Source of the DNA: a virus | Taxonomy: Duplodnaviria > Caudoviricetes | IMG/VR virus record: IMGVR_UViG_3300028591_000087 | Location: 129,103-193,102 of that record | Reading direction: 5' to 3' (one strand) | DNA length: 64,000 nucleotides | Shown here: positions 1 to 64,000 of the stretch, piece after piece | How positions within the stretch are numbered: position 1 is the stretch's first letter | How the letters are laid out: each line of letters starts with the position of its first letter | Position numbers and translations under genes: made by a program | Notes under the pieces: generated by a model | What the model was told of the DNA's origin: nothing | Databases searched by the model: none | Seen by the model: the letters and a program-made list of their open reading frames with translations, nothing else

Positions 1-1708
1 CTTTAAACAATTGTTCTATCCTCTTGGCATATTTCATGCCTTCTTCATGACATTGATTAGTATTGAAAAGAATTTCAAGTGTTTCAGCTAAACCGAGCTG
101 ACCAATTACTACTGTTCCATGTTTAAGTGCGGAACGGATACCCTCTTCCGGCACGTAACCAGCCATAGTATGGTTCTCATACATGAACTGTGCGGAACGA
201 GGATCTTGTTTGCATATATACTCGAAGCGTTCAATTAGCATGTCTTTTGCTTGATCGATCTTTGAATCAAGAATTGCCATAAAAATTTCGAAGAGTGCTT
301 CCGGATCACCGTCAGCGTGTCCGTTCAGATCAGACTCAACGGCATTTTTAGCCATCATCGCAAGTGTAGGAAGAATAATGGTTACTGGACAGATGTTGCC
401 TCGACCATCTTTAAGTTGTCCAAATCCATTGATATCGAATCCATTTGCGGTTCTGCATCCCATTGTGCTGAAATAGGTTTTTGGGTCTTTCGGATCATAA
501 CCAGCGTTGCCGGACCAATCGCAATTCGCGTAGTTGGGGTAGAGTCTTTTGGCAGTTGATTTAAGGGCGAGTTTATAAAGGTCGTAGTTTGGATCTCCTG
601 GTTCACGATTGACTCCTTTCATCATTTGGAAAATTCCGCATGGGAAAATTGGTGTGCGGTGAAGTTTACCAACACCTTTAATAGATCCTTCAAGCAAAGC
701 CTTGATTACCATTCTACCTTCTGGTAGAGTGCAAGTTCCATAATTGATAGAAGTAAATGGAAGTTGATTTCCGCTTCTTGATTGAAGAGTATTTAAATTA
801 TGATACATACCTTCTACTGCTTGTTGAAGTTCGCGTTCAGTCATATCCATTGCATAATTATAGCACTTTTCACCATATGATTTAGCATCTGGCGAATCAA
901 TTCCTGGAACCTCATATTTAGGATCATATAATTTTACATCATAGTTATCTTTTCCAATAGCACCTTCTATATACATTAAGCCATCACGCATATGCTTCCA
1001 GAAACTTTTTCTTACATAAGGTACCATAGTCCAGTCTAAATGACTGGCGCTCACACCGCCGAATTGTTGCAAACTTTGAAGCTGAAAAATTACAGCGATA
1101 AGTTGAAATGCAGTGTTAATACTGCGTGCAGGTCTAACGTCAGTTTGACGAGTGTTGAATCCTTTTGCAAGTAAATCATCAAAAGGAATAGTTAAACAGT
1201 TATGCATACCTACCGCATAAGCGTCAAGATCGTGAATATAAATCATATTATTTTCGTGATTTTCTTTCGCCATATCACTCATACAATAGTTAAGTGCATA
1301 TTCTTTCATAACCGCAGAATCAGTTTCACCTTTACGTCCACCAAATGAATACTCGTCAACGTTCGCATTCTGATTCTGTACATTGGTTGCTTCAATTTTA
1401 TCTTTTAGTTTAAGGAAGAAATCATCACGTTGTTCACGAATAACCTCTTTCTTGTAACGATACCGCACATATTTGCGGGCAGTCTTAGGATCATATTTCA
1501 TCAAGAACTCTTCAACTTTATCTTGGATTTCTTCAACTGAAATATCATAAGCCTCATTCTCTTCTTCCATATAAGTAACAATATCTTCTACGTAAGGAGG
1601 GTATGGTTTATCTGGGGTATACTCTGGATCCCAGTATGCTTTTGCAATAGCTACGCGGATTTTGTTACCATCGAACTCGACTTTTCGTCCATCACGTTTT
1701 GTAATCAA
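1..1708 (-). CDS. nrdD: Anaerobic (class III) ribonucleoside-triphosphate reductase with N-terminal ATP cone; runs off the window
   Basis: Manual translation from TTG at 1708 after GGAGG: ITKRDGRKVEFD (ATP cone), TPIFPCGIFQ, MGCRT, DGRGNICP, GQLGLAE. Absent from the ORF track because no stop lies in the window. Confidence 0.93.
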   Translation of the reverse strand, partial: MITKRDGRKVEFDGNKIRVAIAKAYWDPEYTPDKPYPPYVEDIVTYMEEENEAYDISVEEIQDKVEEFLMKYDPKTARKYVRYRYKKEVIREQRDDFFLKLKDKIEATNVQNQNANVDEYSFGGRKGETDSAVMKEYALNYCMSDMAKENHENNMIYIHDLDAYAVGMHNCLTIPFDDLLAKGFNTRQTDVRPARSINTAFQLIAVIFQLQSLQQFGGVSASHLDWTMVPYVRKSFWKHMRDGLMYIEGAIGKDNYDVKLYDPKYEVPGIDSPDAKSYGEKCYNYAMDMTERELQQAVEGMYHNLNTLQSRSGNQLPFTSINYGTCTLPEGRMVIKALLEGSIKGVGKLHRTPIFPCGIFQMMKGVNREPGDPNYDLYKLALKSTAKRLYPNYANCDWSGNAGYDPKDPKTYFSTMGCRTANGFDINGFGQLKDGRGNICPVTIILPTLAMMAKNAVESDLNGHADGDPEALFEIFMAILDSKIDQAKDMLIERFEYICKQDPRSAQFMYENHTMAGYVPEEGIRSALKHGTVVIGQLGLAETLEILFNTNQCHEEGMKYAKRIEQLFK

Positions 1709-1762
1709 AATATAACCTCCTCTATGGGTTGTATAATATATTTGAAAATTAAACTATATATA

Positions 1763-2338
1763 TTATTCACCCATGACCTTGGATACATCATTTAGTATAT
1801 ACTTAAAGCATCGCACCATATCTTGGTCTGATTCATTCCAAAGACTGGTTAGATCTTTATCTTCATCTAACAATTCAAAATCTTCTTCATCAGCTTGAAA
1901 GCGACGTACAATTTCATGTACATCAGGATCTTCTTCTCTATTAAGACTTCTTAATAAGCGAGTCTTATCTCTACATCGAATCCAATAGGGCATCAATATA
2001 ATATCTGAATCATACTTAACTGTTTCCTTCAAACAGTCATAACCTTCTGGATTCCATACACCTACATTAATTCCATCAACTAATGAAGATTTCATTGTGC
2101 CGTAATGCCAATCATTAAAATATGTAGCTTCAAGCATTTCGCCATTTATAACCTTTTCCGCAAACTGTTCCGGAGTCAAGAAGTAATAACTCTCTCCTTC
2201 TCTTTCTTTCTCTCTCTTAGGACGAGTTGTGCAGGAAACCACATTATGCCAGCCTGGTTGTTTGGACAGTAGGAGAGCTATACTGTCCTTGCCGGCTGCG
2301 CTTTTTCCAATTAAACAAACTATTATTTTACGCGACAT
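1763..2338 (-). CDS. gmk: Guanylate kinase-like nucleotide kinase
   Basis: GKSAAGKD P-loop; TTRPKREKEREGESYYF motif. Confidence 0.85.
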   Translation of the reverse strand: MSRKIIVCLIGKSAAGKDSIALLLSKQPGWHNVVSCTTRPKREKEREGESYYFLTPEQFAEKVINGEMLEATYFNDWHYGTMKSSLVDGINVGVWNPEGYDCLKETVKYDSDIILMPYWIRCRDKTRLLRSLNREEDPDVHEIVRRFQADEEDFELLDEDKDLTSLWNESDQDMVRCFKYILNDVSKVMGE

Positions 2339-5300
2339 CTTCTTCGCTCTCTCCTTGTGCTCTTTCACTTCTCAGAACTATGCTACCGTTAGCAAATATC
2401 TCATCAATTTTATATAATTGATGTCCAGGAGTTCCACTATACTTTTTGCTCACAAATTCAGTACCACGGCGTAATCCTGTTACTACGAGCATACTTCCTC
2501 TCTTAAACCAAGATCTTTCAACTATTTGTTTCGTTCCATCCGCTCTGCGCTGACTAATTTGTCGATCAAACATTGCGAAAAACTCTTTTGTGAACTTAAC
2601 TGTGATAACGCTATTATCTGATGCCAATAGGGTAACAGTTGACTTCATTTTATTCTTCGCTATAACTGTCCCGCAAATGCGCGCCAGCTTATAGATCGGA
2701 ATGTGACCGCGCCACAAACTCTCAACCAGAGGCTCTTCCGGCAACTGACTGTAATCAATCAATCCATATTTCCTCTTGTTTACATTTGCAAGTTCATGTT
2801 CATGGTCGTAGAAACACATAACTTCCATTTCCCAACTTGAATAATTACCCTTTGCGTATTTATCCCAATCAGCCACAAAGATTTCTTTATTCAATCTATA
2901 AAGAACTTCATCCTGATTATTCTTCATCCATTCGCGCACTTTATCCATTTCAACCTGGTATACTTTATCCCACGTCTTGCAATTCAACAACAGATTTCCA
3001 TCTATTGGGATATCATATCTACCATTTATGAAGTTCAATGCTCTATCATCTAATACGAAGAAATCTCCTCGTTTACATTTATCTTTCAGATATCTATTAA
3101 ATTCAAATACCTTTCTTTGTTCATTCAATTCATCTGGCAACATATTTCTTTGAATCAAACCATTCATATTCTGTAACGTGATTCTCTTTTTACGATCACA
3201 CGTTGCATATATATATTTCGCCATTATATGTTTTCTTTCATCAAACTTATCAAATGCGCCAGACTTAATCAAAGATATCATTGGCTGTTTGCCTAACCGC
3301 ACTTTTCCGCAGAACTGTTCAAATGATATATAAGGACGATTATCAATTATCTGAGCGATAACATCCTCACCCACATTTAACAATCCTTTCATACCAAACA
3401 TAATTGCATTTTCCTTTACATTCGGTGTGAATCCATATTCTGAGACATTTATGTCAATCGGCAGAACCTTAATTCCACGACCTTTAATATCATTTACTGC
3501 CTTTGCGATCTTTCCATAGTTTGTTTGTCCTTTTTCTTCCGGATCGACAGCTCCACTATTGACAATCAAACAAGCTGAGTTCCAATATACTGGGCTAAAT
3601 TGTGTTGCCAATATAATTGTCTGAATACCTACGAAGCTATAAGGCAAACTATGATTCAAACTAAATGCATATCCTAACTGTGGGCGAACCGCAATTTCCC
3701 AGATATAATCCGCATTTGCGCCAACCGCATCATATACCTTTTGCTTCAACTCTGGGATTCTCTTTTGTTGCTTTTTCGCCACAATCTTTCTTGCATCATT
3801 CGCATCTTTCAATGAGAACTTTGCTATATCTGGATCCATCAGAATCTGCATCATTTGCTCTTGGATTGCACAACATCCATAATACGTGTCACAATACTTA
3901 TGCATTGCTTCACGCATCTTGTCGGGCAATCCACTTCTCTGCATTTCAATATCAAATAATCTAATTCCGCCATCTCTGATCCGCACATATCTATCTTGCT
4001 GGCTCTCCACACCAGGTTCAGACATCAAACGAATCATTGCATTGGCTGCTGTCATTTCAAGAGGATTCGTTGCTTTAATCATCTTAGCCATTGCCAATCC
4101 AACACCACTGTTAAACTGGAACACATCCAATACGTCACCTTTTGCAAGATGATCCCAAATCTTTTGATCTGTTGTGTCAATATGTTCCGGATGAAGATAT
4201 TCATCATAAAATGATCTTAAATCCATATCTGGGATTTCTTTATTTGATTTCAAAAGTTTATAACACTCAATGATTTTATCACAAACTTCTGTTACCAAGA
4301 AGTCATATTTTGTGTCGCCGGCTGCCTCAGCCATGTGAAGATCATAACACGTTGTTAAATCTCCATCTTTACCTCTCATAATCGCAGCCGTATCATACAA
4401 AGTTGCGGGATCATATAAAATTGTGCCAGATGCGTGGATACCTCTTGACTTAACTATTCCTTCAATGTTTATTATAATATCTGCTAATCCAGGATATTTC
4501 GCCAATTCTGTTATCATTGCCGGAACTGGACGTTTACCTAAAACTTCATTTCCCTTCATACAATCCTCAAAAGAATAGATAATTCCACGAGGTTGCGGAA
4601 TTAATGTTGTAATATAGTTTGCAATATCAACATCAATTCCATCCGGGAACTCTTCACTTCTATATCCACGACAAGCTGTTTGAATCGCACTTCTTGTCGC
4701 TTCTGTGCCGAATGTAACAACCTGCACCAAACCCAACTCGCCACGTTCTTCTCTGATCTTCTCAAAGATCAACGGACGAATACTTGATGCCAAGTCAATA
4801 TCAATATCTGGCAATTCCGCACGTTCCATATTCAAAAATCTCCAATATGGAAGTCCCCATTTTATTGGATCTAATTGCGTAATACCAAGAAGATAATTAC
4901 TAAGAAAGCCAGTAGCACTTCCGCGTCCAGGACCAACAATAGACCCGCATTCCCAGAAAAGGTCAATATAGTGTTTAAAAGTATTAAAATAAGCAAAAAG
5001 ACACGTACCAAGTCGGTCACCAATATGTCTAATAACTCTTGCTTCTTGCTCTATTCTATCTACATAATCTTCATGTTCGTTCCACACCCCAATCTTCTCC
5101 TGAAGAGCGTCCCAAACATCATTAATCCATTGACGCTCTTGAGGTTCGTTGGATACGAACAGACTGCCGATTGTACTATAACATCCATCCTTAAAATCAT
5201 CTGCATACTGGGTATTATTTCCCCACCATGCAAATGGCTTTGGAGGATTAATTTCTACGGTCGGTATTCTCTGATTCTTCAACAGAGAATAATCCTGTAT

Positions 5301-6185
5301 ACTATTTTTCATATCAATGGAAAACTCGAACATTCTGTCAATCCATTCATCTTCAAAAGAAGCCCTTAAATGTTCACGACATTCGTCCTCGCTCATAAGA
5401 TATGCATAACGATAGAATGCATCAGTCTCTCTGTCTCCATCCTTGGATTTCAGATAAGCCTCATGCGCGAACCGCAAATCTTTACTTAGATAATGACTAT
5501 CTGTGCCGGGAATCATTTTCAATCCCCATTGCTCTGCACATTCTTTTAACATTTTATTGGCAATAATCTGATCATCATATTCAGCTGGGGCGCACTCGAT
5601 ATAAAAATCATCCTTGCCAAATGTATCAATACAAAATTGTAAGAACTCATCAATTGATTTTTCATTCAATGAATCCTTAATTCCTGCGGTCATGCTCAAA
5701 TGCTTTTGCAATAATCTCGACGACAATTCACCACCAAGACATGCAGTTGTTCCAATTACATGACCTTTATATTCTTTCATCACTTCCGCAAGTTCGCTCT
5801 TTAATGTTGGAACTCTCTCTTGAAACCAATCATATTTATTATACCATGCTTTAGAACTTAGAATGCGGAGTGCCTTATGTCCTAATTCATCTTTTGCAAT
5901 CAAGATAAAATGATAATATACTTGACGCTGTTCTCTTGTGTCTGTTAGATAAATCTCATTACCTAATGCCACTTTGAAGTCGGGATATTTTTCTTTTATC
6001 TCTTGTGCATATTTATTCACTTCAATGTGACAACATAACGCTTCATGATCTGTGATTGCAATACCAGAAAGACCTAATTGAATAGCTCTGTCAATTAGGT
6101 CTTTGGGTTTGTTAATAGAATCAATCAAACGGATGTTGCTATACATGGTGTGATTATGATCATTGAAAAACGCCATGATAAACAA
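2328..6185 (-). CDS. dnaE: DNA polymerase III alpha subunit (PHP + polymerase + OB)
   Basis: HNHTMYS/ITDHE PHP motifs, GPGRGS, PDIDID, GYAFSLNH; 1285 aa with no in-frame TAG. Confidence 0.95.
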   Translation of the reverse strand: MFIMAFFNDHNHTMYSNIRLIDSINKPKDLIDRAIQLGLSGIAITDHEALCCHIEVNKYAQEIKEKYPDFKVALGNEIYLTDTREQRQVYYHFILIAKDELGHKALRILSSKAWYNKYDWFQERVPTLKSELAEVMKEYKGHVIGTTACLGGELSSRLLQKHLSMTAGIKDSLNEKSIDEFLQFCIDTFGKDDFYIECAPAEYDDQIIANKMLKECAEQWGLKMIPGTDSHYLSKDLRFAHEAYLKSKDGDRETDAFYRYAYLMSEDECREHLRASFEDEWIDRMFEFSIDMKNSIQDYSLLKNQRIPTVEINPPKPFAWWGNNTQYADDFKDGCYSTIGSLFVSNEPQERQWINDVWDALQEKIGVWNEHEDYVDRIEQEARVIRHIGDRLGTCLFAYFNTFKHYIDLFWECGSIVGPGRGSATGFLSNYLLGITQLDPIKWGLPYWRFLNMERAELPDIDIDLASSIRPLIFEKIREERGELGLVQVVTFGTEATRSAIQTACRGYRSEEFPDGIDVDIANYITTLIPQPRGIIYSFEDCMKGNEVLGKRPVPAMITELAKYPGLADIIINIEGIVKSRGIHASGTILYDPATLYDTAAIMRGKDGDLTTCYDLHMAEAAGDTKYDFLVTEVCDKIIECYKLLKSNKEIPDMDLRSFYDEYLHPEHIDTTDQKIWDHLAKGDVLDVFQFNSGVGLAMAKMIKATNPLEMTAANAMIRLMSEPGVESQQDRYVRIRDGGIRLFDIEMQRSGLPDKMREAMHKYCDTYYGCCAIQEQMMQILMDPDIAKFSLKDANDARKIVAKKQQKRIPELKQKVYDAVGANADYIWEIAVRPQLGYAFSLNHSLPYSFVGIQTIILATQFSPVYWNSACLIVNSGAVDPEEKGQTNYGKIAKAVNDIKGRGIKVLPIDINVSEYGFTPNVKENAIMFGMKGLLNVGEDVIAQIIDNRPYISFEQFCGKVRLGKQPMISLIKSGAFDKFDERKHIMAKYIYATCDRKKRITLQNMNGLIQRNMLPDELNEQRKVFEFNRYLKDKCKRGDFFVLDDRALNFINGRYDIPIDGNLLLNCKTWDKVYQVEMDKVREWMKNNQDEVLYRLNKEIFVADWDKYAKGNYSSWEMEVMCFYDHEHELANVNKRKYGLIDYSQLPEEPLVESLWRGHIPIYKLARICGTVIAKNKMKSTVTLLASDNSVITVKFTKEFFAMFDRQISQRRADGTKQIVERSWFKRGSMLVVTGLRRGTEFVSKKYSGTPGHQLYKIDEIFANGSIVLRSERAQGESEEDVA

Positions 6186-6208
6186 TTCCTTTCTTTCATT
6201 CTATATAT

Positions 6209-6237
6209 ATTATATCATTTTTTTATATAAAAATCAA
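6209..6237 (-). promoter_or_regulatory. SigmaA/sigma70-type promoter for dnaE
   Basis: TTGATT-17 nt-TATAAT with extended -10 TG. Confidence 0.8.
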
Positions 6238-7421
6238 ACGTGAAAATTCTTAACAATGATCAACTTTTGCGCAGCCCGTGTAGTCGCTGTATAGAGCCAT
6301 CGCGCATGATCCTCTCTGGTTTCACCTTTTAAAAACTCTTCCAACACAATCACTTTATTAAATTCACTACCTTGTGATTTATGACAAGTAATTGCATATC
6401 CGTAATCAAACTCATGCGGATGAAAGATTTTTGGAATCTTTTTCCAATTACTATTGTATCCTCTTGTTACAGTTGTTTCACCTTCGGTTAATAGCTTATA
6501 GTCAACCTCAATTCCGCAGAATGTATCGGCATCATCATAGTCCGGCATAAAGTCAATTATAGGAGTACGTTTCATCCATGGATTTTCTTTTGGACCTTCT
6601 CCATATTCAATACCGATTAATTTTCCAGTTAATCCATTAACAAGAGCGTCACCATTCATATTGGTAATTTCCCAATCATTGCGCAAACATATAAGCCTGT
6701 CGCCTACAATAGGTTCTGGCGAATATTCATCAAGCCAGATTGTGCGACGCATTTTATCGTTAATCAATCGGCGTGTATCGTTCTTCCCGCATATTATCTG
6801 ATCCGCCCAAAAGAAGAAACCCTGTTTTAAAATTTCATTTCGATCTACTATTCGTACCTCTTGACCCATCTGATACTTTAACGGATTACCGGCACGAATA
6901 TCCATTGTAAGCTGAATGATTTCACTTTCCGCAGCCTGGCGCATAACTTCATCGAGAAATACGTGCGGGTGCACAAGTGCATCATTCATTTCAGCGGCGA
7001 CCGGAGGCAACTGACCTGGATCGCCAAGAGCAATAACATGGACTCCATAGAACAACAATTGATCCCACATTTTCTTAGGAAGCATAGAAATCTCATCAAC
7101 AACAATAAGACGATATGGAGCAAGTGTTTCAACAGGAACATGAATGAAAGTGCCATCATTACGAGGATGTGATTTATACAATAATTTATGTGCAGTCATT
7201 GCATTCTGACAACCTTTTGATCTAAGTACCTGCGCGGCTTTGCCTGTGTATGCAATATATGCCACTAACGCTGGATCTATATCTAATGCTGCAATGATAA
7301 AACGAATAAGGGTAGATTTTCCTACCCCTGCATAACCGGCAATTACTGTATAAGGTTCGTGGTTGTTATATCGTTCGATCGCTATCTTCAATCCTTGCTC
7401 TTGCTTTGCTGTAAGTATCAT
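6234..7421 (-). CDS. RecD/Dda-like SF1B helicase
   Basis: GYAGVGKST, VVDEISM, GDPGQLPPV, YAITCHKSQGSEF. Confidence 0.9.
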   Translation of the reverse strand: MILTAKQEQGLKIAIERYNNHEPYTVIAGYAGVGKSTLIRFIIAALDIDPALVAYIAYTGKAAQVLRSKGCQNAMTAHKLLYKSHPRNDGTFIHVPVETLAPYRLIVVDEISMLPKKMWDQLLFYGVHVIALGDPGQLPPVAAEMNDALVHPHVFLDEVMRQAAESEIIQLTMDIRAGNPLKYQMGQEVRIVDRNEILKQGFFFWADQIICGKNDTRRLINDKMRRTIWLDEYSPEPIVGDRLICLRNDWEITNMNGDALVNGLTGKLIGIEYGEGPKENPWMKRTPIIDFMPDYDDADTFCGIEVDYKLLTEGETTVTRGYNSNWKKIPKIFHPHEFDYGYAITCHKSQGSEFNKVIVLEEFLKGETREDHARWLYTATTRAAQKLIIVKNFHV

Positions 7422-7635
7422 TCTCTTTGTTCTCCAATACCCAATCTAAAATACTTCTTATTTGTTTTAATTCATCTATTGACAATTCTAACCACTGAAA
7501 GCTTTCTGGAATAGCGATGATTTTTATACCCATATCATGAGTCATTTCATCAACCTGTTGAACGATATCTCGTATTTGATTTATATCAAACTTCCACAGT
7601 GGATACTGTAATAAAATGTATTTTTTATCTTCCAT
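7366..7635 (-). CDS. Hypothetical protein
   Basis: ORF co-oriented within the operon. Confidence 0.55.
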   Translation of the reverse strand: MEDKKYILLQYPLWKFDINQIRDIVQQVDEMTHDMGIKIIAIPESFQWLELSIDELKQIRSILDWVLENKENDTYSKARARIEDSDRTI

Positions 7636-7661
7636 AATAATACCATAACTTTCTTATGTTG

Positions 7662-9398
7662 TCAAAAATCCCAAGATGATACTGTTTCGAAGAAATAATC
7701 AATAATCTTTATTTGCGGATATTCACCATTCCAGTCATTAATTTCGCAAGTACCAATAACTGTAATAGTTTTATCCAAAAGATTTTCATATTCTTCAATA
7801 TTACTACCAAACTTAATAATTGAAGTTTGTTTTGGTTTAAGATCTATTCTTAATGTGCCTTTTTGCAATAAATTAACCGCAATAGGATCACTTAGTTTTA
7901 TATGTTCAATTGCAACAATTGGTTCTGGAACGCCTTGACCCCACACATCTTTATAACGCGCAATATCAATAATTGTGGAATCAAAATCATCAGCCATTGT
8001 CCAAATAAAATCTACTTCGTATACTTTTTCAAAAATTGTTGTGCCGAAATCTTCTCTTACCTTATTTTTAAACCGCTCCAACCCATCAGGAGTAAAACTG
8101 ACGCCAAATGCCATAGCATGACCTTGAGCAAAAATGGCGCAGCCAGATTGAACAATATAATCACGCCAATTTCCAACCCCAGCAGTATTAAACCCTCTTC
8201 CGCTACCCAACCATCTAATTTCCCCAGTATCGCAATCCACGCATTGGTTAAGAATGAGGGTTGGCTTACTGTACGTAGCCATAATGCTGTTAGCAACAAG
8301 CCCAGTAATACCTCTAATAGGATCATCATCAGAAACTCCCTTGTTTTGAATAATAATTAATGGTTCATCAGCAAGTTTATATTTCTCAATTTTATCATAC
8401 ATTTCTTCAAGCAATTTCTTCTTTTCATCATCTTGATGACGTTTTACATTAGAAGCGTGTCGAACTGCTTGAACTACTCTAAGTTCTTCATCGTCTTTTT
8501 TAGCACCACGCTTATCACTTGGAATGAGTTGACCAGCTTTCCAAGAGAGCATAGATTCAAATACTAATAATTTATCTTCGTCACTACCAATACGGGTCAC
8601 CGCATTAATAAATGGAACAATATACCAGGCAACTGAATGCGGATTAAACTTACTTTTCATTGAAAATTCATTCTTATCCGCAAGATATACAAAGAATGGA
8701 TTGTTTACTTGCTTAAATCCTTCTGTTATATAATAATTAGTTTCTGGTGACCGCATATCCATCATATCACCGGTTAAACCGAGGGCAACGAGATCGAGGT
8801 AATATGATACGGCTCCTTCTTTTCGTTGTAGCCTATCCATACATTGTAAGGTCTTATATACCACACCAACTCCGGAGAGGGTTTTATTGGCATACCCAGA
8901 AAGCTGATTGTTGACAATAATCGCAGGATCGCCGGTAATATCTCTATCGGTTTCATGGTGGTCCAAAACGATGACATCCACTCCTCTCTCGGCAAGATTT
9001 TCATGTATCTCTCTTTCATTGCTGGAAGAATCTGGAGCGATAACCAATGTGCATCCTTCGGGAATATCATCAACGTTAATACCGTGAAGCTTCGCTTTGT
9101 GCAATCCATAATGCCAGTTTCGTTCCACTGTTGCTGGGGCGATGTCGTGCATATAGTTGAGCAACAGGGCTGAAGATGTGTATCCATCACAATCACTATC
9201 CACCTGTATATAAACTGTCTCTTGGCGCACGAGTGCTTTTAACATACGTCTCGCAGCCTGTTCTGTGTTATCTAAATCATAACAATCTAATTGATCATTT
9301 TCTGATGGATTCAAAAAATGCCAATCAGTATCTCTTAAATATAAAACACGGGATATAGGATCTAATCCTTCGCCGCCTTTTCTTAATTTAATCTCCAT
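7662..9398 (-). CDS. recJ: RecJ-like ssDNA exonuclease (DHH family)
   Basis: DSDCDG, LDHH, GSGRG, QGHAMAFG. Confidence 0.9.
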   Translation of the reverse strand: MEIKLRKGGEGLDPISRVLYLRDTDWHFLNPSENDQLDCYDLDNTEQAARRMLKALVRQETVYIQVDSDCDGYTSSALLLNYMHDIAPATVERNWHYGLHKAKLHGINVDDIPEGCTLVIAPDSSSNEREIHENLAERGVDVIVLDHHETDRDITGDPAIIVNNQLSGYANKTLSGVGVVYKTLQCMDRLQRKEGAVSYYLDLVALGLTGDMMDMRSPETNYYITEGFKQVNNPFFVYLADKNEFSMKSKFNPHSVAWYIVPFINAVTRIGSDEDKLLVFESMLSWKAGQLIPSDKRGAKKDDEELRVVQAVRHASNVKRHQDDEKKKLLEEMYDKIEKYKLADEPLIIIQNKGVSDDDPIRGITGLVANSIMATYSKPTLILNQCVDCDTGEIRWLGSGRGFNTAGVGNWRDYIVQSGCAIFAQGHAMAFGVSFTPDGLERFKNKVREDFGTTIFEKVYEVDFIWTMADDFDSTIIDIARYKDVWGQGVPEPIVAIEHIKLSDPIAVNLLQKGTLRIDLKPKQTSIIKFGSNIEEYENLLDKTITVIGTCEINDWNGEYPQIKIIDYFFETVSSWDF

Positions 9399-10501
9399 TA
9401 AACATTCACTCTATTCTTATACAATTCTTTAAATACATCTGGTCCTTTATCAATCGGACTATCTTTATATCCCAATTTGTTCTTCGTATCAAGTATAAAA
9501 CTTATATTGACAAATCCAGAGTATTTGAGATTGATCGCACGAAGGTTCTTAGTCCAATGCTCATATTCTGCATCACCTAACTTTTGATACTGTCTATCAA
9601 AAGCAATTATAATTTCCTTGGCTCCGCACTCAATCAATTTAGTTATTTGCCAGTAGCTAACTGCGCTACCACAACAAGCAACAGATATATCGCTATCTTT
9701 TCCGAAATAACTTCTATAAAGCAAACAGGATTTTTCTCCTTCAAATACGATTGCTTTATGAAATTTTCCTATATTTTGCTTACTATTGTTTAAGTTATAA
9801 AGATTTAATCCAAGAGGATGGTTATACATTTGTCCATTTAATATCATTGGACGATATTTACCATATAGTTCTGCTTCTTCTTTTCCAAGAGTACGACCAC
9901 GTAAACCAATAAATCCACCATTTTCATCGAAGTGCGGAATAGTTATCTGATCTGTTGATGGACAGAAACCAATCCACGCATCTTTGAGGATTTCATTGGT
10001 CATTCCCTCGTCCAACCAATCACCAATCCGAGGATAGCAAAGACGATCAAGAATATGATAATCATATGTTTTTAACTCAATTCTCTTTTGATCTTCTGGC
10101 AGGACTTTTATGCGTGCGTACTTATCGAAGACACCCATGTCTGGAAGTCCTCCAAAGTCATCTTCTGTGTCAATATATTCTCCAGAGATTCCGAATTTTT
10201 GGGCCACATATCTAACTCCGTTGTACAATGCCCATTCGGATCCTGGATTTGTAAGGTTATGGACTTTACATACCAATTCGAATATATCGAAGGTAGCATC
10301 GCAGCCAGTATAGCATCGAAACAGTCTTGTGTTTTCATAATAGTATAACTTATGGCTCCCTTCTCCTGGATGATTATGACAAATGGTGCCCGCAATAAAA
10401 CCAAATGATGTTTCTTGCGGGTCACCGCCGAAATCACGGACTAAATCTTCAACCATATCAGTAGTTAATTGTTCCTTGATTTCATCTTTGTCAAATTTCA
10501 T
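9398..10501 (-). CDS. DNA primase (Zn finger + TOPRIM)
   Basis: CHN..CYTGC Zn finger, GLRGR, VFEGEKS, AFDRQ; lies next to the DnaB-like helicase. Confidence 0.85.
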   Translation of the reverse strand: MKFDKDEIKEQLTTDMVEDLVRDFGGDPQETSFGFIAGTICHNHPGEGSHKLYYYENTRLFRCYTGCDATFDIFELVCKVHNLTNPGSEWALYNGVRYVAQKFGISGEYIDTEDDFGGLPDMGVFDKYARIKVLPEDQKRIELKTYDYHILDRLCYPRIGDWLDEGMTNEILKDAWIGFCPSTDQITIPHFDENGGFIGLRGRTLGKEEAELYGKYRPMILNGQMYNHPLGLNLYNLNNSKQNIGKFHKAIVFEGEKSCLLYRSYFGKDSDISVACCGSAVSYWQITKLIECGAKEIIIAFDRQYQKLGDAEYEHWTKNLRAINLKYSGFVNISFILDTKNKLGYKDSPIDKGPDVFKELYKNRVNV

Positions 10502-10511
10502 TTTAAACTCC

Positions 10512-10769
10512 TTATGCGGTCATTACATCTTCAAGCATTGCCGGAGTGCGTGGACCTGTTATAGCCTCGTCTTCCAGCACAAGGGAGGTTACATAACCCA
10601 ACAGACCATAAGTCTGATTAATGTAGTCCATAGCAAACTGGAACTTATCACCCTTCACGTCCTTAGTCAGATCCTCAAACGTGCGACGGGGCATAATATA
10701 TTCCAGTTCACGACCCCAAAACATCTTCTTACCTCTGTTTACACCCTTGTTCTTTTTCTGCTTTGCCAT
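10512..10769 (-). CDS. Hypothetical protein
   Basis: ORF within the operon. Confidence 0.55.
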   Translation of the reverse strand: MAKQKKNKGVNRGKKMFWGRELEYIMPRRTFEDLTKDVKGDKFQFAMDYINQTYGLLGYVTSLVLEDEAITGPRTPAMLEDVMTA

Positions 10770-10929
10770 TTTCTTGTTCTACTCCCATCATATTTTTTAT
10801 TAATCTTTTTGAATATTTTAAACCAGCAGTCCAACGTGGGTCAACTGGCAATTCTTCCGCAGCCACTGCATCAATTAATTTTAATGCATCTTCACCACAT
10901 ATGTAATGTTTTCCTTCGTAATAAATCAT
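10729..10929 (-). CDS. Hypothetical protein
   Basis: ATGA overlap with the helicase stop. Confidence 0.5.
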   Translation of the reverse strand: MIYYEGKHYICGEDALKLIDAVAAEELPVDPRWTAGLKYSKRLIKNMMGVEQENGKAEKEQGCKQR

Positions 10930-12476
10930 TCTTCGTCTTCCTCAAATGCACTGAAATCATTGATTATAACTTTTAGATCATCAATTCCAATCCATTCATA
11001 CATAAAGTCTGTCATATACATCGGTTTAATTCTGCATGTACCCAAATCTGCATCACACCATAAGATAACGCTCTTATATCTTCCTCGTCTATTCTTATAG
11101 ATTGAAAGTTTAATCTTTGGAGTTGGGAACTGTGGATTACGTTGAATAATTGATTCCAAACTGCCAAGATCTTGTTCTTTTACAGGAAGAAGAATACTAC
11201 CATAGTCAATTTTATCCGCTATTGCTTTTGCACCACGAAGTAGGTTCTGGTCTGGTGTTTTACTATCTTGATAATCACCATTAAGCTGAGTTGCGCTCAT
11301 AATAAATACATTATTCTTTACGCATATATCTTTAATACGTGCGCTCAATAGGAACAGAATATTATCTTCACGAAGTGCAACTTTACCTGCGCGACGGCTA
11401 ATTTCTTCCAAAATCTTCAAAGATGTATGAATATAATCGTGGAACACATACTGAATATCCTTTTCGCGCAAATTGCGCTTAATTGTATTTTCTACATCTT
11501 GCAAATTGAAATCTGGAAGAACTTCAATGTACAAAGGACTATTCTTGATAACCTGAGCTGCCCGCATTACCCTATCTCGTTCATCATTTTCATAACGACC
11601 AGTTAAAATATGTTCTTCATTAACATTAGACAAGAAAGCTAACATCATTGTCTGGATCTCAGCTTTATCTTGCTCTGTTCCAATAAACAATGTCGGGAAA
11701 GTTCTACCATTCTTGCGCCAACCAAATTGCTCATCATAAAACCAATCACAAGCTATGTAACAGGCATCCGCAATCATACTTCTCGTTTTGCCAACTCCAG
11801 TAGGGGCAGAACGCAAATAAAACTTTCCAAGCCGGGCTCCTCTAGTAATAGTATTGATGTAATTTCCATAGAGTTGTACACCAACATCAGGAGTTGTTTC
11901 AAATGAAGTAATAAGTTCTTCAATACCATCACCCGCAGAGAAACTTCCAGCACCATCATCATTGTCAACAAATTTTGCTTTAATTGCATCAATTTTTTCA
12001 TCTATTTTATTGACAATTTCAGATGGAGTAACATGATCTAACCATTCTTCTTGTGCTTCTTTCTTACGACTATCCAAAATATTATCTGGATCATACAACC
12101 AAGAAAGATCCATTCCAAGATTATTATACATACGTAGAATTGTCATTTTCCGCATGCGCTTATAATAATAATCAAATGTAGAACGTATTGCTACTTCACT
12201 AATTTTTTGTAGCCATTCATTTCCATGATTTATATCATATATTGCCTTTACTTTTGGATGATTTTCCAAGAAATCATTTATTGCTTCAATAGTAAACCGA
12301 GTTGCTCCATCTTCATGTAGTTTAAACATAGTTCCAATAATTATTTTATGAAACTCGTTTGGAAAATCTTCTTCGTTTATATTATATGTATCACCTGCAT
12401 CCAAAATACTTGGATCATTATAAATGCACCCTATTACTTGCACTATTGATGTGCTATCTACATATTTAGACGCCAT
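10926..12476 (-). CDS. dnaB: Replicative DnaB-like helicase
   Basis: SAPTGVGKT Walker A, FHDYI, ATQLN, IYKNRRG. Confidence 0.88.
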   Translation of the reverse strand: MASKYVDSTSIVQVIGCIYNDPSILDAGDTYNINEEDFPNEFHKIIIGTMFKLHEDGATRFTIEAINDFLENHPKVKAIYDINHGNEWLQKISEVAIRSTFDYYYKRMRKMTILRMYNNLGMDLSWLYDPDNILDSRKKEAQEEWLDHVTPSEIVNKIDEKIDAIKAKFVDNDDGAGSFSAGDGIEELITSFETTPDVGVQLYGNYINTITRGARLGKFYLRSAPTGVGKTRSMIADACYIACDWFYDEQFGWRKNGRTFPTLFIGTEQDKAEIQTMMLAFLSNVNEEHILTGRYENDERDRVMRAAQVIKNSPLYIEVLPDFNLQDVENTIKRNLREKDIQYVFHDYIHTSLKILEEISRRAGKVALREDNILFLLSARIKDICVKNNVFIMSATQLNGDYQDSKTPDQNLLRGAKAIADKIDYGSILLPVKEQDLGSLESIIQRNPQFPTPKIKLSIYKNRRGRYKSVILWCDADLGTCRIKPMYMTDFMYEWIGIDDLKVIINDFSAFEEDEE

Positions 12477-13005
12477 TTACTTTTTCATCCTCTTTTTCTA
12501 TAAATGAGAATTTATTACTTTTCATAGGTTTGCGTTTTGGCGGTGGAATATGAATTTCAATCACATTAGGCTTCCATTGCTCAATAGGTTTAGATTTATT
12601 TTGCTGAGAAGCCATCCACATAGCTGTGTAATAGTTTCGTGCATCTTCATATACGTAAGGGATAATACCAATTCCGCCACGAGCCTTTTCTATTGAATTT
12701 CCTTTTACTCCATAAAAATACAAAAGAGTTTTATACATACCACTATATGTATACCCTTTTTCATTGTGATAATCGTCCATTTGTTTCTTTATCTTTGCGG
12801 AAATTGCTTCAATTTTGAATAATTGCTTAATATAATTCTCAAGAATCTGTTTATCTCTTTCTTCTTGAGAAAGTTCAGCATTATGACGATCATAGCATGC
12901 CTTATGCGCATATCGTGTTTTGTTTATTTGAACATATTCTTCCGCTTCTCTGTGAAAATATTTACTACAATATGGACATTTTACAGGTGCTAACTTTTTC
13001 GCCAT
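12466..13005 (-). CDS. Zn-finger protein, possible helicase loader or initiator
   Basis: CPYC...HKAC; directly upstream of the helicase. Confidence 0.5.
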   Translation of the reverse strand: MAKKLAPVKCPYCSKYFHREAEEYVQINKTRYAHKACYDRHNAELSQEERDKQILENYIKQLFKIEAISAKIKKQMDDYHNEKGYTYSGMYKTLLYFYGVKGNSIEKARGGIGIIPYVYEDARNYYTAMWMASQQNKSKPIEQWKPNVIEIHIPPPKRKPMKSNKFSFIEKEDEKVNGV

Positions 13006-13146
13006 TCACGTATCCTTTCCAGACGTTCAATTGCTATATCAAACTCATCTTTTGTTAATATATTGGTCATATATAAAAACATTAAATACCAATGTGCTTT
13101 TTCAAGTCTATACGGAAACTTCGGATTTAATTCTTTATTCATATTT

Positions 13147-13175
13147 ATTATATCATAATAAAAGATAAAAGTCAA
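13147..13175 (-). promoter_or_regulatory. SigmaA-type promoter
   Basis: TTGACT-17-TATAAT. Confidence 0.75.
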
Positions 13176-13200
13176 GCGAGCCGTTTTTAGGCTCGCTTGA
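13172..13200 (-). terminator. Intrinsic terminator hairpin
   Basis: TCAAGCGAGCC/GGCTCGCTTGA inverted repeat followed by a T run on the minus strand. Confidence 0.7.
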
Positions 13201-13203
13201 ATC

Positions 13204-14190
13204 TTACTTGTTTAGAACTCGCAGTTCTTGTATAATCAGCCAAACCTTTTCTGCATCAGCTTCAGTTGTGTCTTTGAACTGCTTACCAACTCCAAGATAT
13301 TCAGAAACAATCTTGGAAATTTTTAATCTATTTCCTGGATCTTTTGCCATCAATTCTCCGAATAATACTTCGGCTTCTGACTTCATGTCAGCGAATTTCG
13401 GCATATCCAGCTCATGTTCTTTATATTCATTCTGTCGTTCATTAGTAACGAACTTGTTATCGTGTTCTTTTGCTTCCTGGTCAATAGCATCGCCAATTGC
13501 ATTTACAAGGTTATCATATGTAAACACAATACTGGATGGAATGTACTTGAAACGTGAGCCCGCGACAAACCTAGGGGTGCCACGCAAGAATAGTCTTGTT
13601 TCAAGTTCACCAGTTTCTTTGCTAACAACAGGTTGCGCAAGACCGATAATGTCACAAGTACGTTCGCAAATCTTACGACCACGCTTATCGAGAGTTGGCT
13701 CGATGCGACTATACTCTTCGCCCTGCTCGTTCTTTTCAGTACGTTCAGTGCTATGAGAAATCAATACAAGACCATAATCCAGCTGAATGATTTTACGAAG
13801 GCAGGTATCAAATTCTTTCTCGACAAGACCATAGCCTTTACCATAGCCAATATCGCTGATATTATCAACACCTTCGTCATTGCAAATATAATCAGTGCAA
13901 TAATCATATGCAATATCCGCAGTATCAATAATTACTGTCTGGAACACCTGCTTTGTTTCTTCTTCTTTTAACTCAACCAATAATCTGCGAAATTCATTCC
14001 AACTATTGATTGGCTGAGCCATAACACCAGGGAGAGCGCTGTATCCTTTTTCAAAAGCGAAGAGCACAGCGCCAGGAAATTTTGATGCAATCGTAGTCTT
14101 ACCGGATTTAGGCGTGCCGTAGAACAGCACGCTATATCCACGAAGGTCACGACTTACAACATGAGGTTTGAGACTAGTCAATACACCCAT
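13204..14190 (-). CDS. Sak4-like (AAA_24) single-strand annealing NTPase
   Basis: YGTPKSGKTT, IIDTAD, LISHS; paired with SSB. Confidence 0.8.
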   Translation of the reverse strand: MGVLTSLKPHVVSRDLRGYSVLFYGTPKSGKTTIASKFPGAVLFAFEKGYSALPGVMAQPINSWNEFRRLLVELKEEETKQVFQTVIIDTADIAYDYCTDYICNDEGVDNISDIGYGKGYGLVEKEFDTCLRKIIQLDYGLVLISHSTERTEKNEQGEEYSRIEPTLDKRGRKICERTCDIIGLAQPVVSKETGELETRLFLRGTPRFVAGSRFKYIPSSIVFTYDNLVNAIGDAIDQEAKEHDNKFVTNERQNEYKEHELDMPKFADMKSEAEVLFGELMAKDPGNRLKISKIVSEYLGVGKQFKDTTEADAEKVWLIIQELRVLNK

Positions 14191-14206
14191 TTATCGTGTC
14201 CTCCTA

Positions 14207-15151
14207 TTAAAAGTCGTAGGTATCGCCTTTGCTGGCAGTTACTGCGGCTGCACTTGATCCACCTTTGCTGTTTTCATAATCAACACGACGCTGTTTGAGA
14301 TCAGCAAGATAGATTTCACGATCAGCCATCATCTTAGAGAGTTCAGCCTTCGTAAGAGTGCTTTCATCATCAAATTCGTAAGGCTCTTTAGAACAACCAG
14401 TGATAACGAACTCACGAGTCGTATTCTGACGCTCGCGCACTTCATCTTCACCAAATGCAGATTCTGTTACAGTCTTAACAACAACAGTTCTGCTCAACTG
14501 ACGACCCCAAACAGTCGTGAAAATAGGATCCTTGGGAGAAGCTTCCAGACTCTGGAAATACTTCATACCGCCGGCACCGCGCACAACAAATTCAACCGGC
14601 ATAACCTGCTTGCGGAAATCCTGGAAAATTGCACCTTTCACCTTAACGTGAGCTTCAATATTCTTGTCAGGATCAGCTTCAACATCTTTTACGTTGGTGA
14701 TAACCATATCGGTCTTGAAAGTATTGCGCTGTTTCTCATCTTCATTGAGAGTAGTCACAATATGAATAAATCCACCTTCATTACGAGTTACAGAAGTAGG
14801 CTTCTCGTCAGTGATCTGCGGGAACCACTCATTTAACTCAAGAGCAGAATCACAACGAAGTTTCATTGCCTTATCCTGCCCAACATTCAATACAGTGGGA
14901 TTTTCATCAATAATCTTACTGAGGATCGGGAAACGACTATTCGCACCGCCAGACTTTGCGAATACTGCAGTTTCATATGTATAATGGATCTTTACTACAT
15001 TCTCCATCTTTTCATCAGTGGCGATCATAATCTCGCCAGCAATGTACTCAGTGCCCGGCGTCTTGGAGTTTGCGCCAGTCAACTTCTTTTCCAACTTGTG
15101 GTCGTAAAGATAGCCCTCAATGTGTGATTCATTAATAAACTTTTTCTTCAT
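14207..15151 (-). CDS. Single-stranded DNA-binding protein
   Basis: Beta-rich composition, C-terminal tail GDTYDF, adjacent to Sak4. Confidence 0.65.
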   Translation of the reverse strand: MKKKFINESHIEGYLYDHKLEKKLTGANSKTPGTEYIAGEIMIATDEKMENVVKIHYTYETAVFAKSGGANSRFPILSKIIDENPTVLNVGQDKAMKLRCDSALELNEWFPQITDEKPTSVTRNEGGFIHIVTTLNEDEKQRNTFKTDMVITNVKDVEADPDKNIEAHVKVKGAIFQDFRKQVMPVEFVVRGAGGMKYFQSLEASPKDPIFTTVWGRQLSRTVVVKTVTESAFGEDEVRERQNTTREFVITGCSKEPYEFDDESTLTKAELSKMMADREIYLADLKQRRVDYENSKGGSSAAAVTASKGDTYDF

Positions 15152-15501
15152 TACTCTTGTTCTCCTTCAAAATTTACACTTTTTCCTTTTTCGGTAATCA
15201 TATAAACTACTGGGTCTTTACCAACCTTTTCTACATAGCCATCTGTTACCAATTTACGCATTGCACCAGAAACACCTTTTGAAGTTAATCCCATATTCTC
15301 CGCAATATCTCTGGCTTTATACATTGCAACCGGAGCTGTTTGAAGATAACTCAAAATTTTTCCGCCGTTTTCTGTGAAAAGAGGTTTCTCAATACTTTCT
15401 GTGTTTCGCAATGCGTCAACATACATTTTTACATTTGACGGGATCTCTTGATTTGCCGTCAATTTGTCCCAATATTCTAGGAACTCTTCTTGTTTTGTCA
15501 T
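15151..15501 (-). CDS. Winged-helix DNA-binding protein
   Basis: ARDIAENMGLTSKGVSGAMRKLVTDGYVEK. Confidence 0.7.
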   Translation of the reverse strand: MTKQEEFLEYWDKLTANQEIPSNVKMYVDALRNTESIEKPLFTENGGKILSYLQTAPVAMYKARDIAENMGLTSKGVSGAMRKLVTDGYVEKVGKDPVVYMITEKGKSVNFEGEQE

Positions 15502-15540
15502 GTAGTAATGATCCTTTCCTCATTTTCTACATATATAATA

Positions 15541-16335
15541 TCAAATTTTTTCTTTTTCGTCAATTTCATCTATAAAGATCAATTCTTGAGCATATGGCAA
15601 TGTGCGTGCCCAAGAGATAAAATTTGGATTAGCATCGTTATCTTGTCCGGACCATTCATTTAGTTTATGAAATCTACGTTGACTTTTACTGCATATAGCA
15701 AGTAAGTTTTCATAATTCATAGTGACTGTACGTTTCTGCAACCAAGATTCAGGCAACATACGGACCAGTTCTTTCCAAAATGCCTTCTTTAGTTCCGGAT
15801 TTTCAGTTTTAAGAACCATTTGCCGCAAATCTTCCAGCTTAGTAACCAATAGTTCCCAAAAAGAATCCATATGCCAATGCGCAACAAATCCACTTTCTTT
15901 GCCGGCTTCGGTAAGCTCAGATTGATCTACATTATCAACTGAAAGGTCGGGATTAAAATCGTCAATATCAAAACAATCCATAGTAATTGGTGCAGATGTT
16001 AGCTTATGCATTGTGCTCGTACTATTGGCAACTGTTCCAACTTTATAAGTATCAAATTCTTTCCACCAATATAGTGGAGCAGTAATATCAACAGATACAA
16101 AGATTTGTCTCATAAATTTACGATGTTCTGGTCCACTTTTGATAAGAGTCTGCATAAGTTTCATATCTTTTGGACCAATAATAAATTCTTTAGAATAAGC
16201 ATACATAATACCTTCAGGAGTATGATGGGATTTACCTTCCCAATGACTATCACTTAAAGCCCAGCTATTTTTGGGGTTACGCATACCACGAATTGCATGT
16301 TCAAAACCCCATACATCAGTATTTTCAAATTTCAT
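15541..16335 (-). CDS. ThyX/Thy1-fold-like protein
   Basis: HRKFMRQI.V.VDITAPLYWWKEFDTY, STSTMHK, LPES.LQKRTVTMNY. Confidence 0.55.
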   Translation of the reverse strand: MKFENTDVWGFEHAIRGMRNPKNSWALSDSHWEGKSHHTPEGIMYAYSKEFIIGPKDMKLMQTLIKSGPEHRKFMRQIFVSVDITAPLYWWKEFDTYKVGTVANSTSTMHKLTSAPITMDCFDIDDFNPDLSVDNVDQSELTEAGKESGFVAHWHMDSFWELLVTKLEDLRQMVLKTENPELKKAFWKELVRMLPESWLQKRTVTMNYENLLAICSKSQRRFHKLNEWSGQDNDANPNFISWARTLPYAQELIFIDEIDEKEKI

Positions 16336-17327
16336 TTTATACTATACCCATATTCTTTGGCTTTATAAAAATCTTGCCAAAAGTCCTCTCGTTCATTTAA
16401 TTTGCTTTGATCACATTCTTCAATAATTTCAAATGTGAAATTTTCTATACCTTCTTTATACATTGCTGGATATAATTTATTTTGTGTGCGGGGTTCCGCA
16501 TTTAATGCTCGTTTAATGTGCTATTTCCATCGTTCAGCAATGTCAACAGCCTATCCTACATAGCACATTTGCGTGTTGGTATTTGTAATTTTATATATAC
16601 CGGTCCTTCTTTTGCTGCCAACAACACGACCGCATAAGTCTGATACAAGCTTTTCGTAATATACCTTCCAGATAACTTTTGCAATAGCAGATCCGGCCTC
16701 ATCTGAAATAAATCCAAGAACATCTTCAATTCTGCGTATGTCGGCTTTTGCGGAATCTCCAAGTTCAATAGAGTGGTATCTGTCAAAATCATCTTCTTCA
16801 GCATGTTTTTTCGCTACCTATGTCGCCGCTGCGACCTTAGCTCTTAAATCTGTAATTCTCTCAGTTAGCTCTTGCGCAACGTCTAATTTTTTCTTATTTT
16901 CTTCACGGAATTGATCTACAAAATCTTCTTGCATACTGATATATTCAGCTTGACGTTCATTAAGCCATTCTTTGCGCTCAGCCATGTATTTTTTCTTATA
17001 TTCATCTTCAACTGTTTGATATAAAGATTTTAATTTTTCAACATTTTCAGTCCGAGTCGCTATATCATTATTCAATTCTTTTTTCTGATTATTTAATCCG
17101 TCAATAATCGCTTGATCTTCGGCTATTGTAGTTTCTAAATCTGAAACACGATTCTACATAGACTATAATGTTGATTCAAATGCTTCAATTTTAGTCTATG
17201 TATGTTCAGCCTAGATTTCTAATTCTTGTAATACTCGGCGTTTTTTTGCTACCTTGTTATCTATCCAGAAAAACAACCCAGCAAGTAGACAACCAATAAC
17301 TATGCTAATTATTATAAGTATTGGCAT
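16332..17327 (-). CDS. TM helix + coiled coil + GIY-YIG nuclease (7 in-frame TAG read as Gln)
   Basis: Continuous 331-aa frame under code 15; TGIYKITN..CYVG*AVDIAERWK*HIK; ATGA overlap with the next gene. Confidence 0.85.
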
Positions 17328-17346
17328 ATTATCACCTATTTTAGGA

Positions 17347-17374
17347 AAGGGGGTTGATTTTACTCAACCCCCTT
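17347..17374 (-). terminator. Intrinsic terminator
   Basis: GGGGTTGA/TCAACCCC hairpin. Confidence 0.65.
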
Positions 17375-17397
17375 ATATTTACCTGTCTGGGACTTAA

Positions 17398-17676
17398 TTA
17401 CTCAGCATCCGGATCAGCATTCACATCAACGGCGTAGCCAGCATCAGTGAGCTTGAGGAACTTAACCTTCTTATGGGTGCCATCGGCGAGTTCGATTTCG
17501 GCTTCTTCACGAACGCCAAATTTCTTGCGCTGAATTGCAGAAGTGAAGATACCATCAACACTGCGCTTTTCAAGACCGAGAGCATCTGCCACATCCTGTG
17601 CGGTTACGTTGTCAGTTGCATTCAAACCCTGCAGATAAGTAATTACCTTTTTTGTGTTTTCTTTCATTGCTGCCAT
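17398..17676 (-). CDS. Small winged-helix DNA-binding protein
   Basis: TAQDVADALGLEKRSVDGIFT; strong RBS. Confidence 0.65.
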   Translation of the reverse strand: MAAMKENTKKVITYLQGLNATDNVTAQDVADALGLEKRSVDGIFTSAIQRKKFGVREEAEIELADGTHKKVKFLKLTDAGYAVDVNADPDAE

Positions 17677-17797
17677 AATACTTTTTCTCCTTTGCGCTTA
17701 TAGCGTCTTACTAAAATAATTTTTTGTATATAATAATCTGAAGGATTTGCCTATCAGTTATTATCTATACAGATTATACCATAAATTTTTTTCAAGA

Positions 17798-17998
17798 TCA
17801 AATATTTTTTTCTTTTAGATAATCTTGAATCAATTCATCAAGTGCTATCATCTCTTGGAAGTCTAATTCTTGTGCTTGCTGTGTTTGCATCATGCGATTC
17901 TTCGCTTCGTTTACTTCATTATGATCAGTACTTGTCTGGATGGTATATTCCAGATCAGCAATTTTTTTAGCTAATTGCTTAAGCTGTTTCTTAGTCAT
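17798..17998 (-). CDS. Hypothetical protein
   Basis: ORF downstream of the promoter at 18033-18061. Confidence 0.55.
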   Translation of the reverse strand: MTKKQLKQLAKKIADLEYTIQTSTDHNEVNEAKNRMMQTQQAQELDFQEMIALDELIQDYLKEKNI

Positions 17999-18073
17999 AA
18001 GATATTTTTCCTTTTCTTTATCTTACATACATATTATATAAAAAATTTTTATGAAAATCAACTAGGCTGTGCA

Positions 18074-19285
18074 TCAACCGAATATAGAAGTTAGCGTGCA
18101 TTCCTTAGGATCTTTATCATCTCGAACACGCTTGAAGTAGAAGTGTCTGAGTGTATGATCTTCTTTGTGCTTCTCCATTCCCGCAAGTTCAACCACTTTA
18201 TAAATATACTTGAATGGCTCTTCTTTAAGTTCCTCTTGCATTTTTTCGGTTAAGCCAGAAGATATAGTACCAATTTCAACTACCATATTATTTTCGTCAT
18301 ATGCGCCAATGCGGATTGCTGTTGGCCACCCATAATAATAGGCTTTTGTTACTGGCATTACTTCATGTTCTAAATCTTTATAAACTGCACGTTTGTCAAT
18401 AGGAACTCGACGTTCGCTTATCAACTCTCTTGGCGCACCATTATCAGAGAATGGAGAATATTCTTCAATAACCCAATAAGGCCAAGACAACGCTGGATTA
18501 CTCATAGATTCAGTCAATGCTTCATCTATACGTCCATTCTCATCAAGAGCAGTATAGTTTGGTCCAATATTTAATTTACCAGAATAATACTTGGTAGGTT
18601 CACAGGTACCAATACAAATTGCATCACAAGAATCAGTTTTCTTTACTTTGATCGTGTCCCAAACTGGACGCTTACCAGGTGCATAATGCGCAGTTCTTTT
18701 CTTTAGAACCATGCCTTCTTCACCATTCTCAAGAGCAGAGATACAGGCATCTTGAATGTTTTCTTCTACACAACCTGCAAGTTCCATAAACGGATATGCG
18801 CATAAGTTATATTTCTTTACTATTGCTTCAAGAATCTTGTATCTATTATACGCACCAACTTCAATCAAAGACATTCCATTAAAGTAGATACAATCATGCA
18901 TATAATAGTGCAATAGTCCATAGCCTTGCTGTTGACGCTCTATTGCTTTATCAGGAAGTGATCCCATAATAGGAGTTACATCTTTTGATTCTTTGCCCGG
19001 ATAATAAATTTCACCGATAATGATGGTACCCGCGGGCAAAACATTCAAAACGTTCATAATATGTGGAACATTTGCGCCCTTTTCCGCAAGTATACCAGTT
19101 TTCTTAGAAACAGTTCTACTCCATAAATATGAAGCATCATCTGTTTTTTCAAATTGATACCAATAACCATCCTTTTTTAATTGTGCAAAGTAATCACCAG
19201 ATGCACAAATAGAGGGAAAGAGATCTTCTTTTCCCTCGGGAATCTTATTGATTTTCATAGGTTCTATACAAAATGGCTTACTCAT
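18074..19285 (-). CDS. ATP-dependent DNA ligase
   Basis: QLKKDGY (KxDG), IIGEIY, EGMVLK, IKVKK, C-terminal OB with LRH..FKRVRDDK. Confidence 0.88.
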   Translation of the reverse strand: MSKPFCIEPMKINKIPEGKEDLFPSICASGDYFAQLKKDGYWYQFEKTDDASYLWSRTVSKKTGILAEKGANVPHIMNVLNVLPAGTIIIGEIYYPGKESKDVTPIMGSLPDKAIERQQQGYGLLHYYMHDCIYFNGMSLIEVGAYNRYKILEAIVKKYNLCAYPFMELAGCVEENIQDACISALENGEEGMVLKKRTAHYAPGKRPVWDTIKVKKTDSCDAICIGTCEPTKYYSGKLNIGPNYTALDENGRIDEALTESMSNPALSWPYWVIEEYSPFSDNGAPRELISERRVPIDKRAVYKDLEHEVMPVTKAYYYGWPTAIRIGAYDENNMVVEIGTISSGLTEKMQEELKEEPFKYIYKVVELAGMEKHKEDHTLRHFYFKRVRDDKDPKECTLTSIFG

Positions 19286-19286
19286 C

Positions 19287-21692
19287 TTATACCCTCACTG
19301 CACTCACTAAGCTATTATCTTTAATCAACTTAATCGTTGAACTTGTTCTTGATCCAAGAGAAATGTCAGACACATTTACACATATAGATCCAGTGTTTCC
19401 GCACAGAAGAAGGCTTCCAGTGCTTTCAAGCCCACCGACGCCCGTGACGATCTTGCCTGAGTGATTAACTTTAAGGCCCTTACCAGATCTATTCTGCTTA
19501 GTGAATTCATTAACCATAACTCTCTTCCCTGTTCCGTCGCTACAGCCAATGAAAACCTGCCCGATGGCATCCTTGCTATTACTGTTCCCATCTTGTCCGA
19601 GACTGATACCCACGGTTGCTTCATCGTTATCCGCAAGTCTGATTCCTTGAACTCCAACAGAACATCTTCCAGTTGCTCCAACTGTCGCTCCATCAAATCG
19701 AATCCCCATACCTTCCTTAGTTAAAATCAAAATGTCTGTGTTTGATCCGACCCATACTCCAATAATAGAGTCATCTTCTCTAAGCTTGATCGCTTGAACT
19801 CCACCTTTACGTTTTGTACCCACGTATTCGGATACCAGCGTCTTCTTGACCAAACCTCGCTTAGTAACGAACCACACATACTGTCCAGCATTTTCTGTCC
19901 TCTCGGCTGAGGTAATTGCTACCACTTGTTCCGCAGGTGCCATCTCCACTAACGTAGAAATCGCTGTTCCACGGGAAGTTTGTGTTCCTTCCGGAATTGT
20001 GTCGACACCAACTCGGTAAACTTTACCTTGTGTAGTGAAGGCGAGTAATACATCTACCGTATTAGTCTCAATTGTAGCTAAGGTGATATCATCCTGTGTC
20101 TTTACTCCCTTACCATTACGTTTCTGAACTTTGAACTGTTTTTTCGGTATGCGCTTAATATTACCAGCTTCTGTTGCTACAATCACAACATCTTCCGGCA
20201 CTATTTGCGCAACCTCTTTTTCTTCTTTTGTGACTTCAATATTAGTTACAGTAGTTCTACGTTCGTCACCAAACTTATTCTTAAATGCTTCAAGTTCTGC
20301 AATAAGATCTTTTTTAAAGACTTCTTCATCACTCAAACGAGTAACTATTAAAGCCTTTTCCGCATTTTTATCTTTTCTCTCTTGTTCAATAGCCAATTTC
20401 TCCATATTGGCTAATCTACTTAAAGTCATCGCAAGAATTGCTTCTGCTTGTTCATCAGTGAAATAATATCTCTTTTTTAACTGAACGTGCGCTTCTGCTT
20501 TATTCTTAGATCCTTTAATTAATTTAATGACATTATCAATATCATCAAGTGCCATACATAGACCATCAAGAATATGAATACGTTGTTCCAATTTCTTTAG
20601 ATCATATTCATTTTTTCTGCGGAATACATCTTCTTGATGCTCTACATAGTATTTTATGATATCAACCAATGTTAATTGTTTCGGCACTTTATTCACAAGT
20701 GCTACCATATTAACACTAAATGTAGTTTCCAGATCAGTTAATGCATATAATTTATTAGCAATTACATCTGCATTAACACCCTTTTCCAGTTCCACAACGA
20801 ACCGTAATCCTTCTCTATTTGATTCGTCAAGTATTTCTCTAATGCCATCCAATTGCTTGGTTTCACAGAGTTCATCAATTGTTGTAACCAACTGTTCTTT
20901 AGACACCTTATAGGGAATTGAATCGAATACCAGTCTATCACGTTTGTCTGGAGTGACATCGACATGATAAAGTCCTCGTACTCGCACACGACCTTTACCG
21001 CTTGTATAGATATTTCTAAGTTCCTTTTCATTGATAATACAACCACCGGTGGGGAAATCTGGTGCCTGAAGTATCTCTGCAAGCGATACATTGTCCGTCG
21101 CAGTTCCCCTAATGTATGCGATAATTCCATCCATGACTTGTCGAAGATTATGAGGGGCAAAATTGCATGCCATTGCGACAGCAATCCCAGTTGTTCCATT
21201 GCAGAGGAGATTTGGGAAAAGTCCTGGAAGATATACCGGTTCAGATCCAGTTTCGTCGAAGTTAGGGATCCAGTCAACAGTGTCTTTTTTGATGCCATCA
21301 AGTGTTGCCTCACTTATTTTGCTTAATCTACATTCAGTATATCTCATCGCTGCGGGAGGATCTCCATCACGACTGCCGTTATTTCCATGGAACTCAATGA
21401 GAGGGTACCGCATATTCCACGGTTGGCTTGACCCTACCAATGCGCCATATATTGAACTATCACCATGCGGATGATACTTACCCATTGTATCGCCAACAGG
21501 TCTCGCGCACTTAACATATTGTTTATCAGACTTATATCCACTTTCCTGCATACACCAGAGAATGCGTCGCATAACTGGCTTTAAACCATCTTCTACTGCG
21601 GGAATCGCACGATCTGTGATAACAGAAAGTGAATAATCAAGAAATGATTGTTCAACCTCTTGGACTATTGGGGCTTGAATAATATTATCCAC
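19287..21692 (-). CDS. gyrA: DNA gyrase subunit A
   Basis: DGLKPVMRR, YHPHGDSS, AAMRYTE, GyrA-box-like QKRNGKG, beta-pinwheel repeats. Confidence 0.93.
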   Translation of the reverse strand: MDNIIQAPIVQEVEQSFLDYSLSVITDRAIPAVEDGLKPVMRRILWCMQESGYKSDKQYVKCARPVGDTMGKYHPHGDSSIYGALVGSSQPWNMRYPLIEFHGNNGSRDGDPPAAMRYTECRLSKISEATLDGIKKDTVDWIPNFDETGSEPVYLPGLFPNLLCNGTTGIAVAMACNFAPHNLRQVMDGIIAYIRGTATDNVSLAEILQAPDFPTGGCIINEKELRNIYTSGKGRVRVRGLYHVDVTPDKRDRLVFDSIPYKVSKEQLVTTIDELCETKQLDGIREILDESNREGLRFVVELEKGVNADVIANKLYALTDLETTFSVNMVALVNKVPKQLTLVDIIKYYVEHQEDVFRRKNEYDLKKLEQRIHILDGLCMALDDIDNVIKLIKGSKNKAEAHVQLKKRYYFTDEQAEAILAMTLSRLANMEKLAIEQERKDKNAEKALIVTRLSDEEVFKKDLIAELEAFKNKFGDERRTTVTNIEVTKEEKEVAQIVPEDVVIVATEAGNIKRIPKKQFKVQKRNGKGVKTQDDITLATIETNTVDVLLAFTTQGKVYRVGVDTIPEGTQTSRGTAISTLVEMAPAEQVVAITSAERTENAGQYVWFVTKRGLVKKTLVSEYVGTKRKGGVQAIKLREDDSIIGVWVGSNTDILILTKEGMGIRFDGATVGATGRCSVGVQGIRLADNDEATVGISLGQDGNSNSKDAIGQVFIGCSDGTGKRVMVNEFTKQNRSGKGLKVNHSGKIVTGVGGLESTGSLLLCGNTGSICVNVSDISLGSRTSSTIKLIKDNSLVSAVRV

Positions 21693-22251
21693 AGTTACAC
21701 GCCTTTCTAATCCTTTTGATTGTTTCATCTACTGGATACTTTTTCATAGAGTAATCCAAAAGGATTTCACTTAATTCTATATTTATTTTATCATTTTTTT
21801 CATCTATTTTCAAATGAGTATCATTTGTAATGGCACCTGTTGCTAGCTTATCAGCAAGCTCATTATATGTATGCCCGCTATGACCCTTTACTTTATTGAT
21901 ATAGACATAATTGTTTCTGAAATATGGAATTAAAAGTTCCCATATATCTTTATTTGCGACAGGTTCCTTTTTACTATTAATCCAACCACTATTTTCCCAA
22001 TTTATATACCATTTATCAAAATAGCAATTACAAAAGTAAGCACTATCACTGTGTACAGTACAAACTTCTGATGGTTCATAGTCAGACCAAAATTTTAATG
22101 CTTCTAAGGCTGCACGTAATTCCATACGCTGATTTGTTGCATTTGGCTCCGTACCATGGAGACGAGCAACTTCTTCACCATTATGTAGAACTATTACACC
22201 CCATCCACTTCTGTTTTTAGTAGCAGAGCCATCTGTATATAAATCAATCAT
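21685..22251 (-). CDS. rnhA: Ribonuclease HI
   Basis: YTDGS, TNQRMEL, SDSAY, VKGHSG, NELADKLA. Confidence 0.92.
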   Translation of the reverse strand: MIDLYTDGSATKNRSGWGVIVLHNGEEVARLHGTEPNATNQRMELRAALEALKFWSDYEPSEVCTVHSDSAYFCNCYFDKWYINWENSGWINSKKEPVANKDIWELLIPYFRNNYVYINKVKGHSGHTYNELADKLATGAITNDTHLKIDEKNDKINIELSEILLDYSMKKYPVDETIKRIRKACNCG

Positions 22252-22813
22252 TTTCTACATCCTTATTTGCTTGATATATTTTTTGTATATATTTAGATTT
22301 TAAAACTTGCTCTGGATCTTCGCCATGCTGAACTGCATTGTCTAAATCTGCGAAAATAATATCTAACATTATTTTATTCTGTGCGTGCATTGCGCATTTC
22401 TGACGTTTATTTGCCCACCATTTGCGTTCAGCTTGATAAGAAAATTTATCACCTAAATAAGCCCGAGCCGCACTAAGATAATCACAAATCATTTCTGTAA
22501 AATCTTTTTCTGGCATCAAACGAGGAATACCACCATCATCAAAATTATCCATCCAATATTCATAATGATGGGAATTTCTACCCTTATGATGCATCCAAGC
22601 ATAAGAGATACCATTCTCTTTTTTCGCTTCATTGATAGGCGATCCAGTGCCAATCCAATAGCGTGCTGATTCAAAAAATTCGACAGGACTATACTTACTA
22701 AGGTCATGAGTCAAACCACGCCATGGAATTCCCGCTAAAAAACAATAGTGTCTAACCCATTTGCGATGTGTCTGTATTGTTCGCAAATGATTCCACATTT
22801 TTTTAAACGTCAA
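22244..22813 (-). CDS. DUF5662-like HD-type protein
   Basis: HDLSKYSPVEF, HHKGRNSHHYEYW, EMICDY. Confidence 0.65.
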   Translation of the reverse strand: MTFKKMWNHLRTIQTHRKWVRHYCFLAGIPWRGLTHDLSKYSPVEFFESARYWIGTGSPINEAKKENGISYAWMHHKGRNSHHYEYWMDNFDDGGIPRLMPEKDFTEMICDYLSAARAYLGDKFSYQAERKWWANKRQKCAMHAQNKIMLDIIFADLDNAVQHGEDPEQVLKSKYIQKIYQANKDVEND

Positions 22814-24728
22814 TGTTCGCACGGAATGCATTCTCCTCAATAAATTTCTTTCTTAATGTCGCACTTTCACCCATAAGCGCGTTGAAGGTATTACTTGCTT
22901 CTGTGACGTCGTCCATTGTGATAAGTTTAAGAGTGCGCGTAGCGGGAGCCATCGTAGACTCAGCAAGCTCATCGACTGACTGTTCTCCCAAACCTTTAAA
23001 ACGGCGTAGTTCGTAGTTGCCAGAGTGCTTGGAACGATAATCGGCAAGAGCAACGTCATCTTTAATATAGATTGATTCTTTACCTTTGATAATTCTATAA
23101 AGGGGAGGTACAGCCGCATACACATATCCTTTCTCAATCAACTCTGGACAAAACTTCCAGATGAATGTCAGGAACAAACAACGAATATGGTCACCATCGA
23201 CATCAGCATCAGCCATAATAATGATTTTTCCATACCGAAGTTTATTCTCATCAAGAATAATCTTATTGTTTTGAACTTGAAGTCCAAAAGCAATAATCAT
23301 ACTCTTAATTTCCTCATTCCCCATAGCTTTTGATAAATCCGCTTTAAGGACATTAAGAATCTTACCTCTGATAGGAAGGATTGCTTGGGTGTCTCTATTA
23401 CGAGCTTCTTTTGCAGAGCCTGCTGCACTATCTCCCTCGACGATAAAGACTTCGCAACTATTCCTGTCCCTATTGGAGCAATCAGCCAATTTCCCAGGTA
23501 GTGTAGTGCGACTAGCCTTAGCTGTCGTGTTTCTAACCACTTCTTTGGCTTTTCTTGCCTTCTCACGAGCAGTCCTTGCGAGGACAGCCTTTCCAATAAT
23601 AGCTTTTGCGTCTTTCTCATGCGCATTAAGCCAATCAGAGATGGATTGCGAGCAAAGTCGTTGAACGATTGTTCTACCTTCTGCACTTGTCAATACTCCT
23701 TTTGTTTGTCCACTAAATACCGGATCTGGCATCGTAAGACTAAGTACAAGTGTAAGACCTTCTTTAAGATCCTCACCACTGAAATTTTCATCCTTTTCTT
23801 TCAAAAGACCCTTTGCACGCGCATATACATTAATTGCTTGCGTAAATGCTGTGCGGAAACCAGTTAAGTGAGTACCTCCTGTATTCGGTATACTGTTAGT
23901 AAAGATACGGTATACATCACTAAATTGATCAGTATATTGAAGTGCAACCCGCACTCTCATTCTATTTTCAACATTCTCCGCATAAAATGGAGAAGTTAAT
24001 TTATTCTTATTTTTTGTAAGAACATCCAAATAATCTAATAGACCATTTGAACTTTCAATTTCAACTTTATCTAAAACTCCTTTGTCATCATGCTTAGATA
24101 AAGTAAAATGAAGTCCAGGAGACAGATATGCAAGTTCCCAAAGTTGCTTCTTTAATCTGTCATAATCAGGATTTATATTATCTTCAAAGATTTGTTCGTC
24201 TGGAATAAACTGAACAACAGTGCCATGCGGCATATCAGTTTTATTCTGCTTTCGCACGCTAAATTGTAACAGTGCGCCGCGAGCGAACGCAGCCGTAGCT
24301 ACTTTACCATCGCGGTAACTATCAACTCTGAATACGCTGGATAGTGCATTGGTCGCCTTTGCACCAACACCATTCATACCACCAGAAGTATTATACCCAC
24401 TGTTACCATCGCTATCGAACTTAGCGCCAGTATGAAGTTTAGTATAGATATTAATGAGGACCTCTTCGCCATCATCATTTTTACCAAAGGGGACTCCTCT
24501 GCCATTGTCAGCCACAATAACGCGAGGCCCATCACACACAACAGATATTTTATCACAAGCTCCTACCAAATACTCGTCAATAGCGTTAGATATTATTTCC
24601 AGCGTTATCTGCCATACACCTTCCGCATCAACTGCGCCGATGTACATACCGGGACGAGTACGGATGGCTTCCATACCTTCAAGTGTTTTAATATTTTTTA
24701 CACCATATTCACTATTTGGAGTAGCCAT
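22803..24728 (-). CDS. gyrB: DNA gyrase subunit B
   Basis: IRTRPGMYIG, EIISNAIDE, DNGRG, EGDSAAGS, PIRGKILN, DADVDG, RFKGLGE. Confidence 0.95.
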   Translation of the reverse strand: MATPNSEYGVKNIKTLEGMEAIRTRPGMYIGAVDAEGVWQITLEIISNAIDEYLVGACDKISVVCDGPRVIVADNGRGVPFGKNDDGEEVLINIYTKLHTGAKFDSDGNSGYNTSGGMNGVGAKATNALSSVFRVDSYRDGKVATAAFARGALLQFSVRKQNKTDMPHGTVVQFIPDEQIFEDNINPDYDRLKKQLWELAYLSPGLHFTLSKHDDKGVLDKVEIESSNGLLDYLDVLTKNKNKLTSPFYAENVENRMRVRVALQYTDQFSDVYRIFTNSIPNTGGTHLTGFRTAFTQAINVYARAKGLLKEKDENFSGEDLKEGLTLVLSLTMPDPVFSGQTKGVLTSAEGRTIVQRLCSQSISDWLNAHEKDAKAIIGKAVLARTAREKARKAKEVVRNTTAKASRTTLPGKLADCSNRDRNSCEVFIVEGDSAAGSAKEARNRDTQAILPIRGKILNVLKADLSKAMGNEEIKSMIIAFGLQVQNNKIILDENKLRYGKIIIMADADVDGDHIRCLFLTFIWKFCPELIEKGYVYAAVPPLYRIIKGKESIYIKDDVALADYRSKHSGNYELRRFKGLGEQSVDELAESTMAPATRTLKLITMDDVTEASNTFNALMGESATLRKKFIEENAFRANIDV

Positions 24729-24759
24729 CTTTTCATCCTTTCTCTATTTTTCTATGTAT

Positions 24760-24788
24760 ATTATATCATAATTTTTTTTACTTTGCAA
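24760..24788 (-). promoter_or_regulatory. SigmaA-type promoter for the gyrB operon
   Basis: TTGCAA-17-TATAAT. Confidence 0.7.
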
Positions 24789-24825
24789 GGTTCTTGTTAG
24801 CAACAGTAAAGGAAAAGGGAGAGTT

Positions 24826-26094
24826 TTAACTCTCCCCATGAATTTTGGCTGCCAATTGAGCAACCTCGCTTCGTTCTGATTTTTGAAGTTCAATCGTCCC
24901 GAATAATTTATCGCCTTTAAGGCTATTCAATAGTGATGCAATACCACTGTTCTTGCGGAATATATCAGAATCTGTTTGAGATTCATCGCCAAGGAACCAT
25001 ACTTCACTACCTTGTTCCGCACGACCAATTATTAATTTAACATTATCAGTTGTAAGATTCTCGGCTTCATCTACAAATATAATGCTATTTTTAATATTGC
25101 GCCCACGTATATATCCTAAATGAAGCGGTTCAATTTCACCGTTATCTATTGCTTGATACAATGCTTCCTGACCTCCCAAGTGGTCAGCAAGTGGCATAAG
25201 CCAAGGCATCAATTTTTCTTCTTGTTCACCAGGTAATGCGCCCAGTTTCTAAGAGCCTGCAACTTCAACATTGTTCCGCACATATACGATTCTATCAAAA
25301 TGATGATATTTGACATAATTGATTGCATGTACCAGAGCTAAGAATGTTTTACCAGAACCAAATTGACCTCTAATCATTTTAACAGGAATATTTCTATTCT
25401 GTAATAGATCAAACATCATTCTCTATTGATCATTTCGTGGTTTTACCTTGCCAAAATAATCACTATTTTGGTCCTTATATTTTATAACATCATTTTTAGT
25501 TCCATCCCATTTAACTAGATCTACAATTTCATTATTTAATTTTAAAATTGCATATTCATTCGTCTCCAAGCCAAGGAAATTGGTCTCGGGATGTTCATAA
25601 TAGTTTGCCAAGGCTTGTTCATCTGATTTAAAATCAAATACTACAAAACCTTTCCAAAGTCCTTCTTTATGAGTTGTATCTTTATAATATTGAGGATTTA
25701 ATTCCTCTATAAATTTGCAAGCAAGAAGAAACTAAGAAGAATCTGATGTAATAAATTCAATTTTCTATTTATTCTTGCGGGCAATTAATACAGCTTCACA
25801 AATTAATTTACTATCGTTTTTATCTTGTAACTCTTCGGTTCTATCAAGTAATCTATTTATTTTTCTCCATTTACTATGAGGATCTTTCCATAGCTCTTGA
25901 TGATCCATTAAGTAACGAATTAAAACTCGTGCTTTATATTTAATTGTTTCATCTTTTGAGTAAGAGGTTTTAATATCTTCTAATTCTGAAAAAACTATTG
26001 TGCTAATGTAATTTACATCTTCTGAATCTAATTTATATCCTGCTAATAAAGCACTTGTATCAAAAAACTTAACTGTTTTCTCCAATGCTTTCAT
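24826..26094 (-). CDS. phoH: PIN-PhoH (PhoH2-type) protein (4 in-frame TAG read as Gln)
   Basis: Three track ORFs join in one frame: FFDTSAL PIN, KPRNDQ*RM, GQFGSGKT, LGALPG, YIRGRNI, DEAEN, GDESQTD. Confidence 0.9.
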
Positions 26095-26698
26095 CACCCT
26101 TACTATTGTTTTCACCGATGATTTCATCAACGAAGCCATATTTCAGCATATCGTCTGCATCAAAGAACCATTGCTTGCGCTCATGTTCTTTGTATTCTTC
26201 TGGTGTTACCTTAGTATGGGATGTAATAAAGTCACGCACTTTGTCATCAATCTTCTTGTTGAAAGTCATTGTGTCTTCAACAGAGAAAGCTTCACCACTA
26301 AATGCAGTGCTTCCAGCATGGAGCAAAGCATATGAATATGGATAACATTTTCTTGTAACATTAGGATTATTGGATCCTGCGGCGAGAATAATGGTTCCCA
26401 TACTTGCCGCATAACCAAGAACTATTACATTCAATGGTTTCTTATATTGATCTATAATATTACATAAAATGAATCCATCACTTAATGATCCACCAACAGT
26501 TGCTAAGATAAGTGTTACAGGATCATTACTATTGTCCTTTTCAAAATCCATTAAAGGAATTACAACTCTTTCAAAAATTCTTTCATCTACTTCTTGATTA
26601 AAGATAATAGTGCGATTATTGAAAAGTTGAGTGAAATATTGGTAAGTTGCCGGGTCAATAGAAGTGGTATCCAATAATGCAGTTAAATCTTCTAACAT
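26069..26698 (-). CDS. clpP: ClpP-like protease subunit
   Basis: GGS, GYAASMG catalytic Ser, LLH, YGFVDEII; AAGGAGG RBS before the ATG at 26698. Confidence 0.85.
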   Translation of the reverse strand: MLEDLTALLDTTSIDPATYQYFTQLFNNRTIIFNQEVDERIFERVVIPLMDFEKDNSNDPVTLILATVGGSLSDGFILCNIIDQYKKPLNVIVLGYAASMGTIILAAGSNNPNVTRKCYPYSYALLHAGSTAFSGEAFSVEDTMTFNKKIDDKVRDFITSHTKVTPEEYKEHERKQWFFDADDMLKYGFVDEIIGENNSKGDESIGENS

Positions 26699-26708
26699 AA
26701 ACTCCTCC

Positions 26709-27128
26709 TTATAGTGCGAGCTAATCAATAGAGAAGTGCTCGCGTAATTGTAGCCATTCATCTACTGTCCCGCATACAATAGGTGGTGCGGGATTAATCG
26801 CCAACTTATAATTGATAATCGCTGGGAGTTCAGGATCTTTATCAAGTTCTGATGGTAAAGCGCGAATCTTGTCAAGCTCCCAAGCTGTAATAAACTCACG
26901 AGCCATCCAATATTCTTCGCCTCTGAATGGCATATCTTTTATCCAAGCATAAACTGTGGGCCAATGAATATAGACACAATCATTTTTTACAACATTGTTA
27001 AAAAATACTTCCCATCTATCTTCATGGCATAATCCATTGCGGATAAAATTACTTGTTAGTATTAGACCGCTTTTCTCTGAGTTTGGAATAGAGCCTGTCT
27101 TTTTCTGCAATAGTTGTTCGTAGGTCAT
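26709..27128 (-). CDS. Hypothetical protein (terminal TAG read through to TAA at 26709)
   Basis: The track ORF ends in TAG, with TAA four codons later; start uncertain. Confidence 0.45.
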
Positions 27129-27486
27129 TACGTGTCTCCTTAATCAAGTATTTCATTTCTTCGATATCTCTTTGAACATACTTCATCTGTTGCCGAAGAT
27201 AGTAACATTCACTAGAAGAGCAATCTCCACAATTCTGCTCAAAAATATTATATAGATGTTTTAGAGTTTTGAGCTGAATTTTATACTCATCACGACGATC
27301 GCACATTTCTTTAAGCATAGACCGGGTATAAGCATAATGTTCGCCAGTTAATTTGTTTTCAAAATCGTAATCGTGTGGATGGCATTGAGCCGTTCCAATA
27401 TAGATCTTGTTATGCACCATTCTCTTACAAGTCGTTCGGTGCAGTTCAGGATCATAATCAAATGTAATTTTGGGGTCAGTAATCAT
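27049..27486 (-). CDS. Hypothetical protein
   Basis: RBS and consensus promoter upstream of MITDPK. Confidence 0.6.
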   Translation of the reverse strand: MITDPKITFDYDPELHRTTCKRMVHNKIYIGTAQCHPHDYDFENKLTGEHYAYTRSMLKEMCDRRDEYKIQLKTLKHLYNIFEQNCGDCSSSECYYLRQQMKYVQRDIEEMKYLIKETRNDLRTTIAEKDRLYSKLREKRSNTNK

Positions 27487-27516
27487 AATTCTTCTCCTTT
27501 GATTTACTATATGTAT

Positions 27517-27545
27517 ATTATAAAATAATTTTTCACATATGTCAA
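27517..27545 (-). promoter_or_regulatory. Perfect-consensus sigmaA promoter
   Basis: TTGACA-17-TATAAT. Confidence 0.85.
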
Positions 27546-27671
27546 GCATTTCGGTCAAAAAATTTGCTGACCCGATCGCATAGGGAGTTACGGTCGTAAA
27601 TGGTGGCAAAATTTGTAGCACAAAAAGACCTTACGAAAAAATTCGCAAGGTTTGACATATGGTGTATTCAA

Positions 27672-28286
27672 TTAGGTAGGGAAAGAAGGATATGTATGAT
27701 AAATACCAGATGGATTAATGGGTATTTGACCTAATTGATTCCACCTATTACGAATATCAGTAATAATTTCTTCAATACTGACAGGCGTGTTATTATGAGA
27801 ATCTAATCCAACATGGTAGACAAAAGGATTATCAGCGAACAACCAGTTACCAGTTTGATGGGTATGTCCATGCAGGTTGATCACGTGTTTACCGAAGTGC
27901 TTATCATCAAAATTAGCAGTCAAGACAGGATAATGGCAAGCAAATAGCGAAAGTTTGCCGAACTTTATAAGTTCGCTAGTATGTATAAATATAGAGTTTG
28001 CCAACTTACCTGTCGCAGCGATGGCGCTCAATTTATTATCTGTGTCGTGGTTCCCTCGGATAAGAAAGATCGTCCCATTCAAACGATTGATGATATTGAC
28101 ATCATAATCATTCATCAGCACGTCACCAAGATGATAAACAAAATCTCCAGGTTTCACAACGCTATTCCAGCGTTCAACAATTACCTCGTTCATTTCTTCA
28201 AAAGACTTACATCCACGAGGCGCATAAAGGAAGTCCTGATTATGGTAAAAATGTGTATCCGATGTGAAAAAGATATTAGCACCCAC
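27672..28286 (-). CDS. Calcineurin-like metallophosphoesterase
   Basis: SDTHF, HLGD, GNHD, HYP, HGHTH. Confidence 0.88.
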   Translation of the reverse strand: MGANIFFTSDTHFYHNQDFLYAPRGCKSFEEMNEVIVERWNSVVKPGDFVYHLGDVLMNDYDVNIINRLNGTIFLIRGNHDTDNKLSAIAATGKLANSIFIHTSELIKFGKLSLFACHYPVLTANFDDKHFGKHVINLHGHTHQTGNWLFADNPFVYHVGLDSHNNTPVSIEEIITDIRNRWNQLGQIPINPSGIYHTYPSFPT

Positions 28287-28752
28287 GAATTACCCAGACC
28301 TCCTTTACATTCTCAAATTCTCCAATATAAGGAGTAGTGAGAGACTTATTCATATTTTTGATGACAGGCTCCGTAACGTGCGCACGACCTTCGCGCGTTG
28401 CATCCCTGCGAATGCACTCTGCCAACGGAGTATCCATCACCACGAAAGTGATATCATATTTATCAGCGGTCAATCCCGCTTTCGAAAGAGCCCGAACCAG
28501 CTTATGCCGAGCACCGTGAGAAAGATGAGTAGCATCAGCAACCATATTCCGCCCGTTACCCAAACCATCAGCCAGAATCCCAATGAATTTGTCATATACT
28601 TCATCCTCATGTGAAAAAAGATCTTCGTTGTCTTTGACAATAGACATACGAACCACGTCGCGAGAAATATAATCCGCATTGTGCAGATTAGCCTTTGCCC
28701 ACGTAGACTTACCAGATCCGGGGATGCCTACCATCACATACAACGTTGCCAT
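28276..28752 (-). CDS. Polynucleotide kinase-like P-loop kinase (AAA_33)
   Basis: GIPGSGKST, SRDVVR, DATHL, CIRRDATR. Confidence 0.82.
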   Translation of the reverse strand: MATLYVMVGIPGSGKSTWAKANLHNADYISRDVVRMSIVKDNEDLFSHEDEVYDKFIGILADGLGNGRNMVADATHLSHGARHKLVRALSKAGLTADKYDITFVVMDTPLAECIRRDATREGRAHVTEPVIKNMNKSLTTPYIGEFENVKEVWVIRGC

Positions 28753-28753
28753 C

Positions 28754-29050
28754 TTATTTCAGTCCTTTCAGATAATTTTGATATTTTGGATGTTGAGCTT
28801 CATATTCAAGCTCTGCTTTTGCTTCTTCTGCGTATTTCCCTTCTGCAAAGTCGATAAGGAATTGTTCTTTTTCAATGTCATTTCGGCACTCAATATGGTT
28901 TACTGTGTGTTTACAATGCCAGCAATACATCAGTTTCCGATGAAAAGCTCCGCGCTGATGTGACTGCTGACGAGTTAATGGAATACCTTTCTGACCACAA
29001 TTGATGCAATAAAAATCATGCATCGAAAATGTGTTCGTTCTGCGTCCCAT
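28754..29050 (-). CDS. Zn-ribbon protein
   Basis: CINC and CWHC pairs. Confidence 0.55.
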   Translation of the reverse strand: MGRRTNTFSMHDFYCINCGQKGIPLTRQQSHQRGAFHRKLMYCWHCKHTVNHIECRNDIEKEQFLIDFAEGKYAEEAKAELEYEAQHPKYQNYLKGLK

Positions 29051-29203
29051 ATTAGAAACCCAACTTACTCTTGATGTGACGCCAGGCCAGTTTCCACTGC
29101 ATCGGATACAGTACATAAGACTGACCAAAAATGAGAACCGTTAGTGTTACGAATGTTACCCAACCCATAATAATCTCCCCTTTCATTTTCTATATATATT
29201 ATA

Positions 29204-30088
29204 TCATATAATTTTAAAATTTTCAAATCCGATTTCTACGGCGCGCTTTCTGTCCTTGAACTTAAAATCATGATCCCAGAATCCAGTTACATTCATAGTC
29301 AGACAGTTAAGGACAAAACCTTGACCATAGAAAGTCATTCCAGTGTCCATTCCAATATGCCAGCCCAATCCATCTTCGTGGTCAGTAGGCTGGTATGCAT
29401 ATGGTTTCATATGATATTCATCAATTTCGTCATCTTTGAAAACATACTCAGGAATATAACATACCGGAGTATGTCCAAAAACAATTACTTTATCCTTCGG
29501 CCACCAAGCATTAAGATAGCTACGATCCCAAATCATTTGCTGTGCGTTCCAAGGATTAGGATTTACACCATCATGTTCGTCATTGTATACATCTTTCCAG
29601 GCTTCGTAAGTTCCACCAGCATGGCTGAAACATACTCCATTATCAAGAGCGAAAGTCAAACAGGTGTTATTTTCAAGCCGTTCAAGAAATGCAGTTTTTG
29701 CTCCATCAATAAGCCAGGCTCTCATTGTAGGACGTCCGCCATTATACATATGAAGTTCAAAGTTATGCAACCACCTGCACTCTCCAATGATTTCATCAGC
29801 TTCTGCAATAGTGTGTGGAGTATTGATAACTTCTGGATGTTGGTCTATAACATCGCGTGCCGCTTTGAGGAAAAGATCCTCGTGATTTCCGCGAATATAT
29901 ACAATCTGCGGATCGTCCAAAATAGCCTGCATAATATCATATCCGAATTCGCCACGGTCACAGGCATCTCCACCGAATACAATCATACATTCTGGATCCT
30001 GTTTGAAACACCAATCGCGCATAGTCTGAAACAAATCAAGTTGACCATGCACATCAGTAAAGTAGAAAACATCATGCATTTTGATCAC
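29204..30088 (-). CDS. Calcineurin-like (PPP-type) phosphatase
   Basis: DVHG, GDACDRG, GNHE, HAG, FGHTP, DTG. Confidence 0.88.
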   Translation of the reverse strand: MIKMHDVFYFTDVHGQLDLFQTMRDWCFKQDPECMIVFGGDACDRGEFGYDIMQAILDDPQIVYIRGNHEDLFLKAARDVIDQHPEVINTPHTIAEADEIIGECRWLHNFELHMYNGGRPTMRAWLIDGAKTAFLERLENNTCLTFALDNGVCFSHAGGTYEAWKDVYNDEHDGVNPNPWNAQQMIWDRSYLNAWWPKDKVIVFGHTPVCYIPEYVFKDDEIDEYHMKPYAYQPTDHEDGLGWHIGMDTGMTFYGQGFVLNCLTMNVTGFWDHDFKFKDRKRAVEIGFENFKII

Positions 30089-30091
30089 TCC

Positions 30092-30280
30092 TTATCTGTG
30101 TTTTTGTCTTTCTTTCCACTCTTCTATTGCGGCTATTTGCTCTTCCATTTCTTCATCTCTACTGTGATTACCACTTGCATATATTGCAGAAAAAATTATC
30201 AACGCGCAAAAACAAAAAACCAAAATAATAAAAACAACCATTTTATTCATCTCCTGAATAATATAATGGACTCGGTTCAA
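30092..30280 (-). CDS. Small membrane protein
   Basis: Single hydrophobic helix. Confidence 0.45.
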   Translation of the reverse strand: MNRVHYIIQEMNKMVVFIILVFCFCALIIFSAIYASGNHSRDEEMEEQIAAIEEWKERQKHR

Positions 30281-30446
30281 TTCCTTCCTGTTTACAAAGA
30301 TAAAGGTAAAACTCCTCAGTCCATTTTTCCATCAAAGGATAGTCATAATCAATATTAACATCTCCTTCTTCGTTAGCTCGCTGAACAGCCATTTCATAAG
30401 CTGAATCCGCCAAGATTTGATGGATATCCTGTCCTTTCATAGTCAT
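30243..30446 (-). CDS. Hypothetical protein
   Basis: Promoter and RBS upstream. Confidence 0.55.
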   Translation of the reverse strand: MTMKGQDIHQILADSAYEMAVQRANEEGDVNIDYDYPLMEKWTEEFYLYLCKQEGIEPSPLYYSGDE

Positions 30447-30585
30447 CCCTCACTTTCTATATATATAATATCATATAATTTATAAATTTTCAAATAAAAA
30501 GGAAAGGGTTTAATCCTTTCCTTCGAGTTTTCTAATCTGTCTCTTGATCTTGTTTACAATGTTTACATTATGCGGTCCACGCTCT

Positions 30586-30906
30586 TCAAGTAACTTCGCC
30601 CTCGCCTGTAACTGGTTGATCCTTGTCTGTTTCGTCATTGTCATCCTCCAATCTGGATGCTTCTTCAAGCAACCAGGCATCTAATACATGTAATGGTGCG
30701 GGAAGATAAAGTCCAGGAGGTATTAACTTGGTTAATTCTTCACCTTCCCGCACAATCGCGCCACAGCGCTCACAGTATAGAACAGTATCTTTTTCTCCTC
30801 TTGCAGAGGTATAAAAACGTGATTTGTTATGACATTCTGGGCAAATACTCGCCATCTTGTCATTCTTTACTTCTTTATCATACTTACGTCTCTGTTCTCT
30901 ATTCAT
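30586..30906 (-). CDS. Zn-ribbon protein
   Basis: CPEC, CERC; NREQRR start motif. Confidence 0.55.
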   Translation of the reverse strand: MNREQRRKYDKEVKNDKMASICPECHNKSRFYTSARGEKDTVLYCERCGAIVREGEELTKLIPPGLYLPAPLHVLDAWLLEEASRLEDDNDETDKDQPVTGEGEVT

Positions 30907-31367
30907 TATTCTGCCTCATCTAATAGTTTTGCAGTATTGAGCAGGATCTGTTTCAACTGATCCGTCATCTTAAAACGATTGGCATTCTGCTCAATAGACG
31001 TAAGCAGATTACCATTGTGTTGGCGTTCACTCGCTGCCTTCCAATCACAAAGCATCTCAACAATATCAACAAGGTTCATATCATTGATTCCATTCTGGAA
31101 ATGCTCTGGATGATGTCGGCAATTTGCATAGTGATGATCCAATGCAACACTGAGTTTACTCAGATTTTCTTTATATTCCGGAGAATTGTATTCCAGATTT
31201 TTGAGTATATCCGTGTACTCAGCAAAAACTTCAACCTCCGGGGTGTCGAGCTTAACAGCATCGTGATTTACACCCCGGGTAGTTAGTTTATCAGTTATAA
31301 ATCGAATATATTTCCGAACCTTTTCGATGTGTTTTTGGGTTTCATAACGACACTCAAAGATTGTCAT
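30906..31367 (-). CDS. DUF5662-like HD-type protein
   Basis: HDAVKL, HHYANCRHHPEHF, EMLCDWKAAS. Confidence 0.7.
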   Translation of the reverse strand: MTIFECRYETQKHIEKVRKYIRFITDKLTTRGVNHDAVKLDTPEVEVFAEYTDILKNLEYNSPEYKENLSKLSVALDHHYANCRHHPEHFQNGINDMNLVDIVEMLCDWKAASERQHNGNLLTSIEQNANRFKMTDQLKQILLNTAKLLDEAE

Positions 31368-32742
31368 CCTGTACCTCCTGTGCTTCCTCTATGTCGGGAG
31401 CAGTTGCTTCATCCTTCGCAATTCCTTCCAGAACCTTGAAGCTGAAATTTTTGTGTTTGTATACCTCGAATTTGCTACGGTTACAAATACGAGCAACAAC
31501 ACCTTCGCGCACATGAACCTTTCCAACAGGGTCAGGTCCATCGAAATACTCTTCAACACGTTTTACAACATACTCCTGCGGATCGCAAGGAATCCATTCA
31601 CCATGGAGTCCAGGCACATGATCCGGCACAAAGAATCGAGTGAACTCAGGCACAACGTTTACGCCCATCTGCTCGCAACGTTCTTTGATCTGGTCAGGGG
31701 AATATTCCACTACATCGCCGTCTTCATTTACCATAGTCATACGATACACGTATACTTCACAGCAAGGATTCCATGCACCAGTATCATGCTCAGGTTCTAC
31801 ATAAGTAGAATCTTGATCGCATCCGTAAGAGAACGTAGTCATTTCACCATACTGCTTGGTAAACTCAGGATCTTTCACTTTACTGTTGTCAACCTGGCTC
31901 ATAATAGGCGCACCTTTTGGACCCTGGAAACCAACAATCTCGTAGTAAACGACTTCGCCTTTGTGAAGCTTACCTTCGAACTTCGCAGCCATAGCATGGC
32001 GGAAATCGTCACTTTCATAGAATCCACCAATGCGTTTGTTGTCAAGCACGACACGACGGGTTCCAGTGATATAACCATATTCCATGTAGTCCTTGCCGTG
32101 CCGTCTGAGCAACTTGTCCAACCAGGTCCGTTTTGTGTGGACAAGAGGAAGGTAACCCGTACGACCAGACGTGCCGTGCATCTTCAAGGTGAGCTGAACC
32201 AAATCTCCAACCTTGAAGGCAGCCAAATTGTAGGCTAACTGGGCAGTGTCTACATGTTCATAGAAGGTAGGGGCGATATTCGCCTTAGCGCGACCTACGC
32301 CCTTACCTGCTCCGCGCCCGGCTGATTTGTTAGAGCGCGGGATATACTTACGGCAAATTTCTTCGCCATTCAGCACATCAATAGTATCTCCGACTTTGAG
32401 ATCAGAGATTTTACAAAAGTCAGTAAAAGCAGTTAAAGGCATATAAAGACCATCAGATTTCTCACCACGGAGTTTAATAGCCTTAATATTCCGCTTGTCA
32501 GGCTCCATATATCCGCCAATGTTCTTGCCGGTTTCAGGATCCTTTTTCCGCACCAGGTTATTTACTTCGCAGAACCGTTCAGAAAGCTGACCATCAACAG
32601 GGAAATAAACACCCATATCACCGATATTAGTGTCCAATCCTACAATGGTGTCGTTGCCGAAAAAGGTAGCAATCTGTAACCGATCTGCATTTGAATGTTT
32701 ACGAAGTTTTTCAACTTTTACTACATATCCGCAATATGCCAT
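31354..32742 (-). CDS. RNA ligase (Rnl2/DRB0094 type, N-terminal OB/tRNA-binding-like domain)
   Basis: HSNADRL, IKLRGEKSDGL, LKMHGTS (KxxG), YYEIVG, REGVV, YKHKN.F..LE. Confidence 0.82.
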   Translation of the reverse strand: MAYCGYVVKVEKLRKHSNADRLQIATFFGNDTIVGLDTNIGDMGVYFPVDGQLSERFCEVNNLVRKKDPETGKNIGGYMEPDKRNIKAIKLRGEKSDGLYMPLTAFTDFCKISDLKVGDTIDVLNGEEICRKYIPRSNKSAGRGAGKGVGRAKANIAPTFYEHVDTAQLAYNLAAFKVGDLVQLTLKMHGTSGRTGYLPLVHTKRTWLDKLLRRHGKDYMEYGYITGTRRVVLDNKRIGGFYESDDFRHAMAAKFEGKLHKGEVVYYEIVGFQGPKGAPIMSQVDNSKVKDPEFTKQYGEMTTFSYGCDQDSTYVEPEHDTGAWNPCCEVYVYRMTMVNEDGDVVEYSPDQIKERCEQMGVNVVPEFTRFFVPDHVPGLHGEWIPCDPQEYVVKRVEEYFDGPDPVGKVHVREGVVARICNRSKFEVYKHKNFSFKVLEGIAKDEATAPDIEEAQEVQDDNL

Positions 32743-32757
32743 TTTGTCTCACTCCCT

Positions 32758-33267
32758 TTAATCAATATCGAAGCCTTTACGTCGAAGAGCATTTTTCTGT
32801 TCTTCATTTGGAGGAAATTTGCAATAAAACACATATCCTTTATCATTTGGCTTCTTGCAATATTCACAAGGTATAAACCCAGATTCTTGATATATTTTTA
32901 TGTATCCGGTTTGTTCGGCTGTTCCTTCATCAATACCGAATAAAGAATAACAACACCGATTATGATCCATACTACTGCAACCATAGAATTCTCCGATTCT
33001 GTCAATCCATCCATCTGGATAATCAGCAAGATCATCTCTATGATACATCACTTCAAACTGATGCCAATCGTGAACATTGAAATAAAATTCATCTTGGTCA
33101 TTGATTGTATGATAATGATATCCACCATTACCATTACCGACTTTAATCTTTTCGCCAATGATGACATTGTCTTCTGTGAAACAAGAATCCTCAACTTCCC
33201 AATAGCCATTATATCGTCCATTGTAAGCTGGATTTGCTGGAATCTCCCATAGATGAACTATTGTCAT
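32758..33267 (-). CDS. Hypothetical protein
   Basis: GAGG RBS, co-oriented. Confidence 0.6.
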   Translation of the reverse strand: MTIVHLWEIPANPAYNGRYNGYWEVEDSCFTEDNVIIGEKIKVGNGNGGYHYHTINDQDEFYFNVHDWHQFEVMYHRDDLADYPDGWIDRIGEFYGCSSMDHNRCCYSLFGIDEGTAEQTGYIKIYQESGFIPCEYCKKPNDKGYVFYCKFPPNEEQKNALRRKGFDID

Positions 33268-33357
33268 TTTATATTACCTCTTATGTTGCAGGATGGTTAT
33301 CATTATAATTCTTAGCAAACCACCAAACTAAAACGATAACTAAAACCGTAAATCCAA

Positions 33358-33609
33358 TTAGTCGGAGCATGGATATTCTCCTTCCCAATAGAAGAATTCA
33401 GTATGAGATCCAACATCAATCTTGGTCATACCATCTTCTTTCCACGAGCGCATATAATAAGATTTAAACTTATTTTTCTCAGGTTTATTTTCATTACACT
33501 GCTCGATGAACTTATAAATACAGTAGCATACATCATCCCACGTCGCGCAATCAGCTATCTGTCTCTTGGTGCCTTGACTGTTCTCGAACCATAGAGTCAT
33601 TTGAATCAC
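33358..33609 (-). CDS. Hypothetical protein
   Basis: GGAG RBS; IDVGSHTEFF. Confidence 0.55.
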   Translation of the reverse strand: MIQMTLWFENSQGTKRQIADCATWDDVCYCIYKFIEQCNENKPEKNKFKSYYMRSWKEDGMTKIDVGSHTEFFYWEGEYPCSD

Positions 33610-33773
33610 TCCTTAAAAATTTTCGCCATTTCTCTCTTATTTCTTCACTATTGTAATTATCATAATCACCATAGCCAGATGATCGCATTATTGTTTCAAT
33701 CAGATTCTCTTCCTCATTCATATCCTTCCCTCACTTTCATAAATATAATATCATATAATTTATAAAAAATCAA

Positions 33774-34091
33774 TTACATAGAATCATATAGTCCGCCAGT
33801 ACACATAATTTGCGGGAGGGCATTGGGAAAATCGCCAACTTCATACTGCCATTGTTTTGGCTGAGGAGGACAATATTCAGGATAAGAATATTGATGTGCG
33901 GGAAACTGATAGTTCTCTTCTCTTTTGAATACTCCCATAGGGTTAGCAGTAGGTACGAACATGTAGACGTAAGTACCAACGACAGAGAATGGAGCTTTCT
34001 TCACCCAATCTTTTGCTTCTTGCTCAGTAAAGCATAGGATTTGGGGAACAAGTTTATCGGTTCCATTCGGTTGAAAACAAATTACCCACAT
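33774..34091 (-). CDS. Hypothetical protein
   Basis: Coupled to the upstream stop. Confidence 0.5.
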   Translation of the reverse strand: MWVICFQPNGTDKLVPQILCFTEQEAKDWVKKAPFSVVGTYVYMFVPTANPMGVFKREENYQFPAHQYSYPEYCPPQPKQWQYEVGDFPNALPQIMCTGGLYDSM

Positions 34092-34882
34092 TATTCACAT
34101 ACCTCCTCAAAATATGCGATCATAGCTTCTAATGCCAATTCTTTTAAATATACCTCAGCATTAAAAACTTCTTTATCTTCAAAATGATTTTTCGTCCATT
34201 CAAGAGCCTTTGCGCGCCATAAAGCAATATCAGTGCAGATTTGAAGCTCAGTTTGAAAATCTACATAACCATTTTTGATAGGCATTAAAGTAGATCTCAT
34301 ATCAGTTACATTGATTGCTTCATCAAAAGGACGATTGAACTGGAAATAACGAATCCAAGATTCTTTAATGCGCAAAGCATTTGCGACACTCTTGTGATTC
34401 ATTTCATTCTTGCGGGCAGCCCTATCATAAGCCCGCACGCGAGCCTGTTCAAGATATCCAAGCCAGGTCAAAGATTGTCTATAAAGATTATGCCGAGCAA
34501 TGTTATCTCTGGTTTGGAGCAGTTCATCATATAACCATTCCCAACCCGGCGCGATGTCGACATATTCAGTATACAGAATTTCGAGGAAGTTAATATTTCC
34601 TTTAATAAACTGTTTGAACATATCAACAATGTTTTTCATTTCAATGTTTTCACCATCATTAGAGGTCAAAACCTTGTTATATTTTTCAAGATCTCCCCAG
34701 ACCCAGTCTCTATGATCGGGAAGGATGATACTTTTAGTGTCAACATCACTATACTCATTGTCAACACCATAGTTCTGAGATCCGAACAATCCAGTGAAAA
34801 CACGGACTCCGCCATTTTCCGCACACCATTTATCAACAACCTGTGCGTGTTCAAATACTTTAACCAAAACTTCTCGGTTCAT
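34091..34882 (-). CDS. DNA polymerase beta-fold nucleotidyltransferase
   Basis: GSQNYG...SDVD, KGNINFLEIL. Confidence 0.78.
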   Translation of the reverse strand: MNREVLVKVFEHAQVVDKWCAENGGVRVFTGLFGSQNYGVDNEYSDVDTKSIILPDHRDWVWGDLEKYNKVLTSNDGENIEMKNIVDMFKQFIKGNINFLEILYTEYVDIAPGWEWLYDELLQTRDNIARHNLYRQSLTWLGYLEQARVRAYDRAARKNEMNHKSVANALRIKESWIRYFQFNRPFDEAINVTDMRSTLMPIKNGYVDFQTELQICTDIALWRAKALEWTKNHFEDKEVFNAEVYLKELALEAMIAYFEEVCE

Positions 34883-35111
34883 TCGGATCTCCTCCTTCAA
34901 TCTCTTTTGTCCATACTTCAAAAATAGCATCTTCCGGCACTGTATCATCAATCATCTCAATTAATGACTCAACAGTAGAAGCGAGAAGAATAATACCTTG
35001 CTCTTCTGTTTTATATCGAGTAACAATATACATATTGTCCATATTGATATTTGCTTCTGCTAACTCAATAATATCAAATTTATCTAACTCTTCTGTCTTT
35101 ATCCAAGCCAT
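34860..35111 (-). CDS. Hypothetical protein
   Basis: Promoter at 35137-35165 and RBS. Confidence 0.5.
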   Translation of the reverse strand: MAWIKTEELDKFDIIELAEANINMDNMYIVTRYKTEEQGIILLASTVESLIEMIDDTVPEDAIFEVWTKEIEGGDPNEPRSFG

Positions 35112-35161
35112 TATTCTCTCCTCACTTTCTATAATTATTATATCAAAAATATAAAAAAAAA

Positions 35162-35190
35162 TCAAGGGAGACACTTTATGTCTCCCTTGA
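35162..35190 (-). terminator. Intrinsic terminator after the DUF2828 gene
   Basis: TCAAGGGAGACA/TGTCTCCCTTGA hairpin followed by a T run. Confidence 0.8.
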
Positions 35191-35198
35191 AAGATTTT

Positions 35199-36707
35199 TT
35201 AGGCGTGAATCCGCTCGTAGCGTTCTCCACCAATCGCATCCATCATCAGATCCCAACCAGTCTTACCAGTTAAGATACTCTGGAAAATGGAAGGACTGAA
35301 ACCAGATACGTAAGATACGTAGTGGTTACCAATCATAGGAATGTTAGCCTGGCGAGCATCAACATTCCAATAGATCAGCTTAGGCATCTGGAATCCGTAG
35401 TTATTGAACTTGCGCTCAATGGTTTCCATTACAGATTCTGCATTGGCAGTACAGATACCACCAGTGTTATGCCAATAGTTATTAGTAGCATGGTCAAACT
35501 CCATATCAGAGATAACAATCATGTACTCAGGTAACTTTGCGCCGGTGCGGATAGCGGTATTCAATACAAGATCGAAAGCCGCTTCGATGTTGGTGTTTTC
35601 GCAAAGGTTCGTGCTAACAATGCGATATACCTTGTCGCAGAAGTCTACACCAGCAGTCTCAATCAGCTGAGGACGAGAACTGAAACTGATGTAGTGATTG
35701 TGCCAAGGACCCTGGTTACGTTCTGCGCAGTACAGACCAAGTGCCGTAGCAACATTGATAGGAGTACCGCTCATAGAGCCAGAGGTGTCGATCATACAAA
35801 GAGCATCCAGCTTGGCGCCCTTGAAATAATCGGTGAGGTTATCCCAGTACTTATTGATCATTAGACGATCAGTGTTATCAAGCGCAACTGTATTACGATC
35901 GTAGTACCAGGAAGGATGCATGAGGTTAATAGCCTTCTCAACAACCTCGTAAGGATAGAGTGCAGCTGCGTTAACCTTAGTGTTCTCGTCCTTTGCGAAC
36001 GCTTCATACTTCGCCTTGATCATATCGCGACGAGCGAAAGCATTCTTATAGATAAGACCAGCCTTGGAAGGGATCTTATCGAACTCAATCTCATCCCAGC
36101 GATTTGCAGACATCAGTACTTCAAGTACATTAATGCGCGCACGCATAATGGATAGAGTCTTACGATACTCCTTGTGGCTCATACCAAGATAACGACGAGT
36201 CTTGTCAGCCAAACGCTTGGTTTCGTTAGAGCTGGCATTCTCAGACTTCATCCACTTTGCGAGAAGGGAAGGAGTCTTACACTCCAAGTCAAGAGCGAGC
36301 TGTCTCTTGATAAATGCAAAAGCATCCCGTTCAAGAGGGGTATCACAAAGAGAATAGAGATCATCCCAACGGCCATATTCCGCAATATTCTCGATGTTCT
36401 TGCGGATAGACTCCCGCATCGTCTTATTGTTCGCCATATAGCGGATGACAACGCGGAAGAACCGACGCTCTCCCTGACCTCCGCGCACGTCGCGGATATA
36501 GAAAAGCATCTTCATAGCCAGCTCAGGATTCTCAGCATATGCCTTCTGGAACATCAAAATGACATCCTCATCAGAGCGATTGCGCATAGCTGCGCCCATA
36601 GCAAACATATCCAACAGATCACTATTGGTAGTCTTATGGGTAATTCCACCATTCTCCGTAAGGGTAAAGTTGGTAGCCTGCTTCATTCCATTAAGTAAAG
36701 TATTCAT
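35199..36707 (-). CDS. DUF2828-family Ro60/TROVE-like protein with C-terminal vWA domain
   Basis: TENG, FYIRDVRGGQGER, YGRWDDL, LAKW, DTSGSM (MIDAS), ISDMEFD, YWNV, VSGFS. Confidence 0.85.
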   Translation of the reverse strand: MNTLLNGMKQATNFTLTENGGITHKTTNSDLLDMFAMGAAMRNRSDEDVILMFQKAYAENPELAMKMLFYIRDVRGGQGERRFFRVVIRYMANNKTMRESIRKNIENIAEYGRWDDLYSLCDTPLERDAFAFIKRQLALDLECKTPSLLAKWMKSENASSNETKRLADKTRRYLGMSHKEYRKTLSIMRARINVLEVLMSANRWDEIEFDKIPSKAGLIYKNAFARRDMIKAKYEAFAKDENTKVNAAALYPYEVVEKAINLMHPSWYYDRNTVALDNTDRLMINKYWDNLTDYFKGAKLDALCMIDTSGSMSGTPINVATALGLYCAERNQGPWHNHYISFSSRPQLIETAGVDFCDKVYRIVSTNLCENTNIEAAFDLVLNTAIRTGAKLPEYMIVISDMEFDHATNNYWHNTGGICTANAESVMETIERKFNNYGFQMPKLIYWNVDARQANIPMIGNHYVSYVSGFSPSIFQSILTGKTGWDLMMDAIGGERYERIHA

Positions 36708-36774
36708 TCCTTTTTCTCTCCTTTTTATTTTTGGACAAGGCTTGGACAAGCCTTTCATTTCTTATTTCATATAT

Positions 36775-36803
36775 ATTATATAAAAAATTTTTAAAAAAAT
36801 CAA
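36775..36803 (-). promoter_or_regulatory. SigmaA-type promoter of the DUF2828 gene
   Basis: TTGATT-17-TATAAT. Confidence 0.75.
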
Positions 36804-37661
36804 TTACCACATCTTACATAGTAGATCTTGATATACAAGAGGTAAGTATTGTGGAAGAGTTAAATAGTATAAAATAGTATATAACCATTGTGGAACTAAT
36901 AAACTTCTTCCAGAGATTTTGAAATATTGGAATCCTTCTTGTTCCATTTGCAATAGTGTAGTATTAGTTATTGCATGCGGTAAGGTCATTAATTCAAAGA
37001 AAGATCTTTCTTCTGCGCCAAATGGACATTCAAATTGACTTATTTCTTCATTATCATATAATACTGCTTTACTAATTGCATGATAATGTTTCATGCGCTG
37101 AGGACAATTTGGATTACAAGGCTCGGCGCATAAAATTTCAATATTTTCTTTGTGTTGTAATTGTTTTATGTACTCAGGGTTATTGTTAAAATTATAATTC
37201 ATAACATAGATATTGTCTTTACTGATTTCATTTACTTTATCAATATCTTTAATATCTAATGTGGTGCTATAAATAATAGGAATATGCGGATAATTCTTTT
37301 TAAAGTGTTCTATTAACAATGGATGATTAAGAATTACTTCATCATTTTCTCGAATAAAATTTTTAACGAAATGATTACAAGTATAATCATTTACCATATT
37401 TTCATCCAATAGACAATTTGTAAAAACATGACGTAATTTTATTGGCTGTTGTAACTCATTAAAAAAGGGTAATATATCTCTTGGCGATTCATCTATTGTA
37501 GGATTACGCCCACCGCGCCAAATCAAATTTTGATCAGCATCATAAAAACTATCAATTACTCGATCTTTATAGAAAAAATCTGGATAGCTGAAATAATAAT
37601 TTAGAAATATTTTTACAAATTTGAATTTTGAATAAAAACCTGGCAATGATAATTTAATCAT
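36804..37661 (-). CDS. Peptidase U32-like Fe-S protein
   Basis: WRGGR, IYSTT, EILCAEPCNPNC..R..HY, C, FKISGR. Confidence 0.55.
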   Translation of the reverse strand: MIKLSLPGFYSKFKFVKIFLNYYFSYPDFFYKDRVIDSFYDADQNLIWRGGRNPTIDESPRDILPFFNELQQPIKLRHVFTNCLLDENMVNDYTCNHFVKNFIRENDEVILNHPLLIEHFKKNYPHIPIIYSTTLDIKDIDKVNEISKDNIYVMNYNFNNNPEYIKQLQHKENIEILCAEPCNPNCPQRMKHYHAISKAVLYDNEEISQFECPFGAEERSFFELMTLPHAITNTTLLQMEQEGFQYFKISGRSLLVPQWLYTILYYLTLPQYLPLVYQDLLCKMW

Positions 37662-38202
37662 CTAATTCTTCCTCTTTTGGTTTATCTAAATCTAAATATG
37701 CTTTTAGTTTAACTGTATCTCCCCAATATTGTTTACCCCATTTTTCGAATCCCCAATCTGGATCAATTGGGAAAATCTCATAATCTACAAGCCAAAGTTC
37801 ACCATCGCGTACTACGAAATTATTTGGAAAAAAATCAGCTGTACAATTTAATGGCTTTAATGTTTCTTCTATTGCTTGGGCTTGGGGGATATATTGATCT
37901 ATATCTTCGTGATTTTGAATCATTTGAAGAATAGTTGGTCCTTGAATATATTCTTTTACAATACATAATGCTTCTTCGTCATAAGCAATAATGTTTGGAA
38001 CTTTTATTCCTGCGGTTTTTAGTATATTATATCCTTCAAGCTCAGATTCCATTAATGTTTTATCTTCAAAACGATCACATACTGCATCATATAATTGTTT
38101 TACAATTACAACCTTATCGTCATATTCTGCAAGATATGTGTCACCATTAGTTCCTTGCTTTATGAGTTCAAATAAAAGAGCTTCTTTTCCTGCTATTTTC
38201 AT
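37654..38202 (-). CDS. Protein kinase-like fold protein
   Basis: QGTNGDTY, VIVK, KEYIQG, DFFPNNF, LVDYE. Confidence 0.65.
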   Translation of the reverse strand: MKIAGKEALLFELIKQGTNGDTYLAEYDDKVVIVKQLYDAVCDRFEDKTLMESELEGYNILKTAGIKVPNIIAYDEEALCIVKEYIQGPTILQMIQNHEDIDQYIPQAQAIEETLKPLNCTADFFPNNFVVRDGELWLVDYEIFPIDPDWGFEKWGKQYWGDTVKLKAYLDLDKPKEEELDD

Positions 38203-38301
38203 GTAATGCTCACCACTTTCTATTTTTATTATATAAAAATCTTTAAAAAAAGTCAAAAAAAAATAAGGTAGCTAAAGCTACCTTAAAAAATTAATTATTT
38301 T

Positions 38302-38673
38302 TTATAATATTTTATAAATAAAATAAGTAAATACACTATAACCTATATTCATGCTACCAGTTATATGCTATGTCATATTACCATTTGGATTTATATGAAC
38401 ATATCCAGCATATGTATAATAAGTAGAACCATCCGATGAACCTATTGTATAAACAGTATATTTAGAACTTACTGCTGTATTAGGACGATATTTAACAGGA
38501 ATAATAAATGCGGGACTTGTATTGTTTAAATTTGTATTTATTGGTGAAAACATTGCCTATATAGTTATATAATTATTGGTTGTTTCATTTAATATACATA
38601 TTCCTTCAATATTGGTTTCAGGAAAAATAATCTAAAATGAATCAATTTTTTCTATATTCGTTTGTCCTAGCAT
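38302..38673 (-). CDS. Virion/tail-accessory-like protein (3 TAG read as Gln)
   Basis: Frame MLGQTN... is open to TAA at 38302 only under code 15; IPVKYRP..GYVHINPNGNM. Confidence 0.6.
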
Positions 38674-38682
38674 AATACCACC

Positions 38683-39339
38683 TTAACTAATAGAAAATAC
38701 TACCATATTTAATCCTCCTGCGGTTCCGACTGAACCACCATTGGATATCTTAAGATTTCCTGATATTACTTCTATTAATGCTACTTGCATATTTAAACCA
38801 CTGTTGTTAAATACTTGTTCACTAATATTATAAAATAATTGTGTTCCAGATGGAGATACATCGGTTTTAACCGCTGCGGTATGATATGAACTAGTATTTC
38901 CGCACTATCCATATACAACTAAATATTTGCCGGGGGCAAATGTATAACTATAAGTAGTATTAGTATCATTCGCGCCAGCATTATATAAAATAGATAAAAG
39001 AGTAATTTTTCTATCTAATTTAAATAATGCTGCTTCTGTTCGACAATTAGTATTACTGCTATAATTATTTGCCGCAACAGTACAAGTATTTCCAACGATA
39101 CATTCAAATTCAGCTACTACTAATCGTCGTGCATTGCCTGTGATAAAAGTAGTATTTATACCAGTGCTTTGACAAGTATAGCCACTATCACCACGCATTG
39201 CAATACCTAAATAATATCCTGGTTCATTAACTGAAAAAGTATAACTGATAGATGGTGTTCCTTGATTTGCCCAAATGTATGTTAAACCTGGTACTCCTGT
39301 TGTGGCAAGCTAAAATGCAGTATTTACCTACCCAATCAC
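38683..39339 (-). CDS. Beta-rich virion/tail-accessory-like protein (3 TAG read as Gln)
   Basis: GTG start overlapping the lysin stop; MIG*VN parallels MLGQTN of the neighbouring gene. Confidence 0.6.
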
Positions 39340-40031
39340 TATATCTTTAAAAACTTGGCCATCATATAGCCAGTTTTACCATTCCATTTTATTTGCGCCC
39401 ATTCTTCGCCAGGAACCAAAATCTAAACTTGGGTTCCAATCTTAATCTAATGAATTAATTTAGCTTTAAGACTTGGCGAAACGCGCATATTTACAGTTCT
39501 ACCAGTTGGGGCGGTCACAATTGCATAAGATCCATGTTCAGGCTCTTTTTCCTCCTGTTGATTTGGATTTGGAATCTTTTTTATCCAACCATGATATCTC
39601 CAATATCTTCCGATTGAATTCTCCACTTTAACAGTAGGTTGCCACATATGAGTAATTTGGAATGGATCTAAACTGGTTACTACACCGATGTGCATATAAT
39701 CAATTAAATCGCCGTTATAATATTGACCGCCCTTTTTATAACGACCTGGCAGGGCATACCCTGCTTCGCTCGGATTATAGATCTAAAATACTACTTCACC
39801 GAGCTTTAATTCATCTTGATTATCTATTTTAGCCAAATAAGTTAATTCTTTGCGGGCAAAATAATTACTTCCATGGATCCCAGTGTATTTAATGCCCGCA
39901 CGACGAAGCGCGCCAATGACTAAACCAACACAATCACAAGTGCCATTAGTCCCACTACCGCCGGACTTATATCTAGGTCTTAAATTTTTTATTACGTTTA
40001 CTTTATCAATAAAGTTTTCAAGTACGCCCAT
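39336..40031 (-). CDS. Cell-wall hydrolase/endolysin: NlpC/P60 + SH3b (4 TAG read as Gln)
   Basis: CDCVGLV catalytic Cys, HIGVV His, VNMRVSPS..WAQIKWNGKTGYMM SH3b; fragments join in frame. Confidence 0.82.
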
Positions 40032-40081
40032 GGAATCACCTTCTTTTGGAAAAAGGGCGATCCAAAGATCGCCCCATAATA

Positions 40082-41182
40082 TTATTCTTCGATTGTTACA
40101 TCAGGAACAATGCCATCAGCAGGCATTACATTAACATTCTGATAACCATCAGCAATGTTAAATACAACACCATTTTCAACAGTAAGGCTCATTGGGTAAT
40201 GACCTTCGAGCTTACCAAATGGATATAATCCTTCTTCATCGAATACGATACCATCTGCACCAAAGTTCTTCTTACGATCGCCTACGCCACCTTCTTGAGC
40301 ATTTTCATCCCAAGTGGTATTGATCTGTACGCCATCTTTAACGATTAAGGTACCACCACGCTGGCAGATACCGCAACCATTAGTTGCATTAATTACAGTG
40401 CCTTCTTCAACGATAATAGTATCGTTGTTAGCTGCATAAATACCGCAAGCAATATAACCAGGGGAGGTAATATGTGCGTTAATTACAGCATTCTTGATAT
40501 GGATGGTATTTCCACCACGGCCATTAGAACCATTAGTACCAACTGCGAAGTTATCAACAGTTTCAAGTTCGCCGCCATTGATCTCGATTTCAGCGCCATC
40601 AAATGCCATAATGCCAGCTTCTTGAGATTCAATCTTACCACCATTCATAACTACCTTAGAACCTGCGCCAGAAGCAGCGATACACTGTCCAGCACTAGTA
40701 GATTCATAGGTACCACTGTTAACTACAACAGTACCGCCATTCTGTGCATATGCTACATAGCCAGCACCAGAAATAGAACCAGTACCTTCGAGAACGATTT
40801 CACCGCCATTTGCTACAAATGGATAAGCGTCATTATTAGTTACATCGTCATTAACGATAACAGTTAACTTCTTACCTTCGCTTACGAAAATGCGCTCATT
40901 AGAAGCGATTGTTAAATCAGAAGGAAGAGCTACCTGTACGTTACTATTGCTGTTCAAAGCAGCCTTGATATCATTAATTGGAGTCTGACTCTTAGATACA
41001 TCGATAACTTCAACATAACCAGTGATAGCATCCAAATCTGCGCTGGTCATATCATCGAGATCCGGAATCTCGCTAATTGCCTTTTGAACGTGGGCTGTTA
41101 ATTCACCATTATCGGTGAACTTCTGTTCAATCGCTGCCCAAAGACGAGCAACGCCGGCTTGAGTAATATATTTTACACCCAT
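40082..41182 (-). CDS. Virion fibre-like protein with beta-helix domain
   Basis: N-terminal module YITQAGVARLWAAIEQKF..DLDAITG followed by Gly/Asn-rich beta-helix repeats. Confidence 0.6.
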   Translation of the reverse strand: MGVKYITQAGVARLWAAIEQKFTDNGELTAHVQKAISEIPDLDDMTSADLDAITGYVEVIDVSKSQTPINDIKAALNSNSNVQVALPSDLTIASNERIFVSEGKKLTVIVNDDVTNNDAYPFVANGGEIVLEGTGSISGAGYVAYAQNGGTVVVNSGTYESTSAGQCIAASGAGSKVVMNGGKIESQEAGIMAFDGAEIEINGGELETVDNFAVGTNGSNGRGGNTIHIKNAVINAHITSPGYIACGIYAANNDTIIVEEGTVINATNGCGICQRGGTLIVKDGVQINTTWDENAQEGGVGDRKKNFGADGIVFDEEGLYPFGKLEGHYPMSLTVENGVVFNIADGYQNVNVMPADGIVPDVTIEE

Positions 41183-41204
41183 TATTTAATTACCTACCTT
41201 GTTA

Positions 41205-41411
41205 TTATTCGCCAGGATTTGCCTGTGGCTCTTGATAACCGGTGATAGCGTCGATATCAGCATTAGACATAGCTTCTGCATCGGTGAGACTGTCATCGAT
41301 CATAGCCTGTACGCCAGTTGTAAGTTCATCATTATCGATGAATTTCTGTTCGATAGCTGCCCAGAGTCTACGAACGCCATTTTCAGTTAAATACTTTACC
41401 TTATCAGCCAT
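41205..41411 (-). CDS. Small paralog consisting only of the fibre N-terminal module
   Basis: YLTENGVRRLWAAIEQKF..SNADIDAITGY. Confidence 0.65.
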   Translation of the reverse strand: MADKVKYLTENGVRRLWAAIEQKFIDNDELTTGVQAMIDDSLTDAEAMSNADIDAITGYQEPQANPGE

Positions 41412-41793
41412 TTAAATTCACTCCCGTAATGTTGTCAATGTCTTCATCAGACAATGCTTCATAAATTATTCTGGCTATTGATGGGACTTCTGGCGGGTTA
41501 TCAGGGTCTATGCCAGTGATTGCATCAATATCAGCATTGGATAACTGTAATGGAGATGCAGTTTTTCCTTCAAGAGCAATAATCTATCTCTGCAAATCTT
41601 CATCGGCAACCTACATCATATCAATTCTTTTATTGATACGCTTTAAATCGGTTTCTTCCAATAATTTCGCAATTAATTGCTCTGTTTCATCCGGATGATG
41701 ATATACCCATTTAGCCCACTCTATACGAGTATTATCTCTATTCCAGAACTCTGCTAAGCCATTTTTCTCTGTATAATAGGACAACAGGCTCAT
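41404..41793 (-). CDS. Third paralog with two DIDxITG motifs (2 TAG read as Gln)
   Basis: Read-through reveals LSNADIDAITG and LSDEDIDNITG; TGA at 41404. Confidence 0.65.
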
Positions 41794-41995
41794 CTCCTTA
41801 CATAAAGTTCTTCGTATATAATAAAAAAATGGTCAAGATAATTATTATCTCTTGACCAAAAATTGCCCGAACAACCAACGCGTTGTCCGGGCTACAAAAA
41901 CAGAAAGGAAGGAACACCATGGACCCGGGTGACCAATCCGGCTCACATAGGAAAAACAGTTATGGATTAAACATCATTTATAAGTGGCGAATTAC

Positions 41996-42087
41996 GAGAG
42001 TATAAATCTTATAAATTTAGTATAATCCAATCAATTATTACAATATTAATTAATTCTATATATAATAATAATTGCTGAATTACTCTC
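41996..42087 (-). ncRNA. CAGCAA stem-closed element (AT-rich)
   Basis: GAGAGTA..TCAGCAA...TACTCTC. Confidence 0.45.
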
Positions 42088-42150
42088 CTGTTTCGTTATA
42101 AACTTACCTACTCTTTCGAGGGGCCACGGCTTTTATAACTAATCCAGTCG

Positions 42151-42212
42151 CCGAATACTTTTTAATCTATCAAGTATCTTCTTTTAGAATGAAAATTTGC
42201 TGAACTCCTCGG
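42151..42212 (-). ncRNA. CAGCAA stem-closed element (degenerate)
   Basis: CCGAG GAGTTCAGCAA...TTCGG. Confidence 0.35.
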
Positions 42213-42246
42213 CCCTTTATTTTGTATATATAATACCAAAAAATTT

Positions 42247-42714
42247 TTAGTTTGTCAACATCACAGTGACTTGGTAAAAATAATTTATATTCTCCTTTGT
42301 AAGTATAAAAGAATAAATTTGATCTGTTGCTTCTGGAATACGCTCCCAAGAATCTCCACCATCTGTACTACGATACCAAATAAACATTATATTATCAGTC
42401 GGTGCAAAATCAACCAAAACCGCAACCAATAATGCTTCTTCACCATAATGTAATGGTGTTTGTACCATATCAATATATACGTGACGATTTAAAAGATCTG
42501 GTTCAATATGACCATAATCTTCATCATCAAATTCAACCAACTCCTCAGTAAGACTTATTACATCTTCAAATATCTGCGGAGTAGGTGTTTCTTCTATCAC
42601 TTCAACTATTTCTGTTGGGATTGGAGTTATATCTTCCGCATATGCTGGCTTAATATATGATATACCAAAAGCATACATAATCGCCAACAGAAATGCGGCG
42701 AGGCGTTTAACCAC
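42247..42714 (-). CDS. Secreted protein with Ig-like C-terminus
   Basis: Signal peptide ending AYA; WYRSTDGG..W..I. Confidence 0.6.
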   Translation of the reverse strand: MVKRLAAFLLAIMYAFGISYIKPAYAEDITPIPTEIVEVIEETPTPQIFEDVISLTEELVEFDDEDYGHIEPDLLNRHVYIDMVQTPLHYGEEALLVAVLVDFAPTDNIMFIWYRSTDGGDSWERIPEATDQIYSFILTKENINYFYQVTVMLTN

Positions 42715-42958
42715 CCATTAACTCCTCCTTTTGTTGTTTCATGTCATCGAGTTTACGCTGATCTTTAAGATCAGGTTCAACATTGGTTTTACATTCCGGG
42801 CTTGAACAAATAATCTTATCTTTTGAATATTTGTGTAAATTTTTGAAATAGGGTTTCTTGTGAGAATGTCCTTCTGATGCGTACTCAGTATTAATCCGTT
42901 TGTGAATTTTTTTCCAGGTATTTTTACGTCTTTCCGCACGATCCCGCATACATTTCAC
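42707..42958 (-). CDS. Small basic hypothetical protein
   Basis: GGAG RBS, GTG start. Confidence 0.5.
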   Translation of the reverse strand: MKCMRDRAERRKNTWKKIHKRINTEYASEGHSHKKPYFKNLHKYSKDKIICSSPECKTNVEPDLKDQRKLDDMKQQKEELMGG

Positions 42959-42973
42959 TCCTATTGTTTTAAT

Positions 42974-43062
42974 TGGCGACAGGGGTGGGATTCGAACCCA
43001 CGGGGCTTATGACCACAACTGATTTCAAGTCAGTGCCGTTATGACCACTTCGGCACCCTGCC
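42974..43062 (-). tRNA. tRNA-Ser(UGA)
   Basis: ACTGA CTTGAAA TCAGT, long variable arm, CCA. Confidence 0.92.
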
Positions 43063-43070
43063 ATAAAAGC

Positions 43071-43182
43071 TAGACAGTTTTTTAGGTTGGGATTCGAACC
43101 CAAATACTCAGATTTTCAATCTAATGTCTGATCCAATTCGGCTACCTCCGGCTAAGAGCCAGAAAATTGCTGTAACTGCCTA
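43071..43182 (-). ncRNA. CAGCAA element with tRNA-Phe-like insert
   Basis: TAGGCAGT TACAGCAA...ACTGTCTA; encloses TTAGA TTGAAAA TCTGA and the T arm TTGGG TTCGAAT CCCAA. Confidence 0.65.
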
Positions 43183-43360
43183 TAAAATATCAATAGAAAT
43201 AAAGGATAAAAGAAAGACCAGCTTTCCACCCTTTCGACGGGTGTTGGGGAGCACTTTTGCACGTCTGCATTATCTCCTGGTCTGCCCGGGGTGGATCTTT
43301 TTGGTCAGGTACTCCACCAGCTTCCTCAAGACTACTTTTCCCCGAAATAGACGAAGGTAG

Positions 43361-43432
43361 AGCTGCCGATAGGAATCGAACCTACAACCTGGGCATTACA
43401 AGTGCCCTGCTCTACCGTTGAGCCACGACAGC
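43361..43432 (-). tRNA. tRNA-Thr(UGU)
   Basis: GGGCA CTTGTAA TGCCC. Confidence 0.92.
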
Positions 43433-43438
43433 ATAGAC

Positions 43439-43517
43439 AAGGGACTATTACTGAAAGCAAGTAAATGATTGCATTAATCAAATGGCGCTTATAATAAGAG
43501 ATTGCTGTTTGTCCCTT
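43439..43517 (-). ncRNA. CAGCAA stem-closed element
   Basis: AAGGGAC AAACAGCAA...GTCCCTT, immediately downstream of a promoter. Confidence 0.6.
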
Positions 43518-43557
43518 TCACTATAAATATAATATCAAAAATTTTTATAAAAATCAA

Positions 43558-46302
43558 TTAATCGAAACAATCACCTACGTGATTGATTAATATTTCTCCA
43601 CCCAAAGCAGTCTGATAATCGTCAATACTGATCCAATCACTTGGCTGTTTAGGTTGAGGTTGATCAGCAGGAATTATAACACCAATATTATCCACACGAA
43701 TCCATACCACGCCATCATCGTCAACTTTTACATCAATAATATGTTCGACAATTTCTGGCGGTAAATCCGGAGGGATATCTGGCTTTTTAGGCGGATTTAT
43801 CGGTGGTTCAGGAGACGGTGGTGGAGGAGTACTCGGTTCAGGACTTGTAGTTACTGTCGGAGTAGGAGTTGGCTCAGGAGTAGGAGTCGGAGTCTCTGTT
43901 GGAACTTCACTCGGAGTAGGAGTTGTAGGTGGAATTAACTTATTCTCAAATACAAATTCCATGTCTTCTCCTGCAATATATTGAGTAATAGATTCATCAG
44001 AAACTAACTCATAACCTTCTGGAATATCAATTTCCTTGACAGTATATTTGCCCGCAGGTAAATCTTCAAGTAAAAGTTTACCCTCACCTTTTTGGTCTAC
44101 TGATACTTCAACGTACATAGTTTCTTCTAAACCATGGCCTGAAACTTCGAAGTAGAAAATTGCATTGCCATCCATATACTCATTATTATATACAACTTTT
44201 CTTATTGTGAAATTACAGTAAGAAATAGGTGTAGGGGTTGGAGTAGATGGAGTTGGAGTAGGAGTCTCTGTCGGTGTTGGAGTAGGCGTTGGGGTAGGTG
44301 TTTCAGTAGGAGTAGGTGTAGGTGTTTCAGTAGGAGTCTCAGATGGAGTTGGTGTAGGAGTAGGAGTTGGTGTCACAACAGCAGGAGGAGGAGTTGGAGT
44401 TGGTTTATTAGGCGGATCAATTTCATTGATTACGATAATATTACCTTCATCATCACGTTGAATTTCCTGTAACTTATAATTAGCAGTTGCAATTTCTTCA
44501 ACTTCAACCAATTCTTCTTCAAGTCTTTCAATAGTAACACTTTCATCCACACCAAGAAGATATGGAGTACCATTAATAACAATTGTAAACTTAGGCTCTG
44601 TCTTTCTTAAAACACCAGTGTGATGCCATACTTGATTACCATTCTGGCTGATCCAGAATAGACGTTCGCCTTCCTGCAAATGAATGTCACTAAACGGCAT
44701 TACATTAGAAGGAATAAAGACTTCATTAATCAAACGAGCAGTCATTTCATCATATGGATCTGTTGGATCATAAATTAATTGACCTTCTCCAACAGTCGCC
44801 AAATCCGCGGGTGCGCGATACATTACACTCGGTAAAGTACCACCTGTTGAGCCACTCTTTAATTGATAAAGGCTTACTGCGACGCCATTTTCATCTACAA
44901 ATAATACCCAATTTTCCCAATTGCCACAGTGATTAGAACGGTGACCTTCTTTACTGGTAAGATTCTTATAGTTAGATATATCAGCATACCAATATCCGCC
45001 ACCGGCTTTAAAGGTAGTATTATCCATTGTGTCACAACGAACTTGCCAGATTTCACCCTTTAATTTCTTTGTGACAGTAATTGGAGTTGGTGTAGGGGTA
45101 GGTGTCGGAGTTGGAGTAGGTGTAGGAGTTTCTGTCGGAGTTGCTGTTTCTGTTGGAGTTGGAGTAGGTCCAACAGTAGTTGGAGTTCCACCATTAATAT
45201 GGACCTCTGACCAATTCATATATACATTATTACCAACAACACTTACTCTATTATTTCCGTTTAGATTAATAGTAGAATTTGGCGCAATAATAAATCCGCA
45301 GATATCCATGACATCTACTGAACCAGCATCAGTCCAATAGGTAACATTAGAGCTACCAGAAGATTCATCACTACCTTCACACTGATAACGAGGGAATCCA
45401 TTACCACCGTGAATTACAGCCACACCATTTTCATTTGCGGGAACGTATATACAAGTCTCATCGTTATTTCCGAGTGCATTAAATACACTCTGCCAATAAC
45501 TTTTAGCAGAAGAAACTGCATCATCTGATAAGCCATAGTATGCGGTAGAGCTTTGCGCACTTGTACGTCCCTTAAATTGAATACTTGATTCGTTATTATA
45601 CACATAACTATCGTGCGCGCCAGATCCTCCAACAGATCCATCGTCAACACACATCCAGTTTTCGCCAGTTAATGTGCCACCAACCCATATAGATCCGCGC
45701 ACATGACTTTGTACTCTTGCATTATTTAATGCAATAATATTAAATTGGTTCATACTGTCAAGAGTAGGAGAATAATTACTGATCTCAATTGTTGGTTCAG
45801 TATTCTCTACTATTGGTGCTGGAGCTGCGAGCATTGCGCGCATTACTTGAGGTTCTTCGACCGGCTGAGCAACCTCCGGAGCAGAGGCAGGTTCTTCAAT
45901 TTGTGCAGGTGGATCAATTTGTTCTTGAACAATTGGTTGATCGACTACCACCTGCTGAACCTGGACAGACTGTTCTTCAATTACCTGTTGCTCTTTTTCT
46001 TGAACAGGTTCTTGAACAACTACCTGTTGCTCTTCTTTTGGCTCTTCGATTATATTGGTTTGTTCTTCGGTATTTTCTCCTAATACCTGTTGTGGAGCAT
46101 CTGCAATAATTTGATCTTCTTCGTTTGTAGTAGTCTCTTGTTGAGCAATAATGATTTCTGGCTCTTCATCTTGAATATTAACCATTTCTACTATTGAATA
46201 TGCAGAGGATTGAACTTCTTCTACTATTGTTTCAACAAAACCAATACCTGCTGTGCCAATTACAAGAATGAAAGCCATTAGAAATGCTAAAATTCGTTTC
46301 AT
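43558..46302 (-). CDS. Large secreted/surface protein (signal peptide, choice-of-anchor-A-like domain, PT linkers, SpaA-like Ig domain)
   Basis: HVRGSIWVGG, GFIIAPNS, (PT)n tracts, LPAGKYTVKEI..PEGYEL, C-terminus DDYQTALGGEILINHVGDCFD. Confidence 0.7.
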   Translation of the reverse strand: MKRILAFLMAFILVIGTAGIGFVETIVEEVQSSAYSIVEMVNIQDEEPEIIIAQQETTTNEEDQIIADAPQQVLGENTEEQTNIIEEPKEEQQVVVQEPVQEKEQQVIEEQSVQVQQVVVDQPIVQEQIDPPAQIEEPASAPEVAQPVEEPQVMRAMLAAPAPIVENTEPTIEISNYSPTLDSMNQFNIIALNNARVQSHVRGSIWVGGTLTGENWMCVDDGSVGGSGAHDSYVYNNESSIQFKGRTSAQSSTAYYGLSDDAVSSAKSYWQSVFNALGNNDETCIYVPANENGVAVIHGGNGFPRYQCEGSDESSGSSNVTYWTDAGSVDVMDICGFIIAPNSTINLNGNNRVSVVGNNVYMNWSEVHINGGTPTTVGPTPTPTETATPTETPTPTPTPTPTPTPTPITVTKKLKGEIWQVRCDTMDNTTFKAGGGYWYADISNYKNLTSKEGHRSNHCGNWENWVLFVDENGVAVSLYQLKSGSTGGTLPSVMYRAPADLATVGEGQLIYDPTDPYDEMTARLINEVFIPSNVMPFSDIHLQEGERLFWISQNGNQVWHHTGVLRKTEPKFTIVINGTPYLLGVDESVTIERLEEELVEVEEIATANYKLQEIQRDDEGNIIVINEIDPPNKPTPTPPPAVVTPTPTPTPTPSETPTETPTPTPTETPTPTPTPTPTETPTPTPSTPTPTPISYCNFTIRKVVYNNEYMDGNAIFYFEVSGHGLEETMYVEVSVDQKGEGKLLLEDLPAGKYTVKEIDIPEGYELVSDESITQYIAGEDMEFVFENKLIPPTTPTPSEVPTETPTPTPEPTPTPTVTTSPEPSTPPPPSPEPPINPPKKPDIPPDLPPEIVEHIIDVKVDDDGVVWIRVDNIGVIIPADQPQPKQPSDWISIDDYQTALGGEILINHVGDCFD
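44225..44405 (-). repeat. Pro-Thr coding repeat
   Basis: Hexamer-period PT linker; similar tracts near 43850-43930 and 45080-45190. Confidence 0.8.
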
Positions 46303-46351
46303 TTTGTTTCGCTCCTTTCATAAAAAATAAAGCTGTACCATATGATACAGC

Positions 46352-46798
46352 TTATCTGTAAAGTTGAAACTTTTTTGAGATCTTCCACGCAGTTTCATCA
46401 TCAAGAGGTCTAAATCCTATACAAGTTAGAGTATAGCCATGACCATTCTCATCGACTTCTTCTGGTTCAAGATCTGTAAGACAAGCGTCTTTTATAAGAA
46501 AGAAATCTTCACCTTCGCGCAAACCAAGTTCCTCAGCTATGGTTTTTGCTTTCATAAGCTGATTGTAATTTTTTGCTTCACAAACAGTTTTAGTAAAGAT
46601 TCCATTAAACCATTGTTCATATACATCTTTGCGCAAAATCAGATTAACTTCAACATAATCTGGAAGTGAACCACCTATAACATTTCCGCAGTCACGAATT
46701 TCATTTGATAAAAATGCTAAAGATGCGTGAGCTACTTGCGCGGATAGCTTTCCCGCACTCATGTTAAGATCTTTACGAGCGATAATTATCTGTCTCAT
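46352..46798 (-). CDS. pth2: Peptidyl-tRNA hydrolase, Pth2 family
   Basis: IARKDLNMSAGKLSAQVAHAS, IKDACLTD, TCIGFRP. Confidence 0.85.
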   Translation of the reverse strand: MRQIIIARKDLNMSAGKLSAQVAHASLAFLSNEIRDCGNVIGGSLPDYVEVNLILRKDVYEQWFNGIFTKTVCEAKNYNQLMKAKTIAEELGLREGEDFFLIKDACLTDLEPEEVDENGHGYTLTCIGFRPLDDETAWKISKKFQLYR

Positions 46799-46974
46799 TG
46801 ATCTCTTACCTCTTCAAGTCTTTTGAGTGTAATATCTGGACCATACCATTTAGTTTCAGAAAGCATAAGTCGATATATTTCTTCGCATAACTTTCTTGAC
46901 ATTTTAACAGTATCATTATTGGGGTCAGTGAGTAATACATCTAATAGAGTTACAGTAATTTCTTTAAGATCCAT
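46795..46974 (-). CDS. Hypothetical protein
   Basis: AAGGAG RBS; ATGA overlap with pth2. Confidence 0.5.
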   Translation of the reverse strand: MDLKEITVTLLDVLLTDPNNDTVKMSRKLCEEIYRLMLSETKWYGPDITLKRLEEVRDQ

Positions 46975-46990
46975 AATTTCTCCTTTAAAG

Positions 46991-47061
46991 CAGCCCTTGT
47001 TGGAATCGGACCAACACATACGGAGTCAAAGTCCGTTGCGCTACCATTACGCTAAAGGGCT
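46991..47061 (-). tRNA. tRNA-Gln(UUG)
   Basis: ACGGA CTTTGAC TCCGT; acceptor AGCCCTT/AAGGGCT. Confidence 0.9.
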
Positions 47062-47149
47062 AAAATACGCCCTATCGTTGTTAGGGCAATAGCGCCAGAT
47101 TTTTCACTTCAGTATGTTTAGCATACACGTATCTGGAATCTACGTAAAG

Positions 47150-47221
47150 CGGCCCCAGTAGGATTCGAACCTACGGCCAACTGCTTAACAGGCAGCTGCT
47201 CAGCCTCCGAGCTCTAAGGCC
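47150..47221 (-). tRNA. tRNA-Asn(GUU), atypical D arm
   Basis: GCTGC CTGTTAA GCAGT; GA at positions 8-9. Confidence 0.75.
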
Positions 47222-47231
47222 ATATAAAAAC

Positions 47232-47345
47232 TCGACACATTATTCTTATGTTCAACCCATTGAACTACATATGCGATTTGCGGTGCATGTGGCGGGACTC
47301 GAACCCGTAAATTTAAGATTACTCTTATTTTGCTGTGTGTGTCGA
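47232..47345 (-). ncRNA. CAGCAA element with circularly permuted tRNA module (YrlA-like topology)
   Basis: TCGACACA CACAGCAA...TGTGTCGA; T arm, loop-closed acceptor CACATGC/GCATATG, D arm. Confidence 0.7.
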
Positions 47346-47368
47346 TAAAGTGCATCACCTTGCCAGGT

Positions 47369-47445
47369 TGGTCCGAGTGGCGAGATTCGAACTCACGACC
47401 TCCTGATCCCAAATCAGGCGTTCTACCAAGCTGAACTACACCCGG
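47369..47445 (-). tRNA. tRNA-Pro(UGG)
   Basis: CCTGA TTTGGGA TCAGG, CCA. Confidence 0.93.
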
Positions 47446-47505
47446 ATATAAGGGAATTTCTTCCCTCATTTTCTATATATATTATATAATAATTTTTCTA
47501 AAAAA

Positions 47506-47817
47506 TCAATTTTTTGGTATATAATTATAATTCAAATAATCACGCATCATGGCTGCTCCATAAGGACTTAATGGTTTAATCCGTTCCGCATGTTTAATAG
47601 AATCATTTACGTCATATTCAATACAAATAGCATGATCATTATATCTATCGTATATAAGACGTTGCTCTTGTATTGTCATATGTTTGGCTGGAGTTCTTAA
47701 CAAAACACTTATAATACCAATATCTGGATTCGCACGTAATTGATCAGGAGTCATGAAACCAAATTCGGAAGTTTCAGCTCCACGAGGAAAATCATGTTCA
47801 AACTGCTCCCAACTCAT
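47506..47817 (-). CDS. Hypothetical protein, last gene of the YcaO/rSAM operon
   Basis: Overlaps the rSAM stop; GGAG RBS. Confidence 0.55.
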   Translation of the reverse strand: MSWEQFEHDFPRGAETSEFGFMTPDQLRANPDIGIISVLLRTPAKHMTIQEQRLIYDRYNDHAICIEYDVNDSIKHAERIKPLSPYGAAMMRDYLNYNYIPKN

Positions 47818-49213
47818 CTAAGTTATCTCCCAATCTATCATTTATTAACAAAATTGTTCCAACTAAATCACTAAAGATCTTATTTGGTCCATATGCTTTT
47901 AAACAATCTATTATACCATGTTCTCTATAATACTTAAATATTGTAGAATATTTTGCTTTAAAGAACTTGCAAACGTTTTCTAATGGCATAAATGGATCTT
48001 TACCATATTCAGTTTGTGCGCCAAGACATCCATGTAAACAACATTCATTTATTGGACAAGCATCACATATTGGAGTTGTGGTCAAATTATTGCCCATCCA
48101 AATCTTTGTTGCTAAAATAGGATTAACTGCTTTAACTCCAGAAATTTCATCGTCTTCAACAGTGAAATAACCATATAAATATTGGTTATAAGCTGTTCTA
48201 TGACAAGGACAAATTGCTAAATCGCCTAACCGCACTGTTAAATGATCGGTTATTGTGCAACCAAGGAATGACTTACCAGTACCAATAAACCATGGGAAAT
48301 ATCCATTAGATTCATTAAATTCTCTCTTTAAGTGCGCGTTAGATATATAGTCAGCAAACTCTTGTGGATCATTGTTACATTTTTCTACCATCCAATTATT
48401 CATTAGCATTTTCAAAAATTCACAATAATCTTTAATAGATTCATCTGTCCAGTTTCCATCTCTCACTTCAAGCATCATAATAGAATCTGATGAATAATTA
48501 TATTTCTTTAAAAATTCCATCCACCATTGATAGTTTTCTTTCCAATACTTAACATTTTGTGAGGATACCATTGGATGGAATAAAAAGTCATTTACTCTTG
48601 CAAATGCGCCAACTCTATCATAAAATTCATCAGTATATTTGTTTTCTTTGTCGTTACGAGGGCGACCTGCTTCATCAACAATTTTACCATCAACTGATAC
48701 TGAAATACCAAGATAACAATCAAATAATTTATATTTATCTATGTACTGTTGCATTTTCTGTAATGCAATTTCTGAATTTACAAAACTACAATTTGATGGC
48801 AATGTGATACAATCAATCAAGACACCTTTTTCTAAGTATTTTAAGATCATATCCAATATATCCCATCCAAATTGAGACTGCCAAATATCTCCACTAAAAA
48901 TAGATACTTCTGGTATATGATAATTATTTATCATTAAATATTTTAATAATAATTCTAAGTTATGTAATATTAACTCAGGTTTGTTTACTTCTTTTGGATA
49001 TAATTCAGGATGTTTTTGTAAATAACAATATTCACACTTCTGATTACAAGTAGATGTTATATATAATTCTAAATTTGAGTCTAATCTTAATGACCTATCA
49101 TCAAGAAAATGAGTTGTAATATATTTCCAAGGATTGAAAAATCTATAATCTAACATCGTTTGCAATAGTTTGTCTTGTTCTAACTGATATTGATCTTTAT
49201 TTATATTTCCCAT
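47798..49213 (-). CDS. Radical SAM enzyme with SPASM domain
   Basis: CNQKCEYC, SVDG, GC..HLTVRLGDLAICPCHR, CDACPINECCLHGC..C. Confidence 0.9.
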   Translation of the reverse strand: MGNINKDQYQLEQDKLLQTMLDYRFFNPWKYITTHFLDDRSLRLDSNLELYITSTCNQKCEYCYLQKHPELYPKEVNKPELILHNLELLLKYLMINNYHIPEVSIFSGDIWQSQFGWDILDMILKYLEKGVLIDCITLPSNCSFVNSEIALQKMQQYIDKYKLFDCYLGISVSVDGKIVDEAGRPRNDKENKYTDEFYDRVGAFARVNDFLFHPMVSSQNVKYWKENYQWWMEFLKKYNYSSDSIMMLEVRDGNWTDESIKDYCEFLKMLMNNWMVEKCNNDPQEFADYISNAHLKREFNESNGYFPWFIGTGKSFLGCTITDHLTVRLGDLAICPCHRTAYNQYLYGYFTVEDDEISGVKAVNPILATKIWMGNNLTTTPICDACPINECCLHGCLGAQTEYGKDPFMPLENVCKFFKAKYSTIFKYYREHGIIDCLKAYGPNKIFSDLVGTILLINDRLGDNLDELGAV

Positions 49214-50562
49214 TATTTGGCATCCTCCGTAACTAAATACTTTAATGCACCATTCAGCAATAGAACATATAGATCGTTTGGTTCCATATAAAATGTTCCC
49301 AACATAGCATAATTAACTTTTATGCAAAAACATCCATTCGTTAAAACTTGTTTGGCTGCAAATAATGCTCGTTCTTCATCTAAATATTCAGGTTCAATTA
49401 ATCCTGCCATTGCAAGAGACATAATCTGAATCGTCGCTGTTGTCATTTGAACCGGTCTATCCGCATTTAAATATTCCATATGACGTTCATGCAAAGCATA
49501 CTCATCATCTGTCAAACACATTGGAGTAGGAGTTAATTCAAAGAACTTATTTAGATTAACCAATAGGTTCTCGTCTGAACGCTTGGCTGCATAGTCTTTA
49601 TATTTATCAACCAATAGAGTAAAACCTTCGTGACAAGCAGAAATCATATTATAAGGCAAAAAGCCCACCATTTGTCGACCAGTTCCGCAACGCGCGGTAT
49701 CACCGGTAAATGTGCGGCAAGTTGCACAAGATTTTCCGCTAAATGGAGTAATCAATTCATAATAATCAAAATATTTATAAACACGATTTTCACGTTCAAT
49801 TTCACGACACATTCTCATCAATTCTGCAAAATGTTTACCATCTGCTTGAGTAATTGGAGAAGGCATAGCCATATTCGGCACTGTACAAATAATTTTAATT
49901 TTATCATTATTAAGTGCGAATACTTTGCTCATGTATGCCGTTTCATAAAACTTATAATATTCAATTACTTTTTCTTTTGAATCTAACTTGTGAATTGTAT
50001 CAACATCCCAAGTTTGTTTAGGAGTCATAATTAATTCAACATTTTTTGGGAACTTACCTTCTTTTATAACATCTATTAACTTATCAAAATTTTCAATGCA
50101 CTTTTTAGTAACACCTTTACCACGATTAGCATCATTAATATATTCTGGTCCATCAATAGACAATTGTAAATAATAAGTAAATTCTCTTTCTGGATGTTGC
50201 GCAAATACATCCATTAATTCCATAAATTTATCTATCCAGCCATCAAATGCAAAGTTTGTAGAAGAGTGCATTTGCTTAAAATAAGGATAATGACCAATTA
50301 ATTTATGAATTAATGGTATTGCACGTTCCATATGAAGGAAAGGCTCTCCTCCCCATGTTTCAACTGATTTAAGCTGGTCTAAACGAGGAAAATATTCTTT
50401 GATTCTGTTGAAGTAATAATCTCCTTCAAAACTTTTTGCCAATTCATCATCAATATCTTTTAACGCAGGATTTTTATCAATAGTGCAGTAACGACAATTT
50501 AGATTACATATTCCGCACGTATACAGAATAACTATCTCGCGTTCTTTATTGAAATTAATCAT
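49213..50562 (-). CDS. Radical SAM enzyme (twitch/partial SPASM)
   Basis: CNLNCRYC, WGGEP, SIDGP...NRG, CATC, CGTG...SACH. Confidence 0.9.
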   Translation of the reverse strand: MINFNKEREIVILYTCGICNLNCRYCTIDKNPALKDIDDELAKSFEGDYYFNRIKEYFPRLDQLKSVETWGGEPFLHMERAIPLIHKLIGHYPYFKQMHSSTNFAFDGWIDKFMELMDVFAQHPEREFTYYLQLSIDGPEYINDANRGKGVTKKCIENFDKLIDVIKEGKFPKNVELIMTPKQTWDVDTIHKLDSKEKVIEYYKFYETAYMSKVFALNNDKIKIICTVPNMAMPSPITQADGKHFAELMRMCREIERENRVYKYFDYYELITPFSGKSCATCRTFTGDTARCGTGRQMVGFLPYNMISACHEGFTLLVDKYKDYAAKRSDENLLVNLNKFFELTPTPMCLTDDEYALHERHMEYLNADRPVQMTTATIQIMSLAMAGLIEPEYLDEERALFAAKQVLTNGCFCIKVNYAMLGTFYMEPNDLYVLLLNGALKYLVTEDAK

Positions 50563-50571
50563 AGAGTCTCC

Positions 50572-51345
50572 TTAAGTATTGTTTTTGTAAGCATTAGTAA
50601 TATCAATATATGTGGTATTTTTACAAGTGCCATAAGATGTGCAAGAACCATTTGCGCTGCAATCACCATTAGCACTACATGCGCCATTAGATGTACAACT
50701 ACCATTACCGTGATTAGTATTACCATGGTTTACATTCCAGTGATTACCATTACTATTGGTGCCATCACCACAAGTGCCATTCCATTTAGGAGTATTACCA
50801 TTCCAGCCATTAGATCCGCAACCATTAAAACTACGATCTCCCCAATGGGTACAAGATCCATTACCATTAGAACCATTACTATGGCTTCCATTGCCTTGTG
50901 CAGAATTATAATTTTGTCCATTACTCTTTTGAGAATGACTGTTATTACCATTACTATTGTTACTATAACTATTTTTACCATCAGCTTTTGAGCTATGCGC
51001 ATTAGTGCTATGGCTATTAAACGCATCATTTCTACATTTAACTTTAGAGAAATTGCCGATGGTTGTCTTGATATTCGTTAAATCTGAAGCTTCGATTAAG
51101 TCGCCAATCGCGGCGTTATTTGCGGCGATCCACCAAGCACTCTATGTTCCTAAGTATTTATCAGATTTAAACTCATTAACTTTTGTATTTAAGTTATTAA
51201 GTGCTGTGGCATATATCGTTGTGTTCTATGATGGAACTGATAAAGATGTTATAGAACCACCATAATTTGCAATGAAAGTATTAAATGAGCTATAAATACT
51301 TGCTATATCTTCTTGTAATATTTCATTGCCAGCAGTAATTGCCAT
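50572..51345 (-). CDS. 257-aa putative modification substrate with Asn/Gly/Ser/His-rich NGxC repeat C-terminus (2 TAG read as Gln)
   Basis: GAGGTGG RBS; frame open only under code 15; NGSCTS-NGACSA-NGDCSA-NGSCTS-YGTCKN; fills the YcaO-rSAM gap. Confidence 0.8.
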
Positions 51346-51359
51346 ATTTCCACCTCACT

Positions 51360-53138
51360 TTATCTATGATAATTATCAGTATACGTTTTAATTAATTCAT
51401 ATAAAGTATCACTGTTAAGATACTCTTGCATTGGTTCAATATAAATTTTTTGTAACAAATAAGCAGGAGATTGACATTTTACAATATCTTCTTCTGTAAT
51501 TTTATAATCAAATATCTCGTTAAAAATATGTAATAGTTCATCAAAAGAATATTTATTAGAATTTACATATCTTGCGAGTTGTATATATTTTTTATATGGT
51601 CTATATAATTCTGTATTTAATACATCATCAGGAATATTATCGTTTACTGCATCAATATTTAATAACTGTGTAAATGGACCAAATGATTGCTCACGAGACT
51701 CCATAAAAATATGATGCCACAATAACAGGCTATCAATAGTTCTAAATACTATCTGATCACTATTATATGCTAATATAGTATTAATATAATCAGAGAACTT
51801 TATAGGTTTGTGTTCATATAAATTGTTTAAAGTATTATATAAGCCTTCGATAGCAGTAATACATTTTGGAATTGAGATATCATCTTGGTCATAATTTCTA
51901 CCATTTAAGATAGAATATGTATGATAATCATCATTAGGTACGATTAAAGTATTTACCGCATATAAATTATCCATTAATGAAGTATTAATGTAATAGATTT
52001 TAATATTTAAATATTTACTTAATCTCTTATAATATTCAATTAAGTCTTCATTTGAACTTTCTTTCGGCATATAACCATTATGATTATATGTATCAACATA
52101 TTCGATGCTATTAAAAAATTCAGCTGGGAAAATTGTGCCATTAATACTATTTCCATATACACCGCGCATAAACTCTTCACTTACACTCTTGTATGGAGTT
52201 TGTGTTTGACAAGCCCAATTCTTACCACTAAATGATTGAATACCTTGATATAATTCTGTTAATACACGTTCTGCTGCAATCTCAAATACTGGGAATGATC
52301 CAAAATTAATTCTAATTGAACCATCTTTATTATCAATTAATAAGGACATCATAACAGGAATGTTATAATTATAAGAAAGATCAAACATATAGAACTTGTA
52401 TCCAAGTGCTTTAATCTTATTGATAACTTCTTTGAGATGAACATCTTCGATTTTTTCAAGATCAATAGCATAATGTGGTGCCTTGATATCTCGGTATAGA
52501 ATACGATCAGCTGCATCACGTTCAACTAATTCTGAAATAGCTTGAACTAATGCTTCATTTAATGTGTTGCCGGCAGCCATACCATTTGATCTTGTGATTA
52601 ACATTAACATGCGTGGATCAATGTAACTAACATCAGAATGATCTGCAATATTGTAAAGCGGAACTCCAACATATGTGCCATTAGTAATGAACTTAATCAT
52701 AGATCGCAATAGTTTAGGACTATATCCAGAAACTTTTTTGAAATAAACTTCAGATCTTGGATTCTTGAATAATTCTTCATAAGATAAAATTCTTTCATCT
52801 GGAGAAAAATAATAACCATGTTCAGTCTGGTTTATTTCCATAAACTTACGGGTCCATAGCGGATTAGTTAAAAACATAATTTTATTACAGAAACGTTCAT
52901 AAAGTTCCGCATGACCACTAGCTAAAGCATATTCTTTTGTCATGCCTTTACCATTTGCGCCACCGAAATATATTCCATCTTTAAATAATTCAACTCTGCA
53001 AAACCAAGTCCCAGCTTCAGATTCTAATACTGGCTATGCATCTCTTAATTCAAATTTATGTTCTTTAAAAAAATCTTTAACTATTTGTACCGTCTGATTT
53101 GGATCTCTTTCTTTGTAATGAGTATTTAAACTTACCAT
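51360..53138 (-). CDS. YcaO-family enzyme (TAG at codon 35 read as Gln)
   Basis: HYKERDP, ANGKGMTKEYALASGHAELYER, SNGMAAGNTLNEALVQAISELVERD, AAERVLTELYQG; GGAGG RBS at 53138. Confidence 0.9.
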
Positions 53139-53164
53139 ATAAACCTCCATGGTTTAATTAAATT

Positions 53165-53253
53165 TGGCAGCCCGCCTGGGAGTCGAACCCAGTCCGTTTG
53201 CTTCAGAGGCCGCGGTTTTAGAGACCGCCCGTGCAGCCGCACACCTACGGGCT
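53165..53253 (-). tRNA. Amber suppressor tRNA (CUA), probably Gln
   Basis: GCGGT CTCTAAA ACCGC; T arm CTGGG TTCGACT CCCAG; acceptor AGCCCGT/GCGGGCT-G-CCA. Confidence 0.85.
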
Positions 53254-53453
53254 ATGTTTATCTTATATATAAATAATATCAAAAAAAATATAGTCCGTCA
53301 ACCTAATTATATTGTAATTTTCAATAGGACAATTATCATATATTACCCAATTTCAGGAAAAACAAAGATAGACGCGCGAATGGCATCCCGCACTAAAAAA
53401 TCTGAAGTTTCAAAATCATTTCCCGCGTGTCGACCCTCTGCGATCGGACCAGA

Positions 53454-54119
53454 TTATCCTCCCCATTCTTCCAGATCTTCATACTCCATATCTGCCAATT
53501 CTTCTTCATCCAAATTGTCAACATCACAATAAGTAGCTTTACATTTACAAGCGGGCACGAAGTGAGCATGGCCATGTTCATCTATATACCAACGTGCTGG
53601 ATGATATGGTGGAAGCGTATATTTATCTATTCCAACACGATATGTACCAAAGTGTTGTGAACATCCTTGTCCACATGCTGCTTCGCCATATATTATTACA
53701 AATTCAAATAAATCCAACTTTTGAACCAATTCATCAAAAGTAGTAATTGGTAAACGTTGTGCTTCGGTTGCCACAATCGCGGTTAGTGCATTTATTAAAT
53801 TAGATTTATTGCGCCATTTATTATAAGCATCAAAATGATTTTTAATACTACTGTGTAAAGTCCATCCATCTTCATGATATAATAATGAATCTAAAGATGA
53901 AAAATTTCTAAATGCTGAATCTTTAACATTATAGTGTTTTTTAATCCAGTCTTTAATTATGGATAATGCTCGTTCTAATATATCTCTAATCAACACTTCT
54001 ACATCTTCCATTTTTAAATTAGTTTCATGTAAAATATAATCAGATAATTCTTTCATATCATTTAAAATAATTGGAAAAATTTTATAGATTAAATCATTAA
54101 ATTCAGTAGTACTAACCAT
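53454..54119 (-). CDS. Possible MuF/SPP1 gp7-like head morphogenesis protein
   Basis: IVATE..R, CGQGC, LPPYHP...CKC with an insertion. Confidence 0.45.
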   Translation of the reverse strand: MVSTTEFNDLIYKIFPIILNDMKELSDYILHETNLKMEDVEVLIRDILERALSIIKDWIKKHYNVKDSAFRNFSSLDSLLYHEDGWTLHSSIKNHFDAYNKWRNKSNLINALTAIVATEAQRLPITTFDELVQKLDLFEFVIIYGEAACGQGCSQHFGTYRVGIDKYTLPPYHPARWYIDEHGHAHFVPACKCKATYCDVDNLDEEELADMEYEDLEEWGG

Positions 54120-54179
54120 TATAATTCCTCCGTAAATAACAAAATGGCCAGATCCAGTTAATCTCGGATCTGGCAATAG

Positions 54180-54253
54180 TACCTGCGGGTGGATTCGAAC
54201 CACCGACCTATGGGGTATGAGTCCATTGCTCTAACCACCTGAGCTACACAGGC
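54180..54253 (-). tRNA. tRNA-Met(CAU), elongator (or Ile2)
   Basis: Loop CTCATAC. Confidence 0.85.
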
Positions 54254-54315
54254 ATAAAGGGCAGACACATCCGCCCAATAAAGGCTTAGGCCGAAGCCAA
54301 CCGCCGCGATTCCAA

Positions 54316-54855
54316 TTACGGCCACTCACCAAGCGGCATTCCCAAACCAGCACGCTCAACGTTGGTATTGAAGAACACACCTGTAACAGCAGGACCAGTG
54401 AGAAGCTCATCAGCAATAGTCTCATACAAAGTGCTAATAACACCATGGCAATCATTCAAGTTGTCAGCCGGGAACTGAACTACACAGTTATTAAATACGA
54501 CATAAGTCGTTCCAATCCACTGATAACCTTCCTCAGCTGGGCAAACAGAATAGGCATAGGCGGGATTTTTCTCAAAAGCAGTATCAAACAATTCAACCTT
54601 GCTCTTGAAAGCACGATTGGAAGGAGTACCATCAACCATAACCTTGAGCTTCACATTACCAAAATCAATTTCCTCAGGAAGGATCTGCTGAAGGGCAGCA
54701 ACTTTATCGCCATTATTGCAAGCAAATACAATAGAAGGAGTAGAGCCACCAAAGTTACAGTTGCATGCGATCTGCGGATCGCCGTCAAATAATGCCTCGA
54801 ACTTACGAATCACAATAGTCCAAGGCGGGAGGATCTTGAGTCTTGCATCAGCCAT
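54316..54855 (-). CDS. Hypothetical protein
   Basis: AAGGAG RBS, 179 aa. Confidence 0.65.
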   Translation of the reverse strand: MADARLKILPPWTIVIRKFEALFDGDPQIACNCNFGGSTPSIVFACNNGDKVAALQQILPEEIDFGNVKLKVMVDGTPSNRAFKSKVELFDTAFEKNPAYAYSVCPAEEGYQWIGTTYVVFNNCVVQFPADNLNDCHGVISTLYETIADELLTGPAVTGVFFNTNVERAGLGMPLGEWP

Positions 54856-54886
54856 TATTGTTTCTCCTTTTTAAATCTAAAAATAC

Positions 54887-55004
54887 AAGACCCGTTTATA
54901 ATCGCGCTTCTACCACTGAGCGATCCCGGCATAAGCCGGGAGTTGGATTCGAACCAACGCTTTACGGGATTTACAGTCCAAAAAAAGTATTGCTGACAGG
55001 TCTT
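54887..55004 (-). ncRNA. CAGCAA element with permuted tRNA module and Tyr anticodon hairpin
   Basis: AAGACCTG TCAGCAA...CGGGTCTT; GGA CTGTAAA TCC; T arm; TCCCGGC-TTAT-GCCGGGA; D arm. Confidence 0.75.
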
Positions 55005-55008
55005 TAAG

Positions 55009-55079
55009 AGTGCCTAACGGGATTCGAACCCGTGACCACTGCATGGCAAGCAGCGATGTTACCACTACACCATAGGCAC
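55009..55079 (-). tRNA. tRNA-Gly(GCC)
   Basis: GCTGC TTGCCAT GCAGT. Confidence 0.9.
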
Positions 55080-55080
55080 A

Positions 55081-55155
55081 TGGGAGGTATGATAGGAGTC
55101 GAACCTACATTCATGGAGCCACAATCCATTGTCTTGCCGTTAGACGACATACCAC
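55081..55155 (-). tRNA. tRNA-His(GUG)
   Basis: ATGGA TTGTGGC TCCAT, G-1, CCA. Confidence 0.9.
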
Positions 55156-55158
55156 ATA

Positions 55159-55233
55159 TGGTACCGGCGCAGAGGATCGAACTCTGATTTCCGGTTTAGA
55201 AGACCGGTGCTCTATCCATTGAGCTACGCCGGC
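55159..55233 (-). tRNA. tRNA-Arg(UCU)
   Basis: CCGGT CTTCTAA ACCGG. Confidence 0.9.
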
Positions 55234-55241
55234 AAGTGTAC

Positions 55242-55322
55242 AAGACTCCTTATTATTAATAGCGTGTTTGATTAAAAGTCAAATGCTGTTATTACCAATA
55301 AGGTGTTTGCTGTGTGAGTCTT
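55242..55322 (-). ncRNA. CAGCAA element presenting a tRNA-Lys(UUU) anticodon stem-loop
   Basis: AAGACTC ACACAGCAA...GAGTCTT; apical TTTGA CTTTTAA TCAAA. Confidence 0.7.
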
Positions 55323-55325
55323 TAG

Positions 55326-55408
55326 TGCGGGATGAGGGACTCGAACCCTCACACGCTTAGCGCACATGATCCTTAGTCATGCCTGTCTACCAGTTCCAGC
55401 AATCCCGC
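55326..55408 (-). tRNA. tRNA-Leu(AAG)
   Basis: CATGA CTAAGGA TCATG, long variable arm. Confidence 0.9.
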
Positions 55409-55486
55409 ATAAGATGGGGTCGTTAGACCCCTATTAATTTACCCACGGGCTCCTGCATACGCAGCCAGTGCTCTTGCGTGGGTGAG

Positions 55487-55558
55487 TACCCCCTCAGGGA
55501 TTCGAACCCTGGTCGTCCGGTTCGTAGCCGGATACTCTTTCCGTTGAGCTAAAGGGGC
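55487..55558 (-). tRNA. tRNA-Arg(ACG)
   Basis: TCCGG CTACGAA CCGGA. Confidence 0.9.
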
Positions 55559-55657
55559 ACATGTCCAACTTCTTTTTAGTTTCACACCAAGAAAGCTGGA
55601 AGAACTTGGAGAGCCTATTCAAGGGAGCGACCCAAGCAATACGTATGCCATCCGCAC

Positions 55658-55733
55658 TGGTACCTCCCATGGGATTCGAACCCACACTGCACTGGTTCTA
55701 AGCCAGTTGACTCTTCCATTGGTCTAAGGAGGC
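55658..55733 (-). tRNA. tRNA with UAG anticodon (Leu codon) and short variable loop
   Basis: ACTGG CTTAGAA CCAGT; no class II arm. Confidence 0.8.
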
Positions 55734-55814
55734 ATAAAAGTGGCAGGGAATAAAGGATTAGGAGGTAGGTTTCATATTTGGGAAAGGAGGTATGAAGGGG
55801 ATCCCCCGCCAGCG

Positions 55815-55895
55815 TGCCCAAGGTGGGACTCGAACCCACACCCTCTTCGGATCCGATTTTGAGTCGGACGCGTCTACCAGTTCCACCACAAGGGC
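55815..55895 (-). tRNA. tRNA-Leu(CAA)
   Basis: TCCGA CTCAAAA TCGGA. Confidence 0.9.
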
Positions 55896-56006
55896 ATAAT
55901 GCGAATCGCATATGGCGTTACGAGGTCGCATCCCCGTATAGTCTTTCCTATAAGTCAATATCCCTAATAATATGCTGTCGTGTGGATATCTTATTCGGCA
56001 GCTTAG

Positions 56007-56090
56007 TGCCCATGGCCGGACTCGAACCGGCACGTCCTTGCGGACAGGGGATTTTAAGTCCCCTACGTCTACCAATTCCATCACATGGGC
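56007..56090 (-). tRNA. tRNA-Leu(UAA)
   Basis: GGGGA CTTAAAA TCCCC. Confidence 0.92.
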
Positions 56091-56324
56091 TTACTTATCG
56101 AATATCTTTTTGGTAGCTTCCAGATCACGATCAGTTATGATACTATCAATCATATCATAAACTTTAATATAAGTAACATCGGGGCCATAACCTTCCTCTT
56201 TGCGGCATAAACGCTGGACTGCATTAACATAACTACCCGCAGTTAGAAAACCTTTTTCTGCCACTTCTTTGTTCTGATATTCATTATAATAACCAACTTC
56301 ATATCTGAACAATCTTTGCGCCAT
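56091..56324 (-). CDS. Hypothetical protein
   Basis: Promoter at 56359-56387 and RBS. Confidence 0.55.
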   Translation of the reverse strand: MAQRLFRYEVGYYNEYQNKEVAEKGFLTAGSYVNAVQRLCRKEEGYGPDVTYIKVYDMIDSIITDRDLEATKKIFDK

Positions 56325-56388
56325 TTGTCATTTGCCCCTTTCTTTATCTTACATATATATTATATAATAATTTTTTGATATTATCAAC

Positions 56389-56685
56389 TTACCAAAGATC
56401 TTCACTGGTTAAAACCGATCCAATCATCTTGATACCCCATTCTTTAGCTAGCCTTGTTGCTGCTTCACGATTCACATAAACTGCATTTTTAAATCCAAAA
56501 TCTACCATAAAACCTTCTTCTTTATATATTGGTTTTGGTATTCCTTTATCTTTCATTTGCTGATAAATTTCATGATGACGTCTACCATACTCAGTATGCA
56601 ATATTCCATTATCATCAAGGTATTCAATAGCCGAGCATATAAATACCGGTTTATTAGTTACTGTCCCAGTTCCTGTATCTTTCAT
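56389..56685 (-). CDS. Hypothetical phage protein
   Basis: YGRRHHEI..EGF..VNREAA..SEDLW. Confidence 0.6.
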   Translation of the reverse strand: MKDTGTGTVTNKPVFICSAIEYLDDNGILHTEYGRRHHEIYQQMKDKGIPKPIYKEEGFMVDFGFKNAVYVNREAATRLAKEWGIKMIGSVLTSEDLW

Positions 56686-56708
56686 TGCTATTGCTCCTTA
56701 ATTTTATT

Positions 56709-56795
56709 TGGCGGACGCGGTAGGATTCGAACCTACGGGGCTTGTGACCCAACGGTTTTCTAGACCGCCGCCATAGTCCACTCGGCCACGCGTCC
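56709..56795 (-). tRNA. tRNA-Ser(AGA)
   Basis: GCGGT CTAGAAA ACCGT, long variable arm, CCA. Confidence 0.88.
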
Positions 56796-56798
56796 ATA

Positions 56799-56886
56799 TG
56801 GCGACCTCGGGTGGATTCGAACCACCGGACCCCGAAGGGTCAACGCCTTAGCAGGGCGCCGCATTCAACCACTCTGCCACGAGGCC
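56799..56886 (-). tRNA. tRNA-Ser(GCU)
   Basis: GCGCC CTGCTAA GGCGT. Confidence 0.92.
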
Positions 56887-56911
56887 AAAAGGCGTCATAT
56901 GACGCCTGAGA

Positions 56912-57229
56912 TTAAAATCCCCAGAAGGTTCTGAAGAACCGATCAAAAGGATTCATATTGCCGAGAATAGCATCGGCATTCTCAATGGAGGTATGAAATA
57001 CACCATAGTCTTTACAGAAAGCATCCAACTTTTCAGTAGCAACTTTCTGAGCTTCAACAGCAGCCTTTAGAGCTTCATCGACTTCTTTTGCACGCGCTTC
57101 TCGATTGGCTTTCTTTTCTGCCAAAGCCTTTTCTTTTGCAGCTTCTTCCTCAGCTACATGTTTTTCGTCCTTTTCAAGGGCTTCTACAGTTTCATATACC
57201 TTACCAGTTACGTCAGAAATATACTTCAT
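56912..57229 (-). CDS. Coiled-coil hypothetical protein
   Basis: GAGG RBS; terminator hairpin at 56890-56907. Confidence 0.65.
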   Translation of the reverse strand: MKYISDVTGKVYETVEALEKDEKHVAEEEAAKEKALAEKKANREARAKEVDEALKAAVEAQKVATEKLDAFCKDYGVFHTSIENADAILGNMNPFDRFFRTFWGF

Positions 57230-57282
57230 ATCATTTCCTCTTCTCTTGATACGTAGATTTGCGGCTTTCTGACTCTACCGCA

Positions 57283-57356
57283 TGGAGCCACCTATTGGAA
57301 TCGAACCAATATTCATGCTTTACGAAAGCATTGTCCTACCATTGAACGAAGGAGGC
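57283..57356 (-). tRNA. tRNA-Thr(CGU)
   Basis: ATGCT TTCGTAA AGCAT. Confidence 0.88.
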
Positions 57357-57362
57357 ATTACT

Positions 57363-57448
57363 AGACACGCTTATCTTCCCGGTGCCGACCCGGTGCCTTT
57401 TTACAAATCCAAACTCTGTTAATTTAAAGAAAGATTGCTGACGTGTCT
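57363..57448 (-). ncRNA. CAGCAA stem-closed element
   Basis: AGACACG TCAGCAA ATCTT...AAGAT..CGTGTCT. Confidence 0.62.
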
Positions 57449-57453
57449 CGGCA

Positions 57454-57527
57454 TGGAGCGCCATATGGGAATTGAACCCACACATACTGCTTGGAGGGCA
57501 GTCATACTACCATTATACGAATGGCGC
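57454..57527 (-). tRNA. tRNA-Gly(UCC), C33 variant
   Basis: ACTGC CCTCCAA GCAGT. Confidence 0.85.
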
Positions 57528-57529
57528 AT

Positions 57530-58028
57530 ATAGGCAAGCGTGCTAAGATCTCGTCATAGCGGGTTGCGCTGCCTAAAGAGCGTAGCGTAAAACCTCAAAC
57601 TAGCCATCGTCGCGTCCAGCTGAACCGCATGTTTTCTGCCTTGAACGGACACTCACCGTAGGCAAGGAAGGTGGACCCAGGGCATTGCACCCAGCCCGTG
57701 GCAGTTTTTACTCTTACTGGAGAACAAATGGGCAAATGCAACCGGTGTTCGAGACCATTTATACGATCTCGGCATTTGCCTATGTAGATCGTGCTCATTA
57801 AACACAACCCTACTTCCTAATGCTTATTGCAATGCTGTGCATCCACTTTCACAAGAGGAATTAGCTCCCCGTTTATACCCGCAGATATAATCCGGATCGA
57901 CACTTTACTATTTCACCCATAGCTAGGCTGTCTTTGAAACAGTGCTCGCCTCAGAGGTTTCCCGCCGTTACGCATGTTATTAGCTCACCCACGGCTAACG
58001 GGCAAGAGTTGAGAGGTTCCATGCTCCT
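57530..58028 (-). ncRNA. Candidate structured ncRNA(s)
   Basis: About 500 nt, GC-elevated, no credible ORF, multiple hairpins, between tRNAs. Confidence 0.4.
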
Positions 58029-58030
58029 CT

Positions 58031-58107
<77 letters not shown>

Positions 58108-58197
58108 TTATGTGGAAATAACTTCCAATAACCTCCATCTGGATCTTACTCTTGTCATCTTTTTCTTCCTCAATTTCAGATTCGTTATTTCCTCAAG

Positions 58198-58270
58198 TGC
58201 TCAGAGCTGGAATCGGACCAGCCAGTGGCGGATTTTCAATCCGCAGTGTTCACCAGTTCACCATCTGAGC
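58198..58270 (-). tRNA. tRNA-Phe(GAA)
   Basis: GCGGA TTGAAAA TCCGC. Confidence 0.88.
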
Positions 58271-58277
58271 ATAAAAC

Positions 58278-58393
58278 AAGACCCGCATTTACGCGCTCTA
58301 CCAATTGAGCTAATTGGGCATATGTGCCCAACCGTGGACTCGAACCACGAACCTCGTGCTCCCTAAGCAAATAGAAAGTTGCTGACAGGTCTT
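58278..58393 (-). ncRNA. CAGCAA element with permuted tRNA module and Pro(AGG) anticodon hairpin
   Basis: AAGACCTG TCAGCAA...CGGGTCTT; TGC TTAGGGA GCA; T arm; GTTGGGC-ACATAT-GCCCAAT; D arm. Confidence 0.75.
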
Positions 58394-58398
58394 TAGAA

Positions 58399-58475
58399 TG
58401 GCGATGACGACGGGGATCGAACCCGTGACCTCCGGAGTGACAGTCCGGTATGCTATCCATCTGCACCACGCCACC
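58399..58475 (-). tRNA. tRNA-Asp(GUC)
   Basis: CCGGA CTGTCAC TCCGG. Confidence 0.92.
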
Positions 58476-58551
58476 ATATAAAGTGTGAGGAGCCTACCCT
58501 CACTTTTGGGCGTTCTGCCCAGGCTGAGATCACCTTCTTAGATAATCTGAG

Positions 58552-58624
58552 CGGCTCCTGCAGGGCTCGAACCTGCGACCCACCGCTTAACAGGCGGTTG
58601 CTCTACCAACTGAGCTAAGGAGCC
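58552..58624 (-). tRNA. tRNA-Asn(GUU)
   Basis: ACCGC CTGTTAA GCGGT. Confidence 0.92.
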
Positions 58625-58729
58625 AAAGTCTATCAGACAACATACTCAATAAATTGAATAAGTGCCGATAGGTTCTCGGTTTTGTGCCCTTCTTCTCGCT
58701 TCGCTGATCCGATAACAGCTATCGAGGGG

Positions 58730-58807
58730 TGGTGGAGCCAGAGGGATTCGAACCCTCGACCCCCTGCTTGCAAGGCAGGTGCTCTAGCCAGGCTGAGCTA
58801 TGACCCC
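58730..58807 (-). tRNA. tRNA-Ala(UGC)
   Basis: CCTGC CTTGCAA GCAGG, G3:U70. Confidence 0.93.
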
Positions 58808-58986
58808 ATAGAATGTTGCACTTTACTTCGCTTCTTTATATACCGATTTCCGCAAGCCACATATCACTACTGACCTGCCCACTTGTTATCAAGCGTACTT
58901 AGTTGCTTTCGCGGCAGGTTTTGTGCCGGTGGTAGTTGAAGTGCTAAATCCGTGTTATCGGTTTCCATCCACTAACGAATGGAGAG

Positions 58987-59058
58987 TACCCTGTCCGGGG
59001 GTTGAACCCGGCCCTACAGCTTGAAGGGCTGTCGACTTAACCGATTGTCTAACAGGGC
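58987..59058 (-). tRNA. tRNA-Glu(UUC), C33 variant
   Basis: ACAGC CCTTCAA GCTGT. Confidence 0.85.
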
Positions 59059-59061
59059 ATA

Positions 59062-59595
59062 TAAACGAGCCTACTCCGAACTTCATATCGGTGCGCCGCA
59101 TCCACTAGCACACGGTGGTTTATCCAGGTGCACCTGGCCGGGATACTGTGCTTTCCCGCCTGCGGTCTTCGGCTCAATACCATTTCATAGAATGGACTCG
59201 CTTTTTTAGTCTCGGTCTCACCGAGGCTCCAGACTATTTCGAACTTGCGGTCTGTGGGCGCGACACCTTTCATTTCAGGTCTAAAACATTCTGCCTTGCG
59301 GCGCAGGTCGTGTATCTGCGCAGTGGTTGCATTTCAGTTGCCTTACGCCACGGTTGCCCTCCGTGGAGCCACTCAGCCAGATTTGCGCTGGCTTCACGCA
59401 TCTTGCGAGTGGAAGAGTTCCAGATTAGCTATCTCTGGAACTTGGGCTATCCTCTAAGTGCAGCAGGATTACGTGGACTGAGCACCCGCCATTGCCGGGA
59501 ATCGAACCCGATCAGTCCTCATAACCTTTTCGCCCTCACCAGATATTCGCGCTGGCGTTTCCCACGGCATCCAATATTAGGGTGGTGCTACCCTT
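59062..59595 (-). ncRNA. Candidate large ornate ncRNA (GOLLD/ROOL-type)
   Basis: About 530 nt, GC-rich, GNRA-capped hairpins, long-range AGCGAGTC/GGCTCGTT pairing, embedded T-arm remnant, between tRNAs. Confidence 0.45.
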
Positions 59596-59597
59596 AG

Positions 59598-59670
59598 TTG
59601 CGGGAGCAGGACTCGAACCTGCGACCTTCAGCTTATGAGGCTGATGAGCTACCAACTGCTCCATCCCGCG
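59598..59670 (-). tRNA. Initiator-type tRNA-fMet(CAU)
   Basis: CGCGGGA acceptor with C1:A72 mismatch; TCAGC CTCATAA GCTGA. Confidence 0.88.
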
Positions 59671-59981
59671 ATATGAAAGAAAGTTTTCCTCCGAAGAGAG
59701 GATGACTTACAACCCCTTGCGCAAGTGAGCCTTTTATTAGTAATTCAATCTGTATTTCAACAGATCCTCCAACTGCTCGTTACTCATGAGCCACAGTGTC
59801 TGATCTACTTCTTTAAGCCTTGACGTTGCTCTGTGAGATGTTCAGACATATAATCTCATTCACGCTTGCCACTATTGTTCTATTGCCACTTAGCAAGTGG
59901 GCGCACCCCGTCGGAACCTTCATACCGACTTTCTGTGTGGCAGGGCTGATAGTGGAGAGTTACTCCACGTCCCGAGGAAAA

Positions 59982-60057
59982 TGGTGACGCTACGAGGATT
60001 CGAACCTACGATCTACTGCTTGAGAGGCAGTCGGACTAACCATTATCCGATAGCGCC
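59982..60057 (-). tRNA. tRNA-Glu(CUC)
   Basis: ACTGC CTCTCAA GCAGT. Confidence 0.88.
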
Positions 60058-60265
60058 ATATGAAAGGCGATTTTAAGGCAATCGCCATGCCTGAACCACT
60101 CCACCCACGTATTTATATCCCGACCGTGGGACTCGGCTGAGAAAGCCTAACGCTCTTTCTCGCTCCAACGCTGCTTACGCAGTAGGCTTAAACTATTTTT
60201 TAACCTCATTGCCTTAGTTTGAGGGGTTTGTGAGGTTTTCCTTCCTCTCTTCATCTTACATATAT

Positions 60266-60294
60266 ATTATATCAAAAATTTTTTAAGTTTTCAA
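60266..60294 (-). promoter_or_regulatory. SigmaA-type promoter for a tRNA/ncRNA block
   Basis: TTGAAA-17-TATAAT with TG extension. Confidence 0.75.
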
Positions 60295-60306
60295 GTGACT
60301 GTAATA

Positions 60307-60576
60307 TCAGTCAAACTCTGCGATGAACTCATCTCCCCAAGATATTTCAGCGATAGCCATCACACACCTGAAAAACTGTTCAACCTCAATTTCATAATCC
60401 TCAGTCAGATCCCATTCACTGTCAGGAATATAATCTCGCGTAAGATTGCCATTGGTGTCGAAGCGTTCATCGTATGCATTGTATACGGCGCTTGCATCCA
60501 CATTTAGCTTTTTAGCTACTTTTTCAGCAATCTTCCAAACTTTGATGACCGGGACAGTTCTTACGATGTCGCTCAC
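60307..60576 (-). CDS. Hypothetical acidic protein
   Basis: Promoter at 60607-60635, GGAGG RBS, GTG start. Confidence 0.55.
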   Translation of the reverse strand: MSDIVRTVPVIKVWKIAEKVAKKLNVDASAVYNAYDERFDTNGNLTRDYIPDSEWDLTEDYEIEVEQFFRCVMAIAEISWGDEFIAEFD

Positions 60577-60631
60577 TCTTTTTCCCTCCCTCAACCTTAC
60601 ATATATATTATATAATAATTTTTTATAATTT

Positions 60632-61096
60632 TCAAGTAAGATCTCTTGACCACTCTTGTATTGGATAATCATGCGCGGCAAACCACTCTTGAATAGGTAC
60701 TCTTTCACTACATTTATTTGTAGGTGCTTCATGAACCATCAATGCAAAATTTACATCCTCAATTCCTTCTCTAGATCGCACCATGCTTGCCAAATCTGTG
60801 AATCTTTCCCAGACATCGGCGAAGTCAAGTTTGTTGAGTTGTGCTCTGTATCGCAATAGGAAATCACAATTTGGTGACACTTGTCCACAACTTGGTGAGC
60901 AATAACCGCCAAGATCTGACCCAGGCATAAATATCTCAGCCCGTATACCATTGATTACTCCTCGCTTATCTTTGAACTGATAGTTCTTACCTTTGAAATC
61001 ATGAAACCATTTTGGATCAAAAGCTGCCGTAGATAAAGGAACCAGGTTAGGAGGAAAGAACCTAACCTGGTAAAAATACGATGTATAAATCGTCAT
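60632..61096 (-). CDS. DUF488-like protein
   Basis: IYTSYF, PKWF, Y..QL..LD, LMVHE.P...CSER..I.EW. Confidence 0.55.
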   Translation of the reverse strand: MTIYTSYFYQVRFFPPNLVPLSTAAFDPKWFHDFKGKNYQFKDKRGVINGIRAEIFMPGSDLGGYCSPSCGQVSPNCDFLLRYRAQLNKLDFADVWERFTDLASMVRSREGIEDVNFALMVHEAPTNKCSERVPIQEWFAAHDYPIQEWSRDLT

Positions 61097-62223
61097 AGAT
61101 ACCTCGTTGGACCATAGTCTGGAACTCTTTTGAGAACAATTCTCTCAAATTTCCATTTCTCATTGGCTTCAATAGCTTTCTTCTTAGCCACTTCATCATC
61201 TTCATCCCAGAAATCACTAGGATCATAATGAGGACTAATAATTTGTTCATTAATAATATATTCATCGCCAACAAGATGTGCGAGATATGGACGTATCTTA
61301 ATATTTGCTGTATCACGTTTACCATTCTGATCATTGTAATTGGATACAGAAATCCAACTCGTATCACGATCAGTGAGATCCAACTGAACATTCCAACCTT
61401 CGAATACAATGCCATCTTTACGATATGCTTTGATATCAAATTTAAGACAGTCAGTTTTAGTAATATTAAGATCACGCATAGTCTCTTTCAGACTATATCC
61501 TTGGTTAAGTTCAAATGCAATTGCACGAAGGTAATCATATGGCATACCTACTGCGCCAGCAAGCTGGACCACATCGTGAATTGCATCTTCATATTCGGGA
61601 TCAACCTTGTCCCGCATATACTGTTCTACTTCTTCAGGAGAAGGAGTAGTCATCGTGATATGATAGTGAAAGCGACCAGGTCTGTTAATCATATACTTGC
61701 TTAATTTACTTAAATCATTGCAAGTAACGATGAACAATTTGTGCCCACCATCAATACCATCGAATAGGGATAGCATATCGTCCTGTGGATTCCAATCCTC
61801 TTGATCCTTAAAAGTCTTTTCAAACTCATCAAAGACCACGATGCAATCTTGTTCTATTGAAGATATAAAATCCGCAATTCCTGGGATTGCTTGGGTTACT
61901 ACTACCACAGGATAGCCTTCATCAATGGCTCGTTCTGCCAATACCCGCACAAATAAACTTTTCCCGATACCTTTTTGACCAGAAAGAAGTACACCAAAAT
62001 TACGGTAATTCATCAGTTTGTATGAGGTTAATACTTTTTCGACTTTATCTCTACTGTTGCCATAGATTTTTTCTCCATTCGTTGTAAGATCTGAACGCTC
62101 AGTAAGATAAAAGCCAACAAACTTATTAAACTCAATATTGTAAGACTTTACTGGAAGTTTTCTAAAAGTCTTAACATCTTCACCATATACTTGGAATCTA
62201 CTTCCACTATTTACAATATTCAT
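61093..62223 (-). CDS. AAA+ ATPase
   Basis: GQKGIGKS, FDEFEK, TCN, NRPGRFHY. Confidence 0.85.
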   Translation of the reverse strand: MNIVNSGSRFQVYGEDVKTFRKLPVKSYNIEFNKFVGFYLTERSDLTTNGEKIYGNSRDKVEKVLTSYKLMNYRNFGVLLSGQKGIGKSLFVRVLAERAIDEGYPVVVVTQAIPGIADFISSIEQDCIVVFDEFEKTFKDQEDWNPQDDMLSLFDGIDGGHKLFIVTCNDLSKLSKYMINRPGRFHYHITMTTPSPEEVEQYMRDKVDPEYEDAIHDVVQLAGAVGMPYDYLRAIAFELNQGYSLKETMRDLNITKTDCLKFDIKAYRKDGIVFEGWNVQLDLTDRDTSWISVSNYNDQNGKRDTANIKIRPYLAHLVGDEYIINEQIISPHYDPSDFWDEDDEVAKKKAIEANEKWKFERIVLKRVPDYGPTRYL

Positions 62224-62245
62224 AAATTTTCTCCTTTTTCTCAAG

Positions 62246-62316
62246 CAAGGGTACAGGGACTCGAACCCCGATCTATGGTTTTGGAGACCATTATTCTACC
62301 ATTGAACTATACCCCT
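62246..62316 (-). tRNA. tRNA-Trp(CCA)
   Basis: ATGGT CTCCAAA ACCAT. Confidence 0.92.
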
Positions 62317-62405
62317 ATGGTGACGGGTTGCCTACGGGTTATGCGCTGGCTTTTACTCTCACGGCCGCACTGGCCACATACGCACCTTTGAGCTTCCCGC
62401 CCGTC

Positions 62406-62480
62406 TGGCTGGCGATCCTGGACTCGAACCAGGAACTTCGGAGTCAGAGTCCGACACGTTGCCAATTACACCAATCGCCA
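62406..62480 (-). tRNA. tRNA-Gln(CUG)
   Basis: TCGGA CTCTGAC TCCGA, U1:A72. Confidence 0.9.
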
Positions 62481-62580
62481 TCAAAAATCCGCCGACCACC
62501 CTATTGGAACGCTCTCACCGTGCGGGGCGTCTATTGTGTATTTGCTAGCAGAATTTGAACCATTAACTATGGCGGATAAG

Positions 62581-62654
62581 TCGGGATGACAGGATTCGAA
62601 CCTGCGGCTTCTTGGTCCCTAACCAAGCGGTCTACCAAACTGAGCTACATCCCG
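62581..62654 (-). tRNA. tRNA-Pro(AGG)
   Basis: CTTGG TTAGGGA CCAAG. Confidence 0.88.
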
Positions 62655-62661
62655 AAATAAA

Positions 62662-62731
62662 TGGCACGATGGGAGTCGAACCCACTAACTCAGATTTTGC
62701 AGACCTGCCCCCGACCGACGAGGTTCGTGCC
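62662..62731 (-). tRNA. tRNA-Cys(GCA), atypical D arm and discriminator
   Basis: CAGGT CTGCAAA ATCTG. Confidence 0.7.
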
Positions 62732-62783
62732 GATGTAAATTATTGTTTTCGCTTCATATACCATCACATTCTTTCTTATTTGC

Positions 62784-62858
62784 TGGTCCCCGTGGCGGGA
62801 TTCGAACCCACGATGCACGGATTAAAAGTCCGTTGCCATACCACTTGGCTACACGAGG
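62784..62858 (-). tRNA. tRNA-Lys(UUU)
   Basis: ACGGA CTTTTAA TCCGT. Confidence 0.9.
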
Positions 62859-62865
62859 ATAAAAG

Positions 62866-62948
62866 TGCGCCGGGGTGGACTCGAACCACCGGTGTTTCTT
62901 TGTGGCGGATTTACAGTCCGCTGCCCTCGCCGCTAGGCATACCGACGC
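62866..62948 (-). tRNA. tRNA-Tyr(GUA)
   Basis: GCGGA CTGTAAA TCCGC, long variable arm. Confidence 0.9.
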
Positions 62949-62954
62949 ATATAA

Positions 62955-63130
62955 GGTACCCTGGGTGTGCTATTACGCCAAAAAGACTAGCCATTACCCA
63001 ACGAGGACATTTACATAGGTCGGCTTATTGATCTTGCGTTGCCTATGAGATGTTGCGTTGCGCCCCTCAATTGGAGCGGATCCTACTCCTTAGCTGATGG
63101 CTGCTTTGAAGCCTACAGTCCCAGGTGGTT
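62955..63130 (-). ncRNA. 23S rRNA H43/H44 (uL11-binding domain) mimic with about 100-nt insertion
   Basis: CTGGGACTGTAGGCTTCAAAGCAGCCATCAGCTAAGGAG...TGGCGTAATAGCACACCCAG. Confidence 0.65.
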
Positions 63131-63285
63131 CTCTTTCACGTATAGAACCTCGCTAAGCACGTCACAGATTTTCCGCGTAGCAACGGTTATGCTGTGCTGA
63201 TAGGTTTGATTTCTGGAGCTCAACCTAACAAACATCTCCGAGACCCTGTCTACACCGCCTTTCAGCGGTAACTGCTACTATGGTC

Positions 63286-63361
63286 TGGTCCGGGATGACG
63301 GGCTCGAACCGCCGACTTCCTGCTTGTAAGGCAGGCGCTCTCCCAGCTGAGCTAATCCCGG
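63286..63361 (-). tRNA. tRNA-Val(UAC)
   Basis: CCTGC CTTACAA GCAGG. Confidence 0.92.
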
Positions 63362-63633
63362 ATAAAATGCAGCCTAAGCCGCAAACAGCCTATTATAACG
63401 GGCCTGGTAACCTAGACCGCCCCACACCGGAATCGAACCGGTAATGACCAACCATGAGGGGAAAAGAAAACCTATTTGCGGAATCTTCACCCTTTTCCTC
63501 CATACCACCTATGTCAAGCATAGTTTGGGAGTTTGCCACAAATTCGCAGTATCTCTCTGCCTTGATACGTCTGTCCGCAAATTCAGATGCGGCCGATCGC
63601 TCCGCACATTAAAGGCGCTGTCACCCACCTAAG

Positions 63634-63707
63634 TGCCCCACCAGGGACTCGAACCCTGAACCCCCGGTTTAAGAGACCGGTACTCTAGCCAGTTGAGTTA
63701 GTGAGGC
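63634..63707 (-). tRNA. tRNA-Lys(CUU)
   Basis: CCGGT CTCTTAA ACCGG. Confidence 0.9.
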
Positions 63708-63816
63708 ATATTTTGTATCATATTTGGAAATTGAAGGATTTTCTTTAAGAACTTTTGTCCTTCCCTCATCTTCCATAAATATAATATCAAAAATTTTATA
63801 AGTTTTCAAGTTACTG

Positions 63817-63889
63817 TCGGGCAGGGTGGATTCGAACCACCGACCAGCGGTTTATAAGACCGCCACTCTAACCACTGAGTTACTGCCCG
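63817..63889 (-). tRNA. tRNA-Ile(UAU)
   Basis: GCGGT CTTATAA ACCGC. Confidence 0.88.
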
Positions 63890-63892
63890 ATT

Positions 63893-64000
63893 TGGTGGAG
63901 CTGACGGGAATTGAACCCGTGTCCGAACCACAACACATATCAAGAAATACTTACGCGATAGCCAGATTTAGGTGATGGCGCACACAAAGGATAAACCGGA
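63893..64000 (-). ncRNA. ssrA: tmRNA, 3' end (5' part beyond the window)
   Basis: TTCGGACACGGGTTCAATTCCCGTCAGCTCCACCA: Ala-type acceptor and T arm with no anticodon arm upstream. Confidence 0.8.

What the first reader, a model, noticed from the sequence alone, without database searches (positions are those of the whole stretch)
47506..53253. Phage-encoded RiPP-like operon: suppressor tRNA, YcaO, NGxC-repeat substrate and two radical SAM enzymes, gated by amber recoding
Seen: a tightly packed minus-strand unit of tRNA(CUA), YcaO (592 aa, TAG at codon 35), a hidden 257-aa ORF (50572-51345, TAG at codons 40 and 68), an rSAM, an rSAM-SPASM and a 103-aa ORF. The hidden protein has an ordinary N-terminal ~100 aa and then a ~140-aa Asn/Gly/Ser/His-rich tail with 9 Cys, ending NGSCTS-NGACSA-NGDCSA-NGSCTS-YGTCKN, plus WNG motifs. 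Known: YcaO enzymes activate backbone amides (azolines, amidines, thioamides), and SPASM rSAMs install thioether or C-C crosslinks or epimerisations in peptides. No E1-like partner, TfuA, dehydrogenase, protease or exporter is evident in the operon. Inference: this is a dedicated post-translational modification system acting on a repeat protein, possibly a virion fibre rather than a secreted peptide. Standard gene calling misses the substrate, and it can only be made once TAG is suppressed.
Basis: partly seen in the sequence, partly recalled or inferred. Interest (0 to 1): 0.88.

Follow-up and report, generated by a model that had tools for sequence, protein, structure and literature searches.

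The report
Phage repeat protein with radical-SAM maturases
A large phage that reads the TAG stop codon as glutamine carries a hidden, fast-evolving Asn/Gly/Ser/Cys-rich protein that is always encoded just before the same two radical SAM enzymes and a small partner protein, which points to an undescribed phage system that chemically modifies one of its own proteins.

Summary
On the minus strand lie tRNA(CUA), YcaO, a 257-aa ORF hidden by two TAGs, two radical SAM genes and a 103-aa ORF, all tightly packed.

The core is four genes: repeat protein (Rep), a twitch-like rSAM_A, a SPASM-type rSAM_B and a small protein. rSAM_A was followed by rSAM_B in all 22 distinct loci. A Rep N-domain lay directly upstream in 19, and the two others I inspected had divergent Rep-like ORFs. 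Rep has a conserved ~110-aa helical N-domain ending in an invariant Cys-Arg-Asn, a hypervariable tail predicted disordered, and a conserved C-terminal xIDIx[N/C] motif.

YcaO is optional (8 of 22 loci), as are GT2 and GT8 glycosyltransferases, so they look like tailoring enzymes.

TAG is Gln. TAG makes up 27% of Gln codons in Rep, 23% in YcaO and about 5% in the rSAMs. A long-armed tRNA(CUA) abuts the cassette in five loci. Amber gating is therefore a trend, not a rule.

The closest published analogue is the bacterial HXS system (HxsABCD). The architecture matches, but sequence membership tests fail.

The chemistry and the product's role remain unknown.

This scan noted the same family before on other DNA (e1-5751933, e1-5751951) and at this contig's other end (e1-5746694).

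The parts
53273..53301 (-). Promoter-like site (TTGACG-17-TATTAT with TG), about 20 nt upstream of the tRNA(CUA). It is a possible start of the transcription unit.
   Evidence: It is the top-scoring minus-strand hit. The scan as a whole is not above chance (48 found against 44.8 expected), so this is only suggestive. A terminator-like hairpin at 53374-53393 precedes it.
53165..53253 (-). Suppressor tRNA(CUA), 89 nt. It has a tRNA-Gln-like acceptor stem, discriminator G73 and an encoded CCA. It also has an unusual ~19-nt variable arm carrying a conserved YUGAAG motif.
   Evidence: Found by ARAGORN. Its acceptor stem matches the phage's own tRNA-Gln(UUG). The only Rfam match is tRNA-Sec at 34.9 bits, below the gathering score. 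A homologous long-armed CUA tRNA lies within 130 nt upstream of the cassette in L096, L097 and L099/L112, and about 40 nt downstream of it in copy 2.
51360..53150 (-). YcaO (596 aa, one TAG). It resembles the stand-alone E. coli YcaO and is an accessory tailoring enzyme of the cassette.
   Evidence: PF02624 at 137.6 bits. The best solved relative is E. coli YcaO 4q84, E 4.8e-20, with the Ser/Glu/Glu, E..ER and ER..TE nucleotide-binding motifs aligned. Homologous YcaOs are present in only 8 of 22 related loci, either upstream or downstream.
50572..51345 (-). Rep257, the hidden repeat protein (TAG at codons 40 and 68) and presumed substrate.
   Evidence: The family has 113 cluster representatives. 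It has no Pfam, NCBIfam or PHROG match.
51010..51345 (-). Rep N-domain (residues 1-112). It is a predicted helical bundle and the candidate recognition (leader-like) domain.
   Evidence: AlphaFold2 pLDDT of about 77 over residues 11-111. No specific fold match: Foldseek E >= 0.014 and best VIA Z 6.7, which is unspecific for a helical bundle.
51028..51036 (-). Cys104-Arg105-Asn106 junction motif. It is the most conserved feature of the whole protein and a candidate modification or processing site.
   Evidence: C104 and N106 are invariant and R105 is at least 90% conserved across 52 diverse homologues.
50614..51009 (-). Hypervariable Asn/Ser/Gly/Thr/His/Cys-rich tail (residues 113-244), containing six NxxC motifs and several WNG/H-x-N motifs.
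   Evidence: pLDDT below 35. Family-wide tail composition is N 16, S 14, G 12, T 12, C 7 and H 5%. Tails hold 0-42 Cys and have a median net charge of +4.
50575..50613 (-). Conserved C-terminal motif (T-Y-I-D-I-T-N-A-..). The family consensus is T-x-I-D-I-x-[N/C]-x-x-T-K-x-N.
49213..50562 (-). rSAM_A (449 aa, no TAG). It is a radical SAM enzyme with a twitch-like C-terminal half.
   Evidence: C19/C23/C26 plus C155, C292, C310 and C413 are invariant in 64 homologues. The best NCBIfam hits are GggB and N_Twi_rSAM, far below their cut-offs. There are 316 clusters at 90% identity, all metagenomic and unnamed.
47798..49213 (-). rSAM_B (471 aa, no TAG). It is a radical SAM enzyme with a canonical SPASM domain.
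   Evidence: It carries C56/C60/C63, then C319-x10-G-x4-C335-x-C337, C383-x2-C386-x5-C392-x3-C396 and C415, all invariant in 5 homologues. The best NCBIfam hit is PapB over its full length at 32-39 bits (cut-off 340). Its SPASM region matches CteB 5wgg at E 0.007.
47506..47817 (-). Small protein (103 aa) whose gene overlaps the 3' end of rSAM_B. It occupies the position that HxsD holds in HXS.
   Evidence: It is conserved after rSAM_B in most cassettes, including copy 2. The AlphaFold2 model is only moderate (pLDDT 61) and has no fold match (best Z 3.5).

Best explanation
This is a phage-borne protein maturation module with four core genes: Rep, rSAM_A, rSAM_B and a small protein.

Inferred mechanism:
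- The two radical SAM enzymes are one twitch-like enzyme and one full SPASM enzyme of the peptide-crosslinking class. They covalently modify Rep, most probably in its disordered Asn/Ser/Gly/Thr/His/Cys-rich tail. Candidate reactions are Cys-to-carbon thioethers, as made by NxxcB, PapB and QhpD, and/or aromatic-to-Asn carbon-carbon links.
- The conserved helical N-domain, the invariant Cys-Arg-Asn junction and the C-terminal xIDIx[N/C] motif act as the constant handles the enzymes recognise. The tail between them is free to diversify.
- The small protein is an accessory partner of the enzymes, in the way HxsD partners HxsC.
- In this window the E. coli-type YcaO is an optional ATP-dependent tailoring enzyme acting on the same protein. 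Other phages carry GT2/GT8 glycosyltransferases in that role.
- In this lineage the cassette is often headed by the amber-suppressor tRNA, and Rep and YcaO are rich in TAG while the rSAMs are poor in it. The enzymes can therefore be made before the substrate.

What is shown and what is inferred: the genes, their families, the conserved linkage, the conservation pattern of Rep and TAG = Gln are shown. That Rep is the substrate, the type of chemistry, and the role of the product are inferred. My best guess for the product is an intracellular or virion-associated effector in phage-host or phage-phage conflict.
For: 1. Linkage. rSAM_A is followed directly by rSAM_B in all 22 distinct loci examined. 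A Rep N-domain lies immediately upstream in 19. Of the three remaining loci I inspected L106 and L110, and both have divergent Rep-like ORFs. This holds whether the search started from Rep or from rSAM_A, down to 30% Rep identity and 38% rSAM identity.
2. Rep shows the RiPP-like pattern of constant recognition parts and a hypervariable middle. C104 and N106 are invariant, and the C-terminal motif is conserved.
3. Both enzymes carry the radical SAM cluster motif plus conserved auxiliary-cluster cysteines. Their nearest curated families are peptide- and protein-crosslinking maturases: GggB, DynA, YhhB, CcpM, PapB and QhpD.
4. The variable accessory enzymes (YcaO, GT2, GT8) sit inside or beside the cassette, as tailoring genes do in biosynthetic clusters.
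5. The genes are tightly packed and some overlap.
6. There is published precedent for two rSAMs plus a small protein maturing a repeat-protein effector: HXS, PMC13128918. There is also precedent for rSAM Asn-Cys beta-thioethers at NxxC, PMC9389541.
7. TAG usage is 41/150 Gln codons in Rep, 26/115 in YcaO, 12/327 in rSAM_A and 17/310 in rSAM_B. The suppressor tRNA abuts the cassette in five distinct loci.
Against: - There is no biochemical or proteomic evidence. The chemistry cannot be read from sequence.
- The rSAMs score far below every curated family cut-off, so analogy to thioether or cyclophane formers is weak.
- Cys is not universal in the tails (0-42; one member has none), and NxxC is confined to a subgroup. 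A single Cys-based chemistry therefore cannot explain the whole family.
- No recognition (RRE/PqqD-like) domain is detectable in either enzyme or in the small protein.
- The cassette always sits among tRNA genes, next to other translation-related genes. This leaves open an RNA- or ribosome-directed role for the enzymes.
- TAG bias counts come from related sequences and are not independent. There are clear exceptions (L007, L097, L014, L100).
Confidence: 0.7

Rival explanations
1. This is a classical RiPP cluster. The N-domain is a leader that is cut off, and the tail, or pieces of it, is released as a small modified antimicrobial peptide when the phage lyses the cell.
For: Rep has a conserved N-terminal part and a hypervariable C-terminal part. 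The enzymes belong to the SPASM/twitch class. YcaO and glycosyltransferases are common RiPP tailoring enzymes. The invariant Cys-Arg-Asn at the junction could mark a cleavage site. Lysis would make an exporter unnecessary.
Against: No protease or exporter is present in any locus examined. Tails are 60-450 aa, far longer than RiPP cores. The extreme C-terminus is conserved, which is unusual for a core peptide. No RRE domain was detected.
Confidence: 0.12
2. Rep is a virion component, such as a fibre, whisker or decoration protein. The rSAM crosslinks harden its tail, and the N-domain anchors it to the particle.
For: Fibre- or adhesin-like genes lie near some cassettes. These are p914 with a SpaA-type domain in this window, a Laminin_G_3 protein in L014, and in L106 two large upstream ORFs whose N-termini looked tail-fibre-like to me from memory, with no family search run. 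Hypervariable tips are typical of host-recognition proteins. Rep is TAG-rich, and by my recollection of the literature TAG-rich genes in recoded phages are often late genes. I did not read the stop-codon recoding preprint found.
Against: In this genome the cassette lies in the replication and tRNA region with DNA polymerase, topoisomerase, helicase and PhoH, not in a structural module. TAG also occurs in PhoH and a homing endonuclease here. There is no PHROG or BFVD structural match. The tail is predicted disordered.
Confidence: 0.2
3. The linkage to Rep is incidental. The rSAMs and the E. coli-type YcaO act on the translation apparatus, meaning tRNA, rRNA or a ribosomal protein, as YcaO assists RimO on protein S12. 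Rep is an unmodified low-complexity or disulfide-rich protein.
For: The cassette is embedded in the tRNA array in 16 of 22 loci. It sits next to peptidyl-tRNA hydrolase PTH2 and a Ro60-like RNA-binding protein. The best curated hit for YcaO is the S12 methylthiotransferase accessory factor model. Cys spacing of six residues in this Rep recalls disulfide beta-helices, which is a comparison from memory.
Against: The order Rep-rSAM_A-rSAM_B is strict, with 9-nt and overlapping junctions, across very divergent phages. The enzymes resemble peptide maturases, not MiaB/RimO methylthiotransferases or known RNA-modifying rSAMs. YcaO scores 105 bits against a 700-bit cut-off for the S12 model and is absent from most cassettes. 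The tRNA arrays of these phages also hold homing endonucleases and other accessory genes, so the location may only mark a plastic region.
Confidence: 0.08

Closest known systems
HXS anti-phage system (HxsA repeat effector, HxsB and HxsC radical SAM enzymes, HxsD small protein; Li et al., Nat Commun 2026, PMC13128918)
   Same: Both are four-gene modules with two adjacent radical SAM enzymes, a small accessory protein and a repeat-bearing protein that is the matured product rather than a short peptide. Both have tails rich in His/Ser-type motifs and a slightly basic net charge.
   Different: The gene order differs: Rep-A-B-small here, D-B-C-A in HXS. The rSAMs score only 12-22 bits on the HxsB and HxsC models (cut-offs 370 and 268). 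Rep and the small protein have no Hxs hit. I saw no signal peptide by eye and no peptidoglycan-binding domain in the family scans. The tail is hypervariable and much longer. The system is phage-encoded, not a bacterial defence island. Tailoring YcaO/GT genes are added.
Radical SAM/SPASM peptide crosslinking maturases (PapB ranthipeptide, NxxcB Asn-Cys beta-thioether, CteB/SCIFF, cyclophane formers XyeB/YhhB/DynA)
   Same: rSAM_B has the full SPASM cysteine pattern and aligns end to end with the PapB model. This Rep carries six NxxC motifs, and NxxC is the motif that NxxcB crosslinks (PMC9389541). Aromatic-x-Asn triplets are also present.
   Different: All scores are far below family cut-offs. 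There is no RRE domain. The substrate is a 170-560-aa protein with a folded N-domain. NxxC and Cys are not conserved across the family.
QhpD/QhpC (quinohemoprotein amine dehydrogenase gamma-subunit maturation)
   Same: An rSAM/SPASM enzyme installs several Cys thioether crosslinks in a protein subunit rather than in a secreted peptide. This is stated from my general knowledge of the family and was not checked in a paper here. rSAM_B homologues give weak hits to the QhpD model (E 1e-3 to 3.5e-6).
   Different: There is no dehydrogenase context here. The substrate family is unrelated and hypervariable.
E. coli YcaO (stand-alone YcaO that assists the rSAM enzyme RimO on ribosomal protein S12; PDB 4q84)
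   Same: It is the closest solved relative of the phage YcaO (E 4.8e-20). The two are of similar length, and the nucleotide-binding motifs are conserved. It is a YcaO working alongside a radical SAM enzyme on a protein.
   Different: The phage YcaO scores 105 bits against a 700-bit equivalog cut-off. The neighbouring rSAMs are not methylthiotransferases. The phage YcaO is optional in the cassette.
Proteusins / NHLP- and Nif11-leader RiPPs
   Same: Both have a large, conserved N-terminal leader-like domain (about 100 aa), followed by a variable Asn/Gly-rich region that radical SAM enzymes modify. The proteusin features are given from my general knowledge of the class.
   Different: There is no sequence relation. 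The tail is several-fold longer. The C-terminus is conserved. There is no protease or exporter.

Membership tests
Radical SAM superfamily | CxxxCxxC motif for the SAM-binding [4Fe-4S] cluster | tested here: met
   rSAM_A has C19/C23/C26, invariant in 64 sequences. rSAM_B has C56/C60/C63, invariant in 5. Pfam PF04055 hits are below the gathering score at 23.3 and 18.6 bits against 29.5.
SPASM-domain rSAM enzymes | C-terminal seven- or eight-Cys pattern (Cx9-15Gx4C ... Cx2Cx5Cx3C ... C) for two auxiliary clusters | tested here: met
   rSAM_B has C319-x10-G-x4-C335, C337, C383-x2-C386-x5-C392-x3-C396 and C415, all invariant. The TIGR04085 domain HMM gives only 14.5-16 bits against a cut-off of 27. 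rSAM_A lacks this pattern and has four other invariant Cys, so it is twitch-like.
HXS system (HxsABCD) | HxsB equivalog (TIGR03978, cut-off 370 bits) | tested here: not met
   Best scores are 12.7-21.8 bits among the window, L007 and L011 enzymes.
HXS system (HxsABCD) | HxsC equivalog (TIGR03977, cut-off 267.9 bits) | tested here: not met
   The best score is 15.6 bits, from L011 rSAM_A. The window enzymes give no hit.
HXS system (HxsABCD) | [quoted passage not shown] | tested here: not met
   Rep has no NCBIfam or Pfam hit at E <= 10. By eye the N-terminus (MAITAGNEILQEDIASIY..) has no hydrophobic signal-like stretch, but no signal-peptide predictor was run. H-x-S/N triplets occur but are not the organising repeat.
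HXS system (HxsABCD) | Architecture of two adjacent rSAM genes plus a small protein plus a repeat protein | tested here: met
   This architecture is conserved in the window, copy 2, L003, L007, L011, L016, L096-L099, L103, L105 and L109. The gene order differs from D-B-C-A.
HXS system (HxsABCD) | Physical complex between an rSAM enzyme and the small protein (HxsC-HxsD) | not testable with these tools
   It needs a pull-down or co-purification experiment.
YcaO superfamily | YcaO ATP-binding domain (PF02624) | tested here: met
   137.6 bits against 25.7. The motifs align with E. coli YcaO 4q84.
Azoline-forming (TOMM) YcaO cyclodehydratase | SagD-type domain score, an E1-like/Ocin-ThiF partner, a dehydrogenase and a C-terminal Pro-rich motif | tested here: not met
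   TIGR03604 gives 60.9 bits against a cut-off of 219. No partner or dehydrogenase gene appears in the cassette or in related loci. The C-terminus ends ..TYTDNYHR.
YcaO accessory factor for S12 methylthiotransferase (NF040716) | Equivalog score of 700 bits and partnership with RimO | tested here: not met
   105 bits. The neighbouring rSAMs gave no MiaB/RimO-family hit in the NCBIfam lists.
PapB-family ranthipeptide maturase (NF047865) | Equivalog score of 340 bits | tested here: not met
   32-39 bits, although aligned over nearly the whole model.
Classical RiPP biosynthetic cluster | Short precursor with a cleavable leader, an RRE recognition domain, and a leader protease and/or exporter | tested here: not met
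   The precursor is 170-560 aa. No PqqD/RRE hit was found in the enzymes or the small protein. No protease or transporter was found in any locus.
Genetic code 15 (TAG = Gln) | In-frame TAG codons align with conserved Gln in homologues, and a suppressor tRNA(CUA) is present | tested here: met
   TAG falls in columns that are 75-100% Gln in YcaO and rSAM_B alignments of phages with the same long-armed tRNA. No column is Ser-conserved. The tRNA acceptor stem and G73 match the phage tRNA-Gln.

The most novel reading that the evidence does not exclude
The module may be a phage-side counterpart of HXS-type systems. In this reading a phage manufactures a radical-SAM-crosslinked, and sometimes YcaO- or glycosyl-tailored, hypervariable protein effector and uses it in conflict. 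Possible uses are excluding competing phages, blocking a host defence or nuclease, or arming the virion. The operon would be timed by its own amber-suppressor tRNA, so that TAG-free maturases accumulate before the TAG-rich substrate can be translated. This would be a new class of viral post-translationally modified protein, with a built-in order of expression based on the genetic code.
Probability: 0.25. Interest if true: 0.88.

Novelty: new variant of a known kind. Interest (0 to 1): 0.72.

Why it matters
Radical SAM maturation is known for small secreted peptides and, since 2026, for one bacterial anti-phage effector (HXS).

Here a whole lineage of roughly 130-200-kb uncultured phages carries a dedicated two-enzyme maturation module for one of its own proteins. 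rSAM_A alone forms 316 sequence clusters, and none comes from a named or cultured phage. The protein diversifies extremely fast between fixed ends.

- If the modification is confirmed, it adds a protein family, two enzyme subfamilies and probably new crosslink chemistry on Asn/Ser/Gly/Cys-rich sequence.
- It would show that phages use RiPP-like chemistry on full-size proteins.
- The TAG bias and the suppressor tRNA at the head of the operon offer a concrete, testable case of stop-codon recoding ordering enzyme and substrate synthesis.
- Standard gene calling misses the substrate in recoded phages, so such systems are under-counted.

Tried and rejected
- Complex prediction with Rep, either rSAM_B plus small protein plus Rep N-domain, or rSAM_A plus Rep N-domain. 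Locus-derived sequences were not accepted. The later refusals, together, suggest the TAG-read Rep is not accepted either. I did not pursue it.
- The one job that ran, rSAM_B with the 103-aa protein and no alignments, returned 'no answer' with score 0.00. This is evidence neither for nor against binding.
For the small protein it gave no usable lead.
I therefore have no environment, expression or read-depth data, and read laying was not used.

Searches that found nothing specific:
- Fold searches for the Rep N-domain gave nothing specific: Foldseek PDB and BFVD, and VIA wide with best Z 6.7 on generic helical bundles. The small protein's best Z was 3.5.
- PDB sequence and profile searches for the rSAMs returned only a CteB SPASM match at E 0.007.
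- GenBank phages (INPHARED) hold no relative of Rep or rSAM_A. For YcaO they hold only a host-like copy in an E. coli prophage record.
- The first IMG/VR scan, with YcaO alone, found nothing.
- Four of my literature searches, on phage RiPP, YcaO, SPASM and recoding terms, found no description of this system.

Ideas considered and rejected:
- TAG = Ser because of the long variable arm and G73. Rejected.
- NxxC as the defining motif of the family. Rejected.
- p249/p207 as part of the core. It is not conserved in other loci.
- rSAM_A and rSAM_B as recent paralogues. hhalign gives probability 16% and matches only the cluster-binding region.

Full report
**What is in the window.** ARAGORN finds 36 tRNA genes on the minus strand between 42.9 and 63.9 kb. 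One is an 89-nt tRNA with anticodon CUA at 53165-53253. Reading TAG as a sense codon gives a continuous minus-strand series:
- YcaO, 51360-53150, one TAG.
- A 257-aa ORF, 50572-51345, with TAG at codons 40 and 68. I call it Rep257.
- A 449-aa radical SAM gene, 49213-50562 (rSAM_A).
- A 471-aa radical SAM gene, 47798-49213 (rSAM_B).
- A small ORF. Its homologues begin at the MSW.. methionine, so the true product is the 103-aa table-11 ORF at 47506-47817.

The spacers are 14 and 9 nt, followed by two overlaps.

**Families.**
- YcaO is a clear PF02624 member at 137.6 bits. Its nearest solved relative is the stand-alone E. coli YcaO, 4q84, with the nucleotide-binding motifs aligned. It fails the curated cut-offs for the S12-accessory, TOMM and McrA-thioamidation subfamilies.
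- rSAM_A and rSAM_B both carry CxxxCxxC.
- rSAM_B has the complete SPASM cysteine pattern, invariant in five homologues. It aligns end to end with the PapB ranthipeptide maturase model, but at only 32-39 bits.
- rSAM_A has four further invariant Cys in 64 homologues and is twitch-like.
- Neither enzyme has a solved relative by sequence beyond a CteB SPASM match at E 0.007.
- Rep257 and the small protein match nothing in Pfam, NCBIfam or PHROGs.

**Rep is a real and widespread family.** A full HMMER scan with residues 1-112 finds 113 cluster representatives. With rare exceptions (one repeat protein, P0106), the match lies at the N-terminus and is followed by 60-320 residues of very different sequence. 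The tails are built from short degenerate units, for example CSHSSHSQS, CCNTNSTNGN, CGNGNHGQG and SNGxx. Often there is an aromatic-rich patch in the middle.

Over 77 members the tails are 16% Asn, 14% Ser, 12% Gly, 12% Thr, 7% Cys and 5% His. Cys counts run from 0 to 42, and the median net charge is +4. Nearly all tails end in T-x-I-D-I-x-[N/C]-..-T-K-x-N.

Across 52 diverse members the only invariant residues after Met1 are Cys104 and Asn106, and Arg105 is at least 90% conserved. They sit exactly at the junction of domain and tail.

AlphaFold2 models the N-domain as a helical bundle (pLDDT about 77) and the tail as disordered (below 35). No fold search gave a specific match. Constant ends with a hypervariable middle is the logic of leader/core precursors.

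I examined 22 distinct loci, reached in three ways:
- Starting from Rep homologues.
- Starting from rSAM_A homologues.
- From IMG/VR and species-genome scans scored with my own HMMs.

The results were:
- rSAM_A is followed directly by rSAM_B in all 22.
- A Rep N-domain lies immediately upstream in 19.
- The three others are L106, the nearly identical L107/L108, and L110. I inspected L106 and L110. Both have an upstream ORF of the same build with a diverged N-domain: an N-domain, then a Cys/Asn/Ser/Thr-rich repeat tail.
- The small protein follows rSAM_B in most loci. It is detectably homologous across them (MSW..FP.G ... PLN.YG...).

The core is therefore four genes. rSAM_A alone has 316 clusters at 90% identity. 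All are metagenomic and unnamed, on contigs up to 185 kb. GenBank phages contain none.

**YcaO and other accessories.** A homologous YcaO (33-50% identity over the full length) is present in 8 of 22 loci.
- It is upstream of Rep here and in L003 (two tandem copies), L016, L096, L097 and L100. The partial locus L010, which is not among the 22, shows the same arrangement.
- It is downstream, next to glycosyltransferases, in L007 and L109.
- It is absent elsewhere.

GT2 genes occur in 8 loci and GT8 in 2. This presence-and-absence pattern is what tailoring enzymes show. It also supports the view that Rep is the object of the chemistry, because Asn/Ser/Thr/Cys-rich tails are natural glycosylation targets.

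**The suppressor tRNA and 'amber gating'.** The tRNA(CUA) has the same acceptor stem top and G73 discriminator as the phage's tRNA-Gln(UUG). It also has a 14-19-nt variable arm with a conserved YUGAAG motif, shared by seven phage tRNAs. Rfam sees it only as a sub-threshold tRNA-Sec match.

A long arm plus G73 could suggest serine, so I checked the meaning of TAG. In phages with this tRNA, TAG falls in columns that are 75-100% Gln in the YcaO and rSAM_B alignments, and never in Ser-conserved columns. TAG is therefore Gln.

The tRNA lies 14-16 nt upstream of YcaO here and in L096 and L097. It lies about 130 nt upstream of Rep in L099/L112, and about 40 nt after the last cassette gene in copy 2. 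It is 1.5-3.3 kb away in L098 and L015. A well-placed promoter-like site precedes it here, but the scan overall is at chance level.

Summed over non-duplicate loci, TAG supplies 41 of 150 Gln-type codons in Rep and 26 of 115 in YcaO. It supplies only 12 of 327 in rSAM_A and 17 of 310 in rSAM_B. In this window the counts are 2/6, 1/17, 0/10 and 0/16.

This is a real tendency, and it fits enzymes being translatable before the substrate. It is not a rule: the L007 and L097 rSAMs are TAG-rich, and the L014 and L100 Rep genes have no TAG. The sequences are also related, so the counts are not independent.

**Context.**
- The cassette sits inside the phage tRNA array in 16 of 22 loci.
- In this window it is on the same strand as the replication genes: DNA polymerase, topoisomerase II, helicase, RecJ and PhoH. 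It is near PTH2 and a Ro60-like protein, not in a structural module.
- These arrays also hold homing endonucleases and other accessory genes, so the location may simply mark a plastic region.
- Fibre- or adhesin-like genes lie near some cassettes: p914 here, a Laminin_G_3 protein in L014, and two fibre-like ORFs in L106. This keeps a virion role open.

**A second copy.** The first 19.6 kb of the 193,102-bp contig is collinear with the last 20.1 kb at 65-95% nucleotide identity, and the homology runs to both contig ends. That region carries a second cassette: Rep559 with nine TAGs, rSAM_A' at 47% identity, rSAM_B' at 48%, a small protein, a 93-nt tRNA(CUA), and no YcaO.

This is either a diverged tandem duplication broken by the assembler, or a walk through two strain variants of one locus. 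I cannot tell which without reads. A related IMG/VR genome does carry two different cassettes 36 kb apart (L105 and L107), so true paralogy exists in the lineage.

**Comparison with what is known.**
HxsB and HxsC (rSAMs) with HxsD (small; binds HxsC) mature HxsA. HxsA is a repeat-bearing effector that gains a +8 Da modification and blocks phage DNA entry.
- The architecture here is the same kind, but membership fails. HxsB and HxsC model scores are 12-22 bits against cut-offs of 370 and 268. Rep and the small protein have no Hxs hit. I saw no signal peptide by eye and no peptidoglycan-binding domain in the family scans, and the gene order differs.
- The NxxC motifs of this particular Rep match the motif crosslinked by NxxcB (Asn beta-carbon to Cys sulfur; PMC9389541). 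They are not conserved in the family.
- Distant rSAM_A/rSAM_B pairs (23-25% identity) also occur in a Peptococcaceae, a Saccharibacteria and a Nanohalarchaeota MAG contig. The last two have acidic Cys/Ser/Asp/Tyr-rich ORFs upstream. The enzyme pair is therefore older and wider than this phage lineage.

**Verdict.** The unit is real, and its reading as a protein-modification system is well supported by conserved linkage. The core is Rep plus two rSAMs plus a small protein. YcaO and the suppressor tRNA are lineage-specific additions. The chemistry and the biological role are not known. I found no paper describing it. The same family was noted earlier by this scan on other DNA.

Noticed in passing
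window 53165-53253 (-); also L013 4496-4588, L015 337-425, L096 3757-3844, L097 4074-4162, L098 4728-4815, L099 5527-5617: These are amber-suppressor tRNA(CUA) genes of 88-93 nt with a tRNA-Gln-like body. Each has a 14-19-nt variable-arm insertion carrying a conserved YUGAAG motif. A related phage (L011) has an ordinary 75-nt version. TAG still reads as Gln. The purpose of the conserved extra arm is unexplained.
   Followed up: partly
G000:C1 1-19611 versus 172958-193102 (window 43856-64000): The two ends of the 193-kb contig are collinear, diverged copies (65-95% nt identity) of the same ~20-kb block: p914, PTH2, tRNAs, cassette and tRNA array. The homology runs to both contig termini. This is either a real tandem duplication or an assembly path through two strain variants.
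   Followed up: partly
window 53454-54203 (-) and L013 9679-10302 (-): A 249-aa protein and its 207-aa paralogue (40% identity) lie just upstream of both cassettes. They have a Cys/His-rich C-terminal part (..C..C....G....PP.H...) and no family hit. They are not conserved beside the cassette in other phages.
   Followed up: partly
window 46352-46798 (-) and 43558-46302 (-): A PTH2-type peptidyl-tRNA hydrolase (72.9 bits) lies just downstream of the cassette. Next to it is a 914-aa protein with Thr/Pro-rich linkers and a SpaA-type prealbumin domain. Both are duplicated at the other contig end (72% and 64% identity).
   Followed up: no
L003 1-2591 and 6560-7378: A close relative of the cassette has two tandem YcaO genes upstream of Rep. 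It also has a third radical SAM gene (CxxxCxxC, cut by the contig end) two genes after the small protein.
   Followed up: no
L018 5309-8710 (Saccharibacteria MAG contig); L019 1367-4705 (Nanohalarchaeota MAG contig): Distant homologues of the rSAM_A/rSAM_B pair (23% identity, full length) follow acidic Cys/Ser/Asp/Tyr/Asn-rich low-complexity ORFs. In L019 two such ORFs start with an MAFTWNED..G..I...D motif reminiscent of the Rep N-terminus. In L018 another rSAM with an HxsB-like N-terminus lies upstream.
   Followed up: partly
window 35199-36758 (-): A 519-aa protein matches phrog_850 'RNA-binding protein' (E 9e-126). This is presumably the Ro60-like DUF2828 protein that another first-reader note links to small RNAs in the tRNA array.
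   Followed up: no
L016 (contig CAZBVO010000015.1, labelled uncultured Faecalibacterium MAG): A complete YcaO-Rep-rSAM_A-rSAM_B-small-GT2 cassette (45% rSAM_A identity) lies on a 35-kb contig binned with a Faecalibacterium genome. rSAM_B appears interrupted by about 1 kb (hits at 7367-7582 and 8594-9787). This may be a host hint or a mis-binned phage contig.
   Followed up: no

Follow-up and report, generated by a model that had tools for sequence, protein, structure and literature searches.

The question raised by this locus is why a phage genome carries, among its tRNA genes, a short stretch resembling the GTPase-associated centre (GAC) of 23S rRNA. The window, i.e., the whole stretch of 64,000 nt that was analysed, makes up the final 64 kb of a virus record of 193,102 bp (G000 below). 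In E. coli, 23S rRNA nucleotides 1051–1108 (top of H42, H43 and H44) are the minimal fragment that binds uL11 and thiostrepton, and the initial annotation had described a stand-alone mimic of this fragment on the minus strand of the window, with compensatory changes that implied a selected fold. Every sequence detail claimed for this minus-strand element could be read in the DNA.

Layout of the element and its setting in a tRNA array

According to the covariance-model bounds, the whole RNA (170 nt) occupies window positions 62958–63127 on the minus strand, to which all element coordinates below refer, and it scores 93.8 bits with the family model R1. With R2, a covariance model from which the window copy, its paralog and their subgroup had been left out, the window copy reached 83.2 bits (E 1.5e-20), the score of the paralog was 89.1 bits, and the R2 scan of the 64-kb window gave no second match. 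The RNA is closed by a 6-bp stem, P1 (5′ strand CCUGGG, 63120–63125; 3′ strand CCCAGG, 62960–62965), which replaces the top of H42 and whose 3′ strand ends 11 nt from tRNA-Tyr. A single unpaired A separates the 5′ strand of P1 from the H43-like hairpin CUG-UA-GGC-UUCAAAGCA-GCC-AU-CAG (63094–63118), which corresponds base for base to E. coli 23S 1057–1081 and to positions 1098–1122 of the Rfam LSU model. Its GGC/GCC stem is that of rRNA, and seven of the nine bases of the UUAGAAGCA-type loop are identical in the window copy; in UUCAAAGCA, the 1067 equivalent (63108) is C, as had been annotated, and, in addition, the 1068 equivalent (63107) is A. At the base of the hairpin, CUG/CAG stands where E. 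coli has AUG/CAU, and this compensatory replacement was likewise seen in the sequence.

The hairpin is followed by the CUAAG turn (63089–63093), in which the covarying 1082–1086 pair, C-G in the window copy, closes UAA, and by GAGU (63085–63088), equivalent to 1087–1090 and without variation wherever the search pattern left it free. In the window copy, the G1087 equivalent (63088) pairs with the C1102 equivalent (62967), and the A1088 equivalent is the partner of the U1060 equivalent (63115). The spacer of about 100 nt in the initial annotation proved to be an insertion into H44, namely, a lineage-specific insert of 102 nt in the 5′ strand of this helix (62983–63084), closed by its own 5-bp helix (63080–63084/62983–62987) and containing an inner hairpin, CAUAGG/CCUAUG, common to the window copy and the paralog. 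A UUUG linker (62979–62982), which is a hallmark of the family and is not present in rRNA, leads from the insert helix to the H44-like hairpin GCGUAAUAGC followed by ACA (62966–62978, equivalent to 1091–1103); GCGUAAUAGC itself (62969–62978) matches rRNA exactly, and the 1101 equivalent is A where rRNA has U. The partners of the predicted tertiary contacts, i.e., U1060-A1088, 1082–1086 and G1071/C1072 with the H44 stem, are all found in the window copy. The minimum free energy fold of the whole intergenic region was no better than that of shuffled sequences (z −0.29), so the evidence for the fold is comparative rather than thermodynamic. The open reading frames over the element were rejected as spurious, since they are open only when running through tRNA genes.

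The annotated siting among tRNA genes was borne out: the element lies between tRNA-Val(UAC) (63286–63361, minus strand) and tRNA-Tyr (62865–62948, minus strand), within an array whose 36 tRNA genes all have this orientation. From tRNA-Val to tRNA-Tyr, neither a promoter-like nor a terminator-like site was detected, and the end of the element is only 9 nt from tRNA-Tyr, a proximity that suggests release by RNase P together with the enzymes that process tRNA 3′ ends. There is also no flanking rRNA, as had been stated: the bacterial LSU model of Rfam covers positions 1098–1144 only, with 14 bits for the window copy and 24.1 bits for the paralog, and the genome contains no other rRNA. Apart from this sub-match, no Rfam family matched the element at E values up to 10.

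A model search showed that G000 holds exactly two copies. The diverged paralog (G000 18374–18528, locus L001) is approximately 80% identical to the window copy, with indels that exclude a shared reading frame, and its P1 stem is CUUGGG/CCCAAG, a compensatory change of C-G to U-A. The paralog, too, is preceded by a tRNA-Val(UAC); it belongs to the second tRNA array of the genome, in which the upstream gene order is the same. The paralogous arrays (G000 about 17.6–19.8 kb and window 62245–63889) form a diverged segmental duplication of about 80% identity, and the order common to both is Ile(UAU), Lys(CUU), Val(UAC), a companion RNA, the GAC mimic, Lys(UUU), Cys, Pro(AGG) and Trp. The companion segment, located between tRNA-Val and the mimic (window 63128–63285 and L001 1556–1688, both minus strand), has about 110 nt kept in the paralog. 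It contains a hairpin that is invariant in both paralogs, AGGUUGAGCUCCAGAAAUCAAACCU (AGGUUGA/UCAAACCU), with a CUCC loop able to pair with GGAG further upstream (a possible pseudoknot), as well as an outer stem, GUAGC/GCUAC. The segment matches no Rfam family and, among 241 loci, is confined to G000 and absent from 238 others.

Other small RNA genes were noted in the same surroundings. A cow-rumen-3 RNA of full length (Rfam RF03083, 108.4 bits) was found at window 57670–57810 on the minus strand, in the same tRNA array, and a tmRNA (Rfam, 102.5 bits) lies beside the second array at L001 2531–2863 (minus strand), i.e., G000 about 19504–19836; the carrier L120 also encodes a tmRNA. ARAGORN detected a tRNA with a CUA anticodon (amber suppressor) at window 53165–53253, minus strand. 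A CUA tRNA is present in 15 other member loci and a UCA tRNA in two.

A phage RNA family and its conserved core

The search for phage homologs, proposed in the initial annotation, was productive. Pattern scans of viral contigs yielded well over 140 distinct relatives, and every one of them has an insertion at this position of H44. The first gapped pattern (11 H43 bases, a 95–125-nt gap and 10 H44 bases) gave 17 further viral contigs with the same layout, other gap lengths gave 31 more, and patterns for the 5′ half only or the 3′ half only gave more than 118 stretches each; among the 5′-half matches listed, there was no true rRNA gene, and all carried an insert after GAGU. The insert length across the family ranges from 27 to approximately 400 nt. 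L002, the sole match of an exact 20-mer scan of viral contigs, was rejected as a chance match in a GC-rich coding region, as were L019 and L052 as chance matches of the gapped pattern. In 185,579 prokaryote genomes, the gapped pattern found 12 stretches, four of which are family members, all on MAG contigs; the family is almost absent from these prokaryote genomes and is phage-only. Rfam 15 contains no family for the element, and no description of it was found in the full-text literature.

The window copy is a member of this family, both in its structure (covarying P1, GAC shell, GAGU, helix-closed insert, UUUG and GCACA) and in its context (phage genome, tRNA array, strand of the tRNAs). A tRNA was present in the fetched locus for 101 of 142 unique elements, and all 91 elements located within 1.5 kb of a tRNA share its strand. 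Some members are not near tRNAs but stand immediately upstream of ORFs, and the copies of XacN1 and GAP32 adjoin protein genes. At the same time, no protein family occurred within 4 kb in more than 13 of 221 loci; the downstream ORFs vary from phage to phage, and no conserved downstream gene was found. A single copy is the rule among the carriers, with two in a few of them. The two-copy carriers include L124 (3847–4085 and 4100–4335) and G001 (48158–48321 and 51429–51584), with copies in tandem or 3 kb apart. In L185 and L199, an unrelated hairpin, GAUUGC-UUUAU-GCAAUC, takes the place of the H43 loop; both variants retain the UAA turn, GAGU and the 3′ half.

A minority of the family, four of 146 unique members (L066, L071, L073 and L120), carries a sarcin-ricin loop (SRL) hairpin inside the insert. 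These members are long (about 400 nt; the L073 member spans 7300–7720), with the hairpin about 225–270 nt after H43, and one example, obtained by direct reading, is CCCCA-ACAGUACGAGAGGAACC-UGGGG; an Rfam local search of one SRL-bearing member returned nothing. The remaining 97% of unique members, including the window copy, have no SRL.

Several carriers are cultured phages. Unannotated copies were confirmed by R1 in Pseudomonas phages pf16 (KU873925 29415–29605), Milchi and UNO-G1W1, as well as in Xanthomonas phage XacN1, Aeromonas phage 4_4572 and Cronobacter phage GAP32. Additionally, blastn points to copies in Pseudomonas phage Astolliot, Serratia phage BF, six Erwinia pEa_SNUABM phages, Erwinia phage Kaldavass, and Xanthomonas phages XbC2 and XaC1; used as the blastn query against cultured phages, the window element itself gave no match, and a more typical member succeeded. 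The shell is nearly identical whether the phage infects Pseudomonas, Xanthomonas, Aeromonas or Enterobacterales or is an uncultured one, and the uncultured phages come from many different samples. Since hosts of cultured carriers are tractable (pf16 in P. putida, GAP32 in C. sakazakii and XacN1 in X. citri), direct testing is possible. In Milchi (PQ464597.1 79028–79159) and UNO-G1W1 (PP551948.2 70501–70608), opposite-strand CDSs annotated as “hypothetical protein” lie over the RNA and are probably spurious. Paenibacillus phage Pd_22F (MZ092003.1 83965–84017) was rejected as a non-member: its stretch, with GCUCACUGGUCGA, is a true 23S fragment without an insert and may represent host DNA in the record.

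Covariation in this family far exceeded that of shuffled controls. For 17 members, RNAalifold recovered the rRNA fold together with the insert-closing helix; 92.9% of alignment cells were paired, and the covariation was 0.642 against 0.172 in shuffled alignments, with none of 500 shuffles reaching it. For 99 distinct members fitted to R1, the values were 91.2% and 0.589 against 0.148 (0/500), and slid partners gave only 0.06–0.16. In the latter alignment, both-sided changes occurred at all eight P1 pairs and all five pairs of the insert helix, the H43 base pairs 1057–1081 and 1058–1080 covaried, and the 1082–1086 pair appeared as U-A in 42 members, C-G in 35 and A-U in 11. The G1087-C1102 pair was GC in 95 of the 99 members. 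The stem 1062–1064/1074–1076 is invariant in alignment A5, and relatives found by the 3′ half alone show compensatory changes there, C1064-G1074 to A-U or G-C and G1062-C1076 to A-U. With family covariation in P1, the H43 base, 1082–1086 and the insert-closing stem, the initial claim of a stand-alone, selected H43/H44 mimic is strongly supported.

Nucleotide frequencies in H43 were taken from 78 members picked regardless of H43. The most constant positions were C1079 (C 100%), G1059 (G 99%), G1062 and G1063 (G 96–97%), U1060 (U 96%), U1066 (U 96%), A1077 (A 96%), G1071 (G 95%) and C1072 (C 95%), and lower values were obtained for A1067 (A 83%; G, C or U in the remaining 17%), A1070 (A 82%) and G1068 (G 76%). 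A1088 was kept in the member sets that did not force it, and the pairs G1091-C1100 and C1092-G1099 were invariant or nearly so. In members picked regardless of H44, the H44 loop was GUA-N-N-A, with A or G at 1096 and any base at 1097; A1095 and A1098 are conserved in the family. In the UUUG linker (alignments A2, A3 and A6), the first two U residues are invariant and the third nearly so, and the last position is G or A. So, judged from these alignments, the tertiary core is as strongly conserved at the nucleotide level as it is in rRNA, and the tips, 1067 and 1096–1097, are relaxed.

Relation to known RNAs

The mimic resembles the 23S GAC in its three-way layout, in its H43 and H44 loops, which are the same save for 1067 and 1068 in the window copy, and in the U1060-A1088 and 1082–1086 pairs and the 1071/1072 triples with 1091–1100 and 1092–1099. 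It differs from the GAC in being free-standing and phage-encoded, with a generic covarying stem in place of the H42 part; in having a 27–400-nt arm between 1090 and 1091, followed by UUUG; in having A for U1101; and in leaving the tips 1067, 1068, 1096 and 1097 free to vary. Compared with an rRNA gene, the window copy has no 23S continuity, and its H44 is interrupted by the 102-nt insert and UUUG. The shared hallmarks (insert helix, UUUG, A1101 and generic P1) point to one origin of the family rather than to repeated capture of rRNA.

Ribosomal-protein leaders that act in cis are known to imitate rRNA sites, and the mRNA leaders of this type (L10/rplJ, RF00557) are also off-ribosome RNAs imitating a site in this rRNA domain. 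However, the L10 leader is cis-regulatory, stands before a ribosomal-protein operon and copies the L10 site in H42, whereas the mimic copies H43/H44, has no Rfam match, is flanked by tRNAs and lies in a phage without a uL10 or uL11 gene or a credible bL12 gene. In its position among phage tRNA genes and its presumed release by tRNA processing, the mimic is similar to T4 rnaC/rnaD, GOLLD, ROOL and YrlA-type Y RNAs, but no sequence or structure relation connects them: T4 rnaC/rnaD scored below 8 bits with R1 and were rejected as relatives, and GOLLD, ROOL and YrlA gave no match at the element. If the proposed activity is true, the mimic would join the tRNAs, tmRNA and Y-like RNAs of phage tRNA arrays.

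Possible function and competing explanations

We propose that the element would be a small stable RNA gene, co-transcribed with the phage tRNAs and freed by tRNA processing. Its RNA is predicted to fold as a replica of the GAC, with H43 and H44 locked by rRNA-type tertiary contacts, a generic closing stem and a lineage-specific arm inserted into H44. Most plausibly, it would act in trans, off the ribosome, by binding host uL11 via the uL11 C-terminal domain, and the ribosome would then have a competitor for uL11 or another binder of the site. A trans-acting decoy for host uL11 or another such binder is our best explanation, held tentatively and with somewhat less than even confidence; binding of uL11 is suggested by the fold together with the conservation of U1060-A1088. 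The L11 C-terminal domain contacts the U1060-A1088 pair and binds the isolated rRNA domain tightly (PMC2175356). Preservation of the core and of this pair, with the tips relaxed, favours the uL11 C-terminal domain over thiostrepton or the factor-contacting tips. The conservation of the shell across diverse hosts argues for a partner that is equally universal and conserved, and, since no phage gene travels with the RNA, this partner would be host-encoded. Of 50 carrier phage records, 29 with a completeness of 90% or more, none had a uL11 gene above the Pfam cut-off, and G000 has no uL10 or uL11 gene and only a sub-threshold bL12. The initial annotation had also listed uL10 among the candidate targets. 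Binding of uL10 needs the H42 sequence, and the H42-like stem here has no conserved sequence, which makes uL10 an unlikely target.

The downstream physiology of such a decoy is speculative. Ribosomes without uL11 cannot activate RelA, as in relC mutants, and depletion of uL11 could result in the loss of RelA activation and hence of the stringent response. It could also weaken the action of RF1 at UAG; RF1 touches the N-terminal domain of uL11 (PMC3677378). Suppressor tRNAs were seen in no more than 17 of the 215 member loci. A general link with stop-codon recoding is therefore absent, and an effect on RF1 cannot be the general role of the RNA; for this amber-suppressor-carrying phage, weakening of RF1 is a suggestive idea. 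A six-frame ORF-length measure did not discriminate stop-codon recoding. In a joint reading, which we regard as improbable when taken as a whole, large phages would make a replica of the uL11 site, with its dose tied to tRNA output, and would strip host uL11 from ribosomes or withhold it; RelA-dependent (p)ppGpp synthesis, which the flood of phage tRNAs might trigger, would be silenced; in TAG-recoded phages such as this one, RF1 at UAG would be weakened in favour of the suppressor; and the rare SRL members would be fuller imitations of the factor site.

Some observations fit a uL11 decoy poorly. The SRL copy in about 3% of members is not needed by uL11 and points to GTPases or toxins, and A1095 and A1098, which lie in the region modified by Tre23, are conserved too. 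We know of no nameable uL11-binding role for the UUUG linker, A1101 or the insert helix. Moreover, free uL11 is scarce, and ribosome-bound uL11 may exchange too slowly within one infection.

These observations lead to the competing explanations, of which a decoy or bait for attackers of the rRNA site comes next, although we consider it unlikely. Here, the RNA would absorb the attack of an ADP-ribosyltransferase such as Tre23, of a defence nuclease or glycosidase acting on rRNA, or of thiopeptides, and the ribosomes would stay active. Tre23 ADP-ribosylates 23S H44 at 1095–1098 (PMC8661411), and A1095 and A1098 are conserved in the family; the sarcin-ricin loop, the other classic toxin target, is present in a minority of members. 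However, 1096 and 1097 vary, and A1067, which is essential for thiostrepton (PMC2175356), is replaced in 17% of members, by C in the window copy. Toxins and defence systems are patchy, yet the shell is almost invariant across very different hosts and samples. To our knowledge, no anti-phage system targeting the GAC has been described. Somewhat less likely again is an off-ribosome platform on which the RNA, with or without uL11, would trap, activate or redirect EF-G, EF-Tu, IF2, RF3 or RelA, the SRL-bearing members being its complete form. The GAC and the SRL together make up the factor-binding site, both are present in the four SRL carriers, and EF-G reportedly binds isolated oligonucleotides of both domains (Munishkin and Wool 1997). 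Nevertheless, 97% of unique members do without the SRL, the factor-contacting tips 1067 and 1096–1097 are the least conserved positions of the shell, and trapped elongation factors would harm phage translation too.

Explanations without mimicry or without selection of a free RNA fare worse. The constant same-strand association with tRNA arrays would also be expected of a module of the tRNA polycistron, i.e., a folding insulator or a nuclease entry or block site that reuses a stable rRNA fold, but a spacer needs no invariant loops or tertiary partners, which are kept here at rRNA-like levels, and some members are found away from tRNAs, before ORFs or beside protein genes (XacN1 and GAP32); this makes such a module very unlikely. 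It is extremely improbable that the element is a piece of host 23S rRNA in decay or a ribosomal-protein leader that acts in cis, as the L10 leader does. The two stretches identical to rRNA and the sub-threshold LSU match are what such an origin would leave, but the insert helix, UUUG linker, A1101 and generic P1 are absent from rRNA, covariation is strong, two diverged copies are kept without rRNA flanks, Rfam gave neither an L10_leader match nor any other at E values up to 10, and no gene lies downstream of the window copy, nor is one conserved in the family. At the level of sequence, both the remnant and the leader are excluded.

A trans-acting decoy for uL11 or another reader of the site would have implications beyond this phage. 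A widespread, virus-encoded and probably trans-acting replica of a ribosomal functional centre is absent from Rfam 15 and from the searchable literature, and, if uL11 or another site reader is bound, it would represent a new phage route to take over or protect translation. Furthermore, the family provides a natural mutational map of the GTPase-associated centre, in which the tertiary core and U1060-A1088 are fixed, and 1067, 1096–1097 and the H44 insertion site are free.

The use of the same insertion site in a complete rRNA was seen in a Micrarchaeota 23S gene (L150 3960–4200; MAG JAGGVH010000038), which is full length (1895 bits to LSU_rRNA_archaea; 3969 nt against the 2987-position model). 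Like the mimic, it is interrupted after the UAA turn and before GCGUAAUAGC by a helix-closed stretch of about 110 nt; unlike in the mimic, this insertion is part of a full rRNA gene, lacks UUUG and GCACA, and is dissimilar in sequence. The H44 insertion site thus tolerates an extra arm in a real ribosome.
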